Source of the DNA: Polyangiaceae bacterium
GTDB lineage: Bacteria > Myxococcota_A > Polyangia > Polyangiales > Polyangiaceae
Direction of reading: 5' to 3'
NCBI GenBank assembly: GCA_016715885.1
Contig: JADJXL010000022.1
Location: forward strand, 139,588 to 203,587
DNA length: 64,000 bases
In this document: positions 1 through 64,000 of the stretch, piece after piece
Numbering within the stretch: position 1 is the first letter of the stretch
Layout of the letters: every line of letters begins with the position of its first letter
Translations under genes and position numbers: made by a program
Notes under the pieces: model-generated
The model's input: only the letters and a program-made list of their open reading frames with translations
The model's database searches: none
What the model was told of the DNA's origin: nothing

Positions 1-1882
1 CGCTCCGGCCGTGAACATGACGACGCTCGTTTCCTTCAGCGCGGTCATCAATGCGCCCGGCGCGTGCAACACCATGACCAATGGTTCTGGATTTGCCGAA
101 GTGCATTATGATTCCGCGGCGCCTCTTTCGGCCAATGCATCTACGACGGAGACGTTCGAGGGGCTCGTCAAGACGTGGTCAGCCAAGAATGCTATCGGTG
201 GACCGACGGTCCATTGGCAGATCGTGCGTCCCGTTGCCAATGACCTCAATGAAATGGCATTTGGCGCCGACATCAGCGGCGTGAGTGATCATCGATGGGA
301 GTCGCCGGATCTCGAGGTTGGGGCGGGGCCGTTTTCGATGACGTTTCAGCATCGATATGATTTCGAGCAATCTTCTTTTCCGCCCTTTGGAATGCAGAAT
401 TGGGACGGCGGCGTCATCGAGGTCAGCGAAGATGGCGGCATGACGTGGGTCGACGTCAACACCATTGCCGGCGCCAATCCCGGGTACACCGGCACGATCA
501 GCACGCTCGCCAGCAATCCACTCGGCGGGCAACAAGGTTATTCGGGTGCGACGGCGGGTTTTTCCGCCGGTACCATGGTAAACCAAACGATTGACTTTGG
601 AACGGCCGTGGCGAACAAGACCATACGTATTCGATTCCGCATCGGTACGGACGAAGCCGTTGGTGCAGGTGGTTGGTTCATTGACGACATCGCTTTCACG
701 GGTCTCACGAACAAGCCTTTTTCGACGCAGACTGCGAATGCAGGCATGTGCAACCTCGCACCGATTGCGGATGCGGGACCGGATCAAATCGTGCCGAGCG
801 GGGCGAACGTGGCGCTCGACGGATCGGGTAGTTCGGATCCGGACAACATGCCGAATCCGCTTACGTACGCGTGGATGCAAACGGCGGGCCCGGGTGTGAC
901 GTTGTCGAGCGCGACCGACGTCCAGCCAACGTTTGTTGCGCCAAGTGTTGCAATGAGCACGGTCCTTACGTTCCAGCTCGAGGTGAGCGACGGAGCCGCG
1001 GCGGCGAGTGATTCCGTCAACATTACGGTCGAACCTGGCGGCACTGGCGGCATGGGTGGCGGCGGCATGGCGGGCGCTGGCGGCATGGGTGGCGGCGGCA
1101 TGGCGGGCGCTGGCGGCATGGGTGGCGGCGGCATGGCGGGCGCTGGCGGGATGGGCGGCGTTGGCGGAATGGGCGGCGTTGGCGGGATGGGCGGCGTTGG
1201 CGGGATGGGCGGCGTTGGCGGGATGGGCGGCGCTGGCGGCGCGTCGTCGTCGTCGAGCAGCGCGTCGTCGTCGTCGAGCAGCGCGTCGTCGTCGTCGAGC
1301 AGCGCGTCGTCGTCGTCGAGCAGCGCGTCGTCGTCGTCGAGCAGCGCGTCGTCGTCATCGAGCAGCGCGTCGTCGTCGTCGAGCAGCGCGTCGTCGTCGT
1401 CGAGCAGCTCGTCGTCATCATCGAGCGGCTCGTCGTCGTCATCGAGCAGCGCGTCGTCGTCGTCGAGCAGCGCGTCGTCGTCGTCGAGCAGCGCGTCGTC
1501 GTCGTCGAGCAGCGCGTCGTCGTCGTCGAGCAGCGCGTCGTCGTCGTCGAGCAGCGCGTCGTCGTCGTCGAGCAGCTCCGGCATGGGAGGCGCTGGCGGT
1601 GGCGGTGGTATGGCGGGCGCTGGCGGTGAGGGTGGCGGTGGTATGGCGGGCGCTGGCGGTGAGGGTGGCGGTGGTATGGCGGGCGCTGGCGGCGACGGTG
1701 GCGGTGGTATGGCGGGCGCTGGCGGTGATGATGCCAACGGATCCACCATTGTCATCGGAGGGTGCGCTTGCTCGGTGCCAGCCTCCAATGAATCGGCACC
1801 GGTACGCGATGTTGGTGTTTCGCTCCTAGCAGTCATTGGCGCATGGCTCGTTCGCCGCCGCCGCAATGACAAACCCTCTTGA
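1..1882 (+). CDS. C-terminal part of a MYXO-CTERM-anchored secreted protein, with its 5' end outside the window. It has a MAM/choice-of-anchor-like beta-sandwich domain, a PKD-like domain, Gly/Met-rich and Ser-rich tandem repeats and a MYXO-CTERM sorting signal.
   Basis: The reading frame is open from base 2. The protein is about 70% identical to the C-terminal 450 aa of the downstream protease gene (AEVHYDS..TETFEGL..KTWSA, W[FY]IDDIAFTGLTNKPFS). A PKD-like segment is present (DAGPDQIVPSGANVALDGSGSSDPDN). The C-terminus, GGCACSVP followed by a hydrophobic helix and RRRRNDKPS, matches the MYXO-CTERM pattern. Confidence 0.75.
   Translation, partial: APAVNMTTLVSFSAVINAPGACNTMTNGSGFAEVHYDSAAPLSANASTTETFEGLVKTWSAKNAIGGPTVHWQIVRPVANDLNEMAFGADISGVSDHRWESPDLEVGAGPFSMTFQHRYDFEQSSFPPFGMQNWDGGVIEVSEDGGMTWVDVNTIAGANPGYTGTISTLASNPLGGQQGYSGATAGFSAGTMVNQTIDFGTAVANKTIRIRFRIGTDEAVGAGGWFIDDIAFTGLTNKPFSTQTANAGMCNLAPIADAGPDQIVPSGANVALDGSGSSDPDNMPNPLTYAWMQTAGPGVTLSSATDVQPTFVAPSVAMSTVLTFQLEVSDGAAAASDSVNITVEPGGTGGMGGGGMAGAGGMGGGGMAGAGGMGGGGMAGAGGMGGVGGMGGVGGMGGVGGMGGVGGMGGAGGASSSSSSASSSSSSASSSSSSASSSSSSASSSSSSASSSSSSASSSSSSASSSSSSSSSSSSGSSSSSSSASSSSSSASSSSSSASSSSSSASSSSSSASSSSSSASSSSSSSGMGGAGGGGGMAGAGGEGGGGMAGAGGEGGGGMAGAGGDGGGGMAGAGGDDANGSTIVIGGCACSVPASNESAPVRDVGVSLLAVIGAWLVRRRRNDKPS
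1036..1735 (+). repeat. In-frame tandem coding repeats: 42-bp GGMGGGGMAGAGGM units, 18-bp GGVGGM units, about 16 copies of a 21-bp unit gcgtcgtcgtcgtcgagcagc (encoding SSSSSSA, 1241-1576), then 42-bp GGEGGGGMAGAG units.
   Basis: The near-perfect periodic nucleotide repeats are directly visible. The minus-strand mirror ORF of DDDDALL repeats is an artefact of the same repeats. Confidence 0.9.
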
Positions 1883-1890
1883 CCCTAACG

Positions 1891-1925
1891 CGGGGAAAGG
1901 CGACCGTGTTGGTCGTATTTCCCCG
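1891..1925 (+). terminator. Possible hairpin downstream of the MYXO-CTERM gene (cggggaaa ... tttccccg stem, 19-nt loop).
   Basis: An 8-bp inverted repeat lies 9 nt after the stop codon. There is no U-tract. Confidence 0.25.
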
Positions 1926-1987
1926 GCTCACTTCGATGCTTGCAATGAAGGATGTGTGCCCCGTTTCGACGAACGCGGCATGGAGGA

Positions 1988-4900
1988 ATGATGAAACGCA
2001 CTGTACGTTACGCTTCGGTCTTGGTTACGATGCTCACGGGATCCTTCGCGTTCGCTGGCGGGCACGGTTTGCCCAACTACGACGCTTATCTCGACGCGCC
2101 TGAGGCGCAAACTCGGCCGCTTTCGAGCAACTTCGTGCCGTCGGAAATGGTGGTCGGTGTCACGAGCATCGATGAGAAGCGGGGCGTGCCGACGGTCTTC
2201 TGGGCGCCGCAGAATGGCCCGATGGCTCCGACTTCGTTGCAAGCGCGCCCCGAAGCGGCGGCGCGGTATTATCTGGAGTACTACGCGCCGCTTTATGGCC
2301 TCGGGTCCGGAGCTCTTTCGACGGCCAATGCAGCGGCCGTGCACGACACCGGAGGCGGAATCATCGTCGTATTTCGGCAAAAGGCACAGGGGATCGACGT
2401 TCATCGTGCCGAGCTGAGTGTCCTCATGCGTTCGAATCGCGAGCTCGTGGCAATCATGGGGAATTTGCACCCGCACGCATCGGCGAAGATGACACGTTCG
2501 GCGAAGTTCAGTCTGGCGCCGCAAAATTCGATTGCTCGTGCGTTCAACGATTTCTTTGGGACGAAGGTCCCGGCGAGCGCGTTCGTCGATACGAAGAGGC
2601 TCGAATACGGGTATTCGTTCTTCAATCTCGTCGATACGGCGGAGACGAAAAGCAAAAATATCGGTATGGCACGACCAGCCCGTGTCAAAAAGGTGTACTT
2701 CGCAATGCCGGACAGCTTGGTTCCCGCGCATTACGTTGAAATCTGGGGTTGGGACAAGACGGCAAAAGAATCGGTTTTGTATTCGTACGTGATCGCAGCC
2801 GACGACGGCCGGATGCTCGAACGGCGCAGTTTGACGCACGATGCCGCATTCACATATCGCGTGTGGTCGGATGGAGCGCCCAATTTTACGCCACCGGATG
2901 GCCCGCAGGCCGATTATGCGCCGCACCCGACGGGATTGCCGGATGGTTCGTCGCCTGCGTACACGGCGCCCGTGTTGGTGACGGTCGACGGTTTCAATAC
3001 GAATCCTCAAGGCACGTTCGATCCATGGCTCGCCATGGGCGCGACGCAGTCGACCGGCAACAACGCCGATGCCTACGCGGATCTCGATGCCAACAACAAT
3101 CCGGACTACCGCGCAACCACGACGGCACCAGGGGTTTTCGATCGAGTATACAATACGTCGCAAAACCCGACCGTGAGCCAGAATCAGGTGCGCGCGTCGA
3201 TTACGCAGCTCTTCTTCGATGCCAATTATCTGCACGATTATTGGTACGATTCGGGCTTCAACGAGGCGGCGGGCAACGCGCAGCAAAACAATTATGGGCG
3301 CGGTGGAGCAGGAAATGATCGCCTGCTCTTGGAAGCGCAAGATGGAGCGAACACCGGCAATCGCAACAACGCGAACATGTCGACGCCGGCAGATGGTTCG
3401 TCGCCGCGCATGCAGATGTACGTATGGGACGGGCCGCCGAATGCGAGCTTGACGGTGAATCCGGGCAACCAGACGTTCAGCGCTGGCGTTGCGGGATTCG
3501 GGCCTCAGGCGTTCAACATTGGGCCTGCGCAAATCGTGGTGGCGCAGGACAATTCGACCGCCGATCAGGATGGCGGCAACACCGGCAACTTCACGGATGC
3601 ATGTCAGGCGCTGACCGGCGGCGGAAACACGTATACGGGAAAGATCGTGCTTGCCGATCGTGGAGCGTGTGCCTTCGTGGACAAGGTGAAGAACATTCAA
3701 AATGCGGGAGGCATCGGCGCCCTCATTGCAAATAACCAAGCAGTGGGCTTGCCCCCGAGCCCGATGGGGGGGACGGACAATACGATCAACATTGGTACGC
3801 TCGGTATCACGCAAGCCGACGGAGCCAGCCTGAAAACGCAAATTCAGGGCGGTACGATCACGGGAACGATGGTCCGCGGACCGGCGACGGACCGCGATGG
3901 AACGATTGACAACGGTATCGTCGGACATGAATGGGGCCATTACATTCATCACCGATTGACGAGCCCGGGGACGCAGCAAGGTGGCTCCATGGGCGAAGGC
4001 TGGGGCGATTTCGTCGCATTGCATATGCTCATTCGGCAAGGCGATGATCCCACGGGTGTTTACGCGACGGCCGTGTACGCGGGCGCCACGTTTGGCGATA
4101 GCGCGTATTACGGAATTCGTCGGTGCGCGTATACGAAGGACATGATGAAGAATGGCTTGACGTTCAAGCACATCTCGGACGGTCAAGCGCTGCCGCCCAG
4201 CGTCATCGATTTCGGCAACGAAAACTCCGAAGTGCACAACGCGGGCGAAATTTGGGCCACGATGATGTTCGAGGCGTACACGAATCTGCTCCTCGATGCG
4301 CAAGGCCCCAATGCTCGGCATACGTTCGACCAAGCCAAACGCAAAATGGCCGATTACGTCGTGGGTGGCATGCAGGCCGCCCCAGCGAACATGACGTTCA
4401 CCGAGCAGCGCGACGGCATTTTGGCAGCGGCGATTGCCGGCGGAGACCTGGAGGATTTTCAGGATCTCGCAGCAGGTTATGCCACGCGTGGCATCGGCGC
4501 CTGTGCCGTGTCGCCAGCGCGCAATTCAACGACGCTCACGGGCGTCGTGGAAAGCTTTACGGCCAATCCGCAGCCGGTCTTCATTTCGACGGAGCTCACC
4601 GAGGGCGTGCCGAACTGTGATGGCGACGGCGTGCTGGATGCAGGGGAAACCGGTCAAGTGGCGATCAACATCCAAAACCTTGGCTGGTCACCGCTATCGG
4701 GCGCAACCGTGACGGTCACGTCGAGCAACCCGAGCCTCACGTTCCCCAGTGGGAATTCAACAATGTTGCCGATGACGAACGTCTTCGAAACGACGACGGC
4801 TTACGTGCCGGTTGTCTTGTCGAATGCCGTGAATGCAACGACGGTGATACCCCTCAATATCGTCATCAATGCACCGTCGGCGTGCACGGCGACGACCAAT

Positions 4901-6346
4901 GCCACCGGTGCGGCCGAAGTGCATTACGATTCGTATGCACCCCTGACGCCGAATGCATCGACGACCGAAACCTTCGAGGGGCTCGAGAAGACCTGGTCGG
5001 CGACGCTCGCCTCGGGGACGGCCACGACGCTTTGGCAGATCATTCGGCCGAACGCCACCGCCGCGAATGAATTGATCTACGGTCAAGACATCGCCAGCGT
5101 CAGCGACCATCGTTATGAATCGCCAGACCTCGCCGTCGGTGCAGGCGCCTTCTCCATGACCTTCCAGCATCGGTACCAATTCGAACGTTCGCAGGGTCAG
5201 AACTGGGATGGCGCCGTCATCGAATACAGTGAAGACGGCGGCATGAACTGGGCCGACATCAGTACGCTCGCCGGGGTCAATCCCGGTTATGGCGGCACCA
5301 TCAGCACCCAGGCCAGCAATCCCCTCGGCGGTCGGACGGGGTACGTCAATGCTACGAATGGTTTTGCCAACGGCACGATGGTAAACCAAACGATTAACTT
5401 CGGCACGACGCTCGCCAACAAGACCATCAAGCTGCGCTTCCGCATTGGTACGGACGAGGCTGTTGGCTCGGGCGGTTGGTACATCGATAACATCGCCTTC
5501 ACGGGCCTGACGAACAAGCCCTTCTCGGCTCAGGCGGCCGAGGATGGCATGTGCATGAACGAGCTACCGATTGCGAATGCAGGCGTCGATCAGGTCGTAC
5601 CGAGCGGCGCCAATGTCATGCTCGATGGCTCCGGAAGCTCTGATCCGGACAACCAGCCGAGCCCCCTTGCATTCGCGTGGTCGCAGACCGCGGGGCCAGG
5701 TGTGATGCTTTCCGCGCCAATGAGTGCCATGACGAACTTCGTCGCGCCCGCTGTCATGATGGATACGCTCCTCACGTTCCAGTTGACGGTGGACGACGGT
5801 GCCGCGTCTGCGAACGATTCGGTGAACGTGTTGGTGCAGGCTGAACCGGGCACCGGCGGCGCTGGCGGCATGGCGGGTGCTGGCGGCATGGGCGGCGCTG
5901 GCGGCATGGCGGGCGCTGGCGGCATGGGCGGCGCTGGCGGCATGGGCGGCGCTGGCGGTATGGGCGGCGCTGGCGGCATGGCGGGTGCTGGCGGCATGGC
6001 TGGCGAAGGCGGCATGGCGGGCGCTGGCGGCATGGGCGGCGCTGGCGGCGGCATGGCGGGTGCTGGCGGCATGGCTGGCGAAGGCGGCATGGCGGGCGCT
6101 GGCGGCATGGCTGGCGAAGGCGGCATGGCGGGCGCTGGCGGCATGGCTGGCGAAGGCGGCATGGCGGGCGAAGGCGGAGCTGGCGGCGGGTCCACTCGGC
6201 CGCCTCCGGTGCTCAGCGAAGGCGGTTGCGATTGCTCCGTTCCTGGCGGCGAGCGTCCAGAGCCCGCTCGCGATGTCGCAGGCTCGCTCCTCGCACTCGT
6301 TGGCGCGTGGCTCGTGCGCCGTCGTCGCAGCGGCAAACCCTCCTGA
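1988..6346 (+). CDS. Secreted zinc metalloprotease of the M36 fungalysin type with a PA domain, a MAM/choice-of-anchor-like domain, a PKD-like domain, a Gly/Met/Ala-rich repeat linker and a MYXO-CTERM anchor.
   Basis: An ATG at 1988 sits 5 nt after a GGAGG Shine-Dalgarno sequence and is followed by a signal peptide (MMKRTVRYASVLVTMLTGSFAFA). The HEXXH motif is VGHEWGHYIHHRL. The gluzincin third ligand lies in GSMGEGWGDF, as in the fungalysin ESGGMGEGWSD. A PA domain (GKIVLADRGACAFVDKVKNIQNAGGIGALIANN) and a PKD-like domain (NAGVDQVVPSGANVMLDGSGSSDPDN) are present. The C-terminus is GGCDCSVP, then a TM helix, then RRRRSGKPS. Confidence 0.8.
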   Translation: MMKRTVRYASVLVTMLTGSFAFAGGHGLPNYDAYLDAPEAQTRPLSSNFVPSEMVVGVTSIDEKRGVPTVFWAPQNGPMAPTSLQARPEAAARYYLEYYAPLYGLGSGALSTANAAAVHDTGGGIIVVFRQKAQGIDVHRAELSVLMRSNRELVAIMGNLHPHASAKMTRSAKFSLAPQNSIARAFNDFFGTKVPASAFVDTKRLEYGYSFFNLVDTAETKSKNIGMARPARVKKVYFAMPDSLVPAHYVEIWGWDKTAKESVLYSYVIAADDGRMLERRSLTHDAAFTYRVWSDGAPNFTPPDGPQADYAPHPTGLPDGSSPAYTAPVLVTVDGFNTNPQGTFDPWLAMGATQSTGNNADAYADLDANNNPDYRATTTAPGVFDRVYNTSQNPTVSQNQVRASITQLFFDANYLHDYWYDSGFNEAAGNAQQNNYGRGGAGNDRLLLEAQDGANTGNRNNANMSTPADGSSPRMQMYVWDGPPNASLTVNPGNQTFSAGVAGFGPQAFNIGPAQIVVAQDNSTADQDGGNTGNFTDACQALTGGGNTYTGKIVLADRGACAFVDKVKNIQNAGGIGALIANNQAVGLPPSPMGGTDNTINIGTLGITQADGASLKTQIQGGTITGTMVRGPATDRDGTIDNGIVGHEWGHYIHHRLTSPGTQQGGSMGEGWGDFVALHMLIRQGDDPTGVYATAVYAGATFGDSAYYGIRRCAYTKDMMKNGLTFKHISDGQALPPSVIDFGNENSEVHNAGEIWATMMFEAYTNLLLDAQGPNARHTFDQAKRKMADYVVGGMQAAPANMTFTEQRDGILAAAIAGGDLEDFQDLAAGYATRGIGACAVSPARNSTTLTGVVESFTANPQPVFISTELTEGVPNCDGDGVLDAGETGQVAINIQNLGWSPLSGATVTVTSSNPSLTFPSGNSTMLPMTNVFETTTAYVPVVLSNAVNATTVIPLNIVINAPSACTATTNATGAAEVHYDSYAPLTPNASTTETFEGLEKTWSATLASGTATTLWQIIRPNATAANELIYGQDIASVSDHRYESPDLAVGAGAFSMTFQHRYQFERSQGQNWDGAVIEYSEDGGMNWADISTLAGVNPGYGGTISTQASNPLGGRTGYVNATNGFANGTMVNQTINFGTTLANKTIKLRFRIGTDEAVGSGGWYIDNIAFTGLTNKPFSAQAAEDGMCMNELPIANAGVDQVVPSGANVMLDGSGSSDPDNQPSPLAFAWSQTAGPGVMLSAPMSAMTNFVAPAVMMDTLLTFQLTVDDGAASANDSVNVLVQAEPGTGGAGGMAGAGGMGGAGGMAGAGGMGGAGGMGGAGGMGGAGGMAGAGGMAGEGGMAGAGGMGGAGGGMAGAGGMAGEGGMAGAGGMAGEGGMAGAGGMAGEGGMAGEGGAGGGSTRPPPVLSEGGCDCSVPGGERPEPARDVAGSLLALVGAWLVRRRRSGKPS
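5850..6180 (+). repeat. Tandem 21/24-bp coding repeats (ggcggcatggcgggcgctggc units) encoding a (GGMAGAGG/GGMAGEGG)n linker.
   Basis: The periodic repeat is visible in the sequence. It is homologous to the linker repeats in the upstream paralogue. Confidence 0.85.
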
Positions 6347-6356
6347 CAACCTGCAT

Positions 6357-6394
6357 CGAGGGGAAAACGAATCGCTCGATGCGTTTTCCCCTCG
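6357..6394. terminator. Perfect 13-bp inverted repeat (CGAGGGGAAAACG, 12-nt loop, CGTTTTCCCCTCG) between the convergent protease and MAPEG genes. It is a candidate bidirectional terminator.
   Basis: Seen directly in the sequence, 11 nt after the protease stop codon. No U-tract is present, which is common in high-GC genomes. Confidence 0.5.
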
Positions 6395-6515
6395 CGCGCA
6401 TTCGGTTCCGCCCACCCATTGCTCGTCAATGGCGTGGGCGGTTTGTTTGGAGGTATATGGGGGACGATGAACGCGTAGGGGCGGGAAACGCGGTTGGTCC
6501 AGTCATGCCATTCAA

Positions 6516-6923
6516 TCAGTGTGGCGTGGCCGGAGCCATTGCTGCAATGACGAATTGGCCAATTGCGGCCAGCATTCCGAGCGCAAACATCATCGACCGC
6601 GCCTTGTCGACATTGGCAACGTACAAGACGCCATGTAGAAAGCGGGCCACGACCCACACGATCGCAAGAATCATCGAATGCGTCGGGTTGGCATGCGTGA
6701 CATGCGCTACGAGAACTGCGGGCGCATACACGGCAAGTGCTTCCATTGCGTTCTGGTGCGCAGAATATGCGCGCGCACCCTTGCCTTCGAGCTTCGATGT
6801 TTGAAGGCGCGGATGCGCATTGTCTAAATTGCCGAATTGCTCCTTGCGAGCCGACAAGGCTACAGGCAGCCACGCATAAGGCAGGATCACGGCAACGAGC
6901 AAGGTCCAAAGCGGGATGGTCAT
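6516..6923 (-). CDS. MAPEG-family membrane protein (microsomal glutathione S-transferase-like).
   Basis: About 135 aa with four hydrophobic helices. The internal ATG at 6923 is preceded by a GAGGAG Shine-Dalgarno sequence. The sequence pattern is that of MAPEG proteins. Confidence 0.6.
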   Translation of the reverse strand: MTIPLWTLLVAVILPYAWLPVALSARKEQFGNLDNAHPRLQTSKLEGKGARAYSAHQNAMEALAVYAPAVLVAHVTHANPTHSMILAIVWVVARFLHGVLYVANVDKARSMMFALGMLAAIGQFVIAAMAPATPH

Positions 6924-7208
6924 GGGAAAAGTTCTCCTCGGCAAGATTCGGAAGACGAGAAACCGCGCTCTTCGCAGGATACACGGGCGAAAAATCGGGT
7001 GCGCGTTCCCCCTAATTGGCGAAGCGTAGATCAATTTTGCAGCGAAGCGCTAGTTTTCTGTTGTTCGACTGCGCAAACGAAGGGGCGCATTGTGGTTCAT
7101 AACTCAAATCACAAATCCGGTTCGCGCAACGCGATGCGTCGAAAATGATTGTGAACACATTTGGCATACGGCCTGCTAGAGTGAATCGAGGGAAGGAGTT
7201 CCTTAACG

Positions 7209-8660
7209 ATGATGACGAAACTTCATTGCGGTATTCTTGCGGCGTTCATGGCGAGCGCGGGGGCATTGACGGTCGGTTGCGACGAAACGACCACGACGGG
7301 GACCAGCAGCTCGAGCTCGTCCGGTTCCGGTGGCTCTGCGGGGGAAGGTGGAATGGCCGGTAACGGGGGAGCGGCCGGGGGTGGTGCTGGTGGCGGCGGA
7401 ATGGGAGGAACTGGTGGAGTGGGTGGCGGCGGAAGCGGCGGCGGCATGATGGCCGTACCGGATCTCGATACCAATCTCATGTGGTATGGAGAAAACCGCA
7501 AAGCGCTCGACGAAATGATCGACCAAGTCGGGGTCAACAGCGCGAATTACGATCCGAACAAGAAGCCGGTCGCGATTTACGACTGGGACAACACCGTCAT
7601 CAAGAACGACATTGGCGACATCATGTTCTTCTATCAAGTGAAGAACGACAAGATCATTCAGCCGCCGAACAAGGATTGGACGACGACGAGTCGGTATCTC
7701 ACGACCGAAGCCGCAAATGCATTGGCCGCTGCCTGTGGTAGCTTGGCGGCTGCGGGAATGCCTTTGCCCACGAGCACCAATGCGGCTTGCGCGGATGAGC
7801 TCGTTGCGGTGTACACGACGGCGAAAACCACGGCGGGTGCAGCCGCATATTCAGGCTGGAACTATCGAACGATGGAACCGGCCTACGCGTGGGTCGCTCA
7901 ATTGCAAGCCGGCTTCACGACGGATGAATTGAAGGGATTTGCCAAGACGGCGCTCGACGCTGCACTCGCGGAAACCGAGGGGGCGACACAAACGGTCGGC
8001 ACGACGTCCGTCAATGCGTGGCTGAGAATTTATGCGCAAATCGCAAACCTCATCGACGTCATGCAGAAGAACGGAATCGACGTTTGGGTCATTTCCGCAT
8101 CGTCGCAGCCCATCGTCGAAGCCTTTGCGGAGAAGGTGAACATTGCCGCCGACCACGTCATTGGCATTCGAACCGTAAAGGATGCCATGGGCAAACACAC
8201 GTACGATATCGTGGGCTGCGGCTCGGTTCCCGACGGATCGGGCAATGGCAGCGGCAATCCGCTGGGCAATACGATGATCAGCTACATCGAGGGCAAGCGC
8301 TGCTGGATGAACACGGTGATCTACGGCGAGAGTGGTGCGGCAGCAGAAATGACGAATCCGGACATGGCAAAACGCCCCGTTTTCGGTGCTGGCGATTCCG
8401 ATACGGACATTTCCTTCCTGCACGATGCGACGCACCTGAAGCTCGTGATCAATCGCAACAAGAACGAAATCATGTGCAACGGGTACGCGAACCACGACAA
8501 GAAGTGGATCATCAACCCGATGTTCATTCAGCCCAAAGGCCAATATGCAGCGGGCTATCCGTGCTCGACGACGGCGTGCAAGGACGAGGCAGGGGCTTCC
8601 GTGCCTTGTACGAACGAGCTAAAGGAAATCATCGCAGACCAGACGGACACGGTCTACTGA
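7209..8660 (+). CDS. Lipoprotein with a Gly-rich linker and a HAD-superfamily hydrolase (phosphatase-like) domain.
   Basis: An AAGGAG Shine-Dalgarno sequence precedes the ATG. The lipobox is LTVGC. HAD motif I is DxDxT (AIYDWDNTV) and the C-terminal HAD motif is GAGDSDTDISFL. Confidence 0.7.
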   Translation: MMTKLHCGILAAFMASAGALTVGCDETTTTGTSSSSSSGSGGSAGEGGMAGNGGAAGGGAGGGGMGGTGGVGGGGSGGGMMAVPDLDTNLMWYGENRKALDEMIDQVGVNSANYDPNKKPVAIYDWDNTVIKNDIGDIMFFYQVKNDKIIQPPNKDWTTTSRYLTTEAANALAAACGSLAAAGMPLPTSTNAACADELVAVYTTAKTTAGAAAYSGWNYRTMEPAYAWVAQLQAGFTTDELKGFAKTALDAALAETEGATQTVGTTSVNAWLRIYAQIANLIDVMQKNGIDVWVISASSQPIVEAFAEKVNIAADHVIGIRTVKDAMGKHTYDIVGCGSVPDGSGNGSGNPLGNTMISYIEGKRCWMNTVIYGESGAAAEMTNPDMAKRPVFGAGDSDTDISFLHDATHLKLVINRNKNEIMCNGYANHDKKWIINPMFIQPKGQYAAGYPCSTTACKDEAGASVPCTNELKEIIADQTDTVY

Positions 8661-8719
8661 GCTGATTGGATGACGAGGGGCCTCGTCATGAGGCCCCTCG
8701 GGTTCATTGGCGGGAAACC

Positions 8720-11700
8720 TCAATCGAGACCGAGGCGGCTGCGCGCATCGCTGTATGCGTCGCTGACCGAGAATACGATGAGCTCGCGCGCCTCGGCATT
8801 TCGACCAATCCATGTGAGGCGCTCTTTGCCCGATGCCGGCGGTTGATTCGTATGACCACCGGCCCACGCAATGCCCGCGAGCGCGACATTGGGATCACCC
8901 ACGGCGAGAAGTCCCGCACGAGCCCCCCAACCATTGATGGCCGTATTGAGCGTCGATGCGCGATTGCCAATGCTGCCGATGACGTCCGTTGCGAGCGTAC
9001 GCACTTGCGGATCCACGTTTGCAGGCATTGCCTTGGCAATCTTGGCCGAAGCATCGGCAAGTTTGGCGGGGTCGACTCCTTGAGGCGAAAACGCCGTATT
9101 GAGCGCCTTCAGGTACGCTGCAAGCAGCGGCCAGAGGTCAATCGGCGCCGTTCGCGAGAATGCCGAAGCGTTCGTCTGAATCACCTTGAGCGCGCGGTGA
9201 ATCAAGAACGTACGTACCGCGGCATTTTCCGATGCGACGAGCGGTTGCCCGAGAACGATCGTTGCCGGGTGCGAGCTTGCCGGGACGCACACGGCTCCAA
9301 GGGCTGCCGATTGGTAGATTTTAACGTCGCCAATGCCATAAGCGCGAGCGATGGACTTGATTTCGTCCGCAAGCTCGGCTTGGGGCGGCGGCAAAGGCAT
9401 TCCACGCACCGAGGCAATATCGAACGTGACTGCTGAATCGAGCAGCGATCCGGTGCGTTGCAACAAATCGCGGAACGCCGGGGTCATGATGTCCGGTGCG
9501 AGCAAGTCATCGAGGGTCGCATCGCCCGCAGCTTCTCCTGCGCCGTTGATCTCGACCTCTGCACCATCGAGCGCCGCGACGCTTGCCCGCGCAATGCGCG
9601 CCTGCGCTGGTTTGCCCCGGAGCTCGGCAACCGTTGCTACGGTGCTGAACAAATACGGTTCGAATCGACCCGTACCGAGAGCTCGACGCGCATCTGCGAC
9701 GGCCCGTTCGAGAAGAACGTTTGCCGCCTGCGCTTGATCGGTGCGTTGATAGAAGCTGGCGAGCGCGTGAAGCGCCGTGTCGTCCTTGGGCCACGTCTTA
9801 CGGGCCTGAAGCAATGTTTGCTCGGCCTTCTTCGTGTCGCCCATCGCTTCGTAGATGGACGCAAGTCCCGTGGTCCTTCGGCACTTCGCCTCGGGATCCT
9901 CGACGTTGTTGATGAGGATCGTTTGCTGTTCGAGCGCCTTCGCGGTGTCGCCAGTCTTCTTGTAAAGCTCGACGAGTTTTTCCCGTGCCGCCTCGTTGTC
10001 GGGGAAGCGCTTCAGCACTTCCTGATAGGAAAGCTCGGCGCGTTCGGCATTTGGCAGCGGCCCATCGTAGAGCTCGCCGAGTCGCAAATAGAGATCCGAT
10101 TGACGCTCTGGTTCGGAGACCAAGCGCGCCAGGCGAATCCAGGCTTGCTCCGCGCCCTCCCAATCTTCCTCTTTCGCACTGACTTCGGCGAACGCCGAAA
10201 GCGCTTCGACGTGATCGGGATACTGCTCGAGTGCAGCAGCGAGCGCGCGTTTTGCAGCGCCCGCATCGCCGATGTCGGCAAGAGCGCGGCCGCGCATGAT
10301 CTCCATGTCGACACGTTCTGCCGGGTCGGTGATCGTCTCGAGACGTCGTTCGAGAAGTGCGGCGAGCTCGGCGCGAGCGTTCGTCGCGACGTACACGTCC
10401 TTCAAGCGCTGGAACACGTCGCGGTAGGACGGATCGGTCGAGAAGACATGTTCGAATGCGCCGCGCGCGCGTTCGCTGTCATTTGCTTTGTCCGCAAACA
10501 GAACGGCTGCCTTGTACAGGCCTTGCACGCGCTCTTCCGGCGTGATGCTCGTCTGCGCTGCAGCCTCGTACGATTCGGCTGCGTCTGCGAAGTTGCCGAG
10601 AGCTTCGAGGACGCGCGCTCGTTCGAGGTGCAGCACGAAATGGCTCGGCGTAGCTTCGATGGCTTTGTCGAGCAGCTCGCGTGCTTTTTCGAGGTTACCA
10701 GTACGCTCTGCCGATTCGGCCGCCCGAAGCGACAACGTTGAAACTTCCGAAGAGCGTTCCGTGCGCGCGGCCAGTTCGACGTCGACTTCGAGGGCCAGCG
10801 CTTCATCGCCACCCGCGCGTGCATGAGCTGCGGTTTGTCGCAGTGCCCAAATTCCGCGCGGCTGGTTTTTGTAGGCAACGTCGACCGCTTCGCGTGTGTC
10901 GTCCCAACCGCGGAGGCGCAAACGAAGACGGGCTGCGAGTTGTGCGTGCGCGATGGCTTCGGGCCCTTCGAGGGTCTTGGCCGTTGCGAACACCACGGGT
11001 TCGAGCTCTTCGTCGCGACCAGCAATGATGAGCGTGCTGGCGATGCGCCTGAGCGTTGGCAAGTGCGACGGTGCGCCTTCCAGAATCGCGCGACGCCAAA
11101 GGAGCGCGTTTCCGGGATCGTTTCGTCCGACTTCGTCGAGCTCCGCAAGGCGCTCGTAGGTTTCGAGTCGCTCGGTGGGATCTTCGGTTGCCTTTGCGTG
11201 CGCAAGCAGCGACTCGACGAGCTCGCCCGTGCCGTGGCCAGCGAGCGCCGTGCGGTACACGCATAGCGGCGCGAGCAGGTTTTCCCCGGCAAGCGTGGCT
11301 TGTTTCGCCATCACGGATGCATTGGCGAGGTCTCCGTCGCGTTCGTATTCGAGTGCTGCATCGAGCGCGCAGCGTGCGGCTTCGGCACCCGTCGATGCGG
11401 CTGCTCGTTCGGCGCGGAAAGCGGCACGATCGCTCGGCCTTTCCGGCGATAGACGCTCGAACAGCTCGCGCAGGCCGATGTCGTCAGGCCGCGCTTTGAG
11501 CGCGTGCGTGAGCAGACCCGTCGCGTGCCCCGCTCCCTCGGGCGTGATCAATGCCTCGCGCAGATAGTCGCGAGCTTGCTCGATCGGGTCTTCGCACGAT
11601 TCGCGACGTGCATGCAGCCATTCGATGAGTCCATCGCGATCTCCGGCCGAGCGCGCGATGCCTTCGCCGATGTGAATCGACAGGGGCATGTGCGGATCCA

Positions 11701-13645
11701 TTTCCGCGGCGCCTCGGAGAAGTTTGTCCCGCTCATCCTCGATTGTCGATCCAGGCGAATCGAGCTCGAGCAAGCGGTTGGCCGCTTCGGTGAGCACGAG
11801 TGCTGCACGCGTTCCTGGTTGCATCGATTGCGATAGCTCGGAAAGGATCGTCGCGGCTTCTGTCGGCTCGGCACTCGCCGCGGCTGCGCGGGCCGCTGCT
11901 TCGTGCGCGGAATCCGCTGCTCGTGCACGCGCGTAGCTTTCGTTTGCGAGTTTCGTGTTGCCCGCGAGCTCGGCGAGCAGTGCTGCTGCCAGCGCGCCGT
12001 CGCGGTCACCTTCGGCTTGCTCTCCACGCCATCCTGCGACTGCGTTGGCAATCTTGGCGCCCGCTTTTCCTTCGAGGTCGAGCTCGAGCGTGAGCGCACG
12101 ACCCGTTCCACTCTCGGGAACGAACTCCGTGTAACCAAGGATCGATGCTGCGAGCGCATCGTTCGACGTGAGGGGTTTGTCGTCGGCACGAAGCGCACCG
12201 AGAGCGCGACCAAGAGCCGCGCCGGCGCGAGCTGCCGTAGCACCGGCTCCGATGAGGTTCGTCGACGGGTTCTCGAGATCCCGCGTCACGGCGCTCGAAG
12301 CTGCAAGGAGCGGGATGAGATCGTCATCGCCCGCGGCTGCTTCGACGGCTTGTTCGAACACTTCGCGCGAGCCGCCCGTGAGGGCCGTGAGTGCAAGTCG
12401 ATCGCCCGCAGAGAACGCGATCGTGTCGCTGCCTTCGATCGCCGAGCGGGCTGCCTGCGCATCACCGAGCTCGATGGCGCGTGCTGCGAGCGCACGGCGC
12501 GCATCGGCGTCGTGTGTACCGTCGAGAGCTCCACGCAAGGCTTCGATCGCGTTGCCTCGCGTTTCCTTTCGTGCTGCCGCAAGCATGCTCGCGAGCCATC
12601 CCGCGCCGCCCTTGAGCGACGCGGCACTCTGCAATCGACCGAGCGTGGCGACGGCGGACGACACGTCGCCACTTTCGAGTGCTGCGCGCGCTCGGAGCAG
12701 CGCGTCGTACGTGGACACGACGTTGCGTACGCCGCGAGGAGCGTTGCCGCGATGGATGGACACCTTGGAGAAGGCGTCACGCAAGGCTGACAGGTCCTTC
12801 GTTTCCGGCGCGCGAACTTTCGTGAACGCGCTCGGATCCGTTGCATCTCCAAGCGCTTCGGTGAAGCGCTGCACGAAGGGACGCGGATCTGCCGCGTCCA
12901 CGCGCTGCGCAACGTCGAGCCGCTTCTTGGCGCCGTCGTCGTCCTCGAGCCGAACGCGAGCGATATCGGAGCCGAGCATCGCGGCGTGCGCGCGCGCTGC
13001 GTTCGTCGGCAAAACGCGCGCTTCGCTGTCGAGCACTTCGAGTGCACCTTGCCAGTCTTGGTCCCGCATGAGCAGGCCGCGAAGCTGATGGTGAGCAAGC
13101 GGCGAGCTTGGTGCGAGCGTGCGCACTTCGGCAGCAATGGCCCGGGCTGTTTGCTCTTCGCCAGCCATTGCATACAGCTCGCACACGGCCACGAGAGCTC
13201 GTGCGCGCGCCGCCTTGTCCTCGATGGCCTCGGCTTCCGCTCGAAGCCACGCAGCGCGTTCTGCCCACGCATCGCGTTGTTGCGTGCCGACCAGATGCGC
13301 CGACGCGTCCTGTTCGTCCGGGAACGATGGAGCGGCGTCCACTGCCTTGCGTTCGGGACGCGATGCAGGAGCTTCTTCTTCGATGAGATCGGCCCCATCG
13401 ATGGTTTCCTCGTCCGCCGCCATGCTCGCGTCCGCCGCAAGGAGCGCTTCGACCACGCCATCGGGCTGACGCATCGTCGTCTCTTCCTCGATGGCGTCGG
13501 CCTCGACTTCGGACGAACCTTCTTCGGCGGGCGGCGCACGCAACGCGCCGAGCAGCTCATCGGGTACTCGAGCCAATAGGGTCGCTTCGTTGTCGTCGTC
13601 GTCAGCAACGTTTGCGATGTCGAAATCGTCTTGGTGATCGCTCAC
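8720..13645 (-). CDS. Giant TPR-repeat protein (about 1640 aa) with an acidic N-terminal region and a C-terminal non-TPR domain of about 250 aa.
   Basis: A long ORF with pervasive TPR-like helical repeats rich in A, L, E and R. The proposed GTG start at 13645 lies 31 nt after the upstream stop and is preceded by GGAGCAAAGGA. The C-terminal domain is paralogous to that of the upstream giant TPR protein. Confidence 0.65.
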   Translation of the reverse strand: MSDHQDDFDIANVADDDDNEATLLARVPDELLGALRAPPAEEGSSEVEADAIEEETTMRQPDGVVEALLAADASMAADEETIDGADLIEEEAPASRPERKAVDAAPSFPDEQDASAHLVGTQQRDAWAERAAWLRAEAEAIEDKAARARALVAVCELYAMAGEEQTARAIAAEVRTLAPSSPLAHHQLRGLLMRDQDWQGALEVLDSEARVLPTNAARAHAAMLGSDIARVRLEDDDGAKKRLDVAQRVDAADPRPFVQRFTEALGDATDPSAFTKVRAPETKDLSALRDAFSKVSIHRGNAPRGVRNVVSTYDALLRARAALESGDVSSAVATLGRLQSAASLKGGAGWLASMLAAARKETRGNAIEALRGALDGTHDADARRALAARAIELGDAQAARSAIEGSDTIAFSAGDRLALTALTGGSREVFEQAVEAAAGDDDLIPLLAASSAVTRDLENPSTNLIGAGATAARAGAALGRALGALRADDKPLTSNDALAASILGYTEFVPESGTGRALTLELDLEGKAGAKIANAVAGWRGEQAEGDRDGALAAALLAELAGNTKLANESYARARAADSAHEAAARAAAASAEPTEAATILSELSQSMQPGTRAALVLTEAANRLLELDSPGSTIEDERDKLLRGAAEMDPHMPLSIHIGEGIARSAGDRDGLIEWLHARRESCEDPIEQARDYLREALITPEGAGHATGLLTHALKARPDDIGLRELFERLSPERPSDRAAFRAERAAASTGAEAARCALDAALEYERDGDLANASVMAKQATLAGENLLAPLCVYRTALAGHGTGELVESLLAHAKATEDPTERLETYERLAELDEVGRNDPGNALLWRRAILEGAPSHLPTLRRIASTLIIAGRDEELEPVVFATAKTLEGPEAIAHAQLAARLRLRLRGWDDTREAVDVAYKNQPRGIWALRQTAAHARAGGDEALALEVDVELAARTERSSEVSTLSLRAAESAERTGNLEKARELLDKAIEATPSHFVLHLERARVLEALGNFADAAESYEAAAQTSITPEERVQGLYKAAVLFADKANDSERARGAFEHVFSTDPSYRDVFQRLKDVYVATNARAELAALLERRLETITDPAERVDMEIMRGRALADIGDAGAAKRALAAALEQYPDHVEALSAFAEVSAKEEDWEGAEQAWIRLARLVSEPERQSDLYLRLGELYDGPLPNAERAELSYQEVLKRFPDNEAAREKLVELYKKTGDTAKALEQQTILINNVEDPEAKCRRTTGLASIYEAMGDTKKAEQTLLQARKTWPKDDTALHALASFYQRTDQAQAANVLLERAVADARRALGTGRFEPYLFSTVATVAELRGKPAQARIARASVAALDGAEVEINGAGEAAGDATLDDLLAPDIMTPAFRDLLQRTGSLLDSAVTFDIASVRGMPLPPPQAELADEIKSIARAYGIGDVKIYQSAALGAVCVPASSHPATIVLGQPLVASENAAVRTFLIHRALKVIQTNASAFSRTAPIDLWPLLAAYLKALNTAFSPQGVDPAKLADASAKIAKAMPANVDPQVRTLATDVIGSIGNRASTLNTAINGWGARAGLLAVGDPNVALAGIAWAGGHTNQPPASGKERLTWIGRNAEARELIVFSVSDAYSDARSRLGLD

Positions 13646-13676
13646 GGGCCCTGATCCTTTGCTCCAGAATCGCTGC

Positions 13677-16600
13677 TCACCGGACGCCCATGCCGAGCTT
13701 CTTGCGAAGCTCGAGATAGTTGGGCGAAAGCACGAACGAAAGCAGGCGCCGACCGCGCTCACTCTCGGGGATGGTCGAACCAAGCTGATCCCTCGGAATT
13801 CCGAGCAGATCACTCAGGACGATCGAAACATCGCCAGCGGCGATCACCGCCATGCGATCGAGGCTGCGCCGCGCAGCAGCAGCCCAAGCGCGCGCATCTT
13901 GCTTGCTGGAGACGATCTTCAAACACGTCTCCCCAATGCTCTTGCGCACTTTGCGCGAGATCTCTTTGTGCACCGCGCGCTGGATCTCGTTGTAGACCGC
14001 ATAACCGGGGTTGGCGATCTTGATGTCGACCTCGTTGCACGCCGCAATCACGACCGACGCGAGCGCCACTTCGTCGCGCGTTCGCAGCGAAATGATGCCG
14101 CGGCGCAACGCGAATACCGTACGCGCCACGGCCGAACGTGCGGCCGCATCGAAGGGCGCCGCAATCGCCGAACCCAGCACGATCGCTGGGACGTCTCCCG
14201 CAACTCCGCTCACGAGGTTTGGATTCGGACCGCCCACGTACAACTCGAAATCACCCTCGAACCCAACGGCTCCCATCCACTCGGCAACGGCAAGACGTAG
14301 CGGATGACCACCACGCGAATCGATACGCTCCTTCTTGCCTACGCCGAGCGTGCTGAGTGTCGGGCCAAGCGCGAGCGATACGGTCTCGGCCATCTGCACG
14401 AGCAGCTCGGCAATCGGACCACCATCTTCCGGATCGGCAATCTCCGCCATCGCCCTCGCGTCGAGCACGATCTGCGGACGAGCCGCCACGCGTGTGTCGA
14501 GTTTCTTGAGCTCCGATGAGATTGTCGTGTTGGAACGACCGAGTGAAACGAGGCATCCGAGCGTCGCCTGTCGCAACGCCAAGTCCTGCTCGAACTGCGC
14601 AATCTTCGCGAGCCGCTCGACCCGATCCGCATCGCAAGGATCCTCGGCGAGCTTGTTCAAGAGCACCGCCTTGGCGCGGCCGAGTAGGCGCTTCTGTAGC
14701 GACGCGTCGTAGTTGGTGGTCAGCACCATGTCGAGCGCTTCGCCGTCGTCGTTCGACTCGTCGAGCAGCTTCGTCACGGCCGCTTCTGCCTTCAGCGGTT
14801 CCTTGATCTTGTCCCGCCAGATGGCCATCGCGAGCCGCGCAGCCTCCATGCGACCTTCGCGCTTCTCACGCTCTTGCATGAGCTGTTCGAGGATCGCCGT
14901 CGCGCGTGACCACGCACCGGTGCGCGCTGCCACGCGTGCAAGACGTTCACGCACCGGAGGCGTGGACAAACCTGCTTCGTGCAGCCCAACGAGCACGTTG
15001 AGTGCCTTGTCCGGCGCGTTCAGCTTGTTCTCGTAAATGTCCACCGCCGCGACACCGGACATGAGCCGCTGCTGCGTCGGCGCTTCCTTGATCCTCGAGA
15101 GCCGCCCGAGATAATCCGCGGCGTCGCCGAACTTGCCCATCGTGATCGCAATCTCGCCCGACAGCGCGAGTGCGCCGACGTGATCGGGCTCGATCATCGT
15201 GACGTTCTCGAGTGCCGACAACGCTCCTTCGCGATCTCCCTTCTTGCGAAGCACGCGAGCGCGTTCCCAGAACAGCTTGCTGATCTCGACCTCGTCGTCG
15301 GCTACGTCGAGACGGCGGCTCATGATCTCGAGCAGCCGGTCGTCCTCGTTCCGCGCACGAACGCGTCGGAAAAGTTTGTCGAACGCAACCGATCGGCTCG
15401 GATCACGCTCGAATGCACGCGCAAACGAAATCTCGGCGTCGTCGTGCGCTTCGGTGTGCTCGAGCAAAATGAGACCGGCTCTCTCCCAGAATTCGGCGCC
15501 GCGAGCGTCATTGCTGCAGAGCGCGCCGAGCTGCGCGTAGGCGAGCGCCGTCGAGATGTGATCACCGAGCGCCTCGCTTGCCGAACGCACGCCTTCCCAC
15601 GACACGAGGTCATCGGGACGCCGTTCGACGGCAGCGCGGAACGTGGCCAATGCCGCTTCCGTGTTGCCCGATGCAAGCTCGGACCAACCCGCCAAGGCCG
15701 CTGCATCGTTCGAAGCGTCTTCGCCCAACGCTTCGCCAACGTTTTTCAAGGCAAACGCTCGGCGCCGCGGATCGCAACCCGGCAATGACAGGTCCAGGTT
15801 CGTCAAGCGCGTCTTCGCGGACGTACCGGCAAGCAGCGGTTGCGGCATGCTCGGCTGATCCAGCGTTGCCACGATCGACGCGGACGACTCCATCGCAGCC
15901 CAGGGTTCGTCCCCAAGGAACGACGCCACCGCACGCCGCGCAGACACCTCGGCTTCACGATCCTTCGCCGCAAGTGCAGCGCCGAGCCATTCCAGCGCCA
16001 CGTACAGCTTCGGTTCCGCACTGGCCCACGACGCCGCGCGACCCACCGTCGCCGCAACGTCCTGATCGATCGTCCGCGCGATGCGGAATCGTTCCGCACG
16101 CGCGATGGCCGTCGCTTCGTCACCCTGATCCTCGAGGCGATCGAGCGCTCGTTCGATCGCTTCTCGATCCGTCAGCGCATCCGGCCAGCAAAGCCGAGCC
16201 AAACCCGCCGCGACCGTGATGTCGCCCGAACCATCCGCTTCGGCGCGTTCGAGTGCGACGAGCGCTTCGCCGCGATCACCCGCTTCGCCCGAACCAATTT
16301 CCAAACCAAATCGCTCGAGCGCAATGCTCGCCGGATCCGCACCCGTTTCGAGCGCTGTTGCGAGCGCGCGGCGACGACCGTCGAGACTGTCGGGATCGGC
16401 TCCGCGCAGCGCCCACGCAAGCACCGCCGAAGCCGCCTTTGCAGCACTGCCGCGAGCTTGCTCGAGCAGGTCCAGCGTCTTGGCTCGATCACCGAGTCGC
16501 CACGAGAGAAGCGCAGCCTCGATGTAGAGCGCTGCGCCCAAGTCGATGTCGTCGGTTGCCGTTGCACATGCGGCGAGCACCGTGGACGCGGCCGCGAGGT

Positions 16601-18443
16601 TCTCCCCGCGCTGTTCGAGATCCGCGAGGAATATCGCGACGACCTCGTCTCCCGGTGCAGCTTCGTGAAGCTCCCGCAACCGAGCGCGCGCACGTTCGAT
16701 GTCGCCCGTTCGAGCGCTACGAAGCGCCGCGACGACCCACAAGCCACGCGCCAAGTTCGCGTCCGATTCGACGCTCGCCAGCGCTTCGATCGTCTCGGGC
16801 GTCGCACGATACGCAGCTTCGCCCGGCGCCGTTTTCTTGATGCCCAGCGCGTACGCCCCGAGCACTCGACCAAGCCAGCTCGAACCCGTGTCACCGTCGC
16901 TTTCGAGCGCTGCGAGCTTGGCAAAAGCTTCGCCGGCACCCGCTACGTCACCACGCAGCGAACGGCTGCGGCCCACCTCGAACCACAAGCTCGCAACCTC
17001 GCCAGGTTCCGCACCAGCCGCGAGGAGATCCGCCGTTGCTTGCTCGTACCACGCGCTGTCCTTGCGAATCGACGCAAGCATGCGGGCAACCCGCGCGATC
17101 ACGGCAGGGTTCGTCCCGAGCGTTGCGGCTCGCGCGAGCGCTGCTTTGGCCGCATCCGTGTCGCTCGCATTCGACGCCCACACGTATGCAGCAACGAGCG
17201 CCGCGCGAATCTTGCTGTCATTCGTCGGGCAAACTTCACCCGCCGCTTCGAGCGACTTGGCGAGCGCCGAAGGATCTTGCGCATCGCTCAAAAGATCGAG
17301 CTCGAGCGCACGAGCCATGATGGACGCAGGGTCCGCTTCGAGCGCGCTACGCAGAGCCGCGAGCGCACCGTCTCGATCGTTGTCGAGCATGGCGGCTTCG
17401 GCAATACGCAGCCAAAGCGCTGCCGCACCGGGACCCACTGCGCCTCGGTCGAGCTCTTCTCGTGCAAGCGCTGCCGCACCCTTCGCATCGCCCATCGTTT
17501 CCAGCGACGACAAACGCGCTCGAGCAATGACGGACGACTGCGGAAGTTGCTCGGCAGCACGCGCAAGCAGCTTTACCCACGCATCGTGATCTCCTGCCCG
17601 ACGCTTGATCTCCGCACATCGCAGCCACGCATCCGCTGCGCACTCGGGCCGCCGTGCCCATCGCGGAACGCCATTCGCATCTCCGCGTTCGGGTTCGGCA
17701 ATCGCCTCTTCGATGAGCTCCGCTTGGCCTTCGAGGGCACGCGACAGAACGGACGCGTTTTGATCTCGGATCGCGATGGCTTCGAGCGCCTGTTGCGAAC
17801 GGAATCGGCCGTGGCCTTCGAGCGCTGCGGCGGAATCGATGAGATCGTAACCTCGTTGCGCGTCACCCGACTTCGCAGCGAGCTCCGCAAGCTCGATGAA
17901 AAGAAACGCTTTCCACGTGGCGTCCGTCGCAAGCTCCGCCCGCGCTTCGATGGCGCGCATCCGTCCGGCGAGGTCGTTTTCTTTCGCCGCAAGCAGCTCC
18001 AGCTCGAGCCACGGCGTCGGATCCTCGGGATTGGCACTGACGGCTTCTTCGAGCGCCTCTTTCGCCCCTGCAAGATCTTGCTCGTAATCCTGCAAGTACG
18101 CGGCTCGCTCCCAAAACGCGCGCGTGCGTTCCTCCGGCGTCGCCGCTGCGCGCGTGAGCGCGTCGAGCAGCTTGCCCAGGTTTTTGATGGACTTGCGTCG
18201 GGTCAAGATCCGAACGAGCGCCTCGAGCGGCTCACGGAACTGAGGGTCGGCATTGAAGGCCGCGAGATAATCGCGGGCCGCCGCCGGCTCTTCTCCATGC
18301 CGTTCTTCCAGCACGCCGCTTTCGTGAAGAAGCAAGGCCTGTAACGCCTTGTCCTCCTGTGCGGCGGTCTCGGATCGTAGTCGGTTGAGCAAGGCCGCCG
18401 CATCCTCGGCGGGCCCCGTGGGGGTGGATGTCTCTACCGTCAT
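13677..18443 (-). CDS. Giant TPR-repeat protein (about 1590 aa), paralogous in architecture to the downstream gene.
   Basis: A long ORF with TPR-like repeats throughout. The C-terminal about 250 aa (ELYVGGPNPNLVSGVAGDVPAIVLGSAIAAP...) aligns with the C-terminus of the 8720-13645 protein. The start is placed at the ATG at 18443 and is uncertain. Confidence 0.65.
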   Translation of the reverse strand: MTVETSTPTGPAEDAAALLNRLRSETAAQEDKALQALLLHESGVLEERHGEEPAAARDYLAAFNADPQFREPLEALVRILTRRKSIKNLGKLLDALTRAAATPEERTRAFWERAAYLQDYEQDLAGAKEALEEAVSANPEDPTPWLELELLAAKENDLAGRMRAIEARAELATDATWKAFLFIELAELAAKSGDAQRGYDLIDSAAALEGHGRFRSQQALEAIAIRDQNASVLSRALEGQAELIEEAIAEPERGDANGVPRWARRPECAADAWLRCAEIKRRAGDHDAWVKLLARAAEQLPQSSVIARARLSSLETMGDAKGAAALAREELDRGAVGPGAAALWLRIAEAAMLDNDRDGALAALRSALEADPASIMARALELDLLSDAQDPSALAKSLEAAGEVCPTNDSKIRAALVAAYVWASNASDTDAAKAALARAATLGTNPAVIARVARMLASIRKDSAWYEQATADLLAAGAEPGEVASLWFEVGRSRSLRGDVAGAGEAFAKLAALESDGDTGSSWLGRVLGAYALGIKKTAPGEAAYRATPETIEALASVESDANLARGLWVVAALRSARTGDIERARARLRELHEAAPGDEVVAIFLADLEQRGENLAAASTVLAACATATDDIDLGAALYIEAALLSWRLGDRAKTLDLLEQARGSAAKAASAVLAWALRGADPDSLDGRRRALATALETGADPASIALERFGLEIGSGEAGDRGEALVALERAEADGSGDITVAAGLARLCWPDALTDREAIERALDRLEDQGDEATAIARAERFRIARTIDQDVAATVGRAASWASAEPKLYVALEWLGAALAAKDREAEVSARRAVASFLGDEPWAAMESSASIVATLDQPSMPQPLLAGTSAKTRLTNLDLSLPGCDPRRRAFALKNVGEALGEDASNDAAALAGWSELASGNTEAALATFRAAVERRPDDLVSWEGVRSASEALGDHISTALAYAQLGALCSNDARGAEFWERAGLILLEHTEAHDDAEISFARAFERDPSRSVAFDKLFRRVRARNEDDRLLEIMSRRLDVADDEVEISKLFWERARVLRKKGDREGALSALENVTMIEPDHVGALALSGEIAITMGKFGDAADYLGRLSRIKEAPTQQRLMSGVAAVDIYENKLNAPDKALNVLVGLHEAGLSTPPVRERLARVAARTGAWSRATAILEQLMQEREKREGRMEAARLAMAIWRDKIKEPLKAEAAVTKLLDESNDDGEALDMVLTTNYDASLQKRLLGRAKAVLLNKLAEDPCDADRVERLAKIAQFEQDLALRQATLGCLVSLGRSNTTISSELKKLDTRVAARPQIVLDARAMAEIADPEDGGPIAELLVQMAETVSLALGPTLSTLGVGKKERIDSRGGHPLRLAVAEWMGAVGFEGDFELYVGGPNPNLVSGVAGDVPAIVLGSAIAAPFDAAARSAVARTVFALRRGIISLRTRDEVALASVVIAACNEVDIKIANPGYAVYNEIQRAVHKEISRKVRKSIGETCLKIVSSKQDARAWAAAARRSLDRMAVIAAGDVSIVLSDLLGIPRDQLGSTIPESERGRRLLSFVLSPNYLELRKKLGMGVR

Positions 18444-18591
18444 TGGGCTCGCAGCGCCTCTCGCGAACACGGGTTGCTGATGAAGTGCATTCCGCGACGC
18501 GCAGACTAACGAAACGCGCTGTCGAGAGTAAAGCCTCGTCCGCACGGATCGGGCGAACGGTATCTTTCGGTACTTCGCAGGTGACGCTCCG

Positions 18592-19194
18592 TCACTCGAT
18601 CCGCTGAACGATCCAATACCCTCGCGGCGTGTCCACAGGCTCGCTCACGCCACCCTTCGGTAGACTGAACAGCACGTATTCCGGCGCGGGTTCGAGCACT
18701 CCGCGCGGCAGCCGTCCGGCATTTTCCATCGACCCCTTGTCGCCTTTGGCCACGGCCGCCTTGAAGTCGGTCTTGGCAAGCTCGGCGAGCTCCTTCGCGA
18801 GCTCCAGCGCAGCCTCGCGAGAACGCGCAGTCGCCGGCACCCGAGCCGCACCAGGCGCCCCTTGCGCCCCGCGATACGTCACGAGAACGACGCCGAACAC
18901 CACGGACTTCGGCGCATCCGCCGCCAAACCTGGCGGCGCTTCACCCGATAACAAGAGCGTTCCACCAGCATCTGCTTGCTGCGCCGGATCGATCTCGCCC
19001 GATGGTTCTGCCGCCGTGTCGGCGTCCGTTGTCGCTGCATCCAGATCGACGACGTCCGCATCGGATGCGTCCGACGCGCCCGCGTCTGCTGCTACCGAGC
19101 CCACGGATGCCCCACGACGATCCGCGGGGAAAATCACGAGCGCAAGAGCCCCGAGCACCAGCGTGGCGAAGAAGAGGGCGGTCCATTTCTGCAT
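18592..19194 (-). CDS. PpiC/parvulin-type peptidyl-prolyl cis-trans isomerase with an N-terminal membrane anchor.
   Basis: There is an N-terminal TM helix (WTALFFATLVLGALALVIF). The C-terminal parvulin signature is PRGYWIVQRIE, preceded by a SurA/PrsA-like helical segment. Confidence 0.6.
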   Translation of the reverse strand: MQKWTALFFATLVLGALALVIFPADRRGASVGSVAADAGASDASDADVVDLDAATTDADTAAEPSGEIDPAQQADAGGTLLLSGEAPPGLAADAPKSVVFGVVLVTYRGAQGAPGAARVPATARSREAALELAKELAELAKTDFKAAVAKGDKGSMENAGRLPRGVLEPAPEYVLFSLPKGGVSEPVDTPRGYWIVQRIE

Positions 19195-19427
19195 GTGGCC
19201 GAGCGCGTTAGCACATTTCTCACGATGCGCGAAAGCGCAGCACGACATGCTCCCCACATCCTGGCCCCAACAGCGTCGCAAAAGAGCAATGCGCCCAAAA
19301 CCCTGATAGAAGGGGAAGAAGAATTTCAGACGATAGGTGCCTCATCCCGTGCCGAGCTCTTGTCGATCCTGGTGCATCGACGTCGCGCAAGGGCTGATGC
19401 GCCGTTCTCTTCATTCAGGGCGCGAGC

Positions 19428-22400
19428 ATGATCAACGTCCAGTGCGACGGATGTAAATCTCCCTACCAGGTCGATGAGCGGCGAGTCCCCGCATCGGGGC
19501 TCAAAATGCGTTGCTCCAAGTGCGGCAACTCGATCTTGGTGGAGAAGCCGACGGTGGATCTTGCGGGACGGAGCGATCTGCCCGTCCCCGCGTCACCACG
19601 ACCGAAGGGCGTCGCGCCCGTTTTTCCTCGCGGCCCGGTCCTTCCCAAACAAGGCCTTCCAACGCCCAAAGCCGTGGTTCCAACGACGCCGGAAAAAGCT
19701 GCGCTCGCTTTCGCGCGCGGCGAAGGCAGTCGTTTCGACATCCCCGCGATGGATGATGACGCTCTCGCCGAGCTCGATCTGCCGTCGCCCGCAACGTTGG
19801 TTTCAAAAGAAAAACCCGTTGCAGTCGCGATGGATCCGCTTGCGGACGAAGGCATTCGCGCATCCGACCGACCTACGGCTCCGCGCGCCGTCGATGAAGC
19901 AAGCGTGTTCGATCGAATCACGAGCGACGACCATCGCAGGCCGTCCGAACGACCAACGGCCCCGCACCTTCCCGCCGTTGCCGTTCCCAAAACGAGCGTC
20001 ACCAAAGCTGCCGAGCGTGATGTCGACGTGCCGCCTCGAGGCAAAGCCACGGTGCGCCAAATGGCTGCGGTGATACCCGATGAAATGGCCCTCGATCTGC
20101 CTGCGCTCGCGCCGTCACGCGACGCCATCGCTCCTCCATTGCCGCAACCCAATCGTTCGGCCGCGGAGCTTTCTGCCGCTGGGACAAACCCGTCGGCACG
20201 CGACGCGAACAAGGCCGAGCTTCCATCTCCCGCGCGCCCACCAGCAAAACGCACGCTCGAGATCGACCTTCCGGATACAGGGCTGCCCATCGACGAAGCA
20301 GCAATGGCCTTCGGCGAAATCGACCTGCCTGCCACCGTGCCTGCGCATGCAGGAGCCAAGGGCTTTGGCGCGATCGGCTTGGCCGCTCCCGCGCCGCCTC
20401 GTGAACCGGCCAAGTCGTTCGGAGAAATCGATCTTCCCGCGGTCCCTGCACCTTCGCCATCCAAGTCCCCGGCTCCGGCGATGAAATCCCGCCCGGGCAA
20501 CGCCGATCTACCCGTTCTGAGCGACGCGGCATTCGGCGAAATCGACCTACCTGTTCCCGACGTTGCGACGTCCGACGACGGCGGGTTTGGCGAATTCGAA
20601 CTTCCTGCTCCCGAAGCCGACGCGTCCTTCGGCAAGCTCGATCTTCCGCTTCCGGTCGGACAGAGCGGCGAACATCAGTTCCCGCCTGCAGCCAAACCAG
20701 CGACGACCGCCAGCGCTGTCGCCGCGTTTTCCGTGCTTGGCGACCTCGAGCTGCCGCTGACGAGTGAATCGTCGATGAACCTCAGCGCGGTCGTGCTGCC
20801 GCCATCCAAGCCGGCAAGTCCTGCGCTCGACTTCGCGCTCGATGAATTGTCGCTGGATGCGCCCGCGTCGAAGCCGAAAGCGCCGAGCGATGCGACGCGG
20901 CAATCCATGCCATCCATACCGGGCGAAGAGTTTTCCCTTGGTGTGCAAACGAATAACACGCCTTCACCGGGGCCGAGCAAGGGCACGGACATCACGGGCG
21001 GTATCGGCGACGAAGTGGAGCTCGGTGTTGGCGATGCCGGTGCAGCGGATGCCGCAGCTCGGAAAGACAAACCTGCCAAAGGTGGTCGTCAAGATGCTGC
21101 GCCCGCTCCTGCAATGAGCCGCAAAGAGCGGTTGCGACGGCGTGCCCTCACCATGGGGATCGCCGTGCTCGTTGCCGTCGGCGGAGGATCCCTCGCGCTC
21201 CTGCCCGACATCGGTCCTTTTGGCATCTATGCCATCACCGACACCATCAAGGCCGATGATCACGCTCGAGCCCTCATGCAGCTCGAAACCAACGTTCAAA
21301 CGATGCTCGACGAGGACACTGCGGGCAGTGCCGCTCGTGCATTGACCACGGCCAAAGCCGCGCAGATCAACTTGCCGCGACATCGAGCGACCGCAGCGTA
21401 TACGGCCTACGTCGCTTTCCTCAGCAGCATTCGCCATGGACCGCGCGCAAGCGACGAGACGTTCGGCAAACAGTTGCTCGAGTTCGTCGCGGATACACCG
21501 AGCCGTGAACGCATGCTCGCGGTCGCGGCGAAACACAAGGCTGCAAACAAGCTCGAAGCCGCCAGGCGCGTTGTCAAAGACGCCGGCGGGCCGCAATCGA
21601 AGGACATCGATACCCTCGCGCTCATCGGGGAGATCGAGCTTGCCGCGGGCATGAAAGAAGACGCGCTCGCCGTGTGGAAACACGCGGTTTCGCTGCGGGA
21701 AAAGAGCGCCAGAGCGCTCTTCGGGCTCGCACGCGCGCAGCATGCCGCCGGTGACTTCAATGCAGCAGAAAAGAACGCTCGCGCAGTCATCGAGGTGTCC
21801 CCCAAACACGCCGGCGCTCGCATTTTACTCGCCACCATCATTGGTCGATTTCCAACCACCGAAGGAGAAGCCATCGCCCTCTTGAGCAAAGTGACGGATC
21901 AAGGCGAAGTGCGCACTGCGACGAGCGAAGGCCAAATCGTGCAAGCCTTCATCGAAGCTGGTCGTATCCATTTGCTCCGTTCACGTGTCTCCGCCGCGGC
22001 CGATGCGTTTGCCGAGGCCCTCAAGATGGATCCGCGCAACGTGCAAGCTCTGATTGGCGACGGCGAGCTCTTCTTCCGATCGGGCCGCAATTCACAAGCC
22101 CTGCTTCGATTCGAAGAAGCCATGCGCGCCGACGATACGAGCATTCCGGCAAAGGTCGGGGCGATCAAAACCCTTCTCGCGCTCGAACGCATGAAGGACG
22201 CCAAGGATCTCGCGAAAAAGATCCGCGAAGCAAAACCTGAATTGTCCATTGGCGCGTATTGGCTCGGCCGCGTCGAAGAAGCGCTTGGCAGCAAAAAAGA
22301 CGCCGAAACGCTCTACCTCGAGGCAATCAAGCTCGGCGGCAGCGATTCGGACATCGTCGATGCCTACGTTTCTCTCGTCGCACTCCTGTCGTCGGTTGGT

Positions 22401-23570
22401 CGAGCTGAAGAGGCGCAAGCCAAACTTGCCGAGGCCAGCGCCAAGTATCCCGACCTCGCCGCACTCCATCGCGCCAAGGGTGAGGTGCTCTCGGAAGCCG
22501 GCCGCTATGCCGAAGCTCGCGCGGAATTCGAGGCAGCTCTTGCAAAAGAGGACGACCTTGGAACACGCTTTCGTCTCGGCGTGACGCTCCGCCGCATGCG
22601 CCTCTTCGAAGAAGCAATGGGCGTGCTCGACAAACTCCAGACCGCCGACAAGGATTATCCGGGCCTGGCGCTCGAACGAGGCATCCTTTATGCAGAAATG
22701 GGGCAAAGCGAACGGGCCCTCGAGATGTACGCCGCAGCGCTCGAAAAAGCGCCCAACGACGTCGACCTCAAGCTCCGCGTAGGATCGACGCAGGTCATTG
22801 CTGGACACCCCGACGAAGCAGAAAAAATCCTACGCGAAGTATTGAAAGATCGGGCCGCGTCCGCAGATGCCAATCACTTCCTCGGTCGGGCCCTGCTTCT
22901 CAAGGGTGGAAGCGCGGCCGAAGCCATTCGGTTTTTGGATCGCGCCACCGAAATCGATGCCAATCGCGCCGAATATTACCTGTACGTTGGCTGGGCTGCG
23001 AACGAGCTCAATCAAGTTCAGCGCGCCGAACAAGCCATCCAACGCGCCCTGGAGCTAGACCGGGAGCTTGCCGACGCTTATTGGCAACGAGCCATTCTCT
23101 ATCACAAACAAGGCCGAACGCTCGATGCGCTCGCGGATCTCCAGGTCGCCCTGGCAAAACGGCCGTCACGCTATGAAGCGTATGCCACGATGGCGCTTTG
23201 TTATCAGGACCAGGCGCGCTGGCCCGATGCAACCGCCGCGTGGATCAAAGCGATCGAGGGCAATGGATCCATCGCGGAATGGCATTATCGCCTGGGCAAA
23301 ATCTACGAAGGCAATGGCAATCGCGCGGCCGCCGCGCCCGAGCTCGACAAAGCCGTCGAGCTCGTCGAGGCGAAACCGAATATGTCGCAATCGTGGCATT
23401 TCGACCTGTATTTCCTTTACGGTGAAACCATGCAAGCCACCGGGCAAAAGGAAAAAGCCCTCAAAGGCTACAAACGATACCTGCAGCTCGCACCCGTCAA
23501 CAATGCCTATCGGCCCGATGCCGAGCGAGCCATCAAACTCCTCGAACCACGGGGCCCTGGGTCACACTGA
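19428..23570 (+). CDS. Protein with an MJ0042-type zinc ribbon, a Pro-rich linker carrying a repeated [F/L]GE[I/L]DLP motif, a single TM helix and a long TPR domain. The architecture resembles GltJ/AgmX.
   Basis: The N-terminus is MINVQCDGCKSPYQVDERRVPASGLKMRCSKCGNS (CxxC..CxxC). About 450 aa of Pro/Ala-rich low-complexity sequence follow, with at least six FGEIDLP-like motifs. A TM helix (LTMGIAVLVAVGGGSLALL) precedes more than 700 aa of TPR repeats. Confidence 0.7.
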   Translation: MINVQCDGCKSPYQVDERRVPASGLKMRCSKCGNSILVEKPTVDLAGRSDLPVPASPRPKGVAPVFPRGPVLPKQGLPTPKAVVPTTPEKAALAFARGEGSRFDIPAMDDDALAELDLPSPATLVSKEKPVAVAMDPLADEGIRASDRPTAPRAVDEASVFDRITSDDHRRPSERPTAPHLPAVAVPKTSVTKAAERDVDVPPRGKATVRQMAAVIPDEMALDLPALAPSRDAIAPPLPQPNRSAAELSAAGTNPSARDANKAELPSPARPPAKRTLEIDLPDTGLPIDEAAMAFGEIDLPATVPAHAGAKGFGAIGLAAPAPPREPAKSFGEIDLPAVPAPSPSKSPAPAMKSRPGNADLPVLSDAAFGEIDLPVPDVATSDDGGFGEFELPAPEADASFGKLDLPLPVGQSGEHQFPPAAKPATTASAVAAFSVLGDLELPLTSESSMNLSAVVLPPSKPASPALDFALDELSLDAPASKPKAPSDATRQSMPSIPGEEFSLGVQTNNTPSPGPSKGTDITGGIGDEVELGVGDAGAADAAARKDKPAKGGRQDAAPAPAMSRKERLRRRALTMGIAVLVAVGGGSLALLPDIGPFGIYAITDTIKADDHARALMQLETNVQTMLDEDTAGSAARALTTAKAAQINLPRHRATAAYTAYVAFLSSIRHGPRASDETFGKQLLEFVADTPSRERMLAVAAKHKAANKLEAARRVVKDAGGPQSKDIDTLALIGEIELAAGMKEDALAVWKHAVSLREKSARALFGLARAQHAAGDFNAAEKNARAVIEVSPKHAGARILLATIIGRFPTTEGEAIALLSKVTDQGEVRTATSEGQIVQAFIEAGRIHLLRSRVSAAADAFAEALKMDPRNVQALIGDGELFFRSGRNSQALLRFEEAMRADDTSIPAKVGAIKTLLALERMKDAKDLAKKIREAKPELSIGAYWLGRVEEALGSKKDAETLYLEAIKLGGSDSDIVDAYVSLVALLSSVGRAEEAQAKLAEASAKYPDLAALHRAKGEVLSEAGRYAEARAEFEAALAKEDDLGTRFRLGVTLRRMRLFEEAMGVLDKLQTADKDYPGLALERGILYAEMGQSERALEMYAAALEKAPNDVDLKLRVGSTQVIAGHPDEAEKILREVLKDRAASADANHFLGRALLLKGGSAAEAIRFLDRATEIDANRAEYYLYVGWAANELNQVQRAEQAIQRALELDRELADAYWQRAILYHKQGRTLDALADLQVALAKRPSRYEAYATMALCYQDQARWPDATAAWIKAIEGNGSIAEWHYRLGKIYEGNGNRAAAAPELDKAVELVEAKPNMSQSWHFDLYFLYGETMQATGQKEKALKGYKRYLQLAPVNNAYRPDAERAIKLLEPRGPGSH

Positions 23571-23639
23571 CCTTTGCGCCCGAGCACATCATCGTTCTTC
23601 ACCCTCCCACTTTGCGAGTTCGTCGTGTAACGTTCGGGC

Positions 23640-24383
23640 GTGTCGTCGTCTCACGATGCTTCACCGTCCGATTCGTTCGCCAAACGCGCGCTCGTTTGCA
23701 TTCCCACGTACAACGAACGTGACAACATCGAAGCCATCACGCGTGCGGTTCTCGCGGCGGATGAGCGGGTCGATGTGCTCGTGGTCGACGACAATTCGCC
23801 CGACGGAACGGGAAAGCTCGCGGACGAGCTTGCGTTGACGCAGCCGCGGATTCGTGTGCTTCATCGCCCGGAAAAACGAGGGCTCGGCAAGGCGTACTTG
23901 CATGCATTTCGCGAGGCATTGTCGCTCGGATATGGGTTCGTCGTGGAAATGGATGCGGATTTTAGTCACGATCCGGGTCGATTGCCTGCATTGATCGACG
24001 AAGCGCAGCGAGGGACTCATTTGGTTCTGGGTTCACGTTATGTGCCTGGAGGAGGCACGGTGAATTGGAAATTGGGACGACGCCTCCTCAGTCGTGGAGG
24101 GTCGCTTTATGCGCGGACCATTCTCGGCGTGGACGTGGCGGATTTGACGGGCGGTTTCAAATGTTTTCGGCGTGAGGTGCTCGAATCGATCGACCTGGAA
24201 TCCATCGACAGCACGGGATACGCATTTCAGATTGAAATGACGTACCGGGCATTGATGAAGGGGTTCTCCGTCAAGGAACTGCCCATCGTATTCGAAGATC
24301 GCCGCGTGGGCCAATCGAAGATGAGCCGTACGATTTTCTTGGAGGCGGTGGTGGTGGTGTGGAGGTTGAGGCTATTTGGGTAG
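23640..24383 (+). CDS. GT2 polyprenol-phosphate mannosyltransferase (Dpm1/Ppm1-like).
   Basis: Matching motifs: CIPTYNERDNI, VVDDNSPDGT and EMDADFSHDP. Confidence 0.8.
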   Translation: MSSSHDASPSDSFAKRALVCIPTYNERDNIEAITRAVLAADERVDVLVVDDNSPDGTGKLADELALTQPRIRVLHRPEKRGLGKAYLHAFREALSLGYGFVVEMDADFSHDPGRLPALIDEAQRGTHLVLGSRYVPGGGTVNWKLGRRLLSRGGSLYARTILGVDVADLTGGFKCFRREVLESIDLESIDSTGYAFQIEMTYRALMKGFSVKELPIVFEDRRVGQSKMSRTIFLEAVVVVWRLRLFG

Positions 24384-24409
24384 CGAGATGAATGCCGCAG
24401 CGCCCTTTT

Positions 24410-26146
24410 TCAGCTTGCTTGCACAGGCTCCGGCTCCGCTGCCGGAGGTGGTTCGGCTGGCGCTTCCGGAGCCGGCACATTGGCCTCGGCAATCGCTGCA
24501 TCCTCTGCTGCCAGCAATCGATCACTTTCCGCAAGTGCCGCGTCGTGCTGCGCGATGATTTTCGCCGTGCGCGCCTTCGCCAATCCCAAAAAGAGTAGCC
24601 CGAACAGCGCCCACGCGGCCGACATGAACACCGAACCGACCACCAAAATGTCTTCCTTGCCCCGATCGAGCGCATCGAGCGCAAGGAAAGCATAAAATGG
24701 AGACGGTGCGGCCACGACGAGCGCCGACCGATCAGACGCCGACGACACGACGCCCGCAATGGCCGCGACGACCCACGGCCCAATCGCGACGAGGAAATGC
24801 ACCGCGAGAAGCAGCATCCGCGCCGCGAGCGTGGTGTTCGTGCGCGACCGCAAAAATGCGGCAAACCCCACGGAGAACGCGAAGAAACCCACGATGTACA
24901 CGGCGACGATCAAGATTTCGCCCGTGTACGAGCCGCCCGAATACTTGGGCGGTACGGCAATCAGTCCTACGACCGTCGGAAGCATCAGAGCAACCGTGCC
25001 GACGAAGAGCTCGAGCGTCGAGGTCTTGACGATGCTCGGTCCCAGAAATCGCTTGAATTTTCCGATATTTGCCCGATCCCAATGGAGAACCACGCGGCGC
25101 GAAGGTCCGAGAGAATCGCCGGTGAAAAGATACACGCCCATCATCAGAAAGACGAAGTGGGCAGACAAGGCGGCAATGCACACGCCCATTCGATCCCGCG
25201 GGTCGACGGCAAAAATGGGGATCGACGTCGCAATGGCAAAAATGGGCGTGCAGATGGCATACCAACGCTTCAATCCCGTAGAACGGTCGTCGGTGATGCT
25301 CGTCAAATTCGCCACGGTCACTTCGTAGAGAAACCAGGCGGGCAGGGCAGCGAGCGCAATGGGCAAAAGCACGAGCAGTCCGAGGTACGTCAGGTCGAAC
25401 GGCGCACGAGCATACGCTGTCGGAAGCCATACCGGAGGCCCATCGGGAACGCCCGGCCAAAGCGAATGCGCTCCGTAGGACAAACCCACGCCGAGAAACC
25501 CGTACACGTTGAGCGACACGATGACCGCGCATAGAAGCGATACGACCAGCGCAGCTCGCAAACTGTTCATCTTCGAACTGATCGCCAGACCAAATGCGAC
25601 CGCAAGCCCCGCGATCAAAAACAAGAATGCGAATGCAACGATCGTTTCGGTCGCCGTCACACCGCCGAACAAGAACGGAAGCGCTCCGACCGGCGCGAGC
25701 ATCACGACGTACATTCCAATCGACGTGTACGCCGCCAAAAACTTGCCGCGAGCAATGACGGCGGGCCGCAAACCCGTCAAAATCACCGCTTCCCACGTGC
25801 GTCCTTCGCGTTCAGCAGCAATCGCATTCGCCGCCACGCCTGGCCCCACGAACGTCACCACGAAGTACGCAATCGAGAAAAATACTTGAAAAAGAACGTA
25901 CCCCGTCGTCGCCGGGCTTTCGTTCATCGATACGAGCCCACCGACCGAAGCAATGAGCAGCGTCGTGAGCACCGCCAGCACGCAAAGAATGACGGGCGTC
26001 CGTACGAGGCGTGCTGATTGCCGCAATTCGCGGATCCACAGCGGATTCGGGTCGTCCAAAAGCCGCCGAAAACGAAACCGTGCCCTGTCCCCCATTCGCC
26101 GTGAAACGGGACCTGCCGGTGCGTTCGTGCCCGTCTGTGCGCTCAT
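24410..26146 (-). CDS. ABC-2-type transporter permease (about 12 TM helices).
   Basis: A very hydrophobic multi-helix protein. Its start overlaps the stop of the upstream ABC ATPase gene (ATGA). Confidence 0.6.
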   Translation of the reverse strand: MSAQTGTNAPAGPVSRRMGDRARFRFRRLLDDPNPLWIRELRQSARLVRTPVILCVLAVLTTLLIASVGGLVSMNESPATTGYVLFQVFFSIAYFVVTFVGPGVAANAIAAEREGRTWEAVILTGLRPAVIARGKFLAAYTSIGMYVVMLAPVGALPFLFGGVTATETIVAFAFLFLIAGLAVAFGLAISSKMNSLRAALVVSLLCAVIVSLNVYGFLGVGLSYGAHSLWPGVPDGPPVWLPTAYARAPFDLTYLGLLVLLPIALAALPAWFLYEVTVANLTSITDDRSTGLKRWYAICTPIFAIATSIPIFAVDPRDRMGVCIAALSAHFVFLMMGVYLFTGDSLGPSRRVVLHWDRANIGKFKRFLGPSIVKTSTLELFVGTVALMLPTVVGLIAVPPKYSGGSYTGEILIVAVYIVGFFAFSVGFAAFLRSRTNTTLAARMLLLAVHFLVAIGPWVVAAIAGVVSSASDRSALVVAAPSPFYAFLALDALDRGKEDILVVGSVFMSAAWALFGLLFLGLAKARTAKIIAQHDAALAESDRLLAAEDAAIAEANVPAPEAPAEPPPAAEPEPVQAS

Positions 26147-27285
26147 TGCACATCCCCCCGCGTGACTTCCAGGAAGATTCGCTCGAGCTCGTTACGTTCG
26201 GGCTCGACGCCCACGATGCCAATACGTTGATGCACCAAGTGCTGAACCATTTCGGCGATTTTCGTTTCGGTGCCCGTGTACCCGACGTGCACGACGCCCC
26301 CGATGATGCTGACTTCCACGATGCCCGGCCCGCCTCGAAGCAAGTACGCCGCTTGTTCCGGATTGCCGATGACGCGGAGTTTTACGCGACGCACCGCCGG
26401 AGCCGCCGGTACCGGTGGCTGCCACGCTGCTTGTTGCGAAGGCTGCGCGGGATATCCCGGCGGCGCGCCTGGTTGCGCTGTCGGAGGAGCCACGCGCGCT
26501 GCGCCCGTGTATGCAGGCGGAGGCGCGTGCCCCATTGCCTCGGCCGCTCGAATGGCTTCCAGGCGCGACGAAATTTCGTGAATGGGCCCAGCCACCACGA
26601 GCCGTCCTTTTTCCAAAATGCCAATCGATGTACAAACATCCGACAATTCCGTCAAGATGTGTGACGAAAGCAAAATGGTTTTTCCCAGCCCTCGCAGCTC
26701 CAAGAGCAAATCCCGTATCTCGATACGCGCCCGCGGGTCGAGATCGCTCGCCGGTTCGTCCAGAATGAGCACCTTCGGATCGTGCAAGAGAATCCGAGCA
26801 AGCTGAAGCCTCTGCTTCATGCCTTTCGACATTTCCGCCACGAGACGATCCTGAAGTTTGCCGAGGTCGGTCAATTCGAGCACCGCGTCGACGACGTTGA
26901 TCGAGGGAACTCGAAATGCGTCCGCGAAAAACTCGAGATACTCGCGCACCGTGATCCGATCGTAAACGCCGGCATGGTCGGGCATGTATCCAATGATTCG
27001 GCGGACTTCCTCCGGATCCATCGTCACGTCGATGCCGTCGATTTCCACGCGGCCCGCCATTGGTTCGAGCAGCGTCGCCATCACGCGAATCGTCGTGGTT
27101 TTTCCGGCTCCGTTCGGGCCGATGAAACCAAAAATTTCCCCCGGCCCCACGTCGAACGTCACGTCGCGCAAAACGTCACGATTGCCATAACGATGCCACA
27201 AATGACGCACTCGAATCGTCGGCGGCGGAAGAGGCGCAGAAGGCTCGGGCGATTCAATCTGGACCGCGCTCGACGCTTCGCTCAC
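26143..27285 (-). CDS. ABC transporter ATP-binding protein with a Pro-rich C-terminal extension.
   Basis: Walker A is GPNGAGKTTT. The ABC signature is SKGMKQRLQLAR. Walker B is ILILDEPASDLD. The proposed GTG start overlaps the upstream stop (GTGA at 27282-27285). Confidence 0.75.
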   Translation of the reverse strand: MSEASSAVQIESPEPSAPLPPPTIRVRHLWHRYGNRDVLRDVTFDVGPGEIFGFIGPNGAGKTTTIRVMATLLEPMAGRVEIDGIDVTMDPEEVRRIIGYMPDHAGVYDRITVREYLEFFADAFRVPSINVVDAVLELTDLGKLQDRLVAEMSKGMKQRLQLARILLHDPKVLILDEPASDLDPRARIEIRDLLLELRGLGKTILLSSHILTELSDVCTSIGILEKGRLVVAGPIHEISSRLEAIRAAEAMGHAPPPAYTGAARVAPPTAQPGAPPGYPAQPSQQAAWQPPVPAAPAVRRVKLRVIGNPEQAAYLLRGGPGIVEVSIIGGVVHVGYTGTETKIAEMVQHLVHQRIGIVGVEPERNELERIFLEVTRGDVQ

Positions 27286-29366
27286 GGGCGACCTCCTTGA
27301 CCCACGATCCGCACGAGAAGCCGATCTTGTTCGAGCTTCAGCCCCGCATCCGACGTTTTCCCTTCGCCCCCATCGAGCTGCGCCAAAAGTACCGGCACAT
27401 CCTCCGGGAACCAATTCACGACCCCTCCGGCACTCTCTTCAATCGCTTGCCATGCCGCGCTGAGGCCCGCAGCATCATCATCGACGATTCTTTCGAGCGA
27501 CGAAGCGCGTAGCGGCTGCATCGTCAGCGACCCCGACCGACCTACCGTTGCCGTCACGCTCGTTAACCAAGCTCGGCCCGGTTTCGTGCTGCCGACGTCT
27601 TGACCGGCGCTCGCCAATACTCGCTCGCCGTCACGAATGGTCGCAAAATAGCGAGCATTTCCGCCGGGCAGCATCAACAGCGCAGCGCGCATGTCACGAC
27701 CGGAACGATTGATGACCGCTGTATCCGTTTCATTCTCCGTCACGATGGCAATGCCTTCACCAAGGTCGGCAAACCCATCCTCGCGAATGACCACGGTTTG
27801 CCATGGCAATGCGGCTACATCGACCAAACGCGCCCCATCACGATCGACCACCAAGTGATCGTTGATCGTCGCCGGCGCCGAGACGAATGCCGTATTCACG
27901 ACCGATGTCGAATCGCTCGTGCGCACCGTGAGATCCTTGGCCCTCGGCGTAAAGAACCCTCGCCACCTGCGCGCCGTACCTTTCGACATTCCCGCGCCTG
28001 CTTCGACCAGCGTGAGGTGTCGTGACCGGCCACTGACACCCTTGGCCACGAACCCAATCACGACGATCGCGAAGAACGTGACGGCGGCAAAAATCGGGAG
28101 CCAAATCAGCGCTCGCAAAGGTTTGCCCTTATTGGCATTCAGCGTGAAATTGATGGGAGCCGCAATCACCGCGTACGCAAGGAGCAAAAGAGCTGCAACC
28201 GCAATGGCCCAGCGCGATCCCTCGTTCGGGTCCAATTGCTTGCGAATACCGTCCGACGAATACCCTGCCGGCGTCGACCCTTGACGATAAATGATCGTGC
28301 TACGCCGATCGAAAGCCCGACGCGCCATATCGAGCACGCGTCCCTGCACCCACGGATCGTCGACTGCGGGTTTGCGCGTCGGGTCGAATGCGAGCAAGTG
28401 AAATTCACCGAGCCCGTAATACGCCGACGCCCCATAACGACTACCGCGCAAATTGCCCCCGGAAAAACCCACGAGCGACTTGCCCACTTCTTCCTCGGCC
28501 GACTCCGCAAAAGGAATCTTCTTCGCGGCATTCGACGGCGCGATGGGCAGCCGCAATTCACGCAACGTCTCCGAATGCACGGACGCCATCGTGACGTCTC
28601 CCCCCGCAAACGCAGCCACCACCGGACTCCGAACATCCTCCGGTCGCGCCAATGCAACCGCCAGCGTGCCGCCGGCCAGGACAAACCCACTCAGCGCATC
28701 GAGCTCCACCGCCGTCACGCGCGACAGCACATCCGAGCGAATGAGCACGGCCGACGCAGGTGCATACAGCGCCGCTCGATCCGGAAGAACGGGATCACCC
28801 GTCGCAGGATCGAATCGCGGCGATCCAACCTGAAGCTGCGGACCCGAACCATACGAAGGCACGCTGCCCCAAGGCGCGTATTGCGGCGAAATCCAAGCTT
28901 CGTGCATCACTCCGCGAAGACGCGAAGCCTCGGTCACGTCGAGCAAAAACACGCCGGGCGAATTCGTCACGGTCGCCCCGAGCGTGCCTAGCTCGATGCC
29001 CGCGTCGTTACGCACCACGATCTTCACGTCACCATACACGTTCGCATGCGCTGGCAACCGCACCATCGCCGCAGCGCCCGCGCCAACGACGAAAGGCGCC
29101 GTCGCTCGATATCGAAATTGGTTTGAGTACAAACGGCTTTCGAGCTCGACTTCGCCGCGCACGGGCTGCTGCTCGTTGTTCTGCACGCGCACCAGGAACC
29201 CGCTGTAACCTTGCGGGACCGGCGCTGCGGCGCCGAACATCTGCGTGATGTCGACGGCGACTTGCGGCGCTCCTTGCTGAGGCACCTGTTCAATCGATGT
29301 GGCGGACGCCGTTGAAGCCAGAACGATGCCCGCCGTTAGACTCGACGCAAAAACAAAAGACTTCAT
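27282..29366 (-). CDS. Exported protein with a signal peptide and C-proximal TM helices. It may be an ABC-transporter auxiliary (GldG-like) or BatD-like component.
   Basis: The signal peptide is MKSFVFASSLTAGIVLASTASA. Two TM helices lie around residues 380-440. The start overlaps the MoxR stop (ATGA). The function is unknown. Confidence 0.5.
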   Translation of the reverse strand: MKSFVFASSLTAGIVLASTASATSIEQVPQQGAPQVAVDITQMFGAAAPVPQGYSGFLVRVQNNEQQPVRGEVELESRLYSNQFRYRATAPFVVGAGAAAMVRLPAHANVYGDVKIVVRNDAGIELGTLGATVTNSPGVFLLDVTEASRLRGVMHEAWISPQYAPWGSVPSYGSGPQLQVGSPRFDPATGDPVLPDRAALYAPASAVLIRSDVLSRVTAVELDALSGFVLAGGTLAVALARPEDVRSPVVAAFAGGDVTMASVHSETLRELRLPIAPSNAAKKIPFAESAEEEVGKSLVGFSGGNLRGSRYGASAYYGLGEFHLLAFDPTRKPAVDDPWVQGRVLDMARRAFDRRSTIIYRQGSTPAGYSSDGIRKQLDPNEGSRWAIAVAALLLLAYAVIAAPINFTLNANKGKPLRALIWLPIFAAVTFFAIVVIGFVAKGVSGRSRHLTLVEAGAGMSKGTARRWRGFFTPRAKDLTVRTSDSTSVVNTAFVSAPATINDHLVVDRDGARLVDVAALPWQTVVIREDGFADLGEGIAIVTENETDTAVINRSGRDMRAALLMLPGGNARYFATIRDGERVLASAGQDVGSTKPGRAWLTSVTATVGRSGSLTMQPLRASSLERIVDDDAAGLSAAWQAIEESAGGVVNWFPEDVPVLLAQLDGGEGKTSDAGLKLEQDRLLVRIVGQGGRP

Positions 29367-30388
29367 CGACGCATCGCCTGCTCGACGTTCTCCGGACGCG
29401 TGGGCACGTTCTTCACGAGCTCTTCGACGACCTGATCGGTCGTGATTCCATCCGCTTCACCCTCGAACGAACGGATGAGCCGATGCCGCAGCACGGGCTT
29501 GGCCACGCGCTGCACGTCAGCAAACGACACGTGCGCTCGCCCTTCGAGCAAACTCACGGCCTTCGATGCCAACACGAGCGACTGTGCGCCACGCACGCCG
29601 GCTCCATAGCGAATCGCTCGACGCACGAGGTCCGGCGCGCCGCTCATCGATGGATCGCTCGCTCGCACGAGGCGCGATGCGAACCGCATGATGGGCTCTG
29701 CAACGGCGACGTCTCGACACGCCGATCGCAACTCGAGCACTTCGTCTCGATTGAGCACCGGGTTGGGCGCGTCTTTCGGCTGACCCGTCGTTCGCACGAG
29801 GATCTCGGTCATCTCGTCTTCGTCGGGACTCGGAACGATTACTTTGAGCAGAAAACGATCGAGCTGCGCTTCGGGCAAAGGGTACGTGCCCTCCATCTCG
29901 ATGGGATTTTCCGTCGCGAGCACGAAAAACGGCTGCTCCATTGCATGACGTACGCCACCGATGGTGCACGCGTGCTCTTGCATCGCTTCGAGCAGCGAGC
30001 TTTGCGTCTTCGGCGTCGCGCGGTTGATTTCGTCCGCGAGCACGATCTGTCCGAACACGGGCCCTTTGTGCAGCGCGAAGTGGCGACTTCCATCGGCTGC
30101 CGTCACCAGAATGTTCGTGCCCGTAACATCGCTCGGCATCAGATCCGGCGTGAACTGGATGCGCGAAAACTTCAGCTCCAGCGCGCTCGCAATCGTGCGC
30201 ACCAGCAGGGTTTTTCCCAGGCCCGGCGCACCCTCGAGCAGCACGTGGCCGCCCGACAGGATGCCCCAAAGCACCTGCTCGACGACCTCTTCTTGTCCCA
30301 CGATCACTTGCCCGATCGTTTCCTTGAGTCGATTGCTCGCCTCGCGCGCCCGATCGAGGCGCTTTTGAAAATCACCAGCGCTCGTCAT
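29363..30388 (-). CDS. MoxR-family AAA+ ATPase.
   Basis: Walker A is LLEGAPGLGKT. Walker B is VLADEINRATPKTQSSLLEAMQE. The length of about 340 aa is typical of MoxR proteins. Confidence 0.85.
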   Translation of the reverse strand: MTSAGDFQKRLDRAREASNRLKETIGQVIVGQEEVVEQVLWGILSGGHVLLEGAPGLGKTLLVRTIASALELKFSRIQFTPDLMPSDVTGTNILVTAADGSRHFALHKGPVFGQIVLADEINRATPKTQSSLLEAMQEHACTIGGVRHAMEQPFFVLATENPIEMEGTYPLPEAQLDRFLLKVIVPSPDEDEMTEILVRTTGQPKDAPNPVLNRDEVLELRSACRDVAVAEPIMRFASRLVRASDPSMSGAPDLVRRAIRYGAGVRGAQSLVLASKAVSLLEGRAHVSFADVQRVAKPVLRHRLIRSFEGEADGITTDQVVEELVKNVPTRPENVEQAMRR

Positions 30389-30453
30389 GTGAACCTGGAG
30401 CCTAGCCTTTCGTGGCCGTTCGATGTGGGGGTTTTCGAATCACGGCAAATCGC

Positions 30454-32265
30454 CTACTTCGGTTGGAAGTACCGACCCACCTGCTCGCGATACTCTTCCG
30501 GCACGTCGCTTCGTTCGACCGCGCCAAGCTCGGCAGGCGCCGCTTGTCCAAGTGCGCCCGTGCCTTGAATGTTCGCGGTTTCACCCGCTTTGCCCGTCGT
30601 TCGGCCGAGCGTCACGCCGGGCATCGACGGAGCCTTGTTGATCGGACCCGATGCGCGCGCCTTCACGCCCGGACCATCGACCACGCCGGTTTGTCCTTTG
30701 TGATCCCCAGGCCCGCCGCCTTCGCTGTGTCCGGCTTGCGGACTGCTGCCGTCTTTGCCCCCGTTTTTCCCTCCAGAACCAGGTTTGTCTCCTGGAACCG
30801 GCACAGGCATGGGCGCTCCTCCGAGCTGCCCTTCGCACTCACCCGCGCCTTCTTGCGCGTCGTCGAGCTTCTTCTGGCGCTGGCCTTCTTCCGAGCCTTC
30901 GCCTTGCTCCGCTTCGGCCATTCGTTTCAGCTGTTCCGCCAAGCGCTTTTGCCCTTCGGGCGATTCGAGCTCTTCGGCGAGCTCTTTCAACTGCTCCTTC
31001 GACGGCCCTTCACCCATGTCGCCTTCGCCCATTTGCTCGGCGCGCTTTTTCATGTTTTCCGCGAGCCGCTTGCGTTCTTCCGGCGTGAGTTTGCCCAGGG
31101 CCTCTTCCAATTTTTCAGCGAGCTTTTGTTGCTCTTTGGCGCCGCCCTTGCCGCCTTGAAAATCCTTCAGCGCTTGCTTCGCATCCTCGGGCAAACCTTC
31201 GCCGAGCGCTTTGCCGAGCTCGCTCAGCTTCTGGTTTTTCTTGGCCATCTCCTCCATGCGCTTGCGCTCTTCCTCGAGCGCTTTGGCGACGTCCGGAGCG
31301 TTGGCCTTGCGCGCAGCTTCCGCTGCTTCTTCCATCGTCTTCAGCGCCTTTTCGCGGTCTTCCTTCTCGAGCCGGTTGGCCAGCTTTTCCATCTCCTCGT
31401 CGAACGACACGAGGTCCCGGTCGCCGAGGGCTTTGGCCGCGTTTTTCAGGTCCGGGTTTTCCCCGAGCTTGCCCAGAGCCGATTCCAATCCCGCGCGCTG
31501 TTCACCATCGCCGAGTGACAACCGCTCGGCCGTGATGGCGTCTTTGAGCTTGGCGATCTCCGCTTGGGCCTCGCGTTTTTCCATGCCCTCACGGAGTTTG
31601 TCCCGGAGCTTTTTCGCTTCTTCGGCGAGTTTGTCGAGGCGCTTGCGTTGCGCTTCGTCGCGCGCGCTGGCGTTTGCCAAATCGATGATCTTGTCGAGCC
31701 CTTTGATCTCGGCGAGCTTCACCATGTCCGCACCCGGAGGCGGAGCGGGCGCTACTGGCGCGGGCGGAAGAGGCAACAAGCTCACGTAACCGATCGCGGC
31801 CAAACCGAGCGGAATGGCCAGATGCCAGGGGCGAAACCACGACACACGAGCTTCTTTTGGAGCCGCTTTCGACAGCACTTCGGCCGCATGCGTGATCACG
31901 ACGGCGCGTGCAGGATCGTCGCCATTCGACTCGCGACGTTGCAGATCCACCGCCGTTGCGATGCTTTCCTTGCCGTCGAGACGACCATCGAGGTACAGGG
32001 CGACTTCGTTGTCGCTCCAGCGCTTGCGACGCGCAATCAGCGCGCCCGCTGCAGCACCGAGCGCGCCGCCGGTCGCCATCCACGGGCGCAAGGCTCCGTG
32101 CCGAGTTTGCCATGCCGCAGCGGATGCAGCGGTGCCGAGCACGAGGCCCAGAGCTGCGCCAGTGAGCACTCGTTCGAGCGCGAGACGCCGACGAACCCGG
32201 CCTGCGTAGCGGCGAAAAACATCGCGAAAAGAGCTGTCTACGGACGACGAAGCGCGCTTTGCCAT
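30454..32265 (-). CDS. Membrane protein with N-terminal TM helices, a long Glu/Lys-rich low-complexity region (read as coiled coil from composition alone) and a Gly-rich C-terminal region.
   Basis: Hydrophobic helices lie near the N-terminus (VLTGAALGLVLGTAASAAAW). An extended KE-rich region has a composition typical of coiled coils. It is the first gene of the MoxR operon. Confidence 0.5.
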   Translation of the reverse strand: MAKRASSSVDSSFRDVFRRYAGRVRRRLALERVLTGAALGLVLGTAASAAAWQTRHGALRPWMATGGALGAAAGALIARRKRWSDNEVALYLDGRLDGKESIATAVDLQRRESNGDDPARAVVITHAAEVLSKAAPKEARVSWFRPWHLAIPLGLAAIGYVSLLPLPPAPVAPAPPPGADMVKLAEIKGLDKIIDLANASARDEAQRKRLDKLAEEAKKLRDKLREGMEKREAQAEIAKLKDAITAERLSLGDGEQRAGLESALGKLGENPDLKNAAKALGDRDLVSFDEEMEKLANRLEKEDREKALKTMEEAAEAARKANAPDVAKALEEERKRMEEMAKKNQKLSELGKALGEGLPEDAKQALKDFQGGKGGAKEQQKLAEKLEEALGKLTPEERKRLAENMKKRAEQMGEGDMGEGPSKEQLKELAEELESPEGQKRLAEQLKRMAEAEQGEGSEEGQRQKKLDDAQEGAGECEGQLGGAPMPVPVPGDKPGSGGKNGGKDGSSPQAGHSEGGGPGDHKGQTGVVDGPGVKARASGPINKAPSMPGVTLGRTTGKAGETANIQGTGALGQAAPAELGAVERSDVPEEYREQVGRYFQPK

Positions 32266-32422
32266 CGTGGTCTTCTTTGTACTCGGTGACCGCCCGGAGC
32301 GCTACCGGGTTGCCCTGGATCGAACAGCAATCTTTCAGCGGTCTCTGCACACCAAACGTTGCATCGAATCGGTCTTGTGCGTGGTAGGCTCGCGCGCAGC
32401 GTTCAAAGCGCCGGCTCATCGC

Positions 32423-35400
32423 ATGGATACTCACGTCGGTTTCCCCAGCCCCGTAGACGCCACCACCGAGCATGGCGTCGTGCTAGGGCGCCCGAACGAA
32501 TTCGTCGACGTTGCTTTGGCAGCAGGGCGGTACTTTCAAGATGCGCTGCCCATCGTGGGTCGGACCGAAGAGCTGCAAACGCTCGTGAACTTCATCGAAA
32601 CGCCCGGTACAGCGCGCGTCGTCGTCCTCGTGGGGCGAGCCGGATCGGGCAAGACGAGCCTCTTGGCAGCGCTCGCGGAGACGCTTTCGCAGCGCAATGT
32701 CACGCAAGCTGTGCGATTCGCGGCGGATGTCGCGTCCGTCGCAGCGCAGCATGCACCGCGGTTGCCCAAAGGTCCGAGCGTCATCGTCATCGACGATGCG
32801 CACCGAAAGCCATGCACGGCGGCGCTTTTGCACGCTGCGCAGCACCGTCCGGAAGTAGCGTTTGTCTTGACCACCCGCCCCGGCGGTTTGTCGCGGCTCG
32901 TGGCACTTTGTGCAGAGCGCGGACTTTCCGAAGCTGATATTCGCGTACTGCCCGAGATTGGGCCGCTATCGACGGATGACGCCGAACGTTCCGCCCGTCA
33001 CGTGCTCGATGAAGAATTCGGCGCTCATGCAAAACAGCTTGCGACCATTTCTGCAGGCCACCCGCAACTCGTGTCGATTGCCGGGCGCCTCGTGCGTGAA
33101 AAAGCGCTTCATCCCGTGGCGCTCGAGCAGCCCGCGGATTTCGGCGCTCGAGTGCTGGCGCGAGGTTATGAAACGCTGCTCATGCGTGCCTCGGTGACGC
33201 CTGATCAAAAGCTTTTTGGTGGCGTGCTCGGTCAAGTCACCGATATGCTCGGGATCGTTGCTGCCCTTGCGCCCGTGCGTACGTCGGACGAACGGTTTTT
33301 GCAGGGCGCGGGCGAGCTTTTGGGATGCCGTCGTCGCGATTTGGTATCGGCATTGCGCGCATTGGAAACGACAGGCATCATCGAGCGTTCGGCGCCGGGG
33401 GCGCGTGTCGTGCCAACGGCGCTTGCCGATCATGCATTGCTCCGACTTTTAACGGCTCCCTTGCCGCTTCCCGGGACATTGGCCGAGCGAGTGAGCGTCA
33501 TCGTTCGGCATTTTGGCATTCACGCGCTCGTGCCTCTGTTCCGTAACCTCGGCGAAATGGATGGCCCCTCGATTCCGCCCGGGAGCGCGTCCAAGTTTGT
33601 CGCGGAACTTTTCGAGTATTGCCGTGACGCACTCGATGTCGCATCGACCATGGATCGTTGCCGGCTTCTTTCATCCTTGCGTGAAGTTTGTATTGATGAA
33701 CCCGCCGGAATGCTCGAATTGGTCGAATTTGCGCTACAATTGCCACCGCTCACCGATACCGCGCCGAAGTCCCGCGTGCTTTTGTCGGAAACGAGCGTGA
33801 CGAACGAGTTGTCGCCGATATTGCAGCGAATTGCATTGCATCGGCAACATCTGCCCGAGGCGGTCGATTCGCTGTGGGCGCTCGGTCGCGACGATGTGCG
33901 GCTGCAAAGCCCGCATCCGGATCACCCCATGCGCGTGCTACGTGAATTCGCGTCACGAGCGCATACGTTGCCCGTCGGGTTTCACGAGGCGCTGCTCGAT
34001 GCCGTCGAAAGGTGGCAAATGGTGCCCCATGCCCACGATCACCAGCATTCGCCGCTCGATGTGATCGACACGTTTCTCGCCGAATCGGATGCGCCCATCA
34101 GCGACGACGCATTGGCGAGCAGGCAGCGCAGGCTCCGCACGCGAGCGCTCGAATCGCTTGCGCGTGCAGCGGGATCATCCAATCGGCGAGCGGCTCTTGC
34201 AGGCGTGCGAGGTCTCGAAGGCGTGCTCACCGATATGGCGACGCATTCGTCTGCGGGGTTTCCCGAGGCGGATTGGCGCGACGGCGAGCGGCTCGAAGTG
34301 ATTGAAATGCTTCGCAAAACCGCGACGAGTGCCGCCGATCCGGTGGTTCATTTCGCCGTTGCGGACGTACTCCGGTGGGCCGCGCACCGAACGCCGAATG
34401 ATACCATTTGCATTGCTGCGGAACTGGCGCTCGCTGACGTGCCGGATTCATCGGAACGCCGGCTGTACGAAGCGCTGACGCAAAGGCCGCCCGCACAACG
34501 CGCCGGACTCGACCTCGATGCGCCGCCGTCGTCGAGGCTTTTGCCCGAAACGAGGAACAACGAGCCTCGCGGGGCCGAAACTGCGCGAATCGTCATTGAT
34601 GAATGGATGGCCAAGGGGCCATTGCCCGCGGCATTCGTTCAACAAACGGCCGAAGCGCTGGATACGCTCTCTCTTGCGGGCAAATCGGGTTCACCTCGCG
34701 TGCTTTTGCAGGTGCTTTCTCTGAAGCATCCGGAAGCTGCTGCGAAAGCGTGCGAGGTCATCATGCAATCGCCCGATGGGCCTCTCGGGCCGCATGTTGC
34801 CGCGCTCCTGCACACATTGCGAGAATCGGCTCCCGAGCGGGCGGCCGGCCTCGTGCAGAATATCGTGACCGGCAGTAATGCGACGCTTTGTGCATCCCTT
34901 GCGCAGGCATTTCCTCGCTGGGTCGATAAACCTCGAAATGGTGACCGCGAAGCATTACGCGCGCTCCTTGGGCATCCGGATGGCTTCGTGCGTCGAGCTG
35001 CGCTTGGCGTATTGCGTACGCTTGCAAAGACGGCGCCGCACGATGCCGTGGCATTGGCGGTCGAGGTCGATCTTTCCGAGGGGGCCGAGGCTGTCGAAAC
35101 GCTTTTTGGGGCGCTCGATGGCGGAAAACTTTTCGTCGGCGATGCTCTTTCCGTGGAAGAAATCGTGGCATTTCTGTCGCGTCTTTCCGCTGCGACGAAC
35201 CTGGAAGGGCACTCCACGATTCGTTTTTTGCACTTTGCGGGAAAACGTTTGCCCGAAGAAACCGCACTCTTGCTCATCGAGCGTATCGAGCGGCTCGTGG
35301 GGCCAGGCGTTTTGGCCATCGAGAACTTCGTGGCGCTTCCATCCGAAGGGCTGGGATCGATTTTGGCCCGTCTTCCCGAATCGCCCGAGTGGGTCGCCAT

Positions 35401-35890
35401 TTTGCGGCGTATTCGTCAGCTCGCCCGGTCACGTTCGAATGTGGTGCGGACGCAAGCGGCCCGGCTTTTTCAGGCGGCATCGAAGAATTATTCGCCCGTC
35501 GCCATGGACGTATTGTCGGAATGGCTCGAAGCTGCGCGCGCCGAAGAGCTCGAGGCGGTGTCGGCGCTGCTCGAAGAAGCTCCCGCGTCGCTACTTTTCT
35601 CGCACGTGAATCTCGTGGCGACACTCTTGCGAAATAGCCACGCATTGGGAGGCGCTCTTTTCGATACCGTGCAAAATGCACTCTTGCCCGTTGCGATGGG
35701 GCAGGGGCGAATGCGTGGGAACGGGCCCCAAATGACCGATGCAGCGCTTCGCACGCAAGCGCGTGAGGCCGCGGCAAAACTCGCACCCCGTTCGCCCGAA
35801 CGCCGATTTTTCGAGGCCATCGTGAAACACACCGAAACGCTCATCGCCGAGGAAACTGCGGCCGAGCACGACGACCTCTTCGACCTGTAA
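32423..35890 (+). CDS. STAND-type P-loop NTPase fused to HEAT/ARM-like repeats.
   Basis: Walker A is VVVLVGRAGSGKTSLL. Walker B is VIVIDDAHR. The C-terminal two-thirds is a helical repeat region with HEAT-like units (GHPDGFVRRAALGVLRTLA). The start is placed at the ATG at 32423. Confidence 0.6.
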   Translation: MDTHVGFPSPVDATTEHGVVLGRPNEFVDVALAAGRYFQDALPIVGRTEELQTLVNFIETPGTARVVVLVGRAGSGKTSLLAALAETLSQRNVTQAVRFAADVASVAAQHAPRLPKGPSVIVIDDAHRKPCTAALLHAAQHRPEVAFVLTTRPGGLSRLVALCAERGLSEADIRVLPEIGPLSTDDAERSARHVLDEEFGAHAKQLATISAGHPQLVSIAGRLVREKALHPVALEQPADFGARVLARGYETLLMRASVTPDQKLFGGVLGQVTDMLGIVAALAPVRTSDERFLQGAGELLGCRRRDLVSALRALETTGIIERSAPGARVVPTALADHALLRLLTAPLPLPGTLAERVSVIVRHFGIHALVPLFRNLGEMDGPSIPPGSASKFVAELFEYCRDALDVASTMDRCRLLSSLREVCIDEPAGMLELVEFALQLPPLTDTAPKSRVLLSETSVTNELSPILQRIALHRQHLPEAVDSLWALGRDDVRLQSPHPDHPMRVLREFASRAHTLPVGFHEALLDAVERWQMVPHAHDHQHSPLDVIDTFLAESDAPISDDALASRQRRLRTRALESLARAAGSSNRRAALAGVRGLEGVLTDMATHSSAGFPEADWRDGERLEVIEMLRKTATSAADPVVHFAVADVLRWAAHRTPNDTICIAAELALADVPDSSERRLYEALTQRPPAQRAGLDLDAPPSSRLLPETRNNEPRGAETARIVIDEWMAKGPLPAAFVQQTAEALDTLSLAGKSGSPRVLLQVLSLKHPEAAAKACEVIMQSPDGPLGPHVAALLHTLRESAPERAAGLVQNIVTGSNATLCASLAQAFPRWVDKPRNGDREALRALLGHPDGFVRRAALGVLRTLAKTAPHDAVALAVEVDLSEGAEAVETLFGALDGGKLFVGDALSVEEIVAFLSRLSAATNLEGHSTIRFLHFAGKRLPEETALLLIERIERLVGPGVLAIENFVALPSEGLGSILARLPESPEWVAILRRIRQLARSRSNVVRTQAARLFQAASKNYSPVAMDVLSEWLEAARAEELEAVSALLEEAPASLLFSHVNLVATLLRNSHALGGALFDTVQNALLPVAMGQGRMRGNGPQMTDAALRTQAREAAAKLAPRSPERRFFEAIVKHTETLIAEETAAEHDDLFDL

Positions 35891-35995
35891 AACACCGAGC
35901 AAGGTCGGGCGTCATCACCACGGCTGACTTCGCCGCGTTGCGTCACTTTCTTTTTTGAAACGGAATGGTGTTGCCTGTCTGCATTTCGTGGTAAT

Positions 35996-37360
35996 GTGCC
36001 GACCCCCATGCGGAAAACGAGCCTCGATACGGTACTTCGCCTCAAATCCAAGCATCGCGTGGGCCAGCTTGCCCGGCTGGCGACCGCCATTGCGGAACAA
36101 GGTGGGCTTCTTGGTGACATCACCACATTGCGTGGCGGCGAGACCGACTCACTGCGCGAAGTCACCATCGAAACGGACGATGAAGAGCATCGCGATCGAG
36201 TGATCGAGGCCGTACGCAAGGTCGACGGGGTCGAAGTGCTCGACACGATCGATCGCGTTTTCGATCTGCACCGTGGTGGCAAGCTTCATTCGACGAGCCG
36301 CATCGAGCTGCGTCATCAGCGGGATCTGCGATACATCTATACGCCAGGGGTTGCGCGTGTGGCGCGGGCGATTGAGCGCGAGCCCGAGCGAGCGCGACAT
36401 TTGACGACAATTGGTAATTCGGTTGGTATTTTTACAAATGGCACGCGCGTCTTGGGGTTGGGCAACGTGGGCCCGCTTGCCTCGTTGCCGGTCATGGAAG
36501 GCAAGGCCGTTCTTTATGACAAGTTCGTGGGAATCAGCGCCACGCCGATTCTCGTCGATACGCTCGATGTAAACGAGTTTGTCGAAACGGTATCGCGTTT
36601 GTCGCTCACGTTTGGTGGGATTCATCTCGAGGACATTCGCATTCCGGATTGTTATCGCATCGAGGAAGCGCTCATCGATCGGTTGGAGAAGCCGGTCATG
36701 CATGACGATCAGCATGGAACGGCGACGGTAGCGCTCGCGGCGCTTCTCAATGCGTGCAAAATGACGGGCGTTGCGATCGAAAAGGCGCGCGTTGGTCAGA
36801 TTGGGCTCGGCGCGGCGGGAAGCGCAATTGCGCGGCTCATGATGACGTACGGAGCGCGGGATGTGCTCGTATGCGACAAGTCCGAAGAATCGATGCAATG
36901 GCTGGCGAAGTTTGGAGCGCGCCCCGTGGACCTCGTGACGCTGATGCGCGAAGCGGATATCGTCATTGCTGCGACGGGCAGACCGGGGCTCATCGATCCG
37001 AAGTTGATTCGCCCGGGGCAGGTCATTTTTCCCCTTTCGAATCCGGATCCGGAGATCGAGCCTGCGGATGCAATGGCAGCCGGTGCGGCATTCTGCTCGG
37101 ATGGTCGCAGCATCAACAATGCTCTTGCATTTCCGGGGCTTTTCCGCGCGGCGCTTGCCGTCGAAAGCCGAGCGATCACGCCGGGTATGCGCATTGCCGC
37201 GGCGCGTGCCATTGCGTCGTGTGCCGAGCCGGGCGAAGTGGTGCCTTCGCCGCTATTGCGCAACGTGCACGAAGCGGTCGTTGCGGCCGTGAGCGAAGCG
37301 GCTCGTGCCGAGGGACTCGAATCGACGGCGCGCCTCACGCGTAGCCGCCCGTCCGTTTGA
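35996..37360 (+). CDS. NAD(P)-dependent malic enzyme with an N-terminal ACT domain.
   Basis: An ACT-like N-terminus is followed by conserved malic-enzyme motifs (IYTPGVA, GLGNVGPLASLPVMEGKAVLY, VMHDDQHGTA, GLGAAGSA, SNPDPEI). The start may be the GTG at 35996 or the ATG at 36008. Confidence 0.85.
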   Translation: MPTPMRKTSLDTVLRLKSKHRVGQLARLATAIAEQGGLLGDITTLRGGETDSLREVTIETDDEEHRDRVIEAVRKVDGVEVLDTIDRVFDLHRGGKLHSTSRIELRHQRDLRYIYTPGVARVARAIEREPERARHLTTIGNSVGIFTNGTRVLGLGNVGPLASLPVMEGKAVLYDKFVGISATPILVDTLDVNEFVETVSRLSLTFGGIHLEDIRIPDCYRIEEALIDRLEKPVMHDDQHGTATVALAALLNACKMTGVAIEKARVGQIGLGAAGSAIARLMMTYGARDVLVCDKSEESMQWLAKFGARPVDLVTLMREADIVIAATGRPGLIDPKLIRPGQVIFPLSNPDPEIEPADAMAAGAAFCSDGRSINNALAFPGLFRAALAVESRAITPGMRIAAARAIASCAEPGEVVPSPLLRNVHEAVVAAVSEAARAEGLESTARLTRSRPSV

Positions 37361-37378
37361 TTCGTTTTCGAGGAACGC

Positions 37379-37777
37379 ATGGCGGCCATCGAGGTTTTTC
37401 GTAGCGAGTATACGACGATCTCCATGGATCCGAGAGGGCCACTCGTTCGAATGGTTCGATCGGACCTACAATTCCAATCCCTCGACGCGCTCGAGCGATG
37501 CGTCGCAGAGATGATTCGCACGCTCGACTCCATTGGTCGAGATGGCCGCGTGTTGTTCAGTGATTTGCGCGCGGTTCAAGGAAGGAACGATCCCGCGTTC
37601 GAGGAGCGCATGGCCAAACTGCGTCCTCGGCTCTACGAAGGGTTTGTCCGCGTTGGTATTCTCGTGAGAAGCTCGGTGGGGGCGCTGCAAATCAGGCGAT
37701 TGGTCATGCAAGACGGAAGGGCGTGCATGGTCATGACGGACGAGGCGGCGCTGCTCGAGTATTTGTTATACGGGTGA
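37379..37777 (+). CDS. Hypothetical protein (132 aa).
   Basis: The ORF has typical high-GC codon usage. I recognised no motif. Confidence 0.4.
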   Translation: MAAIEVFRSEYTTISMDPRGPLVRMVRSDLQFQSLDALERCVAEMIRTLDSIGRDGRVLFSDLRAVQGRNDPAFEERMAKLRPRLYEGFVRVGILVRSSVGALQIRRLVMQDGRACMVMTDEAALLEYLLYG

Positions 37778-37790
37778 TATACCGGCCTTA

Positions 37791-38291
37791 TCAAGGATCG
37801 CTTTCACTCGTCACCGCCACGACCACAATGGAATGCGGCTGCACTTTGTAAAGCAATCGCCGCGCGTCTATCCGAAGCTGCATGTGATCGTCTTTGCGAC
37901 GATGTAATGCGGACGACCCGCGTGGTGCTGGATCGAACGCCAATGCGTCGATTTCGAGCGCAATCTCTTCACGCGTCGCAGCATCGAGCTTGTCGAGGTC
38001 TCGTTCGGCTCGCTCGAGCATCCACATTTCACGCACGTCGCGCCCTCGTGCCCGCCGACTTGCCCGAGCGGTTTCCCCGCGCCACGGACGAGGCGGTCGC
38101 GTGCCTTGTTCGGCCCATGCCGCAGCCACGGCTTCTTCATCGATGCGTAGCTCCAGCTCTTCGGCGACGCGGGACATCAGATCGGCGGGCAGAAGCTCTT
38201 CGCCTCGAGACATGCGCGTTGCGAGCGCCTGCAAGATGCGCGTCTGTCGCACTCGAACATCCGCTTCCGTTTCGAGCGACGGGGTGTTCAT
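37791..38291 (-). CDS. RelE/ParE-family toxin-like domain (C-terminal about 78 aa from the ATG at 38027), fused in frame to an N-terminal antitoxin-like segment of about 88 aa.
   Basis: The C-terminal half (MWMLERAERDLDKLDAATREEIALEIDALAFDPAPRGSSALHRRKDDHMQLRIDARRLLYKVQPHSIVVVAVTSE) aligns with the RelE/ParE consensus. The upstream segment has no intervening stop codon. Confidence 0.5.
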   Translation of the reverse strand: MNTPSLETEADVRVRQTRILQALATRMSRGEELLPADLMSRVAEELELRIDEEAVAAAWAEQGTRPPRPWRGETARASRRARGRDVREMWMLERAERDLDKLDAATREEIALEIDALAFDPAPRGSSALHRRKDDHMQLRIDARRLLYKVQPHSIVVVAVTSESDP

Positions 38292-38337
38292 CGACGCGAT
38301 GATAGCAGATGTCGTTCACCGTTTGGCGCGCCGATGG

Positions 38338-39183
38338 ATGCCAAAAAATTTACTTTGGATCAGTCGGCGTGTTACGCTTCTTTTCGTGCGTATTTCATGG
38401 GTACTCCTCACGGTGGGGGCGCTTTTCGTGCGCCCGGCGCTCGTATTGGCCGATCCGTCCGTCGCCGAAGCTACGACGACGCCAAACGACGTGAAAGCGG
38501 AACGAAGGTGGTGTGCTCCGGAGCTTTTGACGCTACCAAACGAGGTATGTGCGTTTATACCGGACCAACCTTCGGCGGGTCCGCGGACGCTGATCATTCA
38601 TTTGCATGGCGTGATCCAGCCGGACACGACATCGCAGTGGAATCAGCAGCGAATGGCGGCCAAAGCGGGTGCCGCCTACGGGTTTACGGTGATCATGCCG
38701 CGCGGTCGAAAAGGCATTGGGCCGACGGGGACCGAGCATTGGTGGGCATGGCCGACGAACATGGATACTCGTGCCAAGTTTGAAAAGGCGTTGATAGCCG
38801 AATGGATGACGGCCAAAGGCGCGCTCGAACAAAAGTTCGGTGCGCCCTTCGAAAGGACGTACGTATTCGGGTTTTCGAATGGCGCCTATTACGCGACGTC
38901 GCTCGCGATGCGCGGGCGGATCGACGTGAATGGGTATGCGTTGTTTGCCGGCGGGTCGGGTGCGCCGTATCACGAATACGAGGGGAAAAAGACGAAGAAC
39001 AGGGTGCCCATTGCGGTGGCCTGGGGTGCGAGGGATCCATCGCATGACAAGCAGGAGGAATTGGTGAAGCTGCTTCAGCGCATGCGCTGGCCGTCGATAT
39101 CGCTGGGGCACGCGTATACGGGGCATACGATGACGGACATTCAGGTGGCCGAGGCCGTGGGGTACTTGGGGGCGAAGCAGTGA
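38338..39183 (+). CDS. Secreted alpha/beta-hydrolase (esterase or depolymerase-like).
   Basis: A signal peptide is followed by the GxSxG nucleophile elbow (GFSNGA). The start may instead be the ATG at 38299. Confidence 0.6.
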   Translation: MPKNLLWISRRVTLLFVRISWVLLTVGALFVRPALVLADPSVAEATTTPNDVKAERRWCAPELLTLPNEVCAFIPDQPSAGPRTLIIHLHGVIQPDTTSQWNQQRMAAKAGAAYGFTVIMPRGRKGIGPTGTEHWWAWPTNMDTRAKFEKALIAEWMTAKGALEQKFGAPFERTYVFGFSNGAYYATSLAMRGRIDVNGYALFAGGSGAPYHEYEGKKTKNRVPIAVAWGARDPSHDKQEELVKLLQRMRWPSISLGHAYTGHTMTDIQVAEAVGYLGAKQ

Positions 39184-39264
39184 GCACAAAGTTCTCGGAA
39201 TCAGCCTTATCCGATTTCTGAGAACACATTTTTACCCTCCCGCCCCTTCGCGTGTCTCACCCTC

Positions 39265-40590
39265 ATGCGAAGCACATCCTTCACGTTACACGTAACTTGT
39301 GGCCTATTCATTTTCGCGGCCGTTGCCTGCGAAACCGGCAATGTAAAAGATGACCCCGTCAATTCCAGTGGCGGCGGCGGATCCGGCGCCGGCACCGCAA
39401 GCGTCGTCGATCCCATGTGCGGTGTCGAAGCGACCGTCGATTCGACGCCGACATATGCCGAAGTCGTTGCACCCATCATCATGAAAAATTGCGCCAATTG
39501 CCATCGTGATGGTGGCATTGCGCCATTTACACTGCTCACGTACGAAGAAACCAAGCTGCTCGCGGGCCTCATCAAGGATCGCACGACCGCGCGCGAAATG
39601 CCCCCATTCAATCCGAACAACTGCGGCCATTGCAATACATTCCAGGATGCTCGGTGGCTCACGCCTGAAGAAATCGCCATCCTTGCTGCGTGGGCGGATG
39701 CCGGAGCGCCCTCCGGCGACTTGGCCAAAGCACCTTCGCCTCCTGCGCCGCCGCAAGGTTTGACCGAAGCGAATGCAACGTGGGACATGGGCGTCGCGTA
39801 TACGCCGGACGCCAAACTTGCAGACGATTACCGATGTTTCCTCGTCGACGCGCAAACCGCGACGGACAAGTTCCTCACCGGATTCGAAGTGCTGCCTGGC
39901 GACGCACGCGTCGTGCATCACGTGATTGCGTACACGCTCGATTCAGACGCTGCGCAGACTCAGGCCGAGGCGCTCGATGCCCAAGATCCGACCCCCGGAT
40001 ACCGATGTTTCGGAGGCGCCGAGGTTGCCAGTCGATTTACCGTCGGCTGGGCGCCGGGCGGTGGTCCGACTCGATTTCCCGCGGGTACGGGATTGCGAGT
40101 TCCTGGCGGCCGCAAAATCGTCATGCAAGTTCATTACAACTTGGCGAGCGGCGCGCTCCCGGATCAAACCAAGATCAAAGTCAATCTCGTAGACAAAGTC
40201 GACAAGGAGGCGACCATTTCCCAAGTGGGCACCAGCAATATCTTTTTGCCTCCCGGACAACCTCTGGTCGAGGTTTCCCATGAAGAGACGATCCCTTCGC
40301 AGGTGCCAACCGTGACCATTTGGGGCGTCGCGCCGCACATGCACGGCGCTGGAAAAACGATGCGCGTCACGACGCAATCGGGTGGGCAATCGCAGTGCCT
40401 GATCGACGTGACCAACTGGGATTTCCACTGGCAATCGTTCTCGATGTACGAAACGCCCCTCAAGGCAAGCGGCGGCGATTTGGTCAAGCTGACCTGCGGC
40501 TACGATACCACCGGACGCGATGCCGTCACGACGTTCGGCGAAGGCACCGAAGACGAAATGTGTATTGCGTTTTTCTACGTCACGCTGTGA
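39265..40590 (+). CDS. Lipoprotein with an N-terminal PSCyt1-type cytochrome c domain (CxxCH) fused to a copper type II monooxygenase-like (PHM/DBH-like) domain.
   Basis: The lipobox is FAAVAC. The heme motif is CANCHRDGGIAPFTLLTYEE...REMPPF. Copper-site-like histidines are HHVIAY, QVHYN and HMHGAGKTM, followed by NWDFHWQ. Confidence 0.55.
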   Translation: MRSTSFTLHVTCGLFIFAAVACETGNVKDDPVNSSGGGGSGAGTASVVDPMCGVEATVDSTPTYAEVVAPIIMKNCANCHRDGGIAPFTLLTYEETKLLAGLIKDRTTAREMPPFNPNNCGHCNTFQDARWLTPEEIAILAAWADAGAPSGDLAKAPSPPAPPQGLTEANATWDMGVAYTPDAKLADDYRCFLVDAQTATDKFLTGFEVLPGDARVVHHVIAYTLDSDAAQTQAEALDAQDPTPGYRCFGGAEVASRFTVGWAPGGGPTRFPAGTGLRVPGGRKIVMQVHYNLASGALPDQTKIKVNLVDKVDKEATISQVGTSNIFLPPGQPLVEVSHEETIPSQVPTVTIWGVAPHMHGAGKTMRVTTQSGGQSQCLIDVTNWDFHWQSFSMYETPLKASGGDLVKLTCGYDTTGRDAVTTFGEGTEDEMCIAFFYVTL

Positions 40591-40609
40591 ATGCGCCTAA
40601 ACGATGTAG

Positions 40610-41428
40610 TTAGGCCATTCCTTTTTGAGCAAGCCATTCTCGAGCGAGCTCGTCCATGTCGTCCATCTGCAAAGGATGGAAATCGGGTCGCAGGTATGCC
40701 TTGACCATGCGAAACAGCCTGCGAGGGCGGACGCCAATCGTTTTGAATTTCGCGAAATCGGCGCTGAAGTTCGTGGACTGCCCCCGCGTGTCTTGCCGAA
40801 TCAGCGTAATCATGGCCGCTGCCCAAAATGCCCCGAGCAGCAATGTGGCCATGGCAAACCCTGCCATACGCAAGCCATAACCAGGAGCAACCTTGTTCAG
40901 CACGTCGAAGGCGACCGCGCGGTGCTCGATTTCTTCAGACGCATGCCAATTGAGCAAGTCGCGTAATGCAGGGTGCGCCTTGTCGAGCAGCTTGTAGCGC
41001 AAAGCGCTGTGAGCAAGCGCCGCCGTGTAATGTTCCAATGCGGCGGTCGTCGCGAGGCGAAATGCGGCCGGGGCGTTCGGCTCGATGTACTCATAACCGA
41101 TTTTCTCGTATAGCCGCAGAAATTCACGAATCTCGTACCCTTGCGCTTCCATGCATGCGAAAAAATCTTCGTGCGCGCGGGCGTGACGGCCTTCTTGGCC
41201 AAAGAATCCGCGCACTTGCTTTTTCAGCTCGGGGTCTTCGAGTTTGTCCAAGTAATGATGAACGCTGCGGACGAAAAACCGTTCGCCTGCAGGGAAAAGC
41301 AAATTTACGCCATTGACCATGTGGCTGGCGAGCATGCTATCGGCGAACCAGTGCTTGGGGATGGTCTCGTCGAAAACGAGGTCCGGATTGCGAGGCTTGA
41401 TCGCGGGGCGGCTGGCAACGGTTTGCAT
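40610..41428 (-). CDS. Predicted metal-dependent hydrolase (COG3687 family).
   Basis: Length and motifs match (HHYLDKLEDPELKKQVRGFFGQEGRHARAHEDF, EEIEHRAVAFDVL). Confidence 0.6.
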   Translation of the reverse strand: MQTVASRPAIKPRNPDLVFDETIPKHWFADSMLASHMVNGVNLLFPAGERFFVRSVHHYLDKLEDPELKKQVRGFFGQEGRHARAHEDFFACMEAQGYEIREFLRLYEKIGYEYIEPNAPAAFRLATTAALEHYTAALAHSALRYKLLDKAHPALRDLLNWHASEEIEHRAVAFDVLNKVAPGYGLRMAGFAMATLLLGAFWAAAMITLIRQDTRGQSTNFSADFAKFKTIGVRPRRLFRMVKAYLRPDFHPLQMDDMDELAREWLAQKGMA

Positions 41429-41654
41429 GGGGAACCTCGATAAGAAGCGTAACGAAAATGCCTTCGCGCGTCAACCGTTTTGACGCACGAGGTCAATGGC
41501 GCTCGTGCAATGCAATGGAGGGAGCTGCCGGTTGAGACAAACACTTGGTGTTCCAACGAATTGGCTTAGCTTGTTGAATCCGCTGCGCTGCGAAGCACAA
41601 AAGTTTGTCACTACCCACTTTCCTTGCCCTCCGTCGCGTGCTAACTTCGAACGC

Positions 41655-42482
41655 ATGACCGTGCTGCACACGCACATTCCGCGGAGCACTGGACCGATCG
41701 AGCTGCGCGATCTCGGGCCGAATGGCAGGCCGCTCGGTACGCGTGCCGATTGTTACGACGGCAGTCCTTGGGAGCTTCATCGCGGAGAGCTGGTTCGGCA
41801 GATGAGCAGCAACGGTATCCACTCGATCCTCATGTTTTTGCTTGGAACGCTGTTTCGCACGCATGCGCGAGACGGTCATGACGTCATGGGTGACGTCTAT
41901 TGCGAGCTCATCGATCCTGACGAGACGTTGTCGATACGCGCTCCGGATGTCGTGCTGGCGCGCTCCGTAAAGCGGCTGAAGGACGGGCCCTTCCAGGGGA
42001 TCCCAATCGTCGCCGTCGAGATTCGTGCGACGCAGTCGAAAAAGCAGCTCGAGGAAAAGGTCAAGCTGTACCTCGAACACGACTGGCCTTGCATTTGGCT
42101 CGTGCACGCGGAGCGCCGAGAGATCGAGATCGTTACGCCGGACGCAGCCCCCGTCGTGTATCGCCATGGCACCGACGTGCCGCTCGTGCCGGAGCTCGAT
42201 AAGTATGAGCTCAAACGAATTCCCGTCGCAGCGCTGTTCGACAAGGAGAAGTTCAAGTCGTTCTGCGATGGATGGGTTCATCAATTGGCCGCAGCTCGCG
42301 CACACGCGCGATCACTCCGCAGCGTGCTCGATGCGCGCAAGTTTGTCGTGGCCACGGACGTGTACCAGCGCATCGTGACCACCAAGGACATCGAAGCGCT
42401 CGAACGATGGCTCGTCTTGGCGGCAACCGCGACATCTGCGGAAGCTTTCGAACGAAGCGTTCAAGCGGACGCGCACGCCTAA
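41655..42482 (+). CDS. Uma2-family (DUF820) putative endonuclease with a C-terminal extension.
   Basis: A PD-(D/E)xK-like core is present (PDVVLARS..., VAVEIRATQS, EEKVKLYLEHDWPCIWLV). Confidence 0.55.
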   Translation: MTVLHTHIPRSTGPIELRDLGPNGRPLGTRADCYDGSPWELHRGELVRQMSSNGIHSILMFLLGTLFRTHARDGHDVMGDVYCELIDPDETLSIRAPDVVLARSVKRLKDGPFQGIPIVAVEIRATQSKKQLEEKVKLYLEHDWPCIWLVHAERREIEIVTPDAAPVVYRHGTDVPLVPELDKYELKRIPVAALFDKEKFKSFCDGWVHQLAAARAHARSLRSVLDARKFVVATDVYQRIVTTKDIEALERWLVLAATATSAEAFERSVQADAHA

Positions 42483-42602
42483 TCTGCCAGCTCGAACCGG
42501 GAAACCGGTGACCTTGCGCAGTTCTGCATGCGCTGCGCCAAGTGTATTTTGTCCCGACGCACGTTGGAATCCGCCGCGATTTGCGCCAAACTCGACGGCG
42601 CG

Positions 42603-44126
42603 ATGCAACTTCGTTCACCGTTTCTTCTCACCGCCCTCGCTCTCGTGTCGTGCTCGGCGCCCACTGCGCAACCTCGCGCGTCTTCATGTGCGCCATGTCC
42701 GCCATGTGCTGCGGCAAGCAATGCGCCGCAGCCCGCAGCGATGACGGGAAGCTCGCCCAACGCCGACCCTTCCGCGGACAAACCCCAAGCGCCAAGCGAT
42801 CCCATAACGGACAAACTTCAGACGCTCGCGCGCACCGAGTCGCGTGCGTACGACCTCGTGCGATCGCTCGTGGACGAAGCAGGATCGCGTTTGTCCGGGT
42901 CAAAGGGGGACAAAGCAGCGGTCGCGTGGGGCGTGCGCACGATGAAGGAGCTCGGGCTGCAAAACGTCCGGGCCGAAAAGGTGATGGTTCCGCATTGGGA
43001 ACGAGGCGCGGAGAGCGGGAAAATCGTGTCTCCCTCGTCGCATACATTGGTGCTGACGGCGCTCGGAGGAAGCGTATCGACCAAAGGCAAAGGAATCGAA
43101 GCCGAAGTCGTCATGGTCGATTCGATGGAGGCGCTGGAAAAAATCGAGGAATCGAAGGTCAAAGGCAAAATCGTCTTTTACTCGACGCGCATGAAGCGAT
43201 CGAATACGGGTGAAGATTATGGTCGAGTAGGGCCGATTCGAGCGTATGGGGCGATTGCGGCGGCGAAAAAAGGTGCCATTGCGGTGGTCATTCGTTCCGT
43301 GGGTACGGATCACGATCGATTTCCGCACACGGGGGGCATGAGGTACGAAAAGGGCGTGCCGGAGATTCCTGCTGCGGCGCTTGCGGTGCCGGACGCCGAG
43401 CTTCTCGAGCGATTGGTTTCTGCGGGCAAACCCGTGCGAATGGCGTTATCGCTTGCCAGCAAAACATTTCCGGATGCGGAGAGCGCGAACGTCGTGGGGG
43501 AGGTTGTTGGCCGGGAAAAACCCAACGAAATCGTACTTTTGGGTGCGCATCTCGATTCGTGGGACACCGGCGTGGGTGCCGTCGATGATGGTGCGGGCTG
43601 TGCGGCAATCATCGAAGCCGCGCGGCTCATGACGACGCTCCCCACGCGTCCGAGGCGCACGGTGCGGGTGGTGCTCTTTGCAAACGAAGAAAATGGGCTT
43701 CGCGGGGCCAAGACGTATGCGGTGGACCATGCAGCCGAAATCGATGCGCATCAGCTCGCGGTCGAAATCGATTTGGGATCCGGACGAGTGCATGCATTGA
43801 GGTTTTTGGGGGCCGACAGCGCATCTACGATCTTTTCTCGCATTGCAGGCCTCGTCGCGCCGCTCGGGATTACCTACGAGCAAGATCCTGCGAGTGGTGG
43901 TGCGGATTTGATTCCGCTAAGGCCGTTCGGCGTGCCCATGGCCGATTTGCAGCAAGATGCGACGAAATATTTCGACGTTCATCACACGGCCAACGACACA
44001 TTGGCGCAGGTCACGAAGGAGGACCTCGACCAAATCGTAGCGGCTGTGGCAACGGTTGCTTGGGCGGCCGCAGATGCCCCGGATTTTTTGGCGCGCGTGC
44101 CCGAGCAGCGGCGCAAGCGCAAATGA
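42603..44126 (+). CDS. M28-family aminopeptidase lipoprotein with a PA domain.
   Basis: The lipobox is LVSCSA. The M28 zinc-binding motifs are GAHLDSWDTGVGAVDDGAG and FANEENGLRG. Confidence 0.8.
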   Translation: MQLRSPFLLTALALVSCSAPTAQPRASSCAPCPPCAAASNAPQPAAMTGSSPNADPSADKPQAPSDPITDKLQTLARTESRAYDLVRSLVDEAGSRLSGSKGDKAAVAWGVRTMKELGLQNVRAEKVMVPHWERGAESGKIVSPSSHTLVLTALGGSVSTKGKGIEAEVVMVDSMEALEKIEESKVKGKIVFYSTRMKRSNTGEDYGRVGPIRAYGAIAAAKKGAIAVVIRSVGTDHDRFPHTGGMRYEKGVPEIPAAALAVPDAELLERLVSAGKPVRMALSLASKTFPDAESANVVGEVVGREKPNEIVLLGAHLDSWDTGVGAVDDGAGCAAIIEAARLMTTLPTRPRRTVRVVLFANEENGLRGAKTYAVDHAAEIDAHQLAVEIDLGSGRVHALRFLGADSASTIFSRIAGLVAPLGITYEQDPASGGADLIPLRPFGVPMADLQQDATKYFDVHHTANDTLAQVTKEDLDQIVAAVATVAWAAADAPDFLARVPEQRRKRK

Positions 44127-44205
44127 AACCACGCGCACGCCCGATATGCATCGCGTTGCGCTATGCACCGACAAATCCCTCTCGACACGCACATGACGTT
44201 GCGTT

Positions 44206-45141
44206 ATGAGGCGACTCATGAGAACAGGACAAGCGTTTTTCGTCGTGCTTGCATTGGGTGCTGGCGTGGCTGCCTGCGGTGGCGAATCGACGCCGGATAC
44301 AAAGACACCGGTCGCGACCACGACACCTCCGGCAGATTCGGCCGTGGCCGCGACACCTCCGCCGGCGGAAAAAAAGGCGCCACCTCCGGTCGTCGAAGAC
44401 ATGAAGCCGAGCGACGACCCGACACCGCTGCCGTCGGTCAAAATCACGTCCCCGAAGAATGACGCATCGGTGGGTGATTTGGCCAAAGCCAAAGACTTCG
44501 AAGTGAAGCTCGACGTCAAGGATTGGGCGACGGTCGAAGGCGGCCCTCACGTGCATTTGATTCTCGATGGGCTTCCCTACAAGCCCATTTACGACACGGC
44601 GAAGCCCGTGAAGCTTTCCGAGCTTTTGATGGGCACCGAGCTTGCCGAAGGCGAACACACGCTCGTGGCATTTGCGAGCCGAGCGACGCATGAATCGGTC
44701 AAGGGTGCCGGGGCGCAGGCGCTCGTGACGTTTTGGGTGGGCAAGAAGGGCAAAGCTGCATTCGATCCGAAAAAGCCGCACTTGGTTTACAGCCGTCCCA
44801 AAGGTGAGAACAAGGGGTCGATGGCGCAGGAGCTGCTGCTCGATTTCTACTTGTTCGGCACGAAGCTCGACAACGGCGAAAAGGTGAAATACTCGATCAC
44901 GGGTGGGGGCCTCGAGGCACCGCTCACGGGTGAATTCACGACTTGGGCGCCGAAAATCGCAAAGCATCTTCCGAAAGGCGATTACGAAGTCACGGTCGAG
45001 CTGGTCGACAAGGACGGCAAGGCATTCGAAGGGCCGTTGACGAAGACGACGCGCAAGGGAATCAAGCTGGATCCGGAAGGCGTGGCGGACATGGGGCATG
45101 GCGGAGCGCATGGCGCGCCGGCTGCTCCGGAAAAGAAGTAG
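44206..45141 (+). CDS. Hypothetical lipoprotein.
   Basis: A signal peptide with the lipobox GVAACGG, then Pro/Ala-rich and Lys-rich beta-rich sequence. Confidence 0.5.
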   Translation: MRRLMRTGQAFFVVLALGAGVAACGGESTPDTKTPVATTTPPADSAVAATPPPAEKKAPPPVVEDMKPSDDPTPLPSVKITSPKNDASVGDLAKAKDFEVKLDVKDWATVEGGPHVHLILDGLPYKPIYDTAKPVKLSELLMGTELAEGEHTLVAFASRATHESVKGAGAQALVTFWVGKKGKAAFDPKKPHLVYSRPKGENKGSMAQELLLDFYLFGTKLDNGEKVKYSITGGGLEAPLTGEFTTWAPKIAKHLPKGDYEVTVELVDKDGKAFEGPLTKTTRKGIKLDPEGVADMGHGGAHGAPAAPEKK

Positions 45142-45473
45142 CAGCGCACGCTTTCCCACGGCCTACTCCATTTGGTTTGTCTTTCGGAAACCATATGGAA
45201 TGCGACATGTGCGCGTGCTGCACCGCTCGGTGCGCGCATGGAATTGCTCACGTCAATGGCCACATGAATTCGTCATCGCATTGATCATTTACCAATGCGT
45301 AGGAAAAACCATTGCAACGAATTCGGCTGGCGATTCCTGGGGTTCGAACAAGCCATTCGTATTGTCTGTTGAATGCTCGGAAATGAAATGTAACCGACCC
45401 GTGACGAAATCGGAACGCGACTCGTTCGTCGGATCTCGACGCCGGCGCTCCCCTGGGCCAAAAGTACCCGTCG

Positions 45474-46370
45474 ATGCAAGAGGCACGCTCGGAGCTCGCT
45501 TCCAAGCTTCTCGATCCCAAGTTCGTCCGTGAGCTCGAAGTCCTTCGGCGAAGGCTCGAAGTGCGCGCACGATCGGGAGCTTCGGGCGAACACACCGCAC
45601 GACGCCGCGGAGGCTCCGCGGAATTCCAAGAACATCGCCCGTACAGTCCCGGCGATGACTTGCGCCGCATCGATTGGGCCGCCTATGCGCGCACGGACGA
45701 ACCCGTCCTGAAACTCTTTCGCGCCGAAGAAGACGTCATCCTCCGCATCGTCGTCGATGCTTCCGCGTCGCTCGATTTCGGAACGCCACCGAAGTTCGAA
45801 GCAGCAAGTCGTTTGGCAGCCGCGTTCGGATACATGGCGCTTGCGTCGTCGGAACGCGCGCAAGTCGTTGCGGCCGGCGAAGGCATCGTGCGAGAAGAAA
45901 CGCCCGTGCGCGGTCGAAATGGCCTCTTGGGGCTACTTCGCGCCCTCGCCGCCATTACCCCGCGTGGTGGAACGGACTTGTCTCGAGCGATCGATACGAT
46001 CGTTCGAAAAAGCAAGCGCCCAGGCATGATGCTCGTCGTTTCCGATTTTTTCGACGGTGGCCCACTCGTGACCGCAATCAGCCGCGCCGTGGCCGCCGGT
46101 CACGATGTGTCCCTCGTTCAAGTCGTCGCTCCCGAAGAAATAGAACCGGTTTACGATGGCGATTGGGCGCTCGAGGATGCCGAGTCAGGAGCAATCGTGG
46201 AAGTGACGATGGACGCCGAAGCGCTCGAAGCCTACGCCCTGCGATTTGCCGGTCTTTGCGAAGAATTGCGACAAGTTGCGCGCCGTCATCGAGCCACCTA
46301 CGTGCGCGCTCGTACGGACGAACCGCTCGAAGGTGTCGTTCGTCGAATCGTATCGAGGAGCATCGACTGA
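45474..46370 (+). CDS. DUF58-family protein (MoxR-associated).
   Basis: The DUF58 core is GSAEFQEHRPYSPGDDLRRIDWAAYARTDEPVLKLFRAEEDV. Confidence 0.75.
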   Translation: MQEARSELASKLLDPKFVRELEVLRRRLEVRARSGASGEHTARRRGGSAEFQEHRPYSPGDDLRRIDWAAYARTDEPVLKLFRAEEDVILRIVVDASASLDFGTPPKFEAASRLAAAFGYMALASSERAQVVAAGEGIVREETPVRGRNGLLGLLRALAAITPRGGTDLSRAIDTIVRKSKRPGMMLVVSDFFDGGPLVTAISRAVAAGHDVSLVQVVAPEEIEPVYDGDWALEDAESGAIVEVTMDAEALEAYALRFAGLCEELRQVARRHRATYVRARTDEPLEGVVRRIVSRSID

Positions 46371-48443
46371 ATGAGCCTCGAACGTTTCGACGCGTCGATC
46401 GCGGCCCCGACAAACCTTTCCGAAGCGTCGCTTTTTGCGTCCGCGTCGAGCTCGGGGGCACCACTCGACTTGCTCGCGCCCAAAGGCCTTGCGCTGCTTG
46501 GACTGCTCGCTCCGCTCATCCTGCTCTACATCCTGAAGGTTCGTCGCAAACGACTGCGCGTCGCATCGACATGGCTTTGGGCTTCGGCCAAGCGAGATCT
46601 CATTGCTCGCTCGCCGTGGAAAAAACTCATCACCCAAGTGCCGCTCGTGCTCCAAGCATTGGCCCTCTTGCTACTTGGTCTCGCCCTCGCACGACCTGCG
46701 ACGCGAGGGCGCGCGATCATGGGCGATCACGTGGCCATCATCATCGATGCGAGCGCGTCGATGTCGGCGGAAAACGTTTTGGATGACAAACCCGCCACGC
46801 GTATCGAAATCGCGCGGCGCGTAGCCAAAGACATTCTATCTGCGATGTCGCCCGGCAGTGACGCCATGCTCCTCGAAGCTGGGCGCGAAGCTCGCGTCGT
46901 CACACCGCTCGACCGAGACGTCGTGCGCCTCAAAGCCGCGCTCGATACCGTGCGCGCCTACGACGTCGAAGGAGACCTTGGCGCCGCTATCGCACTTGCG
47001 GTCGATCGCCTGAAGCAGCTCGGTGGATCGCGACGCATCGTGATCGTGACCGATGGCAACCTCGCATCGCCAGCGGCGCTGAACGGCGTGTCGTTGCCGG
47101 TCGAAGTGATCACCGTTGGTACGCCCGTCGAAAATGCCGGGATCGTGCGCGTGGACGTGCGATCGGGGATCGAACCGACGTTGAAGCGCGAGCAAGTCCA
47201 AGCGTTCCTCGTCGTGGCGAACTTCGGTGCGTCTCCGCGCGAGCTTTACGTGACGATGCGCGAAGACAACGCCTCCGACGTACTCGCTTCGCGCAAGATC
47301 CTGGTTGGTCCGGGCGAACGTCAGCCCGTGGTGCTGGATTTTTTGCCGGCTCCCGGCGATTACCGACGCGGGCTCATCTTCGACATCGCGCCGCACGACA
47401 AGATGGAGGTCGACGACATGGCGTATGCTCGCGTGCCCGCCGGGGACAAACTTCCCGTCGTGTATGCGGGTCCGGATCCCGAAAAAGTATCGCCCTGGAT
47501 CGAACGAGCGATCGTGAGTGATCCTGCCACGACGCTCAAAAAGGTTGCGCTCACGGAGCTGACGAATCCGGGCGTCGTGGAAATGGACGCTTTCGTCGTC
47601 GTCGAGGGCGCGTGTCCTTCCGTCATTCCGGGCGGCGATTTGCTCGTCCTCGCTCCTCCTCCCGGACCTTGTTTCGGAACGCTCGTTGGCCGAACGCTCG
47701 AACATCCCGCCATCACGTCGTGGGAGAGCGGCGACCCGCGCATGCGATTCTTGTCGCTCGATGGAGTCAGCATTGCGCGGGCCACCGCGCTTGCTCCGGA
47801 AGGCCCCACGCAAGAGCTGATTCGTACGCAAGAAGGAACCATCGCGACCGACATTTCCACGCCCTCGCGCACGGCGACGCTGCTTGGATTCGACGTGGGT
47901 GATAGCGATTGGCCGCTCAAGGCAAGCTTCGTTTTGTTCATGCGCAACTTGCTCGAACAGGCGCGTGTTCATCGCGCGTTTGGCGTGACCGGGCCTGCTC
48001 GTGCGGGGGAACCGCTCCGCGTTCGTCTGCCTGCATCGGCGAAAGACGTCGAAGTCGTCGGGCCCACGGGGGACAAACTCGACGTGTCGATTCGTGCGGG
48101 GCTCGCGGTCGTGCCGGAGACGTCGAAGGTGGGTTTGTACAAGTTTGCGTGGACGGGTCCCGAAGCAGGATCGCTGATTGTCCCGGCAAACCTCACGAGC
48201 GCACTGGAGAGCAACGTCACCGCCGCGATCACGACGGCTGGCCCTGTGCAAAGCGGGAACGTGGAAGTTCGAGCGGCCGCAGACGAACCGGATGCGCACA
48301 ACGAATGGACCTGGGTCCTTGCCCTTTGCGCGCTCGGGTTTGTCTTGGCGGATGTTTGGTACGTGACGCGTAGGCCCAGGCAAGCGAACATCGAGCCTTC
48401 GATGCCGCGCAAACCTCCTGCACCCGAAAGGAGGGCGGCCTGA
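46371..48443 (+). CDS. BatA-like membrane protein with an aerotolerance-type N-terminal TM domain and a vWA domain.
   Basis: The start ATG directly follows the DUF58 stop. BatA-N-like helices are present (LLGLLAPLILLYILKVRRKRLRVAS). The vWA metal-ion-dependent adhesion site motif is DHVAIIIDASASMS. Confidence 0.7.
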   Translation: MSLERFDASIAAPTNLSEASLFASASSSGAPLDLLAPKGLALLGLLAPLILLYILKVRRKRLRVASTWLWASAKRDLIARSPWKKLITQVPLVLQALALLLLGLALARPATRGRAIMGDHVAIIIDASASMSAENVLDDKPATRIEIARRVAKDILSAMSPGSDAMLLEAGREARVVTPLDRDVVRLKAALDTVRAYDVEGDLGAAIALAVDRLKQLGGSRRIVIVTDGNLASPAALNGVSLPVEVITVGTPVENAGIVRVDVRSGIEPTLKREQVQAFLVVANFGASPRELYVTMREDNASDVLASRKILVGPGERQPVVLDFLPAPGDYRRGLIFDIAPHDKMEVDDMAYARVPAGDKLPVVYAGPDPEKVSPWIERAIVSDPATTLKKVALTELTNPGVVEMDAFVVVEGACPSVIPGGDLLVLAPPPGPCFGTLVGRTLEHPAITSWESGDPRMRFLSLDGVSIARATALAPEGPTQELIRTQEGTIATDISTPSRTATLLGFDVGDSDWPLKASFVLFMRNLLEQARVHRAFGVTGPARAGEPLRVRLPASAKDVEVVGPTGDKLDVSIRAGLAVVPETSKVGLYKFAWTGPEAGSLIVPANLTSALESNVTAAITTAGPVQSGNVEVRAAADEPDAHNEWTWVLALCALGFVLADVWYVTRRPRQANIEPSMPRKPPAPERRAA

Positions 48444-48466
48444 TTCCCACCGAAGTTCGTCCCTAC

Positions 48467-51400
48467 TTGCCGTTTGTCGCGGTCGCCCTTGGCGTGATCG
48501 CCGTCGTCGTGCTCTTTCGATGGGTGATTCTGACGGCAGGCTTGCGGCGCCGCCCCGTGCTGCTCGTCGCCATGATTCTTGGCGCGTTGCCCGCGCTGTA
48601 CATCGGCCTTGTCTGGACGACGCTCGTGCCGGGCGGTTACCTGCGGCTTGCACGGCCCTGGATGACGCTCGTGTGCATTGCGGCCATGGCGTTCATCGCG
48701 CTTCGTTTGGGTACGGGCTTTGCCAATCAGGGACCATGGCGCACGCGCCTCACCGATGCGCTCGCGCAGCTCGCAGCGTTTGTCGCGGCACTCGCTGCTG
48801 CGGGACCCGAGCTTGGACGGCCGCTCGATAGGCTCACGGTGCTCGTGGCGATCGACCGCAGTCGGTCGATCGATCTCGTTCCGAACGCCGAACAACGCAT
48901 CAAGCAAGAGCTCACCGTTGCGGAGCTCGGCATGCGCGACGAAGACCGCATTGGGACGATCATCTTCGGCGCGGACGCTGCGACGGAAGATCCTCCGCGG
49001 CCGAAGTCCGACTTGCCCGCACCGCAGCGAGTCAGCGTTGGTCGCGATGGAACGGATCTCGGTGCGGCCATTCGTCGAGGGCTCGCGGAAGTCCCTGCCG
49101 ACAGTGCTGCGCGCATCGTTCTCTTGTCGGACGGCGTTGCAACGCGCGGCGATACGATGTCCGCCGCAGCCGCAGCCGTTGCAGCGGAAATTCCGGTCGA
49201 TGTCGTGACGCTCGAACAGCGATCGATCCCCGACATTCGTGTGGTGGCTCTTCGCGCGCCCACGCGAGCGGACGAGGGTGAGCCCATCGATTTGCGGCTC
49301 GTGACGTCATCACCGAGTGCTGCGGCGATCGAGGTGCGGCTCTTCCGGGACGGCGATCTCATTGCGAAGGCGGGCGCGAAAATCGCCGCTGGCGAGGATG
49401 TGCTGCGCATTCGCGAAAAGGCGCCCGGGCCAGGGTTTCACCGGTACGACGTGGAGATCACGGCTGCCGATCCAGCGCTCGATCAGTCGCCGGAAGACAA
49501 CGCGGGCAGCGCGTTCATGCGTGTGCGTGGACAAGCCGCGGCGCTCGTGATCGATGGTGACCAGGGCAAGACGGCATTCGTCGCTCGGGCGCTGGAAAAC
49601 GCTGCGTTTCGTGTCACCGAAGGCAGCACGAGCAGCGTGCCTCATGATCTGGCGGGACTCGTGGGCTTCGACTTGCTCGTGATGGGTGACGTGCGCGCGT
49701 CGGATCTGTCGCCGGGGCAGATGGAAGCCATCGCAAGTTACGTGCGAGATCTCGGCGGCGGGCTGCTGCTCATGGGCGGCGATCGCAGCATGGGTCCTGG
49801 GGGTTATGCACGCACGCCCATCGAAGAGATTTCCCCCGTTTCATTTGACCTCAAACAAGATCGCCGGCGTGGCAGTTTGGCCGAAGTGATCGGCATCGAC
49901 ATTTCGGGGTCGATGGCGGCATCGGCTGGAGCTCACACGAAACTGGAGCTTGCGAACGAAGCGGCGGCGCGCAGCGCAGCGCTCCTCGGGCCTGGTGACA
50001 GGCTTGGCGTGGAGCACGTCGACACGTCGGTGAAGTGGACCGTTCCGCTCGCGCCCGTGACGGACAAGTCGGCGATCGATCGCGCGATTCGCGCGGTAGG
50101 TCCGGGTGGAGGCGGCATCTACGTCGACATCACGCTCGAGGCTGGTTACGCGGCGCTGGCCAAAGAAAACGTGAACCTGAAGCACATGCTGCTCTTCGCG
50201 GATGGATCGGACGCGGAGCAGATGGGCCCATGTCGCACGATGGTGTCGAACGCGCTTCGTGGGGGCATCACGACGAGCATCGTGGCGCTGGGCAATGGTA
50301 GCGACGTGCCCGAGCTCGAAATGCTCTCGCGGCTTGGTGGTGGAAGGTTTTACCTCATCGAGGACGCCAATCGTTTGCCTGCGGTGTTCACGCAAGAAAC
50401 GATCCTCGCAGCGCGAAGCGCGGTGGTCGAAAAGGAATTTCGAGTCGGTCGTGCGGCTCCCTCGTCGGTCGTTGCAGGCGTGCCTTTCGACGAAGCTCCG
50501 GCGCTGCTCGGGTACGTCGTGACAATCCCCAAGGGTCGAGCGAGCGTGCTTCTCACGGGGCCCGATGGCGATCCGGTTCTTTCGGTTTGGTCGGCGGGCG
50601 TCGGTCGATCGGCGGCGTTCACGAGCGATCTGAAGGATCGCTGGGGCGTTCGCTGGACCGAATGGAGTGGTGCGGCAAGGCTCGTTGCGCAGCTTGGCCG
50701 CGACATCACGCGCAAGGGTGAAGACGGGCGAGTGCGCGTCGAAGCCGATGCGTCGGGAGGAGAGCTCCACGTGCGTGCGACGGTCGTGGGAGACGACGGC
50801 CGAGCGCAGTCGTTCCGGCGGCTCATGGTGCGCGTCGCGGGGCCGGAGGGTTTTTCCCGCGAAACGGCGCTCGAAGCGACGGGCGCCGGCGCGTATGCAG
50901 CTTCGATTGGTTTGTCGCGTCCCGGTACGTACATCGCGATTGCGAAGGACGAGCAGTCGGGAGACGTCGTGGGAACGGCCGGCGCGGCCCTGACGGCGGG
51001 GGAAGAACTGCGACCCACGGGGAGCGATCGCGCGCTGCTCGGTCGCATCGCGGACATGACGGGAGGAAAGCGGCGCGACACGCTTGCGGGCATTTTTGGC
51101 GATCGCGCGTCGCGACGATTTGCGTACCAAGACATCACGTCGCTGCTCATCGTGTGCGCCGGGTTTTTCCTGCTCTTTGCGGTTGCTGCGCGCAGGTTTG
51201 CCATTCCGGAACCCGTCCTCGACTTCGTGCGACGAACGCGTGCAGCGCTGAAGCCTCGTCACGTAGAAGCCGACGCCGTCGATGCGCGGTCGCCCGATGC
51301 CGTGGTCGGAGCACTGCTTCAGGCCAAGGAGCGAGCTGCGCGTGAGCGGGCCGTGGAAGCGCGTCCCATCACGCAGCCTGCCGTGTCGTCGCACGCGAAT

Positions 51401-51598
51401 GCTCCCGCGCCGCATCGCGTTCCTGCAAATGCCCCGCGTATTCCAAGCGGCGCGGCGCACGGCATGCGCGCGTCATCCGCGACGTCCACGCATGCGACGG
51501 CAACCGCGCCCCAGGCAAACCCAACCGCGCCGGCACCAAGACCGCTCACGGCAGCCGAGATCTTGCTCGCACGCCGAAAAGGGCCGCCGCGCTCCTAA
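48467..51598 (+). CDS. Large membrane protein with a BatA-N-like TM region, two vWA-like domains and a Pro/Ala-rich tail after a C-terminal TM helix.
   Basis: The two vWA-like motifs are VLVAIDRSRSID and VIGIDISGSMAAS. A C-terminal TM helix is present (LLIVCAGFFLLFAVAARRF). Confidence 0.6.
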   Translation: MPFVAVALGVIAVVVLFRWVILTAGLRRRPVLLVAMILGALPALYIGLVWTTLVPGGYLRLARPWMTLVCIAAMAFIALRLGTGFANQGPWRTRLTDALAQLAAFVAALAAAGPELGRPLDRLTVLVAIDRSRSIDLVPNAEQRIKQELTVAELGMRDEDRIGTIIFGADAATEDPPRPKSDLPAPQRVSVGRDGTDLGAAIRRGLAEVPADSAARIVLLSDGVATRGDTMSAAAAAVAAEIPVDVVTLEQRSIPDIRVVALRAPTRADEGEPIDLRLVTSSPSAAAIEVRLFRDGDLIAKAGAKIAAGEDVLRIREKAPGPGFHRYDVEITAADPALDQSPEDNAGSAFMRVRGQAAALVIDGDQGKTAFVARALENAAFRVTEGSTSSVPHDLAGLVGFDLLVMGDVRASDLSPGQMEAIASYVRDLGGGLLLMGGDRSMGPGGYARTPIEEISPVSFDLKQDRRRGSLAEVIGIDISGSMAASAGAHTKLELANEAAARSAALLGPGDRLGVEHVDTSVKWTVPLAPVTDKSAIDRAIRAVGPGGGGIYVDITLEAGYAALAKENVNLKHMLLFADGSDAEQMGPCRTMVSNALRGGITTSIVALGNGSDVPELEMLSRLGGGRFYLIEDANRLPAVFTQETILAARSAVVEKEFRVGRAAPSSVVAGVPFDEAPALLGYVVTIPKGRASVLLTGPDGDPVLSVWSAGVGRSAAFTSDLKDRWGVRWTEWSGAARLVAQLGRDITRKGEDGRVRVEADASGGELHVRATVVGDDGRAQSFRRLMVRVAGPEGFSRETALEATGAGAYAASIGLSRPGTYIAIAKDEQSGDVVGTAGAALTAGEELRPTGSDRALLGRIADMTGGKRRDTLAGIFGDRASRRFAYQDITSLLIVCAGFFLLFAVAARRFAIPEPVLDFVRRTRAALKPRHVEADAVDARSPDAVVGALLQAKERAARERAVEARPITQPAVSSHANAPAPHRVPANAPRIPSGAAHGMRASSATSTHATATAPQANPTAPAPRPLTAAEILLARRKGPPRS

Positions 51599-51613
51599 TC
51601 GTTGGCTCCCCAA

Positions 51614-52723
51614 TCAGTTTGTTGCCACATTCGTTCGATACGCCTGCGTCCAAGCCTTTTTGCCGTCAGGCAACGTGATCCTCGCCCGCACGTACCGTTC
51701 GGTCCCGCGAAGTTGATACGTCGTTTCCCCATCGGCGCTGCGTTCCTTTTTCTCGAACACCTTGCCGCCATCCCCGATGAACTCGACCGTCGCGCCTTGG
51801 TCTTTCGGCCACACGCTGAGCGCATCGGCCGTGACACGAATGCGCGAAAGGGTCGCTCCCGATGACGAATAAAGCTGCTTGTTGCGCAAGGCCTCGCAAA
51901 TCACGTTGCGATCGAGCCTCGAGGCAAACACTTCGACCCATCCGAGACCCGGTTTGGCGGGGTTGGACGTGTTGGGTTTGTCCGCGTTGAAGTAGTGCGC
52001 ATCGTCGACGGCGACGCCTCCGATGTCTTCGCCCTGATCAAGCAGCGCGTCCCACATGGCTTCGTGTGATGGGCGCTGTGCATCGCCTTCGGAGTTCACA
52101 TGCGGATGGCTGCTGTAAATTTCGATCAGCTCGGCGCCTTTGGCGTTGCGGATGTCATCGGCAGTAAGAGCCCAATCGAAGTTCGGGTGGTTGATGAGAG
52201 CGACGCCGCCTTGGGCATGCACGTGTTCGATGGCGTGCACGAGCGCGGCGCGGATGGAGGGTTGTCTGCCTCCGCCGATGGTTTTCTTCGTACACAAACC
52301 GTTGACGTGAACGCGCTTGTTCGCGACGCTCATCGTCAGTTCTTCACCGGCAATGATGACGAACGACTTTTTCTCGAGTGCTTTGAACGTCTGCGGGCTG
52401 GTGCGCGAGTTGTGATCCGTGATCGCCACGAACGCGAAGCCGTGGTTGCGATACCAAATGTAGACGTCGCGGGGAGGGCGATCGCCGTCGCTCCACGAGC
52501 TGTGCGCGTGGATGTTTCCACGTTGAAAGGTGGACACGTCCAGCGTCGTGTCGAAGGTGCGTCGAGCAATTACGGGCGGAAAGGGAAGCGCGTCTGTCGT
52601 CTGGGGTAGCTCGGGCGGAGGTAGCGCAGGTTGTCGTCGACCAACGAGCACGGCTGCGACGATGACGAGCGCAATTGCACCGATCGCGGCGCTAACGGCG
52701 CCTCGCACTCCGATCGATCGCAA
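51614..52723 (-). CDS. PHP-domain metal-dependent phosphoesterase (CehA/McbA-like) with an N-terminal TM anchor.
   Basis: The PHP motifs are NIHAHSSWSDGD and VAITDHNS. Confidence 0.55.
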   Translation of the reverse strand: MRSIGVRGAVSAAIGAIALVIVAAVLVGRRQPALPPPELPQTTDALPFPPVIARRTFDTTLDVSTFQRGNIHAHSSWSDGDRPPRDVYIWYRNHGFAFVAITDHNSRTSPQTFKALEKKSFVIIAGEELTMSVANKRVHVNGLCTKKTIGGGRQPSIRAALVHAIEHVHAQGGVALINHPNFDWALTADDIRNAKGAELIEIYSSHPHVNSEGDAQRPSHEAMWDALLDQGEDIGGVAVDDAHYFNADKPNTSNPAKPGLGWVEVFASRLDRNVICEALRNKQLYSSSGATLSRIRVTADALSVWPKDQGATVEFIGDGGKVFEKKERSADGETTYQLRGTERYVRARITLPDGKKAWTQAYRTNVATN

Positions 52724-52795
52724 CAGAACTCTCTCTGCGTTCAGAAACCCTCGGTAGCTCGCTGCTGGAGCAACGGCGGAAGTTTGTCCGTGTGT

Positions 52796-53320
52796 TCACT
52801 CGTCGAGGATGAGCCGTGCTTTGACGGCGATTTTGATGCCACCCGGAGGCCACGCCAAGAACGATGGATTGGTCTTTCCAGTCCACTCGATGCGCACCTT
52901 GTGCCCGTCTTCGAAAAACGGGCGGACGTCCCCTTCGTGGAGAAGGTCGAGGATCACGTTGGGTTCGTTCTTGGGAAAACCGTCCTGCTTCACGATGGGC
53001 GTGCGTTCTTTGCTGGTTACGGCTTCACCGAAAACGGACGACAGGAACGTGAGGTCTTCGGCGGGAGGGGCAGCATCGAGACGCACGAAGCCGAGGCGAG
53101 CGCTTCCGTACGAGTTCACGTCGCTCTCCAGGGTGATTTCGTTCCACCAGAAGAACGTGCCATCGACCTTGGGGGACACGGTGAAGTCGGCGTCGACGTC
53201 GTATTCGCTGATGACCGACGAACATCCGAACGATCCGGCGGTGAGCGAGAGTGCCAGGAGCAGTGTGGCGCGTCGCGACGCACGGCCACGGCTTGCGTTG
53301 GAATCGATGAAGCCATCCAT
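52796..53320 (-). CDS. Hypothetical small lipoprotein.
   Basis: The lipobox is SFGCSS. The upstream Arg-rich part of the ORF is probably not translated. Confidence 0.4.
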   Translation of the reverse strand: MDGFIDSNASRGRASRRATLLLALSLTAGSFGCSSVISEYDVDADFTVSPKVDGTFFWWNEITLESDVNSYGSARLGFVRLDAAPPAEDLTFLSSVFGEAVTSKERTPIVKQDGFPKNEPNVILDLLHEGDVRPFFEDGHKVRIEWTGKTNPSFLAWPPGGIKIAVKARLILDE

Positions 53321-53445
53321 CTTCTGAGGGTAGCACGCGGCGCGGCGCGATCTGGGCTGACGACGCGACCCAAGGCCGCGGCGGCAAGTGCATCCAAGGC
53401 AGGTCGACGCGGCAGGGGCAGGGCTCGTTCTGTCGCGATTCGCCT

Positions 53446-54075
53446 TTGGACAGCAAGGAGTCGTCGCCGATGGCCACGATGCAGCAAGGCCCCCTCCTTT
53501 TTTCGTTGAGGCATCTGTCGGGCAGCGAAAAAAAGTCCGCTCACGAGGAAGAAACCGAACGTGTTTTCGAGGAAGCCAGACGCTGCGCCATTGACGCAGC
53601 GCTTGCACGGACGCGCGCAGATGCCGAACGCAAAGCCCGCGAAGATGCCGAGCGCCGTGCCGAACGGATGCAGGCTGAAGCGGCCTATGTCGTGGCCATC
53701 GAGCGCGTGCGAGCCGAGGCGGAAATGGCGGCACGCATCGAAGCTTCGCGCATCGCGCTCGAGCACGAACGCGCGCTTGCTGCGATCAATGCGGACGTGC
53801 AGAAAAGGCGTCTCGCGCAAGCCGTGCGAGTCGGGATCATCGGCCCGGTGCTGCTGTTCGTCACGACGATGGGCATTTACTTCGGCAAGGTCAAACCCGA
53901 CGCCGAAGCACGGATGATCAGTCAACAAGCCGATATCGCACGGTGGAACGAAGAAGTTCGGCAGCTTCGGGCGCAGGTCGCTGCACGTGACGCGCGCATT
54001 CGTGACGCCGAACGGGTGCTCGCAGGCATCCATGCCCGAGCGAAACGAAGCGACGAGAGCCGCGATAGCCGCTGA
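53446..54075 (+). CDS. Hypothetical protein with charged helical, alanine/arginine-rich low-complexity segments (read as coiled coil from composition alone) and one TM helix.
   Basis: Charged helical segments with an ERKAREDAERRAE-type low-complexity composition flank a TM helix (VGIIGPVLLFVTTMGIYF). Confidence 0.4.
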   Translation: MDSKESSPMATMQQGPLLFSLRHLSGSEKKSAHEEETERVFEEARRCAIDAALARTRADAERKAREDAERRAERMQAEAAYVVAIERVRAEAEMAARIEASRIALEHERALAAINADVQKRRLAQAVRVGIIGPVLLFVTTMGIYFGKVKPDAEARMISQQADIARWNEEVRQLRAQVAARDARIRDAERVLAGIHARAKRSDESRDSR

Positions 54076-54363
54076 GCATCGTGTCCGCCATCTTGGGGCT
54101 GGAGAGTGTTCGCAAAATTGTGGCGTGATACTGATGCGAATTACATGAGAATCGAAGACGCGGTTGCGTTCTTGCTATGCCGCGACGGTTCTGATACTTG
54201 AATCGGGCTGGTCAATGTGGCCAGTAGCTGGATCCACGCAGGTTTTGGCTGCATTGGTCGAACGCGTTTTGCCTGGGCGACGGGATAGCAACGATCCGAT
54301 ATCGGGCATCGCTACGCGTTCGTTCGGCACGAAGTCTCGATCGCGCGGTATTGCCATCCGAAC

Positions 54364-54600
54364 ATGAGCCCGCCGGTAACCCTCTACGACAAAGTCATCG
54401 CCGCCAGCGGACTTTCCGAGGTGTTTGCGCGCGGGACGATCAAGCGAGCGTGTTCGCGCGTTGGGGTCAACGCCGAAACGATGAGCCCGTCGGAGCTTGC
54501 CCGGGCACTTCCGTCGATCGAGCAAGCGCTCGGCGTGTTCTTGCCGGCTGATCAGAAAGATTCACGCATGCAAGCGATTCGCGCGCTGTCGCGGGGATGA
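54364..54600 (+). CDS. Small hypothetical protein (78 aa).
   Basis: The ORF has reasonable composition. I recognised no motif. Confidence 0.3.
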   Translation: MSPPVTLYDKVIAASGLSEVFARGTIKRACSRVGVNAETMSPSELARALPSIEQALGVFLPADQKDSRMQAIRALSRG

Positions 54601-54662
54601 GCGCGATCGCGTGATCATGCGATCACTCGATGCACTCGCTGGCAGAGCGTGACCGAGCGAAG

Positions 54663-55106
54663 TTACTCGGTGCCAGAGCGGACGGTCATCACGGGGACGG
54701 TTGCTTGCCGCAAGACGGCTTCAGCGACGCTGCCGAGCAGAGTTCGTCCAATCAAACCTCGGCCATGGGTGCCCATCACGATCAGATCGGCACCCATGTC
54801 GGTTGCGGCGGCGCAAACTTCGTCCGCCGTGCGTCCTTCGCGAAGCAGCGCTGCTACCGACACGCCTTCCGAGCGCCTTTTCGACACGAAGGCATCGAGC
54901 TGTTCTCGAGCGCCTTTCTTGACGTTTTCGATGACTTCCGGAGTTGGGATGTACGACCCATCGGGGTAGTTGTAGACGGGCAAGCCGTAGACGTGCAGCA
55001 CCGTGACGCGCGCGCCGAGCGTGCTTGCAAGTGACACGGCTCGTTCGAGTGCATGATCGGAGGTTTCGTCGAAATCGATCGGGACGAGGATGTTGCGAAA
55101 CGGCAT
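54663..55106 (-). CDS. Universal stress protein (UspA family).
   Basis: A GAGG Shine-Dalgarno sequence precedes the ATG at 55106. The motifs are ILVPIDFDETS, ADLIVMGTHGRG and VLRQATVPVMTV. Confidence 0.8.
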   Translation of the reverse strand: MPFRNILVPIDFDETSDHALERAVSLASTLGARVTVLHVYGLPVYNYPDGSYIPTPEVIENVKKGAREQLDAFVSKRRSEGVSVAALLREGRTADEVCAAATDMGADLIVMGTHGRGLIGRTLLGSVAEAVLRQATVPVMTVRSGTE

Positions 55107-55633
55107 GACGACCTCTTGCAGCGAGCGCGTTGTCGTAGCTCGCCGCATTCCCGATACCACGACGAACGCTGCGTCAGCATGTCCATCGCTCGTTTCGGTT
55201 CGAACTTTGGCCCGCGCCCACCGTTTGGGACGGGCGAGCGGCTTTGGGCGTGATTTTTTTCACGCTGGCCGCATGCGGCAGCTTTGCTCGCGATTGTCGA
55301 GATATGGGGAGGCTCGGGGTTGTCGCCGAGATTTGGCCATGTGCCGATTGGCGTTTCGACCGCAAAACTCACGGGCTTGCCCGCCAGCCTGAATTTTTGC
55401 GCAAGTCTGTCAGACTCTCATAACCAATCGACTTGCGCAAACTGGGGTGGGGCGTTAGCCTGCGATCGCCCTAGGCTCGTTCGTCGTCGTACCGGAAAGC
55501 CCGCCCTGCTTGCGGAAGCTCGAACTGTATCGGCTGACGGTCGCTCGTCTGTGGTCTCGAAGCGATCCGATGCACGGCCCGGGTCGCGTCCGGGGATGGT
55601 CAAGCAGAGGCGCGTGCATCGGGTGGTTCGAGG

Positions 55634-56110
55634 ATGAGCAAGCGACTGTACGTGGGCAATTTGGCCTTTCACTCCACGGAGGACAGCGTGCGCAGCGCTT
55701 TCCAAGCTGCAGGAGTGGAGGTGCTCGCTGTCCAAGTCATGACCGATCGAGTGACCGGGCAATCACGCGGGTTCGGGTTCGTAGATGTGGCGGGCGACAA
55801 GGAAGCGCAAGCTGCAATTGATGCACTTCATGGCAAGCCGCTCGACGGCCGTTCGTTGACCGTCAACGAAGCGCGTGAGCGCACGCCCGGCGGCGGTGGC
55901 GGCGGTGGCGGCGGCTTCCGTGGCGGCGGCGGCGGCGGCATGGGCGGTGGCGGCGGTGGCGGCTACGGCGGCGGCGGTGGCGGCGGCGGCGGCCGCGGCG
56001 GCGGCGGCGGCCGAGGCGGCGGCGGTGGCGGCGGCCGAGGCGGTGGCGGCGGTGGCCGCGATCGTCGAGGTGGTCGCGATCGTGATCGTGGCGACCGCGG
56101 CGGCTGGTGA
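55634..56110 (+). CDS. RRM-type RNA-binding protein with a Gly/Arg-rich C-terminal tail.
   Basis: RNP2 is LYVGNL. RNP1 is RGFGFVDV. A GGGG/RGG low-complexity tail follows. Confidence 0.85.
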   Translation: MSKRLYVGNLAFHSTEDSVRSAFQAAGVEVLAVQVMTDRVTGQSRGFGFVDVAGDKEAQAAIDALHGKPLDGRSLTVNEARERTPGGGGGGGGGFRGGGGGGMGGGGGGGYGGGGGGGGGRGGGGGRGGGGGGGRGGGGGGRDRRGGRDRDRGDRGGW

Positions 56111-56156
56111 TTTCTCGATAGGCAGCTCGACTCTCGTCGCTGCTGCTGATTCTCCA

Positions 56157-56199
56157 GCAAACGAAAACGCCCTGGAAATTCCAGGGCGTTTTCGTTTCG
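56157..56199. terminator. Strong bidirectional rho-independent terminator hairpin between the convergent RRM-protein and enolase genes.
   Basis: The repeat is aaacgaaaacgccctgg, loop aaatt, ccagggcgttttcgttt, giving a 17-bp near-perfect stem with T-rich flanks. Confidence 0.7.
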
Positions 56200-56215
56200 A
56201 ACGTGCGCGATCCCT

Positions 56216-58253
<2,038 letters not shown>

Positions 58254-58254
<1 letters not shown>

Positions 58255-59339
58255 TGAGCGGCGAAGGCGGACCGTTTGCGGCAGAAATCGACGCGATGCT
58301 CGCGGCCGTCGCGCGCAAGCATCCCGACAAGAAACCTCCCTACCAAGTCCCCGTTTATCTCGTCGTCGGTGATCCCGGTTCGGGCCGATCGACTGCCATT
58401 CGATCGCAAATGGTCACGTGGTCTTCGGGCGATGGACCTCTTCCGCCGGCATCGACGACTCCATTTTGCACGTATTGGATGGCGGACGAGGCGGTATTCA
58501 TCGAACCCGAAGCGCACGTCATGGGTCCGCGTCGCGATCCGGCCATGCTCCAAGCATTGTGTGAAGAGCTCATTCGCAAAAGGCCACGCGAACCGCTCGA
58601 TGGCATTCTGCTCGTCCTCAATGCCACCGTCTTTGCCGACGCCGACGAAGCCAATGTGCAAGCCTATGCGAAGGGCATGCGTGAGATCCTCGTCGAAGTC
58701 GGGCGTCATTTGGGCGTCGACGTGCCGACGTACGTGTTTCTCACGAGGCTCGATACGCTTTGGGGATTTGCGGACGTCTTTGCTTGGACGCCGGAACGCA
58801 ATCGCGAAGACCCGTGGGGTTTTACATTGCCGCAAGAAACGGCTGCCGTCGATGCTCTTCCCAAAATCAAAGAAGAAATCGACGGCCTTCATGCCCGTTT
58901 TGAAATGTTTTGCTTCGCCAAACTTTCCGGTGAAGAGCCTGTCGAGACGCGTATTCGATCCTATCAGCACCTCGTCGAAGTGCGGGAATTCCTCGACCGT
59001 GTGCGCGTGCTTTTCAATGTTTTGGCCATGGCAAACGCCTACGAACGAGTGCCCTGGTATCGAGCGCTCGCGATTGGTAGCGCATATCCCGGCATAGGCG
59101 ATCGTCAACGAGCGGGCGTCGGCAAATTCCAAAGCATGGGTCTTTATCCGCCGCCCGTACCGCAAGGAATGCGTCCCGGTGGTTTGCCCATTCATGCGCT
59201 CGTCAAGACCGTCGTTTTACCAGAAAAAGACCTCGTGCCTTTGCGCGTGCGCTGGCGTGACGATCTCGTGATTTGGATCATCGCGGGACTCGCTGTCCTC
59301 GTGTGGATCGTCGCGATCATCGTCGCCGCCACGCGATGA
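58254..59339 (+). CDS. IcmF/TssM N-terminal-like P-loop domain protein with a C-terminal TM helix. It lacks the periplasmic TssM domains.
   Basis: Its ATG overlaps the upstream stop (TGATG). Matches to the TssM cytoplasmic domain are PVYLVVGDPGSGRSTAI (compare the TssM sequence PWYLVIGPPGSGKTTLL), DGILLVLNATVFAD and PTYVFLTRLDTLWGFADVF (compare the TssM sequence PVYLVFTKCDLLAGFSEFF). The TM helix is LVIWIIAGLAVLVWIVAIIVAA. Confidence 0.55.
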
Positions 59340-59401
59340 ATCTTCGCCTGCGGACACCTCGAGGCTTGACGTTTCGGCTCCGCGCGCAATCATGACGACG
59401 C

Positions 59402-60583
59402 GTGGACGATATGGATTTTGGCATCGGTGCTTCGGGCAAGCTCAAGGCTTTTCTGCTGACGGCGCTCGCTGTGTTCATGTCGTCGCTTGCGTTCGGCATC
59501 GTGAGCGCTCCGATGGGCAAGATGCACCCCGTGCTGGGGTTTTTGCTGAAGAGTTTTATTTTGCTCGTGTTCGGGGGCATCTCCGCGTTTTGCATGGGCT
59601 TTGCCATTCAATCGCTGCGCGGAGGACCCAAGCTGCCGCCCGACGTGTTATTGCGCTGCCCCACGTGTGGTGAAAAGACGCCCGGCGACCTCGTTTGTCC
59701 CGTCTGTGGCGAATTGCCGCACGATAGAAAACTCGTCTATCGCATCGAATCCGAGGGGCTGTGGGGGCATGCGATTGGCGCAATCATCTTGGCCGGCGTC
59801 GGGTGCCTTGGGCTCTTCATCATGATTGGCCCGTACCTCGATGGCGAACGTCGATTGTGGGCGCTCATTGCATTCGCTGCGCTCGGCCTCCTCATGCTGG
59901 CCGTTGGTGTCGTTGGCGTTTTTGGTTTTTTATTAATTTTATGGGAAAGAGTTGGAGGAAGTCAAACCATTACGTTTTCCTGCAAAGGTCCTGATCGGTA
60001 TACGCATGGAAGCGGGAAATCGAGGTGGGGAAAGGTCATTGGCCTGGAAGGACACGGCCAAGTCACCGCGCCGCTTGCGCCTCGAGGCCGCAGTGAAGGT
60101 GGTTATCGCGCCGCGCAAGGAGACGTCGAATTGGCCGAAGCGATTGCCACATTCGATGCCGCGGGTATCGTCGACCTTGGCCATGTCACGACGTACGAAT
60201 GGCGAGTGGGTGATCCATCTGGAAAAACCCGGTCAAAGCATCCGGAATTTCATCGCACGATCGATCGCCTGATCATGATGATTCTTTGCAATGTGACGGA
60301 ACCGGTATTCGATCCGGAGGATGATGACGCGGAGATCGATGCGGTTCAGCGTGTTCCCATAGAATCGCCCGACAAGCCCGATTCCGCCATTCTAAGGTTT
60401 CTCGGCAAATTCATTGTCCTACCCATGGACGTTCGAGCATTCAAGAGCAAGCTCGACGCAGACCCGATTCATCGCACGCAAACGATCATGCATGCGCGCG
60501 TATTGCGCGACCGAGGGATTGTCGTATCGAATGAATTGGTGGAGGCGGTGGTGGAAGGGTTTGCTGAGCAGAAGACGGTGTGA
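59402..60583 (+). CDS. Polytopic membrane protein with an internal zinc-ribbon-like loop (CPTCG...CPVCG) and a C-terminal soluble domain.
   Basis: Four hydrophobic helices flank a CxxC..CxxC loop. I recognised no family. Confidence 0.45.
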   Translation: MDDMDFGIGASGKLKAFLLTALAVFMSSLAFGIVSAPMGKMHPVLGFLLKSFILLVFGGISAFCMGFAIQSLRGGPKLPPDVLLRCPTCGEKTPGDLVCPVCGELPHDRKLVYRIESEGLWGHAIGAIILAGVGCLGLFIMIGPYLDGERRLWALIAFAALGLLMLAVGVVGVFGFLLILWERVGGSQTITFSCKGPDRYTHGSGKSRWGKVIGLEGHGQVTAPLAPRGRSEGGYRAAQGDVELAEAIATFDAAGIVDLGHVTTYEWRVGDPSGKTRSKHPEFHRTIDRLIMMILCNVTEPVFDPEDDDAEIDAVQRVPIESPDKPDSAILRFLGKFIVLPMDVRAFKSKLDADPIHRTQTIMHARVLRDRGIVVSNELVEAVVEGFAEQKTV

Positions 60584-60589
60584 GCCTTT

Positions 60590-61480
60590 TCACTTCCCCT
60601 TCGCCAGCTCGATCTCCATCGTCACCCACGCATCCAAATCCGGCTCTGCTTGAAACAACCGAAGGTCGAACTCGCGACCGTTGATCAAGACAAACGGCGT
60701 GCCCGAAAGCCCCAAGCGCTCCGCGTCCGCCATGTCTCGCTCGATCACCTGCTTCGCCGCTTCGCCCTCCATGTCCGCCTTCACCTGATCCATCTTCAAC
60801 CCAAGGCTTTGGGCGAACTCCAAAATCGTTTGTTCTCCAAGCTTGTCCTGGTTCTCGAAGAGCAGCCGCTCCATCTCCCAGTACTTGCCTTGCCGCTGCG
60901 CCGCATACGCAGCTTTGGCCGCAAACTTCGCCACCGTGTGCCGCGGGATCGGGTAAAACTTGTGCACGAGACGCACGTCCCCAGGGTGAGCTTCGACGAG
61001 CCGCTCCACGATCGGCACGACGTGCTTGCAGTGCGGACATTCGAAGTCCGACCACACGACGATCGTCACTGGCGCGTTTGCCGGCCCCAGCGTCGGCGAA
61101 TCGGCAACGTCCACCTGCTTGGGCTCGCCCCCGAATCGAACTTGATACGCCTTGCGAATCGCTGGCTTGTCGAGCCCCGCCTTCACCCGCTCAGCCACGA
61201 AGTTCGCGGCCGACGTGCACGCCTTGCAGGCCCGTTTCTCCTGCAAGCACACGTCGAGCGTCACGGCCTCCGATGCACACGGCGCGAGCATCTCGTCGAC
61301 GATGCGCTCGAACGTCGCCCGCTCGCGCGTCGACAAGTCGCTCACGTCCACCGCGCTCTTGCTCTTCTGCGGCGGAGTGCTCGCCCCACATCCGCTTGCG
61401 ACCACGCTCGAAAGGATTGCTGCTGCGATTGTCCGGAACGTCACGGCGCGTATCCTACACGCCGCCGTGGGCATGTGCAT
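60590..61480 (-). CDS. DsbA-family thiol:disulfide oxidoreductase lipoprotein with an extra Cys-rich N-terminal segment.
   Basis: The lipobox is VASGCGAS. The thioredoxin-fold active site is WSDFECPHCKH. The C-terminal motif is GLSGTPFVLINGREF. Confidence 0.75.
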   Translation of the reverse strand: MHMPTAACRIRAVTFRTIAAAILSSVVASGCGASTPPQKSKSAVDVSDLSTRERATFERIVDEMLAPCASEAVTLDVCLQEKRACKACTSAANFVAERVKAGLDKPAIRKAYQVRFGGEPKQVDVADSPTLGPANAPVTIVVWSDFECPHCKHVVPIVERLVEAHPGDVRLVHKFYPIPRHTVAKFAAKAAYAAQRQGKYWEMERLLFENQDKLGEQTILEFAQSLGLKMDQVKADMEGEAAKQVIERDMADAERLGLSGTPFVLINGREFDLRLFQAEPDLDAWVTMEIELAKGK

Positions 61481-61525
61481 GGCCCCTCGACGCTCGGCCC
61501 CGGTTGATGGTATTCAGGCAACCTC

Positions 61526-63025
61526 GTGCTCGACCAACCGTCCACGTCCGCTGCTGCCACCGATGCCCCGGCGCCCAAGCCCAAGAGTGCGCCCGCGGCG
61601 GATGCCGGCAAAAAGCGCGTGCGGTGTCATACGTGCCTCGAAGTCGTCACGCCCGAAGGGGAACTGTGTCCCGGATGCGCGGAACCCCTGATCGCCACGC
61701 GGAGTTTTTTCTTCCGCCCCGGTGTTTCGGGGGGCAAACCGCCCACGTGGCTCGCGCTTCACTGGCGGCCGCTCGTCATCGCGCTCGTGATGGCCGTCGT
61801 GTTCGGGACGGGGATTGCCCTGCGAAACCTTGCACCCACGCCGTTTTCCATCCCGAAAGCCGCGTCGCGCGCGTCGCTGCCAGCAGGTCCCTCGAAAGCT
61901 TGCTCGTCGCCGTGCTGGAACGGTGAAGCCTGCCAGCTCGGGCAGTGCATCTGGCAAAAGCCGAACGACGTAGCGCACCTTGGAGCGCAGCCGATCGTCG
62001 CAGGCCCGTTCAACCTGCCGAAAGACGTCTCGGACGCGCTGCCGCTCGATGCAGACAGGTTTGCCCTGGCGCTGCTCACGGGCATGCAAGTGCTCGACGC
62101 GCGCACGGGCGCGGCCATCACGCTCGTCAGCGATGCGCCGCAACTTCGCGCGCTCTACCGCGTCGGCGAACATGTTTACGGCACGTCGCCGCAACGCATC
62201 TACGTCATCGATCCAGCATCGACGGGCCTCTTGAAGACCATCGATCTCGGCGCTTTGGTCGGCCAAGTGTCTGTCGGGGCAAACGGGCGCAGGGCGCTCG
62301 TGTCGCTTCCGAGCGTGCATGCCGTGGCGATTTTGGCGACCGAGTATCACGCGGAGATCGATCGCATCCACTTCGGTGACGATGCCGTAGGTCCGATGGG
62401 TGTCGACGACACGGGCACGCGAGCGCTCACGGCGACCGGGCAGATTCCGCTGCTTGGCCTGCGTGATCCTGCGGGAGGCGTCGTGTATGCGTTCGATCCG
62501 AGTCGTCTCGCATCGCAGCAAGATCGCGTGCGCACGTCGATGCTCGGCAACCCCGTCAGCGTGCTCATGACGCCCGATGGATCGTGGAGTTACGTTGCGC
62601 TGCGCGCCGAAAACGCGATCGTTCCGCTCGAGTGGTTGCCATCGGGAGCGGTTCGTCGGAGCGAACGGATCGAGACATGCCGCGAGCCCGAGCAGATCGA
62701 GCTGCTTCGACATGGCCGCAGGGCGCTCGTCCGGTGTCACGAAGGTCGAGCCGTCGAAGTGTTCGATCTGCGCAAGAACACGCTCATTCGTCGCGTTGCG
62801 TTCAATGGTCGCGCGACGGATCTCGTCGTTTCGCCCGATGGTGAACAAGCGCTCGTGACGCTCACGAACGACGGTTCAGGGGGCCTCGCGCTCATGGACT
62901 TGAGGTCGTACGCGGTCACGGTGTTGCCTCTTTCGGCCGAGCCGACGCGCGTGCGTCTCACGCCTGATGGCCGCATGGCGCTCGTGCTTTCCGATCGTGC
63001 GAAGGTGGCGTGGGTGGTTCGATGA
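61526..63025 (+). CDS. Protein with a zinc ribbon, a TM helix and a YVTN-type beta-propeller domain.
   Basis: An N-terminal CxxC..CxxC (RCHTCLEVVTPEGELCPGCAEP) is followed by a TM helix (LVIALVMAVVFGTGIAL) and repeated propeller-blade motifs (SPDGEQALVT, TPDGRMALVLS, TPDGSWSYVA). Confidence 0.55.
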   Translation: MLDQPSTSAAATDAPAPKPKSAPAADAGKKRVRCHTCLEVVTPEGELCPGCAEPLIATRSFFFRPGVSGGKPPTWLALHWRPLVIALVMAVVFGTGIALRNLAPTPFSIPKAASRASLPAGPSKACSSPCWNGEACQLGQCIWQKPNDVAHLGAQPIVAGPFNLPKDVSDALPLDADRFALALLTGMQVLDARTGAAITLVSDAPQLRALYRVGEHVYGTSPQRIYVIDPASTGLLKTIDLGALVGQVSVGANGRRALVSLPSVHAVAILATEYHAEIDRIHFGDDAVGPMGVDDTGTRALTATGQIPLLGLRDPAGGVVYAFDPSRLASQQDRVRTSMLGNPVSVLMTPDGSWSYVALRAENAIVPLEWLPSGAVRRSERIETCREPEQIELLRHGRRALVRCHEGRAVEVFDLRKNTLIRRVAFNGRATDLVVSPDGEQALVTLTNDGSGGLALMDLRSYAVTVLPLSAEPTRVRLTPDGRMALVLSDRAKVAWVVR

Positions 63026-64000
63026 CCCAGCGCCGATTGCCTTGCCCCGTGTGCACCAAGCCGCTCATCGAGGGAGCGCGCAAGTGCCCTCATTGTCGAA
63101 GTTGGCTTGTCGAACGCGTCGAGCCGCGGGCGCCGCGGGCGATTGTCGTGGGAATCGGCGTCGTCGGGACGATCTTCGCGATTGCCGTTGGAGGTCGCAA
63201 ATCACCCGTGGCAGAAGCTCCGCCGCTCACGGCGCTATCGGCCGAAAGTGCCAAGGGTTCTGCGACCGAAGCGCGCCCTGGGTCGTTTGGGCCCGAAATC
63301 GAGCCCGAACCCGAGCCCGAGCCTCCGGATCCCAAAAAGCTTTGGCGAGCCCGAAAAATCGTCATTGGGGACGTTCACCCGCTCGATGTCGTGTTTCATC
63401 CCAAAGGCACGAGCGTGTATGTGAGCGCCGATGATGCGACGCTACGCGAATATCGATTGAAGACGGGCGAGCTCATCCACAAGGCGTCAATGCCGGCGCA
63501 AGGTGACGACATTCGTCTTCTTTTCGATCGGTACGTGGCGGTGCTTCGTCATCAGGAGGCAGCGCGCATTCCGGTCATGGACACGGCCGCGTGGGATCGC
63601 GATCCGGTGCTGCTCGAAGTTGGGCGATCGCCTGGTGAAATCATCGCGATGCCCGATGGTCGCACGGTGCTCGCGGCGACGATGGATGGCAAACGTCTCG
63701 TGCGATTCGACTTGCCGACGGGCGTGCATTTGGCGGACATGACGCTTCCGCATGCGACGGGGCAGCTATTTCTCGTACGCGCCGAGGATCGACCGTACGT
63801 GGCGGCCATGGGTACGCTTTCGCATGGTGGTCGAGCTGCGGGGGCGTGGGTCGATTTGTTCGATCCGAGCGAAGAGCCTTTTGGTGCGACGAGGCGCAGC
63901 ATCTACGTGGGTCGCGAGCCGCGTGCCGGAGCCATTTCGCGCAGCGGTGAAACGCTGTTTTTCCCGGACCGAGTTTCCAATCGGGCGGTGCAGCTCATCG
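63022..64000 (+). CDS. Paralogous protein with a zinc ribbon, TM helix and beta-propeller domain. Its 3' end is outside the window, and it is not in the supplied ORF track because no stop codon lies in the window.
   Basis: The ATG at 63022 overlaps the upstream stop (ATGA). The N-terminus is LPCPVCTKPLIEGARKCPHCRSW, followed by a TM helix (IVVGIGVVGTIFAIAV) and propeller-like motifs (MPDGRTVLAATMDGKRLVRFDL). The frame is open to the window end. Confidence 0.5.
   Translation, partial: MTQRRLPCPVCTKPLIEGARKCPHCRSWLVERVEPRAPRAIVVGIGVVGTIFAIAVGGRKSPVAEAPPLTALSAESAKGSATEARPGSFGPEIEPEPEPEPPDPKKLWRARKIVIGDVHPLDVVFHPKGTSVYVSADDATLREYRLKTGELIHKASMPAQGDDIRLLFDRYVAVLRHQEAARIPVMDTAAWDRDPVLLEVGRSPGEIIAMPDGRTVLAATMDGKRLVRFDLPTGVHLADMTLPHATGQLFLVRAEDRPYVAAMGTLSHGGRAAGAWVDLFDPSEEPFGATRRSIYVGREPRAGAISRSGETLFFPDRVSNRAVQLI

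Follow-up and report, generated by a model that had tools for sequence, protein, structure and literature searches.

The four-gene module at positions 8720–23570 of the 64-kb stretch of DNA analysed here (the window) probably builds a GltI/GltJ-like scaffold that spans the inner membrane. This scaffold would be paralogous to the cytoplasmic platform of the Agl-Glt machinery and distinct from the gliding machine itself. We regard it as a cousin of the inner platform of that machine because it combines GltI-related giant proteins, which carry a dead protease-like domain, with an adaptor in the membrane and a foldase in the periplasm. Among the large components of the focal-adhesion gliding machine of Myxococcus, GltI is the one least understood. 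Its C-terminal domain (CTD) now defines a family, comprising GltI and the two giants A and B of the module, with a catalytically dead M48-like peptidase fold and invariant arginines. This fold gives a concrete idea of the role of the domain, namely peptide or motif binding. GltI-type scaffolds occur outside glt clusters too: Polyangiaceae possess a second, strictly conserved GltI-type pair, together with a different zinc-ribbon adaptor that bears a multivalent array of linear motifs.

Layout and conservation of the module

A parvulin, giant A (1588 aa) and giant B (1641 aa) are encoded on the minus strand. A protein of 1380 aa with a zinc ribbon, a linker, a transmembrane (TM) helix and a TPR domain, referred to as the adaptor, is transcribed divergently. 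The features are located in the window as follows.

8720–13645, minus strand: giant B, 1641 aa (open reading frame and start site; GTG start preceded by an AAGGA motif)
8723–9697, minus strand: CTD of giant B, ~325 aa, M48-like zincin fold without HExxH
13677–18443, minus strand: giant A, 1588 aa (open reading frame), a TPR array followed by a GltI-type CTD
13680–14669, minus strand: CTD of giant A, 330 aa
18592–19194, minus strand: PPIase of the parvulin type, 200 aa, anchored in the membrane or secreted; its gene opens the operon
19195–19427, no strand: intergenic region separating the parvulin-A-B operon from the divergent adaptor gene (from the gene coordinates), presumed site of a shared promoter
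19428–23570, plus strand: bitopic adaptor, 1380 aa, with cytoplasmic zinc ribbon, disordered motif-bearing linker, one TM helix and periplasmic TPR domain
19428–19547, plus strand: MJ0042-type zinc ribbon, residues 1–40, of the same type as in GltJ and ZitP (TIGR02098 and PDB matches)
19764–20756, plus strand: motif array in the cytoplasmic linker, 7 strict FGEIDLP-type and about 6 looser (D/E)LP sites
21144–21215, plus strand: single TM helix, residues 573–596 (Kyte-Doolittle scan; flanking RKERLRRR)
21225–23567, plus strand: periplasmic TPR domain, about 780 aa (many TPR families above Pfam cutoffs)

The two adjacent giant TPR proteins described in the initial annotation are indeed present at these positions. 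The same annotation placed a membrane-anchored parvulin behind them; residues 1–24 of the parvulin form a hydrophobic N-terminal anchor, but in order of transcription its gene is the first of the operon and does not follow the giants, with which it is co-transcribed. The protein exceeds the Pfam cutoffs (given in brackets) of Rotamase (PF00639, 31.4 bits [21.7]), Rotamase_2 (PF13145, 30.5 bits [27]) and Rotamase_3 (PF13616, 23.0 bits [22.5]) and is a putative PPIase.

Gene A lies directly upstream of gene B at all 70 loci with sufficient flanking sequence, and the parvulin gene was found at 64 of 68 such loci. The complete four-gene order, with the adaptor gene on the opposite strand upstream of the operon, was observed at 57 of the 64 Polyangiaceae loci with enough flank. 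The outer flanks differ between loci and conservation ends at the four genes; the module is conserved and self-contained in Polyangiaceae. Orthologues of giant B are full-length, with 40–90% identity across the family.

Giant B is built up from an acidic, disordered N-terminus, a TPR/α-solenoid array (TPR_19, TPR_16 and TPR_14 exceed the Pfam cutoffs) and the GltI-type CTD. Giant A likewise contains a TPR array (Pfam) on the N-terminal side of its CTD. Neither a TM segment nor a signal-peptide-like N-terminus was found in either giant, and both are predicted to be soluble, cytoplasmic proteins. A BLASTP comparison of their TPR regions resulted in 26% identity (E = 3e-9); judged by sequence, A and B are paralogues.

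The C-terminal domain of the giants and of GltI

A common non-TPR C-terminal domain of about 250 aa had been claimed for both giants. We could confirm the domain, although it comprises ~330 aa. It was not detected by BLASTP, whereas a profile-profile comparison with hhalign, employing profiles built from 76 (A) and 81 (B) orthologue sequences, yielded a probability of 95.8% and an E-value of 8e-9 over 295 collinear columns. Pfam and NCBIfam contain no model for this domain.

GltI (AgmK, MXAN_4863 of Myxococcus xanthus) was recovered as the giant open reading frame directly upstream of gltJ at 40+ clean metagenomic gltI-gltJ loci. There, reading frames of 3105–3633+ aa are followed by gltJ; at locus L106 the downstream gene is validated as gltJ by NCBIfam, as it matches the GltJ equivalog model NF033761 with 595 bits (cutoff 450) over model positions 1–671. 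Size and position of the recovered frames agree with MXAN_4863 and MXAN_4862 (GltJ, AgmX). The CTDs of A and B match the CTD of GltI with an hhalign probability of 96% and an HMM score of 63 bits (E = 4e-12 at a database size of 1.8e9). The identity is only about 15–20%, with 13 near-invariant columns common to all three. By these profile comparisons, the ~330-aa domain of A and B is homologous to the domain that terminates genuine GltI, and A, B and GltI constitute three paralogous families. The TPR regions also match GltI in BLASTP, with E-values down to 1e-16 (B) and 5e-11 (A), although such repetitive sequence is weak evidence of relatedness.

Like A and B, GltI consists of a giant cytoplasmic TPR array joined to this CTD, but it is a single polypeptide of 3100–4132 aa, whereas the module has two paralogues of ~1600 aa with one CTD each. 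Because GltI has one CTD and no internal copy of it, A and B are not two halves of a split GltI, as had been suggested initially.

The CTD has an M48-type zincin fold in which the HExxH metal-binding and catalytic motif has been lost. Its core consists of a backing helix, a three-stranded sheet and an "active-site" helix, as in the M48/M56 peptidases (HtpX, BepA, Ste24/ZMPSTE24, BlaR1) and the minigluzincins. The whole 330-aa domain, which contains extra helical elaborations, gave no Foldseek match. HExxH is present in 2 of 76 A orthologues, in none of 81 B orthologues and in 1 of 141 representatives, and the columns conserved across A, B and GltI include no His, Glu or Cys. The conserved polar residues are four arginines, invariant or nearly so, one Asp and one Ser; an invariant Arg is located on the helix after the sheet. 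In contrast to the M48/M56 peptidases, the domain has no candidate metal ligands and is cytoplasmic and soluble. BepA, like the giants, joins an M48-type domain to TPRs, and active CTDs would make the module a BepA-like, cytoplasmic, TPR-guided quality-control protease system. In view of the rarity of HExxH and the conserved columns free of His, Glu and Cys, we consider this extremely improbable.

The membrane-spanning adaptor

The divergent protein contains all elements ascribed to it in the initial annotation: MJ0042 zinc ribbon, Pro-rich linker, single TM helix and large TPR domain (Pfam, TIGR02098, Kyte-Doolittle). The zinc ribbon scores 40 bits with Zn_ribbon_4 and 30–31 bits with TIGR02098 (cutoff 20.9). 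Among solved structures its best match is the zinc ribbon of GltJ (PDB-entry 7zok, E = 6.7e-7). It also matches PDB-entry 2nb9 (E = 5.6e-4), which we take to be ZitP. The linker of 530 aa is Ala/Pro-rich and disordered, and the motif array reported for it is real: [FL][GA]x[ILVF][DE]LP occurs seven times, compared with 0.0006 occurrences expected from 20,000 shuffles of the linker. The array is conserved in orthologues, since most of the recovered linkers contain 1–10 copies of FG[ED][IVL][DE]LP. The positively charged cluster RKERLRRR is located on the N-terminal side of the TM helix, so the adaptor is predicted to be oriented with its N-terminus in the cytoplasm.

The domain order had been equated with that of GltJ, which proved wrong. 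GltJ contains no TPR; its zinc ribbon is followed by a linker, a GYF domain, a TM helix, a periplasmic segment that is disordered and a tail resembling a TonB CTD (PMC11761067, PMC11135422), and the ribbon binds a short motif within the linker of the same protein (PMC11135422). Both proteins share an N-terminal MJ0042-type zinc ribbon, an N-in single-pass topology, a long cytoplasmic region that is disordered and contains a short, conserved (D/E)(L/V)P motif, and a gene next to a GltI-family gene. In the adaptor, however, this motif is repeated 7–13 times, a periplasmic TPR domain of 780 aa is present, and both the GYF domain and the AgmX/PglI TonB-CTD-like tail are missing. In agreement with the initial annotation, no GYF or GYF_2 match was found in the adaptor (Pfam, E ≤ 0.01); a genuine gltJ fragment at locus L083 carries GYF_2. 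The GYF domain of GltJ binds a proline-rich sequence of AglZ. The TonB-CTD-like domain NF033768 is absent among the best 25 of 26 NCBIfam matches of the adaptor, while GltJ of L106 reaches 78.6 bits as a control. The C-terminus is TPR, for which the only matches among these 25 are the generic PrsT, MamA, PilW, Tgl and GltE, all below cutoff. On NF033761 the adaptor scores 24.2 and 25.6 bits (cutoff 450), with residues 5–40 alone being matched. The likeness to GltJ is thus limited to the 36-residue zinc ribbon and the membrane topology. We rejected an identification as GltJ on the basis of the zinc-ribbon-only match, the missing GYF domain and TonB-like tail, and the periplasmic TPR domain foreign to GltJ.

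GltJ orthologues contain a conserved GLL[DE][LV]P ~50–60 residues before the TM helix, which resembles the GxI[DE]LP repeats of the adaptor. In the common form G-x-hydrophobic-(D/E)-(L/V)-P the motif occurs in 7–13 copies in the adaptor and once, conserved, in GltJ just before the TM helix.

Hubs of the HubP and FimV type combine a periplasmic domain and a TM helix with a cytoplasmic region that is long, acidic and rich in Pro and contains repeated motifs. To our knowledge, myxobacteria do not possess PopZ. ZitP of Caulobacter, a PopZ-binding polarity factor (PMC11135422), has a zinc ribbon of the same structural type as the adaptor; outside this ribbon neither ZitP nor the hubs are related to the adaptor in sequence. 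All three proteins resemble the adaptor in being bitopic, with a long cytoplasmic region whose repeats or motifs recruit partners; their periplasmic domain is LysM or a DUF instead of TPR. The module might accordingly be a hub for envelope biogenesis or polarity with no relation to motility, with the CTD as an old, reusable protein-binding domain and the adaptor as a landmark. The hub-like architecture, the match to 2nb9, the periplasmic TPR domain together with the parvulin, which suggest a role in envelope assembly, and the confinement of conservation to the four genes are in line with this idea. We nevertheless judge it unlikely, as the only characterised protein with this CTD, GltI, is a motility scaffold and the module is not linked to genes of cell division, polarity or secretion.

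Relation to the gliding machinery and proposed function

The initial annotation had proposed a Glt-like complex and called for a check of the flanking genome for glt/agl genes. The giants are indeed GltI-like beyond generic TPR similarity, whereas the adaptor is not GltJ. Of the two findings named as jointly contradicting the proposal, i.e. no specific homology and no glt/agl synteny, only the second was obtained. The 64-kb window contains no glt or agl genes and no MotA/TolQ, ExbD/TolR, TonB_C, FHA or OmpA-like match. No MotA, ExbD, TonB or FHA appears in the Pfam lists for the annotated flanks of two related loci (L001 and L002), and glt/agl genes are likewise missing from these flanks. Since no motor (aglRQS) or outer-membrane glt genes lie beside the module, a mechanical role is unsupported.

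As noted initially, a GltI-family gene beside the gene of a bitopic zinc-ribbon protein echoes the adjacency of gltI and gltJ. However, in the G1 (gltD-J) cluster gltI directly precedes gltJ, while the adaptor gene is divergent from the giants: neither gltJ downstream of the giants nor gltD-H nearby was found in the window or at related loci, which places the module outside any gltD-H cluster.

The published GltI homologues of Sorangium So ce56, sce2920 and sce2921, lie within its glt cluster; for this strain homologues of GltC, D, E, F, G and I are listed and none of MXAN_4862 (Luciano et al., Table S3). The So ce56 orthologues of the module are found at 0.86–0.89 Mb, with other neighbours than sce2920 and sce2921. 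The reading frame of the A orthologue cannot exceed 1637 aa and is shorter than sce2920 (1774 aa); directly upstream of it lies the zinc-ribbon-TPR gene and not an FHA/GltG gene. Judging from gene positions and incompatible frame lengths, the giants are apparently not orthologues of MXAN_4863.

These data also bear on the possibility that Polyangiaceae have, in this module, their own form of the cytoplasmic and inner-membrane platform of the gliding machine, acting in trans with glt/agl genes elsewhere and with the adaptor in place of GltJ. The homology to the GltI CTD, the GltJ-type zinc ribbon, the resemblance between GLL[DE][LV]P and the linker repeats, and the So ce56 glt cluster devoid of a GltJ homologue argue for it. 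But So ce56 already has two GltI homologues in that cluster that are not module genes, no glt/agl gene was seen near the module in the window or in the annotated flanks of L001 and L002, the known contacts of GltJ run through its GYF domain and TonB-like tail, neither of which the adaptor has, and at 82 related loci GltJ matches arise through the zinc ribbon alone, with no GYF or TonB-like-tail match. We therefore assign a low probability to this alternative.

For the favoured paralogous scaffold we propose the following arrangement. A and B, kept together at every locus examined, would form a heteromeric platform beneath the membrane and dock multivalently on the linker motifs of the adaptor, either via TPR grooves or via what remains of the substrate cleft in the dead zincin domain. 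The periplasmic TPR domain, helped by the parvulin, may engage periplasmic or outer-membrane partners. Through this docking and these contacts the module would couple a cytoplasmic assembly to the envelope, by analogy with what has been proposed for GltI, GltJ and GltG; GltI is regarded as a scaffold in the cytoplasm and is predicted to bind GltG and GltJ at their cytoplasmic domains (PMC11761067). The output could be motility-related or another envelope or polarity process.

A bolder version, which we hold to be distinctly unlikely, treats the module as a trans-envelope apparatus in its own right, so far unrecognised in Polyangiaceae, that follows the logic of the bacterial focal-adhesion platform, with G-x-hydrophobic-(D/E)-(L/V)-P as the general docking signal for the dead-protease CTD of all GltI-family scaffolds. 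If the motif had this function, the module would reveal how GltI is tethered to the membrane complex.

At present, the genes of the module are annotated under names such as "TPR protein", "YciM", "BcsC" and even "SbcC".

Gene layout and conservation of the module

The module comprises four genes at 8720-23570. Three of them, encoding a parvulin and the giant TPR proteins A and B, are read in that order on the minus strand; the fourth encodes the adaptor, a protein with an N-terminal zinc ribbon (ZnR) and a C-terminal TPR domain, and diverges from them.

Genes of the module in window coordinates
18592-19194, minus strand: parvulin, 200 aa, N-terminal hydrophobic anchor; first in transcription order
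13677-18443, minus strand: giant A, 1588 aa; second in transcription order
8720-13645, minus strand: giant B, 1641 aa, GTG start; 31 nt after giant A
19428-23570, plus strand: ZnR-TPR protein (adaptor), 1380 aa; divergent from parvulin-A-B across a 233-bp gap

According to Pfam and NCBIfam, TPR families score over cutoff in both giants, the 200-aa protein contains a rotamase domain, and the adaptor carries an MJ0042/Zn_ribbon_4 zinc ribbon (residues 3-36) together with ~780 aa of TPRs. A hydropathy scan found no transmembrane (TM) segment in A and B, one anchor in the parvulin and a single TM segment in the adaptor (residues 573-596), directly preceded by RKERLRRR. The ZnR and a 530-aa Ala/Pro-rich linker are therefore placed in the cytoplasm and the TPR domain in the periplasm. 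The protein sizes, gene order and topology described in the initial annotation all agree with the ORFs, domain matches and hydropathy. A GC3-based gene filter carried no information at this base composition.

A Polyangiaceae MAG encodes a protein with 100% identity to giant B, and full-length orthologues with 40-90% identity occur in many MAGs as well as in Polyangium, Sorangium, Chondromyces and Minicystis. When one genome was scanned for each GTDB species, 137 relatives were found; the best 80 are all from Polyangiaceae or Polyangiales. To assess synteny, 82 related loci were searched by tblastn with the proteins of the window, and only loci with enough flank were counted. A lies directly upstream of B in 70/70 loci, the parvulin is present in 64/68, and the ZnR-TPR gene keeps its position and its opposite orientation in 57/64. 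The genes that flank the module in the window (HAD hydrolase, M36 peptidases, GT2) are retained only in close Polyangium relatives, so that the four genes form the unit.

Orthologues of giant B are publicly annotated as YciM, BcsC, NlpI or 'predicted Zn-dependent protease', and as 'Exonuclease SbcC' in Minicystis rosea; it appears that all of these names were carried over on TPR similarity and mislead. In one locus (L001) the stop codon of A overlaps the start of B. Two contigs of a single MAG (CAYTJL01; L019 and L049) each carry an A-B pair at an equal identity level. Either the pair is truly duplicated or the co-assembly contains redundant strains.

A C-terminal domain shared by A, B and GltI

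Both giants end in a ~330-aa C-terminal domain (CTD). BLASTP aligned A and B over one TPR stretch only (26% identity, E 3e-9) and yielded no alignment between their last 300 residues. The relationship of the CTDs is thus invisible to BLASTP and requires profile methods. Profiles built from the C-termini of 76 A and 81 B orthologues are collinear over 295 columns (hhalign 95.8%, E 8e-9).

AlphaFold2 predicted both CTDs with confidence (A: pLDDT 93.6, pTM 0.91; B: pLDDT 90.0, pTM 0.90). The structural matches of the A model are HtpX (7.2), projannalysin (7.0) and the M48 structure 3c37 (6.3), together with BlaR1, BepA and Ste24. The B model matches HtpX (10.6; 90/101 residues at 2.1 Å), BepA (8.6), 3c37 (8.2) and BlaR1 (7.3), and further ZMPSTE24, Ste24 and M32 carboxypeptidases. 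A Foldseek search of the PDB with the A model gave nothing significant, with BepA merely at E=2, and phmmer found no PDB match for the B CTD. Judging from the models, the zincin-like part of the 330-aa CTD is only a core of ~90-160 residues, and the full domain is elaborated. The HExxH motif is found in 2 of 76 A orthologues, in none of 81 B orthologues and in one of 141 representatives. That these CTDs, with peptidases among their structural matches, are an active protease is very unlikely; on the predicted fold, we consider it established that the CTD is M48-like and catalytically dead.

No Pfam or NCBIfam model covers the CTD; the sole Pfam match at E<=10 was a chance-level HMGL-like hit in the B CTD. 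A homologue search with the A CTD returned short metagenomic fragments only, without full-length or named relatives. An exhaustive CTD profile search gave 2705 clusters at 50% identity; where cluster members were listed, the only name was 'Polyangiales bacterium'. Among the best 150 of these clusters, the 141 with retrieved sequences comprise 81 A-type and 60 B-type, and none of these 141 was of GltI type. In four representative proteins (P0280, P0300, P0319 and P0321) the A-type CTD is internal (e.g. residues 684-995 of 2297 aa); these resemble fusions of A with B, or genes merged during calling.

For the recovery of GltI (AgmK) we used as a probe the 36 ZnR residues of GltJ (AgmX) printed in a published alignment. 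The probe hit short metagenomic fragments only, with no full-length or named relatives; their contigs were usable. Two contigs with gltJ were retrieved, both ridden with frameshifts. The gene preceding gltJ ends in a stretch that matches the A/B domain profile with 23 bits; a frameshift-corrected reconstruction reaches 40.6 bits, compared to 9.7 bits for the best of 2000 shuffles. Scanning metagenome contigs with this reconstruction yielded 48 loci, most of them with the domain in one frame. In ~40 of the 48 an ORF of 3105-3633+ aa terminates in the domain, and a gene starting MRFVCDSCRAQYMISDDKVG... follows after 100-180 nt. At locus L106, NF033761 identifies this following gene as GltJ over its full length (595 bits), and the giant upstream of it is therefore GltI. 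The GltI-like character proposed earlier for A and B is thereby supported.

The CTD occurs once in GltI, which has no internal copy of it. This makes A, B and GltI three paralogous families, each built as [TPR array]-[CTD]. The initial annotation had regarded A and B as paralogous halves of a split giant; this was rejected since GltI lacks an internal CTD copy, as was the converse, GltI as a fusion of A and B, given its single CTD. The C-terminal domain of GltI is, on the predicted structures, an unannotated pseudo-zincin family, which we add as a further finding; a search of the available literature returned no paper tying AgmK or GltI to peptidase terms.

A 31% relative of the GltI CTD (L132) was set aside as too frameshifted. 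On a 2.3-kb metagenome contig, L133:71-1651 encodes a 526-aa protein (P0128) with an N-terminal FHA domain joined to the last TPRs and CTD of A type (62% identity), and the start of a B-type gene overlaps its stop. The FHA domain of GltG is a predicted binding partner of GltI. For this reason P0128 may be a meaningful fusion, or else a chimera produced during assembly.

The adaptor compared with GltJ

As described in PMC11761067 and PMC11135422, GltJ consists of a ZnR (1-42), a linker, a GYF domain (138-222), a TM helix (385-405), a disordered periplasmic segment and a TonB-CTD-like domain. The order of ZnR, Pro-rich linker, TM helix and large TPR domain previously ascribed to GltJ is therefore incorrect. 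On the NCBIfam GltJ equivalog, whose cutoff is 450 bits, the adaptor scores 24-26 bits through its ZnR alone, and Pfam and NCBIfam detect neither a GYF domain nor an AgmX/PglI tail in it; its assignment as GltJ does not hold. Two GltJ proteins searched by tblastn against all 82 module loci matched the ZnR and nothing else. The best PDB match of the adaptor ZnR is the GltJ ZnR structure 7zok (E 6.7e-7), followed by 2nb9, which we take to be the ZnR of ZitP.

The motif array noted earlier in the adaptor linker was confirmed: seven strict [FL][GA]x[ILVF][DE]LP motifs are present, with 0.0006 expected in shuffles. Most recovered orthologue linkers, otherwise divergent, contain 1-10 copies of FG[ED][IVL][DE]LP. 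In GltJ, GLL[DE][LV]P is conserved ~50-60 residues before the TM helix in ~33/38 recovered orthologues (L085-L128; e.g. L106:11004-13133, residues 357-364) and, when 37 of these are aligned, forms an island within a variable stretch. This motif and the adaptor repeats have the pattern G-x-hydrophobic-(D/E)-(L/V)-P in common. From sequence, GLL[DE][LV]P may be related to the FGEIDLP repeats, which we regard as a lead. No mention of the GltJ motif was found in the accessible portions of PMC11761067 and PMC11135422. The MglA/ZnR-binding linker motif of GltJ (DEIGAVFDQV region) was also compared with FGEIDLP and rejected, as the resemblance was unconvincing.

Separation from the glt cluster and possible role

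Luciano et al. (2011, Table S3) list two GltI homologues for Sorangium So ce56, sce2920 (1774 aa) and sce2921 (2081 aa), within sce2914-2921 beside homologues of GltC, D, E, F and G, and no GltJ homologue. In So ce56 the orthologues of the module map to 0.86-0.89 Mb of NC_010162, with the parvulin and the ZnR-TPR gene upstream of A and B. The longest possible ORF for A is 1637 aa, shorter than sce2920. Based on ORF length and neighbours, the module genes and sce2920/sce2921 are different genes, and their equation was rejected. No MotA/TolQ, ExbD/TolR, TonB, FHA or OmpA-type genes are found in the rest of the 64-kb window. The proposal of a Glt machine was not sustained, as glt/agl-type genes are absent from the window and GltJ matches the 82 loci by its ZnR only.

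We regard it as established that the module is separate from the glt and agl genes and conserved in Polyangiaceae, with two cytoplasmic GltI-family giants, an adaptor composed of ZnR, motif array, TM segment and periplasmic TPR domain, and a periplasmic parvulin. We propose that A and B would form a heteromeric platform below the membrane. This platform may dock on the multivalent motifs of the adaptor, via the vestigial peptidase cleft or the TPR grooves, and the adaptor's TPR domain and the parvulin could couple it to periplasmic partners. Such coupling would parallel what has been proposed for GltI, GltJ and GltG. It is plausible, if rather unlikely, that the module acts in trans as part of Polyangiaceae gliding. 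Equally plausible, and given the same low probability, is a hub for polarity or the envelope that has no relation to motility.

Elsewhere in the window, two consecutive M36 (fungalysin) metallopeptidase genes occupy 2-6346 (plus strand), and the window begins inside one of them. With 1261 bits, the second (1464 aa) falls just short of the 1500-bit cutoff of the myxosortase-dependent M36 model. At 24410-29366 (minus strand) an ABC ATPase, which NCBIfam matches best to GldA, a gliding protein of Bacteroidetes (216 bits; cutoff 403 bits), is flanked by proteins of 578 and 694 aa, both without a Pfam or NCBIfam match. In the 82 related loci tblastn finds none of these three genes; GT2 alone of that neighbourhood is matched, in the two closest relatives. 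The gene at 32267-35890 (plus strand) encodes a STAND/NACHT-type NTPase of 1207 aa, in which neither effector nor sensor domains were recognised at E<=1e-5. A Bat/MoxR-type run at 45474-51598 (plus strand) comprises a DUF58 protein, a BatA-VWA protein and a 1043-aa VWA/GATase1-like protein.

Follow-up and report, generated by a model that had tools for sequence, protein, structure and literature searches.

Between its zinc ribbon and its transmembrane (TM) helix, a protein encoded in the window (the whole 64-kb stretch of DNA analysed here) carries a series of short acidic motifs of the type FGEIDLP. Whether these copies form a real array, and which partner they might serve, are the questions raised by this locus. 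The protein, named ZnR-linker-TM-TPR after its domain order, has an N-terminal zinc ribbon (ZnR), a disordered linker of ~530 aa, one TM helix and ~780 aa of periplasmic sequence with TPR. Its parts are as follows.

19428..23570, + strand, gene for the ZnR-linker-TM-TPR protein (1380-aa translation)
19437..19544, + strand, MJ0042-type zinc ribbon, aa 4-39 (CxxC-x19-CxxC), net basic (Pfam, TIGR02098, PDB, AF2, Foldseek)
19545..21143, + strand, disordered cytoplasmic linker, aa 40-572 (AF2 pLDDT, composition, charge)
21144..21203, + strand, single TM helix, aa 573-592 (flank charges)
21495..23507, + strand, periplasmic TPR region, ~aa 690-1360 (Pfam and NCBIfam matches)

The zinc ribbon scores above the gathering cutoff of Pfam Zn_ribbon_4 (PF13717; 40.0 bits vs 30.3) and above the cutoff of TIGR02098 (29.8 vs 20.9). 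AF2 folds it with a pLDDT of 87-92, and its four Cys residues are invariant in 87 sequences. The top PDB sequence match is 7ZOK, the ZnR of GltJ/AgmX (E=3.4e-6), and the next is 2NB9 (ZitP), which is also the top Foldseek match with a probability of 1.00. The ribbon is homologous to the zinc ribbons of GltJ and ZitP. The linker is composed of 15% Pro and 17% Ala with a net charge of -18, and is covered by no Pfam or NCBIfam model. Its AF2 pLDDT is below 50-55 across aa 41-460, which indicates disorder. The flanks of the TM helix carry a net charge of +5 on the N-side and -2 on the C-side; by the positive-inside rule the linker is therefore cytoplasmic, as the earlier note had predicted.

A motif scan of the translation located the following copies.

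19764..19784, + strand, half-motif LAELDLP, aa 113
20082..20102, + strand, half-motif EMALDLP, aa 219
20253..20273, + strand, half-motif TLEIDLP, aa 276
20310..20330, + strand, FGEIDLP, aa 295
20364..20384, + strand, decayed copy FGAIGLA, aa 313
20418..20438, + strand, FGEIDLP, aa 331
20532..20552, + strand, FGEIDLP, aa 369
20586..20606, + strand, FGEFELP, aa 387
20628..20648, + strand, FGKLDLP, aa 401
20736..20756, + strand, LGDLELP (followed by L), aa 437, the last copy

These ten positions, all after the zinc ribbon (aa 4-39) and ahead of the TM helix (aa 573-592), where the array had been placed, consist of five exact FGx[ILF][DE]LP copies and three half-motifs (x-h-DLP), together with LGDLELP and the decayed FGAIGLA. 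The claim of "at least six" copies is thus a fair one, and the eight motif strings quoted in its support are all found inside 19760-20780. Two strings, EMALDLP and LGDLELP, had been overlooked. Relatives carry a full [FL]G[ED][IL]DLP copy at the position of the aa 113 half-motif, and an orthologue (P0011) reads FGVIDLP where the aa 313 copy reads FGAIGLA.

The array is not a chance product of the linker composition. When the linker (aa 41-571) was shuffled 100,000 times, no shuffle matched the observed count: FGx[h][DE]LP occurs five times against a shuffle mean of 0.0003 and a maximum of 1, and h[DE]LP nine times against a mean of 0.19 and a maximum of 4. In all six frames of the window the motif is confined to the ZnR-linker-TM-TPR gene. 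Tandem Repeats Finder reported no DNA-level repeat in the linker, and synonymous codons vary from one motif copy to another.

Conservation across the family was pronounced. At least one copy is kept in 120 of the 120 family members examined (range 1-10), and the last copy has a similar form in every one of them, mostly FG[DE][IL][DE]LPL. In the per-residue conservation profile the motifs stand out as conserved islands and the spacers diverge; motif density is 11.4 per 1000 aa in the linkers vs 0.04 in the TPR parts. The consensus reads F57 G64 E51 [I44/V25/L22] D88, then L, P, A/S/L and P/V/A, where the L and P columns are at 100% because the search anchor fixes them; with FG alone as the anchor they are at 64% and 55%. 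Either anchor, h[DE]LP or FG alone, recovers the consensus, and the extended element is [G/S]-F-G-E-[IVL]-D-L-P-[ASL]-[PVA].

Specificity was examined in 86 loci, of which 85 come from Myxococcota genomes and metagenomes other than this one, and within these 1.37 million six-frame residues the motif occurs once outside family genes. Absence from orthologues and occurrence at random frequency, which the earlier note had named as the two observations that would speak against it, are both contrary to what was found, since the motif is kept in all 120 orthologues as conserved islands. A scan of metagenome DNA for paired FGEIDLP gave two matches, both of them N-terminal zinc-ribbon proteins of the same family, so that the suggested co-occurrence with a zinc ribbon holds. 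A phmmer search with linker aa 270-450 against 1.84 billion representatives, limited by the low complexity of the query, returned only six matches; one, an AHNAK-like eukaryotic repeat protein (P0125), is spurious, and the others are family fragments. Word-index searches with the GltJ ZnR peptide and with a synthetic motif concatemer returned short fragments only, and no other architecture.

These results demonstrate that the motif is under selection at the peptide level and that it is specific to the ZnR-linker-TM-TPR protein family. It has the properties of a short linear motif: a length within 3-10 residues with a few fixed positions, a disordered and accessible location, and conservation in orthologues while the flanks diverge. 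Searches of the literature with the motif strings gave nothing relevant, in line with the earlier remark that it was not recognised as a described motif. The consensus sequences of the clamp-binding, SSB-tip, FtsZ C-terminal, EVH1 and clathrin-box peptides were rejected because their fixed positions mismatch.

GltJ (AgmX) of Myxococcus xanthus is the ZnR-linker-GYF switch of the Agl-Glt gliding machine, and its ZnR binds an acidic-hydrophobic linker motif for which MglA-GTP competes (PMC11135422). The two proteins share a homologous N-terminal MJ0042-type zinc ribbon, an acidic disordered linker with a discrete binding motif (the binding being putative in the present protein), a single TM helix with a periplasmic C-terminal part, and a gene adjoining one or more giant cytoplasmic TPR proteins with a similar C-terminal end (GltI in the case of GltJ). 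However, GltJ has a GYF domain between the linker and the TM helix. In the ZnR-linker-TM-TPR protein no Pfam match to GYF was obtained at E<=1, and AF2 shows no fold in aa 41-460. The C-terminus of GltJ is a TonB-CTD-like periplasmic domain and not TPR, and gltJ sits in the glt G1 cluster, whereas the neighbours of the present gene are not glt genes. The protein is not GltJ/AgmX itself, as NF033761 scores 24.2 bits vs a cutoff of 450 and matches the ZnR (aa 5-40) only.

The linker motifs differ as well. The GltJ linker, as represented by 10 of 80 Myxococcia loci (M. xanthus group), carries a single EDEIGAVFDQVL copy unrelated to FGEIDLP. We rejected FGEIDLP as the counterpart of the MglA/ZnR-binding motif L86-T107 of GltJ (LFTDVEEDEIGAVFDQVL), because the sequences are dissimilar and no such segment is present here. 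No FGxhDLP was found in real genes of the 80 gltJ loci of Myxococcia. ZitP of Caulobacter crescentus, a bitopic zinc-finger polarity protein that binds PopZ (PMC5182065, PMC5182063), likewise begins with a ZnR of this fold and continues through a linker and a TM helix into a periplasmic domain, but the ZitP linker is short without a motif array, and the periplasmic domain of ZitP is of a kind other than TPR. Myxococcota are not known to have PopZ (PMC11135422).

In Polyangiaceae the ZnR-linker-TM-TPR gene is divergent from an operon that encodes a parvulin-like protein and two cytoplasmic TPR giants of ~1600 aa. In the window the arrangement is as follows.

19195..19427, no strand, divergent intergenic region common to both, 233 nt
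18592..19194, - strand, TM-anchored parvulin-like protein, candidate part of the system
13677..18443, - strand, giant B, ~1590 aa, cytoplasmic and TPR-like, C-terminal end GltI-like, candidate reader
8720..13645, - strand, giant A, ~1640 aa, cytoplasmic and TPR-like, C-terminal end GltI-like, candidate reader

Polyangium, Sorangium and Minicystis all keep this divergent arrangement with the PPIase and the two giants. Of the genes that neighbour family members, the parvulin-like one is the most constant and is retained even where the giants are not adjacent; a distant member (P0120) keeps the PPIase-like and PHA_gran_rgn neighbours with the giants absent within 10 kb. Upstream of another member (P0124), on a contig of 7,968 bp that stops shortly past the gene, none of the PPIase-like, PHA_gran_rgn and giant genes is present. 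Sorangium has both giants yet just one exact motif copy, so the copy number does not track their presence.

The giants have TPR matches in Pfam, and their N-termini are acidic without a hydrophobic leader or a signal peptide, that of giant A being also disordered. Giant B is 80% identical to its counterpart in Polyangium and 63% to that in Sorangium, and across genera it is more conserved (63-80% identity) than the ZnR-linker-TM-TPR protein. The last ~100 aa of the giants match the GltI C-terminus of M. xanthus in register (Smith-Waterman Z 7-8, a score reached by 0 of 1000 shuffles), and among ~55 proteins the giants are the best matches of that C-terminus. The common pattern is RAGLLAxG[DE] ... 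RELLVFxxS..LR..G. This link to GltI comes from two methods, Smith-Waterman and hhalign (P=0.004, probability only 8.5%), and the similarity is weak. An HMM of the GltI C-terminal domain gave no match to the giants by hmmsearch after bias correction, Pfam assigned no family to the C-terminal domains of GltI and the giants, and the C-terminus of giant B had no sequence match in the PDB. GltI (AgmK) is reported as a cytoplasmic TPR scaffold of 3822 aa with multiple predicted sites for GltG-FHA and GltJ-GYF (PMC11761067). Giants A and B resemble it as cytoplasmic TPR-like solenoids encoded beside a ZnR-bitopic protein, but they are less than half its length and are two paralogues.

As partners the earlier note had suggested a small GTPase or effector, or a GYF, SH3 or TPR reader domain, with the adjacent TPR giants and MglA-like GTPases as nearby candidates. 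A Pfam scan of 30 of the 44 window ORFs revealed no gene for an MglA-like GTPase, MglB, GYF or SH3, and around four relatives the 10-kb flanks likewise contained no MglA, MglB or GYF gene or anything related. Among the proposed readers only the adjacent giants gain support, which is circumstantial: the conserved synteny and the GltI-like C-terminal end.

We hold, with about even confidence, that the motif copies constitute a multivalent docking array in the membrane-tethered linker, with the TPR giants as the leading candidate reader. Each copy would be a low-affinity docking site, and the array would give avidity for a cytoplasmic partner, most plausibly the two ~1600-aa giants of the divergent operon, whose many repeat units could take one peptide apiece. 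The ZnR-linker-TM-TPR protein would then couple a cytoplasmic scaffold to its periplasmic TPR module, in a manner formally like that of GltI with GltG/GltJ in the Myxococcus gliding machine. A further-reaching proposal, which we regard as rather unlikely, is that the FG-acidic array is the membrane-tethered ligand of the two giants as GltI-like alpha-solenoids and that these, together with the periplasmic TPR part and the parvulin-like protein, make up an envelope-spanning machine that has so far gone unrecognised in Polyangiaceae and is distantly paralogous to the cytoplasmic platform of the Myxococcus Agl-Glt focal-adhesion complex. Many weak contacts between peptide and solenoid would in that case organise an inner-membrane scaffold, as a bacterial counterpart of FG-repeat/karyopherin or W-acidic/KLC-TPR recognition.

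Multivalent motif arrays are familiar elsewhere. The FPPPP repeats of ActA bind Ena/VASP EVH1, W-acidic motifs bind the TPR of kinesin light chain, FG-nucleoporin repeats bind karyopherin solenoids, and acidic repeats occur in the HubP/FimV polar hubs. These are repeated hydrophobic-acidic peptides, disordered and often membrane-anchored, that recruit a partner by avidity, and known readers include TPR and alpha-solenoid proteins. The FGEIDLP sequence itself is unlike those of the known arrays and fits none of [FLWY]PxhP, LxW[DE] and FxFG/GLFG; FG dipeptides do occur in the disordered linker, but the motif continues into a fixed acidic x-h-D-L-P tail, in which it differs from GLFG and FxFG.

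Bacterial cell biology has few well-defined short linear motifs, and the reader has been identified for only a small number of them. FGEIDLP is sharply defined, family-specific and multi-copy, and the protein that carries it resembles GltJ, which acts as the switch in the gliding focal adhesion of Myxococcus, both in its zinc-ribbon-plus-linker logic and in having GltI-like giant scaffolds as neighbours. The gliding and cell-envelope machineries of Polyangiaceae are poorly understood. Finding the reader would provide a new peptide-recognition code and would expose a strongly conserved, uncharacterised envelope-spanning system in this family (Sorangium, Polyangium, Chondromyces, Minicystis). 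The motif can be addressed directly by experiment, with peptide pull-downs and GS-substitution alleles; a 15-20-aa peptide centred on one copy is, for example, AKSFGEIDLPAVPAP.

Other partners than the giants were weighed. The motifs may be ligands of the protein's own MJ0042-type zinc ribbon, which would act in cis as an autoinhibitory switch, as in GltJ, or in trans, where one ZnR and n ligands would give branched self-clustering in the membrane. The homology of the ribbon to those of GltJ (7ZOK) and ZitP argues for this, as does the binding of an acidic-hydrophobic linker motif, contested by MglA-GTP, by the ZnR of GltJ (PMC11135422). The ribbon is net +3 vs net -15 for the motif region, the residues at its surface do not vary within the family (Y13, E17, R19 and P21, with K26, R28 and K31 at >=90%), and the arrays are seen only together with this ZnR. 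However, AlphaFold2 (aa 1-460 and aa 1-135, with an 87-sequence alignment) folds the ZnR confidently and leaves the motifs at pLDDT below 50-59, none of them gaining a strand or helix; both runs thus show no docking onto the ribbon, though such models may be insensitive to cis-docking. The GltJ motif LFTDVEEDEIGAVFDQVL does not resemble FGEIDLP, and up to ten ligands are unexplained by one ZnR unless binding is intermolecular. We consider this reading unlikely. Recruitment of a soluble regulator encoded elsewhere, such as MglA-GTP, another small GTPase or a polarity factor, was suggested by the earlier note and has a precedent in the GltJ linker motif that binds MglA-GTP (PMC11135422), in a protein of the same ZnR and linker architecture. 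It appears quite unlikely: the MglA-binding sequence of GltJ is unrelated to FGEIDLP, the 80 Myxococcia gltJ loci are without FGxhDLP in real genes, and MglA, MglB and GYF genes are absent from the scanned ORFs and flanks described above.

The TM-anchored parvulin-like protein may itself read the invariant Leu-Pro bonds, switching them by isomerisation or, should it be inactive, serving to bind the peptide. It is the most constant neighbour and persists even in loci without adjacent giants, the core of the motif reads D-L-P-x-P, and E. coli Par10 prefers Leu-Pro substrates. All five orthologues carry more positive charge after the TM helix than before it, thus the parvulin domain would be cytoplasmic. 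The topology is ambiguous, however, as N-terminally anchored parvulins such as PpiD are periplasmic, and a periplasmic domain would face the TPR part instead of the linker. The dual-His motif appears to have lost both of its histidines to other residues (VVLV; GYWIV), the Pfam matches are weak (31 bits), and the proposal is very unlikely. It is also very unlikely that no specific partner exists and that an ancient tandem repeat of ~18 aa, with the motif as its conserved core, tunes the physics of the tether, namely its length, stiffness, charge and the self-association of FG/Leu stickers. A spacing of 18 aa does recur between copies (295, 313, 331; 369, 387), spacings of 14-24 aa are common across the family, some relatives have recent perfect 17-aa duplications (P0026), and the copy number is very labile, from 1 to 10. 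Nevertheless, seven specific positions are conserved while the spacers drift, and every family member retains one copy. A physical role alone would not require F-G-E-I-D-L-P, which is absent from other Pro-rich regions.

A 1380-aa protein 99% identical to the ZnR-linker-TM-TPR protein shares a 90%-identity cluster with MBK9264551.1 from a Polyangiaceae MAG, which is annotated as a "zinc-ribbon domain-containing protein".

The gene of the ZnR-linker-TM-TPR protein and the motif copies in its translation are as follows.

19428..23570, + strand: gene for the 1380-aa ZnR-linker-TM-TPR protein (translation)
aa 295, 331, 369, 387 and 401 of the translated gene 19428..23570, +: five exact F-G-x-[ILF]-[DE]-L-P copies
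aa 437, same translation, +: LGDLELP
aa 313, same translation, +: FGAIGLA, a decayed copy
aa 113, 219 and 276, same translation, +: three half-motifs, upstream of the other copies

The MJ0042-type zinc ribbon (ZnR) at aa 4–39 scores 40 bits against Zn_ribbon_4 of Pfam (cutoff 30.3) and 29.8 against TIGR02098 of NCBIfam (cutoff 20.9). Many TPR units fill about aa 690–1360 (Pfam/NCBIfam), and aa 40–690 match no model in Pfam or NCBIfam. Residues 573–592 form a 20-residue hydrophobic helix with a net charge of +5 in the flank before it and −2 in the flank after it; by the positive-inside rule, these charges place the ZnR and the 530-aa linker in the cytoplasm and the TPR part in the periplasm. 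The linker contains 15% Pro and 17% Ala, with a net charge of −18. In an AlphaFold2 model of aa 1–460 (87-sequence alignment) the zinc ribbon has a pLDDT of 92 and aa 41–460 all lie below about 50–55, and this part of the linker is therefore predicted to be disordered. The related protein P0001, also 1380 aa, is 99% identical to the window protein and falls in a 90%-identity cluster with GenBank MBK9264551.1 (Polyangiaceae MAG).

Every string quoted in the earlier note was found in the linker, where copies and half-motifs together cover nt 19764–20756. Shuffling the linker 100,000 times did not once attain the observed counts, the full motif averaging 0.0003 per shuffle against the 5 observed. 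Six-frame translation of the window shows no FGEIDLP motif outside gene 19428..23570, and six-frame translation of 86 fetched loci (1.37 million residues), 85 of which come from other genomes and metagenomes of Myxococcota, gave a single out-of-frame occurrence. A search for a DNA-level tandem repeat in the linker found none, and synonymous codons vary from copy to copy. Therefore the repetition is maintained at the peptide level.

A whole-protein search identified a large family of ZnR-linker-TM-TPR proteins in Polyangium, Sorangium, Chondromyces, Byssovorax, Minicystis and uncultured relatives. None of the 120 family members listed lacks an FGx[h][DE]LP copy. The broader pattern [FLMIVWY]Gx[ILFVM][DE]L[PAS], counted ahead of the TM, occurs once in 41 of the 120 and up to 10 times; the copy retained by all members is the last, FG[DE][IL][DE]LP-L. 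When the 27 closest sequences are aligned, the linker drifts except at the motifs, which stand as conserved islands. The consensus (G/S)-F-G-E-[I/V/L]-D-L-P-[A/S/L]-[P/V/A] was obtained both from an h[DE]LP anchor (697 instances) and from the FG dipeptide only (895 instances, 44% of which continue as x-h-[DE]-L-P). Linkers contain 11.4 motifs per 1000 aa, TPR parts 0.04. A metagenome DNA-pattern scan for two FGEIDLP 4–14 aa apart gave two matches, both N-terminal zinc-ribbon proteins of the same family. The earlier note had allowed that the motif might lack conservation in orthologues or occur at random frequency in Pro-rich regions; the conservation and the non-random occurrence settle both points in favour of the motif.

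The linker carries further conserved islands besides FGEIDLP.

19572–19589, +: SDLPVP, right behind the ZnR
20046–20063, +: ATVRQM
20922–20942, +: GEEFSLG
21003–21023, +: IGDEVEL
21060–21071, +: RKDK, ahead of the TM

The counterpart of ATVRQM in relatives, [KR]PTVRQM, is repeated up to three times immediately after DLPxPA. The tether probably holds several distinct motifs, not FGEIDLP alone. Three Minicystis-like members (P0082, P0085, P0034) have a second repeat family behind the FGEIDLP array, G-L-P-M/S-P-A (e.g. HGGGLPMPA), in up to about 10 copies, and the distant members P0111 and P0120 use GGGLDLPSPR; both are missing from the window protein.

A minus-strand operon of three genes diverges from the 233-nt intergenic region upstream of the ZnR protein gene.

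18592..19194, −: parvulin-like protein, TM-anchored
13677..18443, −: giant B, about 1590 aa, TPR-like
8720..about 13645, −: giant A, about 1640 aa, TPR-like

Neither giant has a signal peptide. Polyangium mundeleinium, Sorangium and Minicystis rosea carry the same block beside their family gene, and what follows downstream varies from genome to genome. Giant B is 80% identical to its Polyangium orthologue and 63% to that of Sorangium; the ZnR protein is less conserved (about 56% identity over 80% of its length). In relatives, these three among them, the block has an additional 98-aa PHA_gran_rgn (PF09650) gene, with giant B on one side and the parvulin gene on the other.

PHA_gran_rgn gene in fetched loci of relatives: L081 8914–9210; L082 8733–9029; L084 8896–9192; L085 9037–9333

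A tblastn search did not find it in the window. Its product contains V-E-I-D-L-P-F-L-L, with the EIDLP core of the linker motif, which may be a coincidence inside a folded domain. In the distant member P0120 the neighbours are reduced to PHA_gran_rgn and the parvulin-like gene. P0124 has no PHA_gran_rgn, parvulin-like or giant gene upstream, and its 7,968-bp contig stops just past the gene.

The motif is family-specific, multi-copy and conserved at the peptide level. It lies beyond a conserved basic zinc ribbon, in a tether predicted to be disordered and cytoplasmic, and the protein is coupled genetically with the parvulin-like protein and the pair of cytoplasmic TPR giants.

The closest solved structure for the zinc ribbon is 7ZOK (E=3.4e-6), the ZnR of the Myxococcus xanthus gliding protein GltJ/AgmX, followed by the Caulobacter polarity protein ZitP (2NB9); Foldseek with the zinc-ribbon model ranks ZitP first. 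The window protein is not GltJ itself: its NF033761 score, 24 bits, falls well short of the cutoff (450), the GYF domain is missing, the periplasmic part is TPR versus TonB-CTD-like in GltJ, and the neighbourhood has no glt genes. The disordered linker of GltJ holds one motif (L86–T107), which binds its own ZnR and MglA-GTP in competition (PMC11135422). In ten of the gltJ loci fetched from 80 Myxococcia genomes this motif was read as LFTDVEEDEIGAVFDQVLSSGT; it is acidic and hydrophobic, yet nothing like FGEIDLP.

Both giants finish in ~100 residues that can be aligned in register, right to the end, with the C-terminus of GltI (AgmK) from M. xanthus.

8720–9050, −: GltI-like extreme C-terminus of giant A (Smith-Waterman)
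13677–14000, −: GltI-like extreme C-terminus of giant B (Smith-Waterman)

The common pattern is RAGLLAxG[DE] ... RELLVFxxS..LR..G. The Smith-Waterman Z is 7–8, with 0 of 1000 shuffles attaining the score, and the GltI C-terminus as query among about 55 proteins matched best exactly both giants' ends. An hhalign comparison of the giant and GltI C-terminal regions gave P=0.004 over 372 columns with a probability of only 8.5%, hmmsearch of GltI versus the giants was negative once bias-corrected, and Pfam has no model for the C-terminal domain of either. The relationship to GltI is suggestive. GltI has been described as a scaffold in the cytoplasm on which multiple sites for domains of GltG and GltJ are predicted (PMC11761067).

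We infer that the motif copies would be low-affinity docking sites working through avidity. The giants are their most likely reader, since TPR/solenoid arrays are a natural multivalent counterpart and GltI/GltJ offer a parallel. Against the giants, Sorangium has both, yet a single exact motif copy, and at least one distant member (P0120) lacks them as neighbours. The motifs might instead bind the ZnR, either in cis or from one molecule to another; two AlphaFold2 models (aa 1–460 and aa 1–135) place no motif on it, although such models may miss a contact of this kind. The array could also be read by a GTPase or another factor whose gene lies elsewhere, or it could be an old 18-aa repeat in a purely physical role.

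The parvulin-like protein might read the Leu-Pro bonds of the motif, provided that its domain is cytoplasmic. An acidic low-complexity spacer follows its N-terminal TM anchor, and in 5/5 orthologues positive charge is greater behind the TM than ahead of it, which leans to a cytoplasmic domain, but the topology is ambiguous. Both histidines of the dual-His motif moreover appear to be substituted (VVLV, GYWIV), which argues against this reader and suggests that the protein is probably not an active isomerase.

Besides a possible role of the giants as reader, giant A has an amphipathic island of its own, NEATLLARVPDELLGALR (ORF aa 75–92, window 13538–13591, − strand), conserved within a divergent acidic disordered N-terminal region and retained as AATIMAHVPDELMQSLR in Polyangium, EATLLAKIPEELIQSIR in Sorangium and EQTVLAKIPDELLAEAR in Minicystis. 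It is akin to acidic amphipathic segments that MJ0042-type zinc ribbons bind, such as the GltJ linker motif and the PopZ N-terminus, and could be a ligand of the neighbouring protein's ZnR.

Multivalent short-linear-motif arrays are known from eukaryotic and pathogen examples, and GltJ is a precedent for a short-linear-motif linker in a ZnR-linker bitopic protein, so the kind is known. The motif strings had no match in the literature searched, Pfam and NCBIfam hold no family model for the linker, and the FGEIDLP motif with its surrounding system is so far undescribed.

Elsewhere in the window, 1952–6346 (+) encodes a secreted fungalysin (M36) metallopeptidase of 1464 aa with PA, MAM-like and PKD domains. 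The 1207-aa ORF at 32267–35890 (+) gives weak matches to a STAND/NACHT-type NTPase signature at its N-terminus and has no further recognised domain. The enolase ORF at 56216–57769 (−), read from its first start codon, has ~96 aa N-terminal to the Enolase_N domain, probably an over-called start and not a real extension. The MoxR-type AAA ATPase gene at 29363–30388 (−) and the DUF58, BatA/VWA and VWA/GATase1-like genes at 45474–51598 (+) together are the components of a Bat/aerotolerance-like operon, divided here between two sites.

Follow-up and report, generated by a model that had tools for sequence, protein, structure and literature searches.

A MoxR-ABC-2 gene cluster of Polyangia is probably the first half of an eight-gene Bat-type envelope operon

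We found that five minus-strand genes of a Polyangiaceae bacterium, here called g1 to g5, probably form the first half of an eight-gene envelope system that is specific to Polyangia and is a variant of the Bat type. The full order would be g1, MoxR (g2), g3, ABC ATPase (g4), ABC-2 permease (g5), DUF58, BatA/vWA, and vWA/GATase1-like, with a NosFY/GldAF-like ABC-2 transporter and its GldG-like periplasmic partner, g3, placed between MoxR and DUF58. In the lineage of the window (the whole 64,000-nucleotide stretch that we analyzed), the operon would have split, and its last three genes would now lie 13 kb away.

As an earlier sequence-only reading had reported, the five genes are open reading frames on the minus strand between 24410 and 32265, and they overlap by ATGA at g2/g3, GTGA at g3/g4, and ATGA at g4/g5. 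The g1/g2 junction is a 65-nt gap. The DUF58 and vWA genes were also where that reading had placed them, 13.2 kb off on the opposite (plus) strand at 45474 to 51598.

The product of g2 (29363 to 30388, minus strand; 341 aa) had been called a MoxR ATPase, and we confirmed this. It matched AAA_3 (PF07726; E = 3.9e-61, 205 bits against a cutoff of 27) and AAA_lid_2 (PF17863; 1.3e-16), and it matched bpMoxR far more weakly than AAA_3 (8e-13). The Walker A (GAPGLGKT) and Walker B (DEINR, within LADEINR) motifs read from the translation are intact. In a PDB search, the best solved relative was 2r44 (5.6e-76), followed by midasin and RavA. Because g2 has neither a signal peptide nor a TM helix, we place it in the cytoplasm. 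It is the sole MoxR within the window, and as befits a MoxR-proper ATPase, it has a DUF58/vWA genomic partner, 13 kb off in the window itself but sharing the operon of MoxR in 23 relatives and in L081.

Gene g1 (30454 to 32265, minus strand) encodes a predicted inner-membrane protein of 603 aa. In a hydropathy scan, its Arg-rich N terminus was followed by a TM helix at residues 33 to 51 and a weaker one at about 60 to 78; next come a loop domain of about 65 aa, a TM helix at 148 to 167, and a Pro-rich linker. The C-terminal part comprises a conserved K/E/A-rich helical region of about 290 aa and a Gly/Pro-rich stretch, and the C-terminal motif VPEEYREQVGRYFQP was near-invariant in a 25-sequence alignment. 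The helical region had been described as charged, low in complexity, and coiled coil. It is charged, but it is well conserved in sequence and not merely low-complexity, and the coiled coil was left unconfirmed by a heptad periodicity that was not significant (z ≤ 2.3) in a global test that misses short or interrupted coils. Neither g1 itself nor the members of its alignment matched a Pfam or NCBIfam model, those for DUF4175, BatD, GldG, and ABC_transp_aux included. The g1 family had 512 matches, and among the 120 matches listed, the named sources were all Polyangiaceae, Sorangiineae, or genera thereof; judged by these matches, g1 is a lineage-restricted family. It adjoins MoxR, directly upstream, in most loci. 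In Sorangium it lies in convergent orientation about 4.8 kb from the MoxR locus and so stays within 5 kb despite rearrangement.

The third gene, g3 (27282 to 29366, minus strand), encodes a predicted exported membrane protein of 694 aa. It starts with a Sec signal peptide (ASA/TS), which is followed by an Ig-like beta-sandwich (36 to 143), a class-I-GATase-like alpha/beta domain of the ThuA/GldG/IFT52 type (177 to 350), a TM hairpin (383 to 447), a beta-rich domain (450 to 590), a second alpha/beta domain (595 to 690), and a conserved acidic C-terminal tail. The TM helices are thus mid-protein, with a domain of about 245 aa after them, and not C-proximal as first read. We predict that both large parts lie in the periplasm, which leaves a hairpin loop of 4 to 5 residues as the only cytoplasmic portion. 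Since g3 is almost wholly periplasmic, the cytoplasmic MoxR cannot act on it directly. Of the relationships suggested for g3, the likeness to GldG applies to the GATase1/GIFT-like fold and not to the sequence, which matched neither GldG nor ABC_transp_aux, and the likeness to BatD or DUF4175 is unsupported, with no match to a Pfam or NCBIfam model. At an E value of 0.1 or below, g3 had no Pfam or NCBIfam match at all; none of 32 homologues matched GldG or ABC_transp_aux, and one of the 32 gave a weak match to DUF4350 (0.023). A PDB sequence search with the g3 profile returned no match, and Foldseek against the PDB returned generic Ig-like sandwiches only. An hhalign comparison of g3 with the vWA/GATase1-like protein of the window aligned the expected "D-vil-d...GGxL" strand-loop motif at an E value of 0.5, which is not significant. 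These searches indicate that g3 is a new sequence family.

For the ABC ATPase gene, g4 (26143 to 27285, minus strand; 380 aa), we take as start codon the GTG inside GGAGGTCGCCCGTGA, which has an AGGAGG-like ribosome-binding site, and not the TTG of the longest open reading frame. Its product matched ABC_tran (1.8e-31), has Walker A (GPNGAGKT), signature (MSKGMKQR), and Walker B (LILDEP) motifs, and carries a C-terminal domain of about 80 aa joined via a Pro-rich linker. The SKG..QR of the signature resembles LSKGYRQR of GldA (PMC9127263). The best PDB matches were ABCA nucleotide-binding domains (4e-57), and NosF matched at 8e-39. By its sequence, we assign g4 to the DrrA/GldA/NosF/ABCA type. 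Its best NCBIfam match was GldA (TIGR03522; 215.9 bits, below the equivalog cutoff of 402.6), and that of the permease g5 (24410 to 26146, minus strand; 578 aa) was GldF (TIGR03518; 22.1 bits, below the cutoff of 288.5). The g5 protein of the window matched ABC2_membrane_2/3 at just 1e-4, and all 17 homologues tested also matched, the best at 8e-9. We class it as an ABC-2 permease on this family match together with the type V exporter fold of its N-terminal half, a transmembrane domain closest to NosY. Its C-terminal half has some 6 to 7 further TM helices and then an Ala/Pro-rich tail. A PDB sequence search with g5 gave no match. NosY, the closest solved permease, is reportedly a periplasmic assembly motor and not a bulk exporter in work on NosDFY, and for this reason we treat the label "exporter" for g5 as unproven.

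On the plus strand, the DUF58 protein (45474 to 46370; 298 aa; PF01882, 5.9e-41) has a vWA-like fold with a DASAS MIDAS and no TM helix and is therefore assigned to the cytoplasm. It is followed by a BatA-like membrane vWA protein (46371 to 48443; 690 aa) that matched BatA (PF07584; 2.6e-8) and VWA_2 (PF13519; 4.8e-14). It opens with the double-TM BatA domain at its N terminus, continues with a vWA domain whose MIDAS reads DASAS and a large domain, and closes with a C-terminal TM helix. By the positive-inside rule, its vWA domain is predicted to be periplasmic, which agrees with the experimentally determined periplasmic location of the BatA-type vWA domain of Borrelia BB0173 (PMC5700661). The third gene (48467 to 51598) encodes a membrane protein of 1043 aa with N-terminal TM helices, two vWA domains (MIDAS DRSRS and DISGS), a GATase1_like domain found by Pfam, and one C-terminal TM helix. 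MIDAS motifs were intact in all three vWA-type proteins. The pairing that marks a Bat-type system, DUF58 with a vWA membrane protein bearing the BatA N-terminal domain, is thus present, and Pfam searches of the eight proteins gave no BatD, TPR, or SH3 (BatB/C/E-type) match. No MoxR accompanies this triad, which we therefore regard as the detached second half of the system that starts with g1 to g5. The DUF58 protein is the detached partner of g2.

We compared related loci. The sequence-only reading had named a lack of conserved gene order as grounds for its own rejection; g2, g3, g4, and g5 follow one another in this order in about 80 Polyangia genomes (virtually all of 80 related loci on sufficiently long contigs), down to 29 to 37% g3 identity, so this objection falls away. 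The 4-nt ATGA overlap of g4 and g5 is retained in nearly all of these loci. The arrangement is more than chance. Of 65 informative loci, 23, the earliest-branching ones included, have a same-strand DUF58 gene 3' of g5, and in 21 of the 23 it directly adjoins g5. BatA/vWA and then vWA/GATase1-like genes come after DUF58, often with 4-nt overlaps; a BatA-like gene is next to DUF58 in 17 loci, and an orthologue of the 1043-aa protein is the final operon gene in L081, L071, L049, and L059. The operon is complete in L071 and also in L081, where all eight genes are present with 4-nt overlaps. Identities to the L081 orthologues were 52%, 43%, and 55% for the triad, in line with the 67%, 30%, 61%, and 42% of the five-gene part. 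In a neighbor-joining tree of g3, built without support values, loci in the contiguous state formed the earliest branches and the split state was nested inside. Nine loci with g3 identity below 50% had no adjacent DUF58. Taken together, these comparisons suggest a Bat-like operon that carried an ABC module between its MoxR and DUF58 genes and that was later split. On this reading, MoxR has kept DUF58 and vWA as partners and not traded them for an ABC exporter.

It had been proposed that the ABC-2 exporter and its auxiliary protein replace DUF58/vWA as the direct target of MoxR, which would give a self-contained five-gene system for chaperone-assisted export. This would fit the translational coupling and shared conservation of the five genes, the lack of an adjacent DUF58 or vWA gene in the window and in the Polyangium/Sorangium clade, and the g1-MoxR-g3-ABC-permease order that L083 and L084 keep at 27 to 49% identity. 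Against the proposal stand the DUF58, BatA/vWA, and vWA/GATase1-like genes, downstream of the permease in the same operon in the 23 loci; the window itself retains all three orthologues and no second MoxR, and g3 is beyond the reach of MoxR. We now consider direct coupling quite unlikely. We also think it unlikely that the ABC-2 exporter and its accessory protein form a system independent of and unrelated to a Bat-like MoxR/vWA system, the two lying side by side with no functional meaning. The ABC module sits inside the MoxR-DUF58 pair and not beside it, the order and 4-nt overlaps persist across lineages in which g3 identity is only 30 to 40%, and g3 homologues seldom occur without MoxR, which was absent from just one of four distant g3 contexts checked. 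Independence would nevertheless account for L085 and L086, in which g3 and a fused ABC ATPase-permease are present with MoxR and g1 not adjacent, and which show that the ABC module can exist apart from MoxR. It would also agree with the self-sufficiency of MoxR-DUF58-vWA in many other phyla (PMC5700661, PMC5898192) and with the separation of the two halves that is tolerated in many genomes, the window included.

A GldAFG-type transporter for surface motility or polymer (slime) secretion, with MoxR as an assembly factor only, seems very unlikely. Like GldA, GldF, and GldG of Flavobacterium johnsoniae, the Polyangia genes encode an ABC ATPase with the SKG..QR signature, a COG1277-type ABC-2 permease, and, in g3, an accessory membrane protein whose periplasmic domain is GIFT/GATase1-like, with the GldG/IFT52-type fold. 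The best NCBIfam matches of g4 and g5 point the same way, and the hosts are Polyangiaceae, gliding myxobacteria of the soil. However, myxobacteria and Bacteroidota glide by unrelated machineries, both NCBIfam scores fall far under the equivalog cutoffs, and g3 has no GldG match. Pfam scans found no gliding or T9SS genes nearby. In architecture, g3 departs from GldG by its cleaved signal peptide, its Ig-like domain, and its central TM hairpin; g5 is twice as long as its counterpart, and the operon is linked to MoxR and occurs in another phylum. [quoted passage not shown] Least probable of all, and in our view hardly credible, is a NosDFY-like machine that matures a metalloenzyme, with MoxR/vWA acting like NorQD to insert metal and the ABC-2 module driving loading in the periplasm. 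The COG name is no more than a label at family level. NosD, NosL, NosZ, and any other metalloenzyme target are absent from the operon in every locus examined, and Pfam scans of the cluster, flanks, and related loci revealed no NosD beta-helix, nosZ, or nosL. The fold of the periplasmic partner also differs from that in NosDFY (PDB 7o0y), and g5 carries an extra half of 6 to 7 TM helices relative to NosY.

The Bat-type variant that we favor shares with the operons of Bacteroides fragilis (BatI), Borrelia (bb0170-bb0176), Leptospira (bat), and Rhizobium leguminosarum (RL3499-RL3502) a MoxR-proper ATPase, a cytoplasmic DUF58 protein, and inner-membrane BatA double-TM proteins with a periplasmic vWA domain and an intact MIDAS. 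It differs from them in the ABC ATPase, ABC-2 permease, and GldG-like periplasmic protein between MoxR and DUF58, in the new 600-aa membrane protein before MoxR, in having no BatD, TPR, or SH3 genes, and, in the window, in its division into two parts. The role of these operons is envelope-related and undefined (PMC5700661). A DUF4350-MoxR-vWA neighborhood of archaea and some bacteria, predicted to encode a secretion or membrane-remodeling complex (Makarova, Galperin and Koonin 2015, PMC5898192), likewise combines MoxR and DUF58/vWA with a membrane-anchored extracytoplasmic protein that has a GldG-like flavodoxin/GATase1-type domain; the function of both systems is predicted from context alone. 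Unlike the DUF4350 protein, which has a single C-terminal anchor, g3 has a mid-protein TM hairpin and is not a member of that family by sequence, and the Polyangia system has an actual ABC transporter, which the archaeal neighborhood lacks. Our literature searches on MoxR with ABC, GldG, or myxobacteria found no description of this operon.

As a best guess, the system would be an envelope assembly machine with two ATPases; we infer each mechanistic step from context and fold. MoxR hexamers and cytoplasmic DUF58 would form the usual AAA+/vWA chaperone pair and act on the cytoplasmic parts of membrane subunits; MoxR ATPases are reported to take part, together with vWA partners, in remodeling and metal insertion (PMC13036017, PMC9976466). 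The ABC ATPase and NosY-like permease would then spend ATP on moving or loading the periplasmic g3 domains or, alternatively, hand a lipid-like or glycan substrate to g3. The two BatA-like proteins would bind partners through the intact MIDAS of their periplasmic vWA domains; candidate partners are the C-terminal tails of g1 and g3, both acidic and nearly invariant. Finally, g1, whose Pro-rich linker and long charged helical region are reminiscent of TolA, could tether the complex toward the cell wall or outer membrane. Overall, the machine would assemble or maintain an envelope structure. A bolder version, which we hold tentatively and think rather improbable, is that MoxR/DUF58 and g4/g5, the latter as an ABC-2 mechanotransducer, are two motors working on the same periplasmic vWA/GIFT-domain proteins, with the acidic tails of g1 and g3 bound by MIDAS, to build or power a Polyangia-specific trans-envelope structure. 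Its outputs could be, for example, surface polymer export, adhesion, or cell-cell contact, and if true, it would give the long-uncharacterized Bat/MoxR-DUF58 systems a concrete, testable output.

To our knowledge, few bacterial gene clusters that lack a known mechanism are as widespread as MoxR-DUF58-vWA operons, and we know of no established function for GldAFG-type ABC-2 transporters with GIFT-domain partners either. The phenotypes described for the Bat-type operons to date (aerotolerance, envelope integrity, and cell shape) are vague. Here the two modules are joined in one translationally coupled operon conserved across the class, which argues that both serve a common envelope process. Strains of Sorangium and Polyangium are culturable, which makes the operon a compact genetic system for testing each module. 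The analysis also defines two new protein families, g1 and g3, both without a Pfam model, and illustrates how a single-genome scan can mislead: through comparison with relatives, a MoxR operon with apparently no partner and a vWA operon with apparently no MoxR could be read as two halves of one system.

In the neighborhood, we could identify no substrate, outer-membrane component, or regulated target. A PADLOC scan for a defense role gave short generic P-loop matches and matched no system model. Promoter and terminator scans gave no more candidates than shuffled sequence, an outcome that carries no information in so GC-rich an organism. Large TPR genes lie nearby, at 8720 to 23570, outside the conserved unit.

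The cluster comprises five minus-strand genes transcribed from high to low coordinates: g1, a membrane protein (30454-32265; 603 aa); g2, the MoxR ATPase (29363-30388; 341 aa); g3, an exported protein (27282-29366; 694 aa); g4, the ABC ATPase (26143-27285; 380 aa, GTG start); and g5, the ABC-2 permease (24410-26146; 578 aa). The longest open reading frame of g4 begins at a TTG at 27414. We found that AAGGAGGTCGCCCGTGA contains a ribosome-binding site and the GTG start of g4, which overlaps the g3 stop codon; the g3/g4 junction is therefore GTGA. A 65-nt gap separates g1 from g2, and the g2/g3 and g4/g5 junctions are both ATGA. The open reading frames and start sites thus bear out the sequence-only reading, which had placed five genes with these overlapping junctions at 24410-32265.

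In a Pfam scan of the window proteins, g2 matched AAA_3 (3.9e-61) and AAA_lid_2, g4 matched ABC_tran (1.8e-31), and the N-terminal half of g5 gave weak matches to ABC2_membrane_2/3 (about 1e-4, below the gathering score); g1 and g3 had no Pfam match. NCBIfam agreed with Pfam; its top match to g4 was GldA and its top match to g5 was GldF, and each score fell far short of the equivalog cutoff. The Walker A (GAPGLGKT) and Walker B (DEINR) motifs of g2 are intact, as are GPNGAGKT, MSKGMKQR, and LILDEP in g4. The nearest solved structures to g4 are ABCA nucleotide-binding domains and NosF, and its signature MSKGMKQR is similar to the LSKGYRQR of GldA (PMC9127263). We assigned the N-terminal half of g5 to the type V (ABC-2) transmembrane domains; no profile similarity links this half to the C-terminal 6 to 7 helices. 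JGI labels the homologues of g5 as COG1277, "multi-copper enzyme maturation permease."

The g3 product is 100% identical to hypothetical protein IPM54_32815 of a Polyangiaceae metagenome-assembled genome. We modeled it with AlphaFold2 from 32 homologues, with moderate confidence (pLDDT 65, pTM 0.63). The model contains a signal peptide (ASA/TS), a beta-sandwich (aa 36-143), an alpha/beta domain (aa 177-350), a transmembrane (TM) hairpin of two long helices that was also seen in a hydropathy scan (aa 383-447), a beta-rich domain (aa 450-590), and then a last alpha/beta domain. According to this predicted topology, both large parts must be periplasmic, with only the loop NKGKP facing the cytoplasm. 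The fold matches, with scores, were ThuA-like 1t0b (7.0), STM3548 (2gk3, 6.7), the N-terminal GIFT domain of IFT52 (5fms, 5.9), the ThuA-like protein 4jqs (5.6), a GH42 beta-galactosidase (3tts, 5.5), and a Planctomycete GATase1-like protein (3rht, 5.0). The trimerization domain of GH42 beta-galactosidase also has a class-I-glutamine-amidotransferase-like fold (PMC5898192). The model indicates that g3 carries a noncatalytic version of this fold, common to GldG and IFT52. We found no invariant cysteine in the 32-sequence alignment, and therefore the amidotransferase nucleophile is absent. For the N-terminal domain, Foldseek returned nothing beyond generic Ig-like sandwiches, a g3 profile found nothing in the PDB, and DUF4350 gave one weak match among the 32 family members. 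HMMER, run against the full set of 1.84 billion representatives, found 470 relatives; among the 150 listed, the complete ones are of similar length (645 to 771 aa). Judged by sequence, g3 lies outside every described family.

Homologues of g1 can be aligned over their whole length. They share an Arg-rich N terminus, three hydrophobic segments (33-51, a weaker one at ~60-78, and 148-167; the first and last exceed the hydropathy threshold), a conserved loop domain of ~65 aa (VALYLDxRL...) that separates segments two and three, a Pro-rich linker, a K/E/A-rich region of ~290 aa with many invariant positions, a Gly/Pro-rich stretch, and the near-invariant C terminus VPEEYREQVGRYFQP (aa 589-603; 30454-30501). 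The positive-inside rule and the hydropathy scan predict that the N terminus and loop domain are cytoplasmic and that the long C-terminal part is periplasmic. g1 fits no family in Pfam, NCBIfam, or PADLOC. A profile search found 512 proteins, and among the 120 listed, all named sources are Polyangiaceae, Sorangiineae, or their genera. The charged region had been read as a coiled coil from its composition. A Fourier test found no long-range heptad signal (z ≤ 2.3), so that reading is not confirmed; "conserved charged helical domain" is a better description of the region. The layout of membrane anchor, Pro-rich linker, K/E/A-rich helix, and conserved C terminus recalls that of TolA, which we take to be an analogy only.

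We searched one genome for each of 185,579 species for relatives of g3, found 127 stretches, and kept the best 80 for comparison. The kept loci that carry informative names all come from Polyangiaceae or Polyangia, among them Polyangium, Sorangium, Minicystis, Byssovorax, and Chondromyces. Using tblastn, we found that g2-g3-g4-g5 are collinear on one strand in essentially every long-enough contig among these 80, down to 37% g3 identity. The ATGA overlap of g4 and g5 is almost universal in the same set, and the remaining junctions are short or overlapping. In most lineages, g1 lies directly upstream of the MoxR gene; in Sorangium, it lies ~4.8 kb downstream and convergent, still within the neighborhood. 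In Sorangium sp. So ce1335 (L082, 10001-21860), the permease and the convergent g1 are separated by a gene for a Ser/Thr kinase and two genes without annotation. Two metagenome contigs carry a far more distant version (MoxR, 49% identity; g3, 29%; g1, 27%) that keeps the order g1-MoxR-g3-ABC-permease. Thus, the gene order is conserved among relatives, the distant contigs included, and the proposal of a linked cluster stands.

The window contains a single MoxR gene. The earlier reading had also pointed to DUF58 and vWA genes on the opposite strand, at a distance of 13 kb, and these are present at 45474-51598. By Pfam, this plus-strand triad consists of a DUF58 gene (45474-46370), a gene with a BatA N-terminal domain and a vWA domain (46371-48443), and a gene with two vWA domains and a GATase1_like domain (48467-51598), and no MoxR gene adjoins it. 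Among the 65 loci with at least 1.2 kb of sequence beyond g5, 23 have a same-strand DUF58 orthologue after the permease, which it abuts in 21. Orthologues of the BatA/vWA and then the vWA/GATase1-like genes follow DUF58 in such loci. In one contiguous operon, L081, the called genes are MoxR, g3 (31% identity), ABC_tran, ABC2_membrane, DUF58, BatA+VWA, and VWA+GATase1_like, and all junctions are 4-nt overlaps or abutting; a second, L071, has the same arrangement. The triad of L081 is 52% (DUF58), 43% (BatA/vWA), and 55% (vWA/GATase1-like) identical to that of the window. These values fall within the range for MoxR (67%), g3 (30%), g4 (61%), and g5 (42%), as expected for orthologues.

In a neighbor-joining tree of g3, rooted on the most divergent member and built without support values, the earliest branches and several clades carry the contiguous eight-gene arrangement. 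Split loci, with the triad away from g5, are nested in the clade of the window, Polyangium, and Sorangium, which also holds a few contiguous loci. This topology makes it most likely that the contiguous operon came first and that the splits arose later. In the sequence-only reading, an ABC exporter had replaced DUF58 and vWA proteins as the partner of MoxR. The conserved linkage and the GldG-like fold of g3 hold. The central point of that reading does not: MoxR has kept its vWA partners, and the ABC module lies between MoxR and its usual DUF58 neighbor.

Two loci lack MoxR and g1 nearby. In L085 (10001-14978) and L086 (2256-7233), an 811-aa ABC ATPase-permease fusion and a 189-aa open reading frame come after a distant homologue of g3 (29% identity). 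Thus, g3 and the ABC transporter form the most tightly linked core, to which MoxR need not be joined. The pantoate genes upstream in both loci match the neighbors of the g1-MoxR version in L083, one of the distant contigs, which suggests that this lineage lost g1 and MoxR.

The DUF58 protein has a MIDAS motif (DASAS) and no TM segment. In the BatA-like protein, a basic loop lies between two N-terminal TM helices; a vWA domain (DASAS) comes next, and basic residues follow a C-terminal TM helix. The helices and their flanking basic residues predict a periplasmic vWA domain; experiments on BB0173, a BatA-type protein of Borrelia, showed this topology (PMC5700661). The third, 1,043-aa protein has two vWA domains (DRSRS and DISGS), a GATase1_like domain, and terminal TM helices. 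g3 ends in a near-invariant acidic tail (aa 660-694; 27282-27389; QLDGGEG..SDAGL.LE.DRLLVR.VG.GGRP) that AlphaFold modeled with low confidence, and the g1 tail is likewise acidic and near-invariant. We speculate that the two tails may be docking motifs, for example, as ligands of vWA MIDAS sites.

The nearest family is the Bat-type MoxR-DUF58-vWA operon, which references in PMC5700661 place in Bacteroides, Borrelia, Leptospira, and Rhizobium (RL3499-RL3502). The Polyangia system shares its MoxR, DUF58, and BatA/vWA features but not its BatD and TPR/SH3 components. For the pairing of MoxR with a GldG-like protein, the nearest predicted analogue is the archaeal DUF4350-MoxR-vWA neighborhood, which Makarova and colleagues proposed to be a secretion or membrane-remodeling complex (PMC5898192); that neighborhood contains no ABC transporter, and g3 falls outside DUF4350. 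The ABC module has functional analogues in GldAFG and NosDFY but belongs to neither: its NCBIfam scores fall short of GldAFG, and NosD, NosL, and NosZ are absent here. A PADLOC scan did not support a defense role. MoxR-vWA also occurs together with transglutaminase-like peptidases (PMC3495828), a context that does not bear on this system, which has no such domain. Our literature searches turned up no account of an ABC-2 module placed within a MoxR/DUF58 operon. Within the system, g1 and g3 are two new protein families, and the way it joins two envelope modules that are both poorly understood makes it a useful lead, in a narrow lineage.

The eight genes are co-inherited and translationally coupled, and they encode two different ATPases. 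We consider it reasonably probable that they form one envelope system; the detailed mechanism is much less certain. MoxR, DUF58, g4, and small parts of g1 are predicted to be cytoplasmic. Most of the other protein mass (g3 and the two BatA-like proteins) is predicted to be periplasmic yet anchored in the inner membrane, as are probably the C-terminal 430 residues of g1. MoxR and DUF58 would form the usual AAA+/vWA pair; MoxR-class ATPases and vWA proteins are described as cooperating in target remodeling and metal insertion (PMC13036017, PMC9976466). The ABC ATPase and NosY-like permease would power a periplasmic event via g3. NosFY acts through NosD, a parallel for g4 and g5 driving g3, and the permease structurally matches NosY. 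GldAFG, on which other envelope machine proteins depend for their stability (PMC9127263), offers a second parallel. The intact periplasmic MIDAS sites, which need acidic ligands, might bind the C-terminal tails of g1 and g3, and the output would be the assembly or maintenance of an envelope structure.

Divergent from g1 is a 1,207-aa STAND-type NTPase (32267-35890, plus strand; start probably overextended), with a NACHT, nSTAND5, AAA_16 P-loop at about aa 96-204 and then a long helical region. It is kept upstream of g1 in the Polyangium relatives L001, L002, L004, L005, and L009-L011 and not elsewhere. Only in the closest relatives (L001, L002, and L004) is the cluster flanked by genes for very large TPR-repeat proteins, here of 1,697 aa (8720-13813, minus), 1,622 aa (13677-18545, minus), and 1,380 aa with an N-terminal zinc ribbon (19428-23570, plus); a small PPIC-type rotamase (18592-19281, minus) lies between them. 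Directly upstream of the detached DUF58 gene is a 311-aa predicted lipoprotein (44206-45141, plus; lipobox VAAC) with no Pfam match and no homologue in the 80 related loci. The window also encodes a secreted metalloprotease of 1,464 aa (1952-6346, plus), of the M36 (fungalysin) type, that carries PA, MAM-like, and PKD domains. A 441-aa protein (39265-40590, plus) has both domains of the copper type II ascorbate-dependent monooxygenases (PHM/DBH-like), which are uncommon in bacteria, and a weak cytochrome c-like match at its N terminus.

Follow-up and report, generated by a model that had tools for sequence, protein, structure and literature searches.

PHM and DBH are the textbook animal enzymes of peptide-hormone amidation and noradrenaline synthesis. 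To our knowledge, bacteria generally make no ascorbate, the reductant of DBH, and a PHM-type enzyme in a bacterial envelope would need another one. Enzymes of the Cu2 monooxygenase family hold two Cu ~11 A apart, or closer together in closed forms, with ascorbate as reductant. All those characterized take up two electrons from outside in each turnover (PMC12164859). In PHM, CuH is the electron-transfer copper, and our reading of mechanism draws on established PHM/DBH work (PMC12164859, PMC4846438). Human DBH (4ZEL) carries an extra N-terminal domain before its CuH domain, consisting of a DOMON beta-sandwich and a dimerization domain (PMC4846438). For both enzymes there is debate about the electron path from CuH to CuM, and about whether domain closure creates a binuclear site.

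A fused cytochrome c is also known from copper nitrite reductases such as NirK of Ralstonia pickettii and Pseudoalteromonas haloplanktis. In these periplasmic copper enzymes the physiological cytochrome c donor is built into the enzyme's own chain and passes single electrons to an electron-transfer copper. The cytochrome domain of cellobiose dehydrogenase donates electrons to lytic polysaccharide monooxygenases (PMC5987398), where a heme domain, instead of small molecules such as ascorbate, reduces a copper monooxygenase. In Geobacter sulfurreducens, PccH (4RLR) carries electrons in the periplasm as a free-standing monoheme cytochrome c, and its potential is unusually low, at -35 mV (PMC13591261).

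Here we describe a gene whose product is very probably a fusion of a heme c module with a two-copper monooxygenase. It lies within a 64,000-nucleotide stretch of a Polyangiaceae bacterium (GCA_016715885.1 JADJXL010000022.1:139588-203587; hereafter the window). The 441-residue ORF begins with ATG and fills its interval exactly (Table 1), and a Polyangiaceae metagenome-assembled genome contains the identical protein, annotated as 'hypothetical protein IPM54_32855'. A reading made from the sequence alone (the sequence-only reading) had placed a c-type heme domain and a PHM/DBH-like copper domain in one lipoprotein; every motif that it quoted is present, and the nucleotide coordinates of the motifs were verified by translation.

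Table 1. Features of the fusion gene and its product; positions are counted from the first nucleotide of the window unless given as residues.
Feature	Position	Strand	Remark
Complete ORF, 441 aa + stop: lipoprotein signal, linker, putative monoheme cytochrome c, PHM/DBH-type Cu monooxygenase core	39265..40590	+	
Predicted signal peptide with lipobox, residues 1-22, MRSTSFTLHVTCGLFIFAAVAC; lipidation site Cys22	39265..39330	+	C22 in 45/45
Gly/Ser-rich tether, residues 23-60, includes C52	39331..39444	+	
Putative monoheme c-type cytochrome module, residues ~61-145, PccH-like fold	39445..39699	+	
Heme attachment motif C76-A-N-C79-H80 (CANCH)	39490..39504	+	45/45 and 84/84
R110-E-M112-P-P motif (REMPP); M112 putative sixth heme ligand	39592..39606	+	Ligand role from conservation
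C123, putative disulfide partner of C378	39631..39633	+	Cys co-variation
Pro-rich inter-module linker, residues 146-170	39700..39774	+	Model: no regular secondary structure
CuH (N-terminal) monooxygenase domain, PF01082, residues 187-292	39823..40140	+	
CuH ligands H218, H219	39916-39921	+	Inside PF01082 domain
CuH ligand H290, in QVHYN	40132-40134	+	Inside PF01082 domain
C191, C248 in CuH domain	residues 191, 248	+	Equivalent to PHM disulfide C81-C126
CuM (C-terminal) monooxygenase domain, PF03712, residues 317-437	40213..40575	+	
CuM ligands H358-M-H360 (HMH)	40336-40344	+	Inside PF03712 domain
CuM ligand M432, in DEMC	40558-40560	+	Inside PF03712 domain
C378 in CuM domain	40396-40398	+	Putative partner of C123
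C411, C433 in CuM domain	residues 411, 433	+	Equivalent to PHM disulfide C293-C315

With PHM, the catalytic core of PAM (1PHM, 1OPM, 6ALA), the window protein shares the two beta-sandwich domains, the His3 CuH and His2Met CuM sites and two disulfides, at about 20% identity. Unlike PHM, it is bacterial, predicted to be lipid-anchored and preceded by a cytochrome c; it has neither equivalents of R240, N316 and Y318 nor a PAL partner, and it possesses an extra inter-module cysteine pair. DBH shares the catalytic core and also has a domain ahead of the CuH domain, but in the window protein that domain is predicted to be a helical c-type cytochrome. PccH stands free, whereas the module described here is joined to an enzyme, apparently with a disulfide staple in addition, and its sequence similarity to PccH is weak. 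The NirK fusions differ in their unrelated cupredoxin fold, in reducing nitrite and in the C-terminal position of their cytochrome, whereas the cellobiose dehydrogenase system has a b-type heme in a mobile domain on a separate protein, a mononuclear histidine-brace copper and fungal secretion.

The copper core is recognized by both Cu2 monooxygenase models of Pfam at scores exceeding the curated cut-offs, a search that had been suggested as a check of the sequence-only reading. Cu2_monoox_C reaches 54.7 bits against a cut-off of 23 (E 1e-14) and Cu2_monooxygen 32.7 bits against 30 (E 9.4e-8). Searched with the single sequence, the PDB holds only two relatives, PHM from rat (E 1.5e-9) and DBH from human (E 1e-4), and a profile of 45 homologues matched the two at 1e-18 and 7.5e-17, spanning the whole PHM catalytic core. 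The histidine clusters and methionine that had been ascribed to a copper type II monooxygenase fall in register with the six ligands of PHM, whose residue numbers we counted along the single-sequence PDB alignment. At CuH, vvHHvi aligns with tvHHMl (H218/H219 with H107/H108) and lQVHY with LQVHY (H290 with H172), while at CuM PhmH aligns with vHtH (H358/H360 with H242/H244) and dEMC with DEMC (M432 with M314).

These ligands are nearly without exception among relatives. H218, H219, H290 and H360 are present in all members of an alignment of 45 homologues (A1), and H358 and M432 in 44/45. Genome loci supplied a set of 86 family ORFs, in which the five copper-ligand histidines occur in 86/86 and M432 in 85/86, with a gap in the remaining sequence. 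Second-shell residues Q288, Y291, W389 and E431 are, like the six metal ligands and three disulfide pairs, invariant down to ~35-40% identity, which is the pattern of a conserved catalytic site. Such invariance argues against the idea that the protein is no enzyme at all but a lipoprotein that binds or handles copper in the periplasm, or a pseudoenzyme on the PHM scaffold. Both H358 and M432 are missing from at least one homologue (P0119), several paralogues can occur per genome, and neither a substrate clue nor a conserved operon accompanies the gene, all of which would suit a non-enzymatic role, but we regard this role as very unlikely.

An AlphaFold2 model of the full-length protein, built on the family alignment, has a mean pLDDT of 89.6 and a pTM of 0.84, with residues 1-39 (pLDDT <50) as the sole disordered stretch. 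When the model was compared to the PDB with Foldseek, DBH (2.4e-18) and then some thirty PHM entries (~1e-17 to 1e-12) ranked ahead of all else, with TM scores up to 0.74 for PHM entries, and the predicted fold is the two-domain beta-sandwich. A structure prediction had likewise been proposed as a check; it returned the DBH and PHM fold, and neither a missing HMM match nor a wrong fold was encountered. By sequence and predicted structure, the protein belongs to the wider copper type II ascorbate-dependent monooxygenase family (PHM/DBH/TBM).

The heme module had been labeled PSCyt1, a detail of the sequence-only reading that was not confirmed. PSCyt1 (PF07635) gave no match to the window protein at E up to 10 and found one of 33 homologous modules, at E 0.15; we reject this identity on the HMM comparison, and the resemblance is at the level of the motif only. 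For the window protein alone, the sole cytochrome match in Pfam is Cytochrome_CBB3, which at E 0.005 and 17.6-21.7 bits scores below its cut-off of 27. Modules corresponding to residues 58-168 were cut from the family alignment (A2, 33 sequences) and scanned singly, upon which Cytochrome_CBB3 matched 33/33 (best E 3.1e-6), Cytochrom_C 29/33 (best E 1.3e-4) and the PccH model 23/33 (best E 8e-4). The best PDB match of the A2 profile is also PccH (4rlr), a weak match at E 0.014 that covers only the N-terminal stretch through CxxCH. A Foldseek search with the N-terminal module returned no significant match.

C76, C79, H80 and M112 are conserved in 45/45 sequences of A1. Among the 86 family ORFs, the heme-motif residues are present in all 84 that cover the region, M112 in 85/86, and P113 and P114 in 86/86. 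The module has the CxxCH, the distal methionine and the predicted cytochrome c fold of a class I monoheme c-type cytochrome, with conservation marking the methionine as the likely ligand. Taken together, these comparisons point to a c-type cytochrome with one heme and His/Met ligation, similar in kind to PccH, with M112 as the putative sixth ligand. The sub-threshold Pfam cytochrome scores of the window protein and the lack of a significant Foldseek match could instead speak for a module without heme, in which CxxCH would be a redox or metal-binding motif of a helical domain. We consider this highly unlikely.

The joining of heme and copper modules is a property of the family and not of one protein. 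A word-indexed search yielded upward of 2,185 relatives, of which the best 120 all cover the heme module. An exhaustive search with the catalytic core among cluster representatives found 7,350 at E <= 1e-3, 3,556 at <= 1e-10 and 779 at <= 1e-30. When each species is represented by one genome, relatives are encoded at 589 or more loci, and the 80 of these loci that were examined are nearly all from Myxococcota, including Polyangium, Sorangium cellulosum So ce56, Archangium, Nannocystis, Sandaracinus and others, along with single matches in Bradymonadia, Oligoflexus, Vicinamibacteria and Rokubacteria. Some genomes hold two or more family copies. Exactly one CxxCH is found in 84/86 family ORFs, the two exceptions being truncated calls. 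The motif occurs in 121/146 diverse representatives; most of the 25 that lack it start inside the heme module or the catalytic domain and are truncated gene calls. Two members are diheme. Across these sequences, the heme-copper fusion is constant throughout a large, mostly myxobacterial family.

Databases already assign both Cu2 monooxygenase domains to proteins of this family, which JGI in some cases lists as 'cytochrome c family protein'. We found no characterized member of the family and no NCBIfam model for it. A literature search, whose coverage excluded most subscription journals, turned up no account of a cytochrome c-PHM/DBH fusion in bacteria, nor of bacterial proteins within the Pfam family. 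What is new here is a known catalytic core with a constant, covalently integrated module that would serve as electron donor, in a lineage and a cell compartment that lack the canonical reductant.

The surroundings of the gene vary. In the window, a weakly matching alpha/beta-hydrolase ORF lies 81 bp upstream, and a convergent gene for a PF10118 metal-dependent hydrolase lies 19 bp downstream. Neighbors differ among the window and two other loci (L001 and L002), and the two genes flanking the window gene do not recur in other loci. ORF clustering across 83 loci found no conserved neighbor gene, the only clusters being those of the gene, of the ORF antisense to it and of generic kinases, and context thus offers no clue to the electron donor or the substrate. 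No paralogue of the catalytic core is found elsewhere in the window. An apparent second heme module at 17168-17314 (+) was rejected as a chance match antisense to a 1622-aa gene. A promoter and terminator scan gave nothing above expectation.

Hemes of the c type are attached outside the cytoplasm, and the N terminus is consistent with export. Residues 12-22 (CGLFIFAAVAC) fit a PROSITE PS51257-like lipobox pattern, which was matched in 38/45 homologues; the other seven are near-matches or have obviously miscalled starts. The lipidation cysteine itself is invariant in A1. This conservation would place the protein outside the cytoplasm, in the compartment of c-type heme attachment, and most likely makes it a lipid-anchored protein of the cell envelope.

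Beyond the heme pair, six cysteines are invariant: C123, C191, C248, C378, C411 and C433. Four of them align with PHM cysteines, C191/C248 with C81-C126 and C411/C433 with C293-C315, both of them disulfides in the PHM structure. The remaining two co-vary: C123, which lies towards the end of the heme module, and C378, which belongs to the CuM domain. Both are present in 81 sequences and both are lost in four, which are independent sequences with different replacements in each; the single mismatch is a corrupted ORF (L046). Fisher's test gives p ~5e-7, or 2e-6 with the mismatch counted. We propose that a C123-C378 inter-module disulfide probably staples the cytochrome to the CuM domain. Because the two cysteines are kept or lost together, the cytochrome appears to be fixed on the catalytic core, as would be expected of a dedicated electron wire. 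Another pair, C52/C120, co-occurs only in a Polyangium subclade that includes the window protein.

We favor, as the likelier account though with appreciable room for doubt, a model of a lipid-anchored envelope enzyme where the heme delivers electrons to a non-coupled two-copper core and CuM hydroxylates a substrate. The analysis itself shows the domain architecture, the conserved metal ligands, the fold, the constant fusion and the cysteine co-variation; heme and copper loading, localization, route, direction and chemistry are all deduced. A periplasmic electron carrier of the respiratory chain would reduce the heme, which would hand single electrons to the copper center, most simply to CuH. 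CuM, with its His2Met site, would activate O2, and a C-H bond of the bound substrate would be hydroxylated there. The heme would thereby do the job of ascorbate in animal secretory vesicles. If the module has a low potential like that of PccH, this would favor reduction of Cu(II). The sequence-only reading had suggested that a built-in heme donor could replace ascorbate, and the constant fusion and co-varying inter-module cysteines fit that proposal, but in part only. A fused cytochrome is a relay that needs an outside reductant, and it would therefore replace ascorbate as the immediate reductant of copper and not as the ultimate source of electrons.

The staple reaches CuM and not CuH, which makes the point of electron entry uncertain. 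It is reasonable to ask whether electrons run the other way, with the copper core oxidizing a substrate and its electrons leaving through the heme to the respiratory chain, as in a dehydrogenase or oxidase, or whether the heme gates the enzyme by sensing redox state or a gas. The direction of flow is not determined by the architecture alone, the staple lies on the domain that does not hold the electron-transfer copper, and fused cytochrome c domains are the electron exits of several periplasmic dehydrogenases. However, neither the His3 nor the His2Met ligand set has lost a member, and an invariant His/Met pair would better fit a six-coordinate electron carrier than a ligand-binding sensor. The characterized family members, moreover, all take in two external electrons per turnover (PMC12164859). 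We therefore consider reverse flow or sensing unlikely, and continue with heme-to-copper delivery as the preferred model.

What the enzyme may hydroxylate is less easily approached. The residues by which PHM binds the carboxylate and backbone of the glycine are replaced: R240 aligns with A356 (A/F/L/G/W in the family), N316 with I434 (I/L/V/F) and Y318 with F436 (F/Y/G and others). By these residues the protein falls outside PHM proper. The pocket appears to be largely hydrophobic. No PAL lyase, fused or co-encoded, was found in the window neighborhood or in the 83 loci. Relatives of 840-910 aa do carry a C-terminal propeller in a ~450-aa extension, which was considered as a PAL-like domain and rejected, being an SBBP propeller related to CylK (E 2e-27) and not of the NHL/PAL type. 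Since the peptidylglycine-binding residues are lost and neither a PAL partner nor a conserved neighbor is present, the substrate is probably not a glycine-extended peptide.

The same observations bear on whether the protein could be a bacterial peptidylglycine alpha-hydroxylating monooxygenase in the strict sense, amidating peptides, with the heme merely substituting for ascorbate. In favor of this, peptide natural products are numerous in myxobacteria, no PDB sequence is closer than PHM, and the catalytic core and metal ligands are conserved. Yet the equivalents of R240, N316 and Y318 are gone, PAL is neither fused nor adjacent, the propeller of the long relatives is of the CylK-like SBBP type, and precursor-peptide or RiPP genes do not recur nearby in the 83 loci. 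A peptide-amidating role is accordingly highly improbable, and the heme-driven hydroxylation of some other substrate remains our working model.

The predicted model invites a further speculation about geometry. Using conformer assignments for PHM and DBH structures from earlier work (PMC12164859, PMC4846438), we found that it fits closed conformers better than the 11 A or 14 A forms, with TM scores normalized by the length of the target in the PHM comparisons and by that of the query in the DBH ones. Closed PHM H108A-citrate scored 0.74 (6ala_A) and 0.71 (6ala_C), compared to 0.65 for 1PHM (11 A) and 0.58 and 0.60 for the fully open, ~14 A forms 8dsj_A and 8dsl_A; PHM H107A-citrate (5wja_D) scored 0.70. 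Within human DBH, the closed chain (4zel_A) scored 0.50 and the open chain (4zel_B) 0.45. As the cytochrome is sequence-adjacent to the CuH domain but apparently stapled to CuM, it could lock the two domains together. It is tempting to speculate that the family is a natural closed, disulfide-stapled PHM/DBH core, with coppers ~4-5 A apart and a binuclear site wired directly to the heme, although we think this rather doubtful. If true, the enzyme would have no need of the movement from open to closed domains that is under debate for PHM and DBH, and would provide a natural test of mononuclear CuM versus binuclear copper mechanisms, while also catalyzing a hydroxylation in the myxobacterial envelope.

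Beyond this question of geometry, a bacterial family hard-wired to a cytochrome c would show how PHM/DBH chemistry can be powered without ascorbate. It would also offer a soluble protein that can be expressed in bacteria and whose own donor can be followed spectroscopically, so that electron transfer into the copper sites could be measured. The significance of the family is limited in that gene neighborhood does not narrow down the substrate. In a broader context, the family would point to O2-dependent hydroxylation in the envelope of the myxobacteria, which are prolific makers of natural products.

The AlphaFold2 model of the lipoprotein (m0448b65ded80) predicts an inter-domain arrangement that fits closed PHM (6ALA) and DBH (4ZEL chain A) more closely than the open forms. 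Its TM values are 0.71-0.74 against 6ALA, compared with 0.65 against the 11 Å form and 0.58-0.60 against the 14 Å forms.

Two extra cysteines, Cys52 and Cys120, co-occur without exception in our alignment of 45 homologues (7/7) and are confined to the close Polyangium subclade. They probably form a disulfide specific to that subclade, which would tie the N-terminal tether to the heme module.

Features of the window discussed here
Feature	Position	Strand	Remark
Cys52	39418-39420		paired by co-occurrence with Cys120
Cys120	39622-39624		paired by co-occurrence with Cys52
PF10118 'predicted metal-dependent hydrolase' gene	40610-41428	-	E 2.4e-71
Uma2-family putative endonuclease gene	41496-42482	+	
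166-aa ORF	37791-38291	-	
Malic-enzyme-family gene	35996-37360	+	
1622-aa ORF	13677-18545	-	very large

The PF10118 gene is convergent with the monooxygenase gene, their stop codons lying 19 bp apart, and its presence is not conserved beside orthologues of the latter. A Uma2-family gene follows the monooxygenase gene at a distance of ~0.9 kb in the window, and another (12485-13276 of the Chondromyces apiculatus locus, L002) is found ~3 kb downstream of the orthologue there. Because no Uma2-family gene recurs in the clustering of ORFs from 83 loci, this shared proximity is probably a coincidence. Elsewhere in the window, the 166-aa ORF has a weak ParE-toxin match in its C-terminal half (E 0.0013), and the N-terminal part of the malic-enzyme-family protein weakly matches ACT domains (E ~5e-4 to 1e-3); all these matches are below the cut-off. 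The 1622-aa ORF appears by eye to be rich in helical repeats; a weak heme-module match on the strand antisense to it was dismissed as spurious.

Among the family relatives, the N-terminal region is diheme, with two CxxCH motifs, in P0131 (546 aa) and P0221 (908 aa). In P0119, a 427-aa protein from a Myxococcota MAG, the CuM ligands His358 and Met432 are lost together, each replaced by arginine, and the heme motif and CuH histidines are retained. P0119 is perhaps a paralogue that has degenerated or been repurposed.

Seven relatives (P0173, P0176, P0181, P0185, P0213, P0232 and P0247), 837-893 aa in length, carry a C-terminal beta-propeller of ~450 aa, encoded 3' of the monooxygenase core. A propeller like that of PAL, the lyase partner of PHM, was considered and rejected for P0185, the sole one tested, whose propeller is instead SBBP-type and CylK-related (E 2e-27). 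CylK is an alkylating enzyme. In these long relatives the propeller may serve to bind substrate or as a second catalytic domain.
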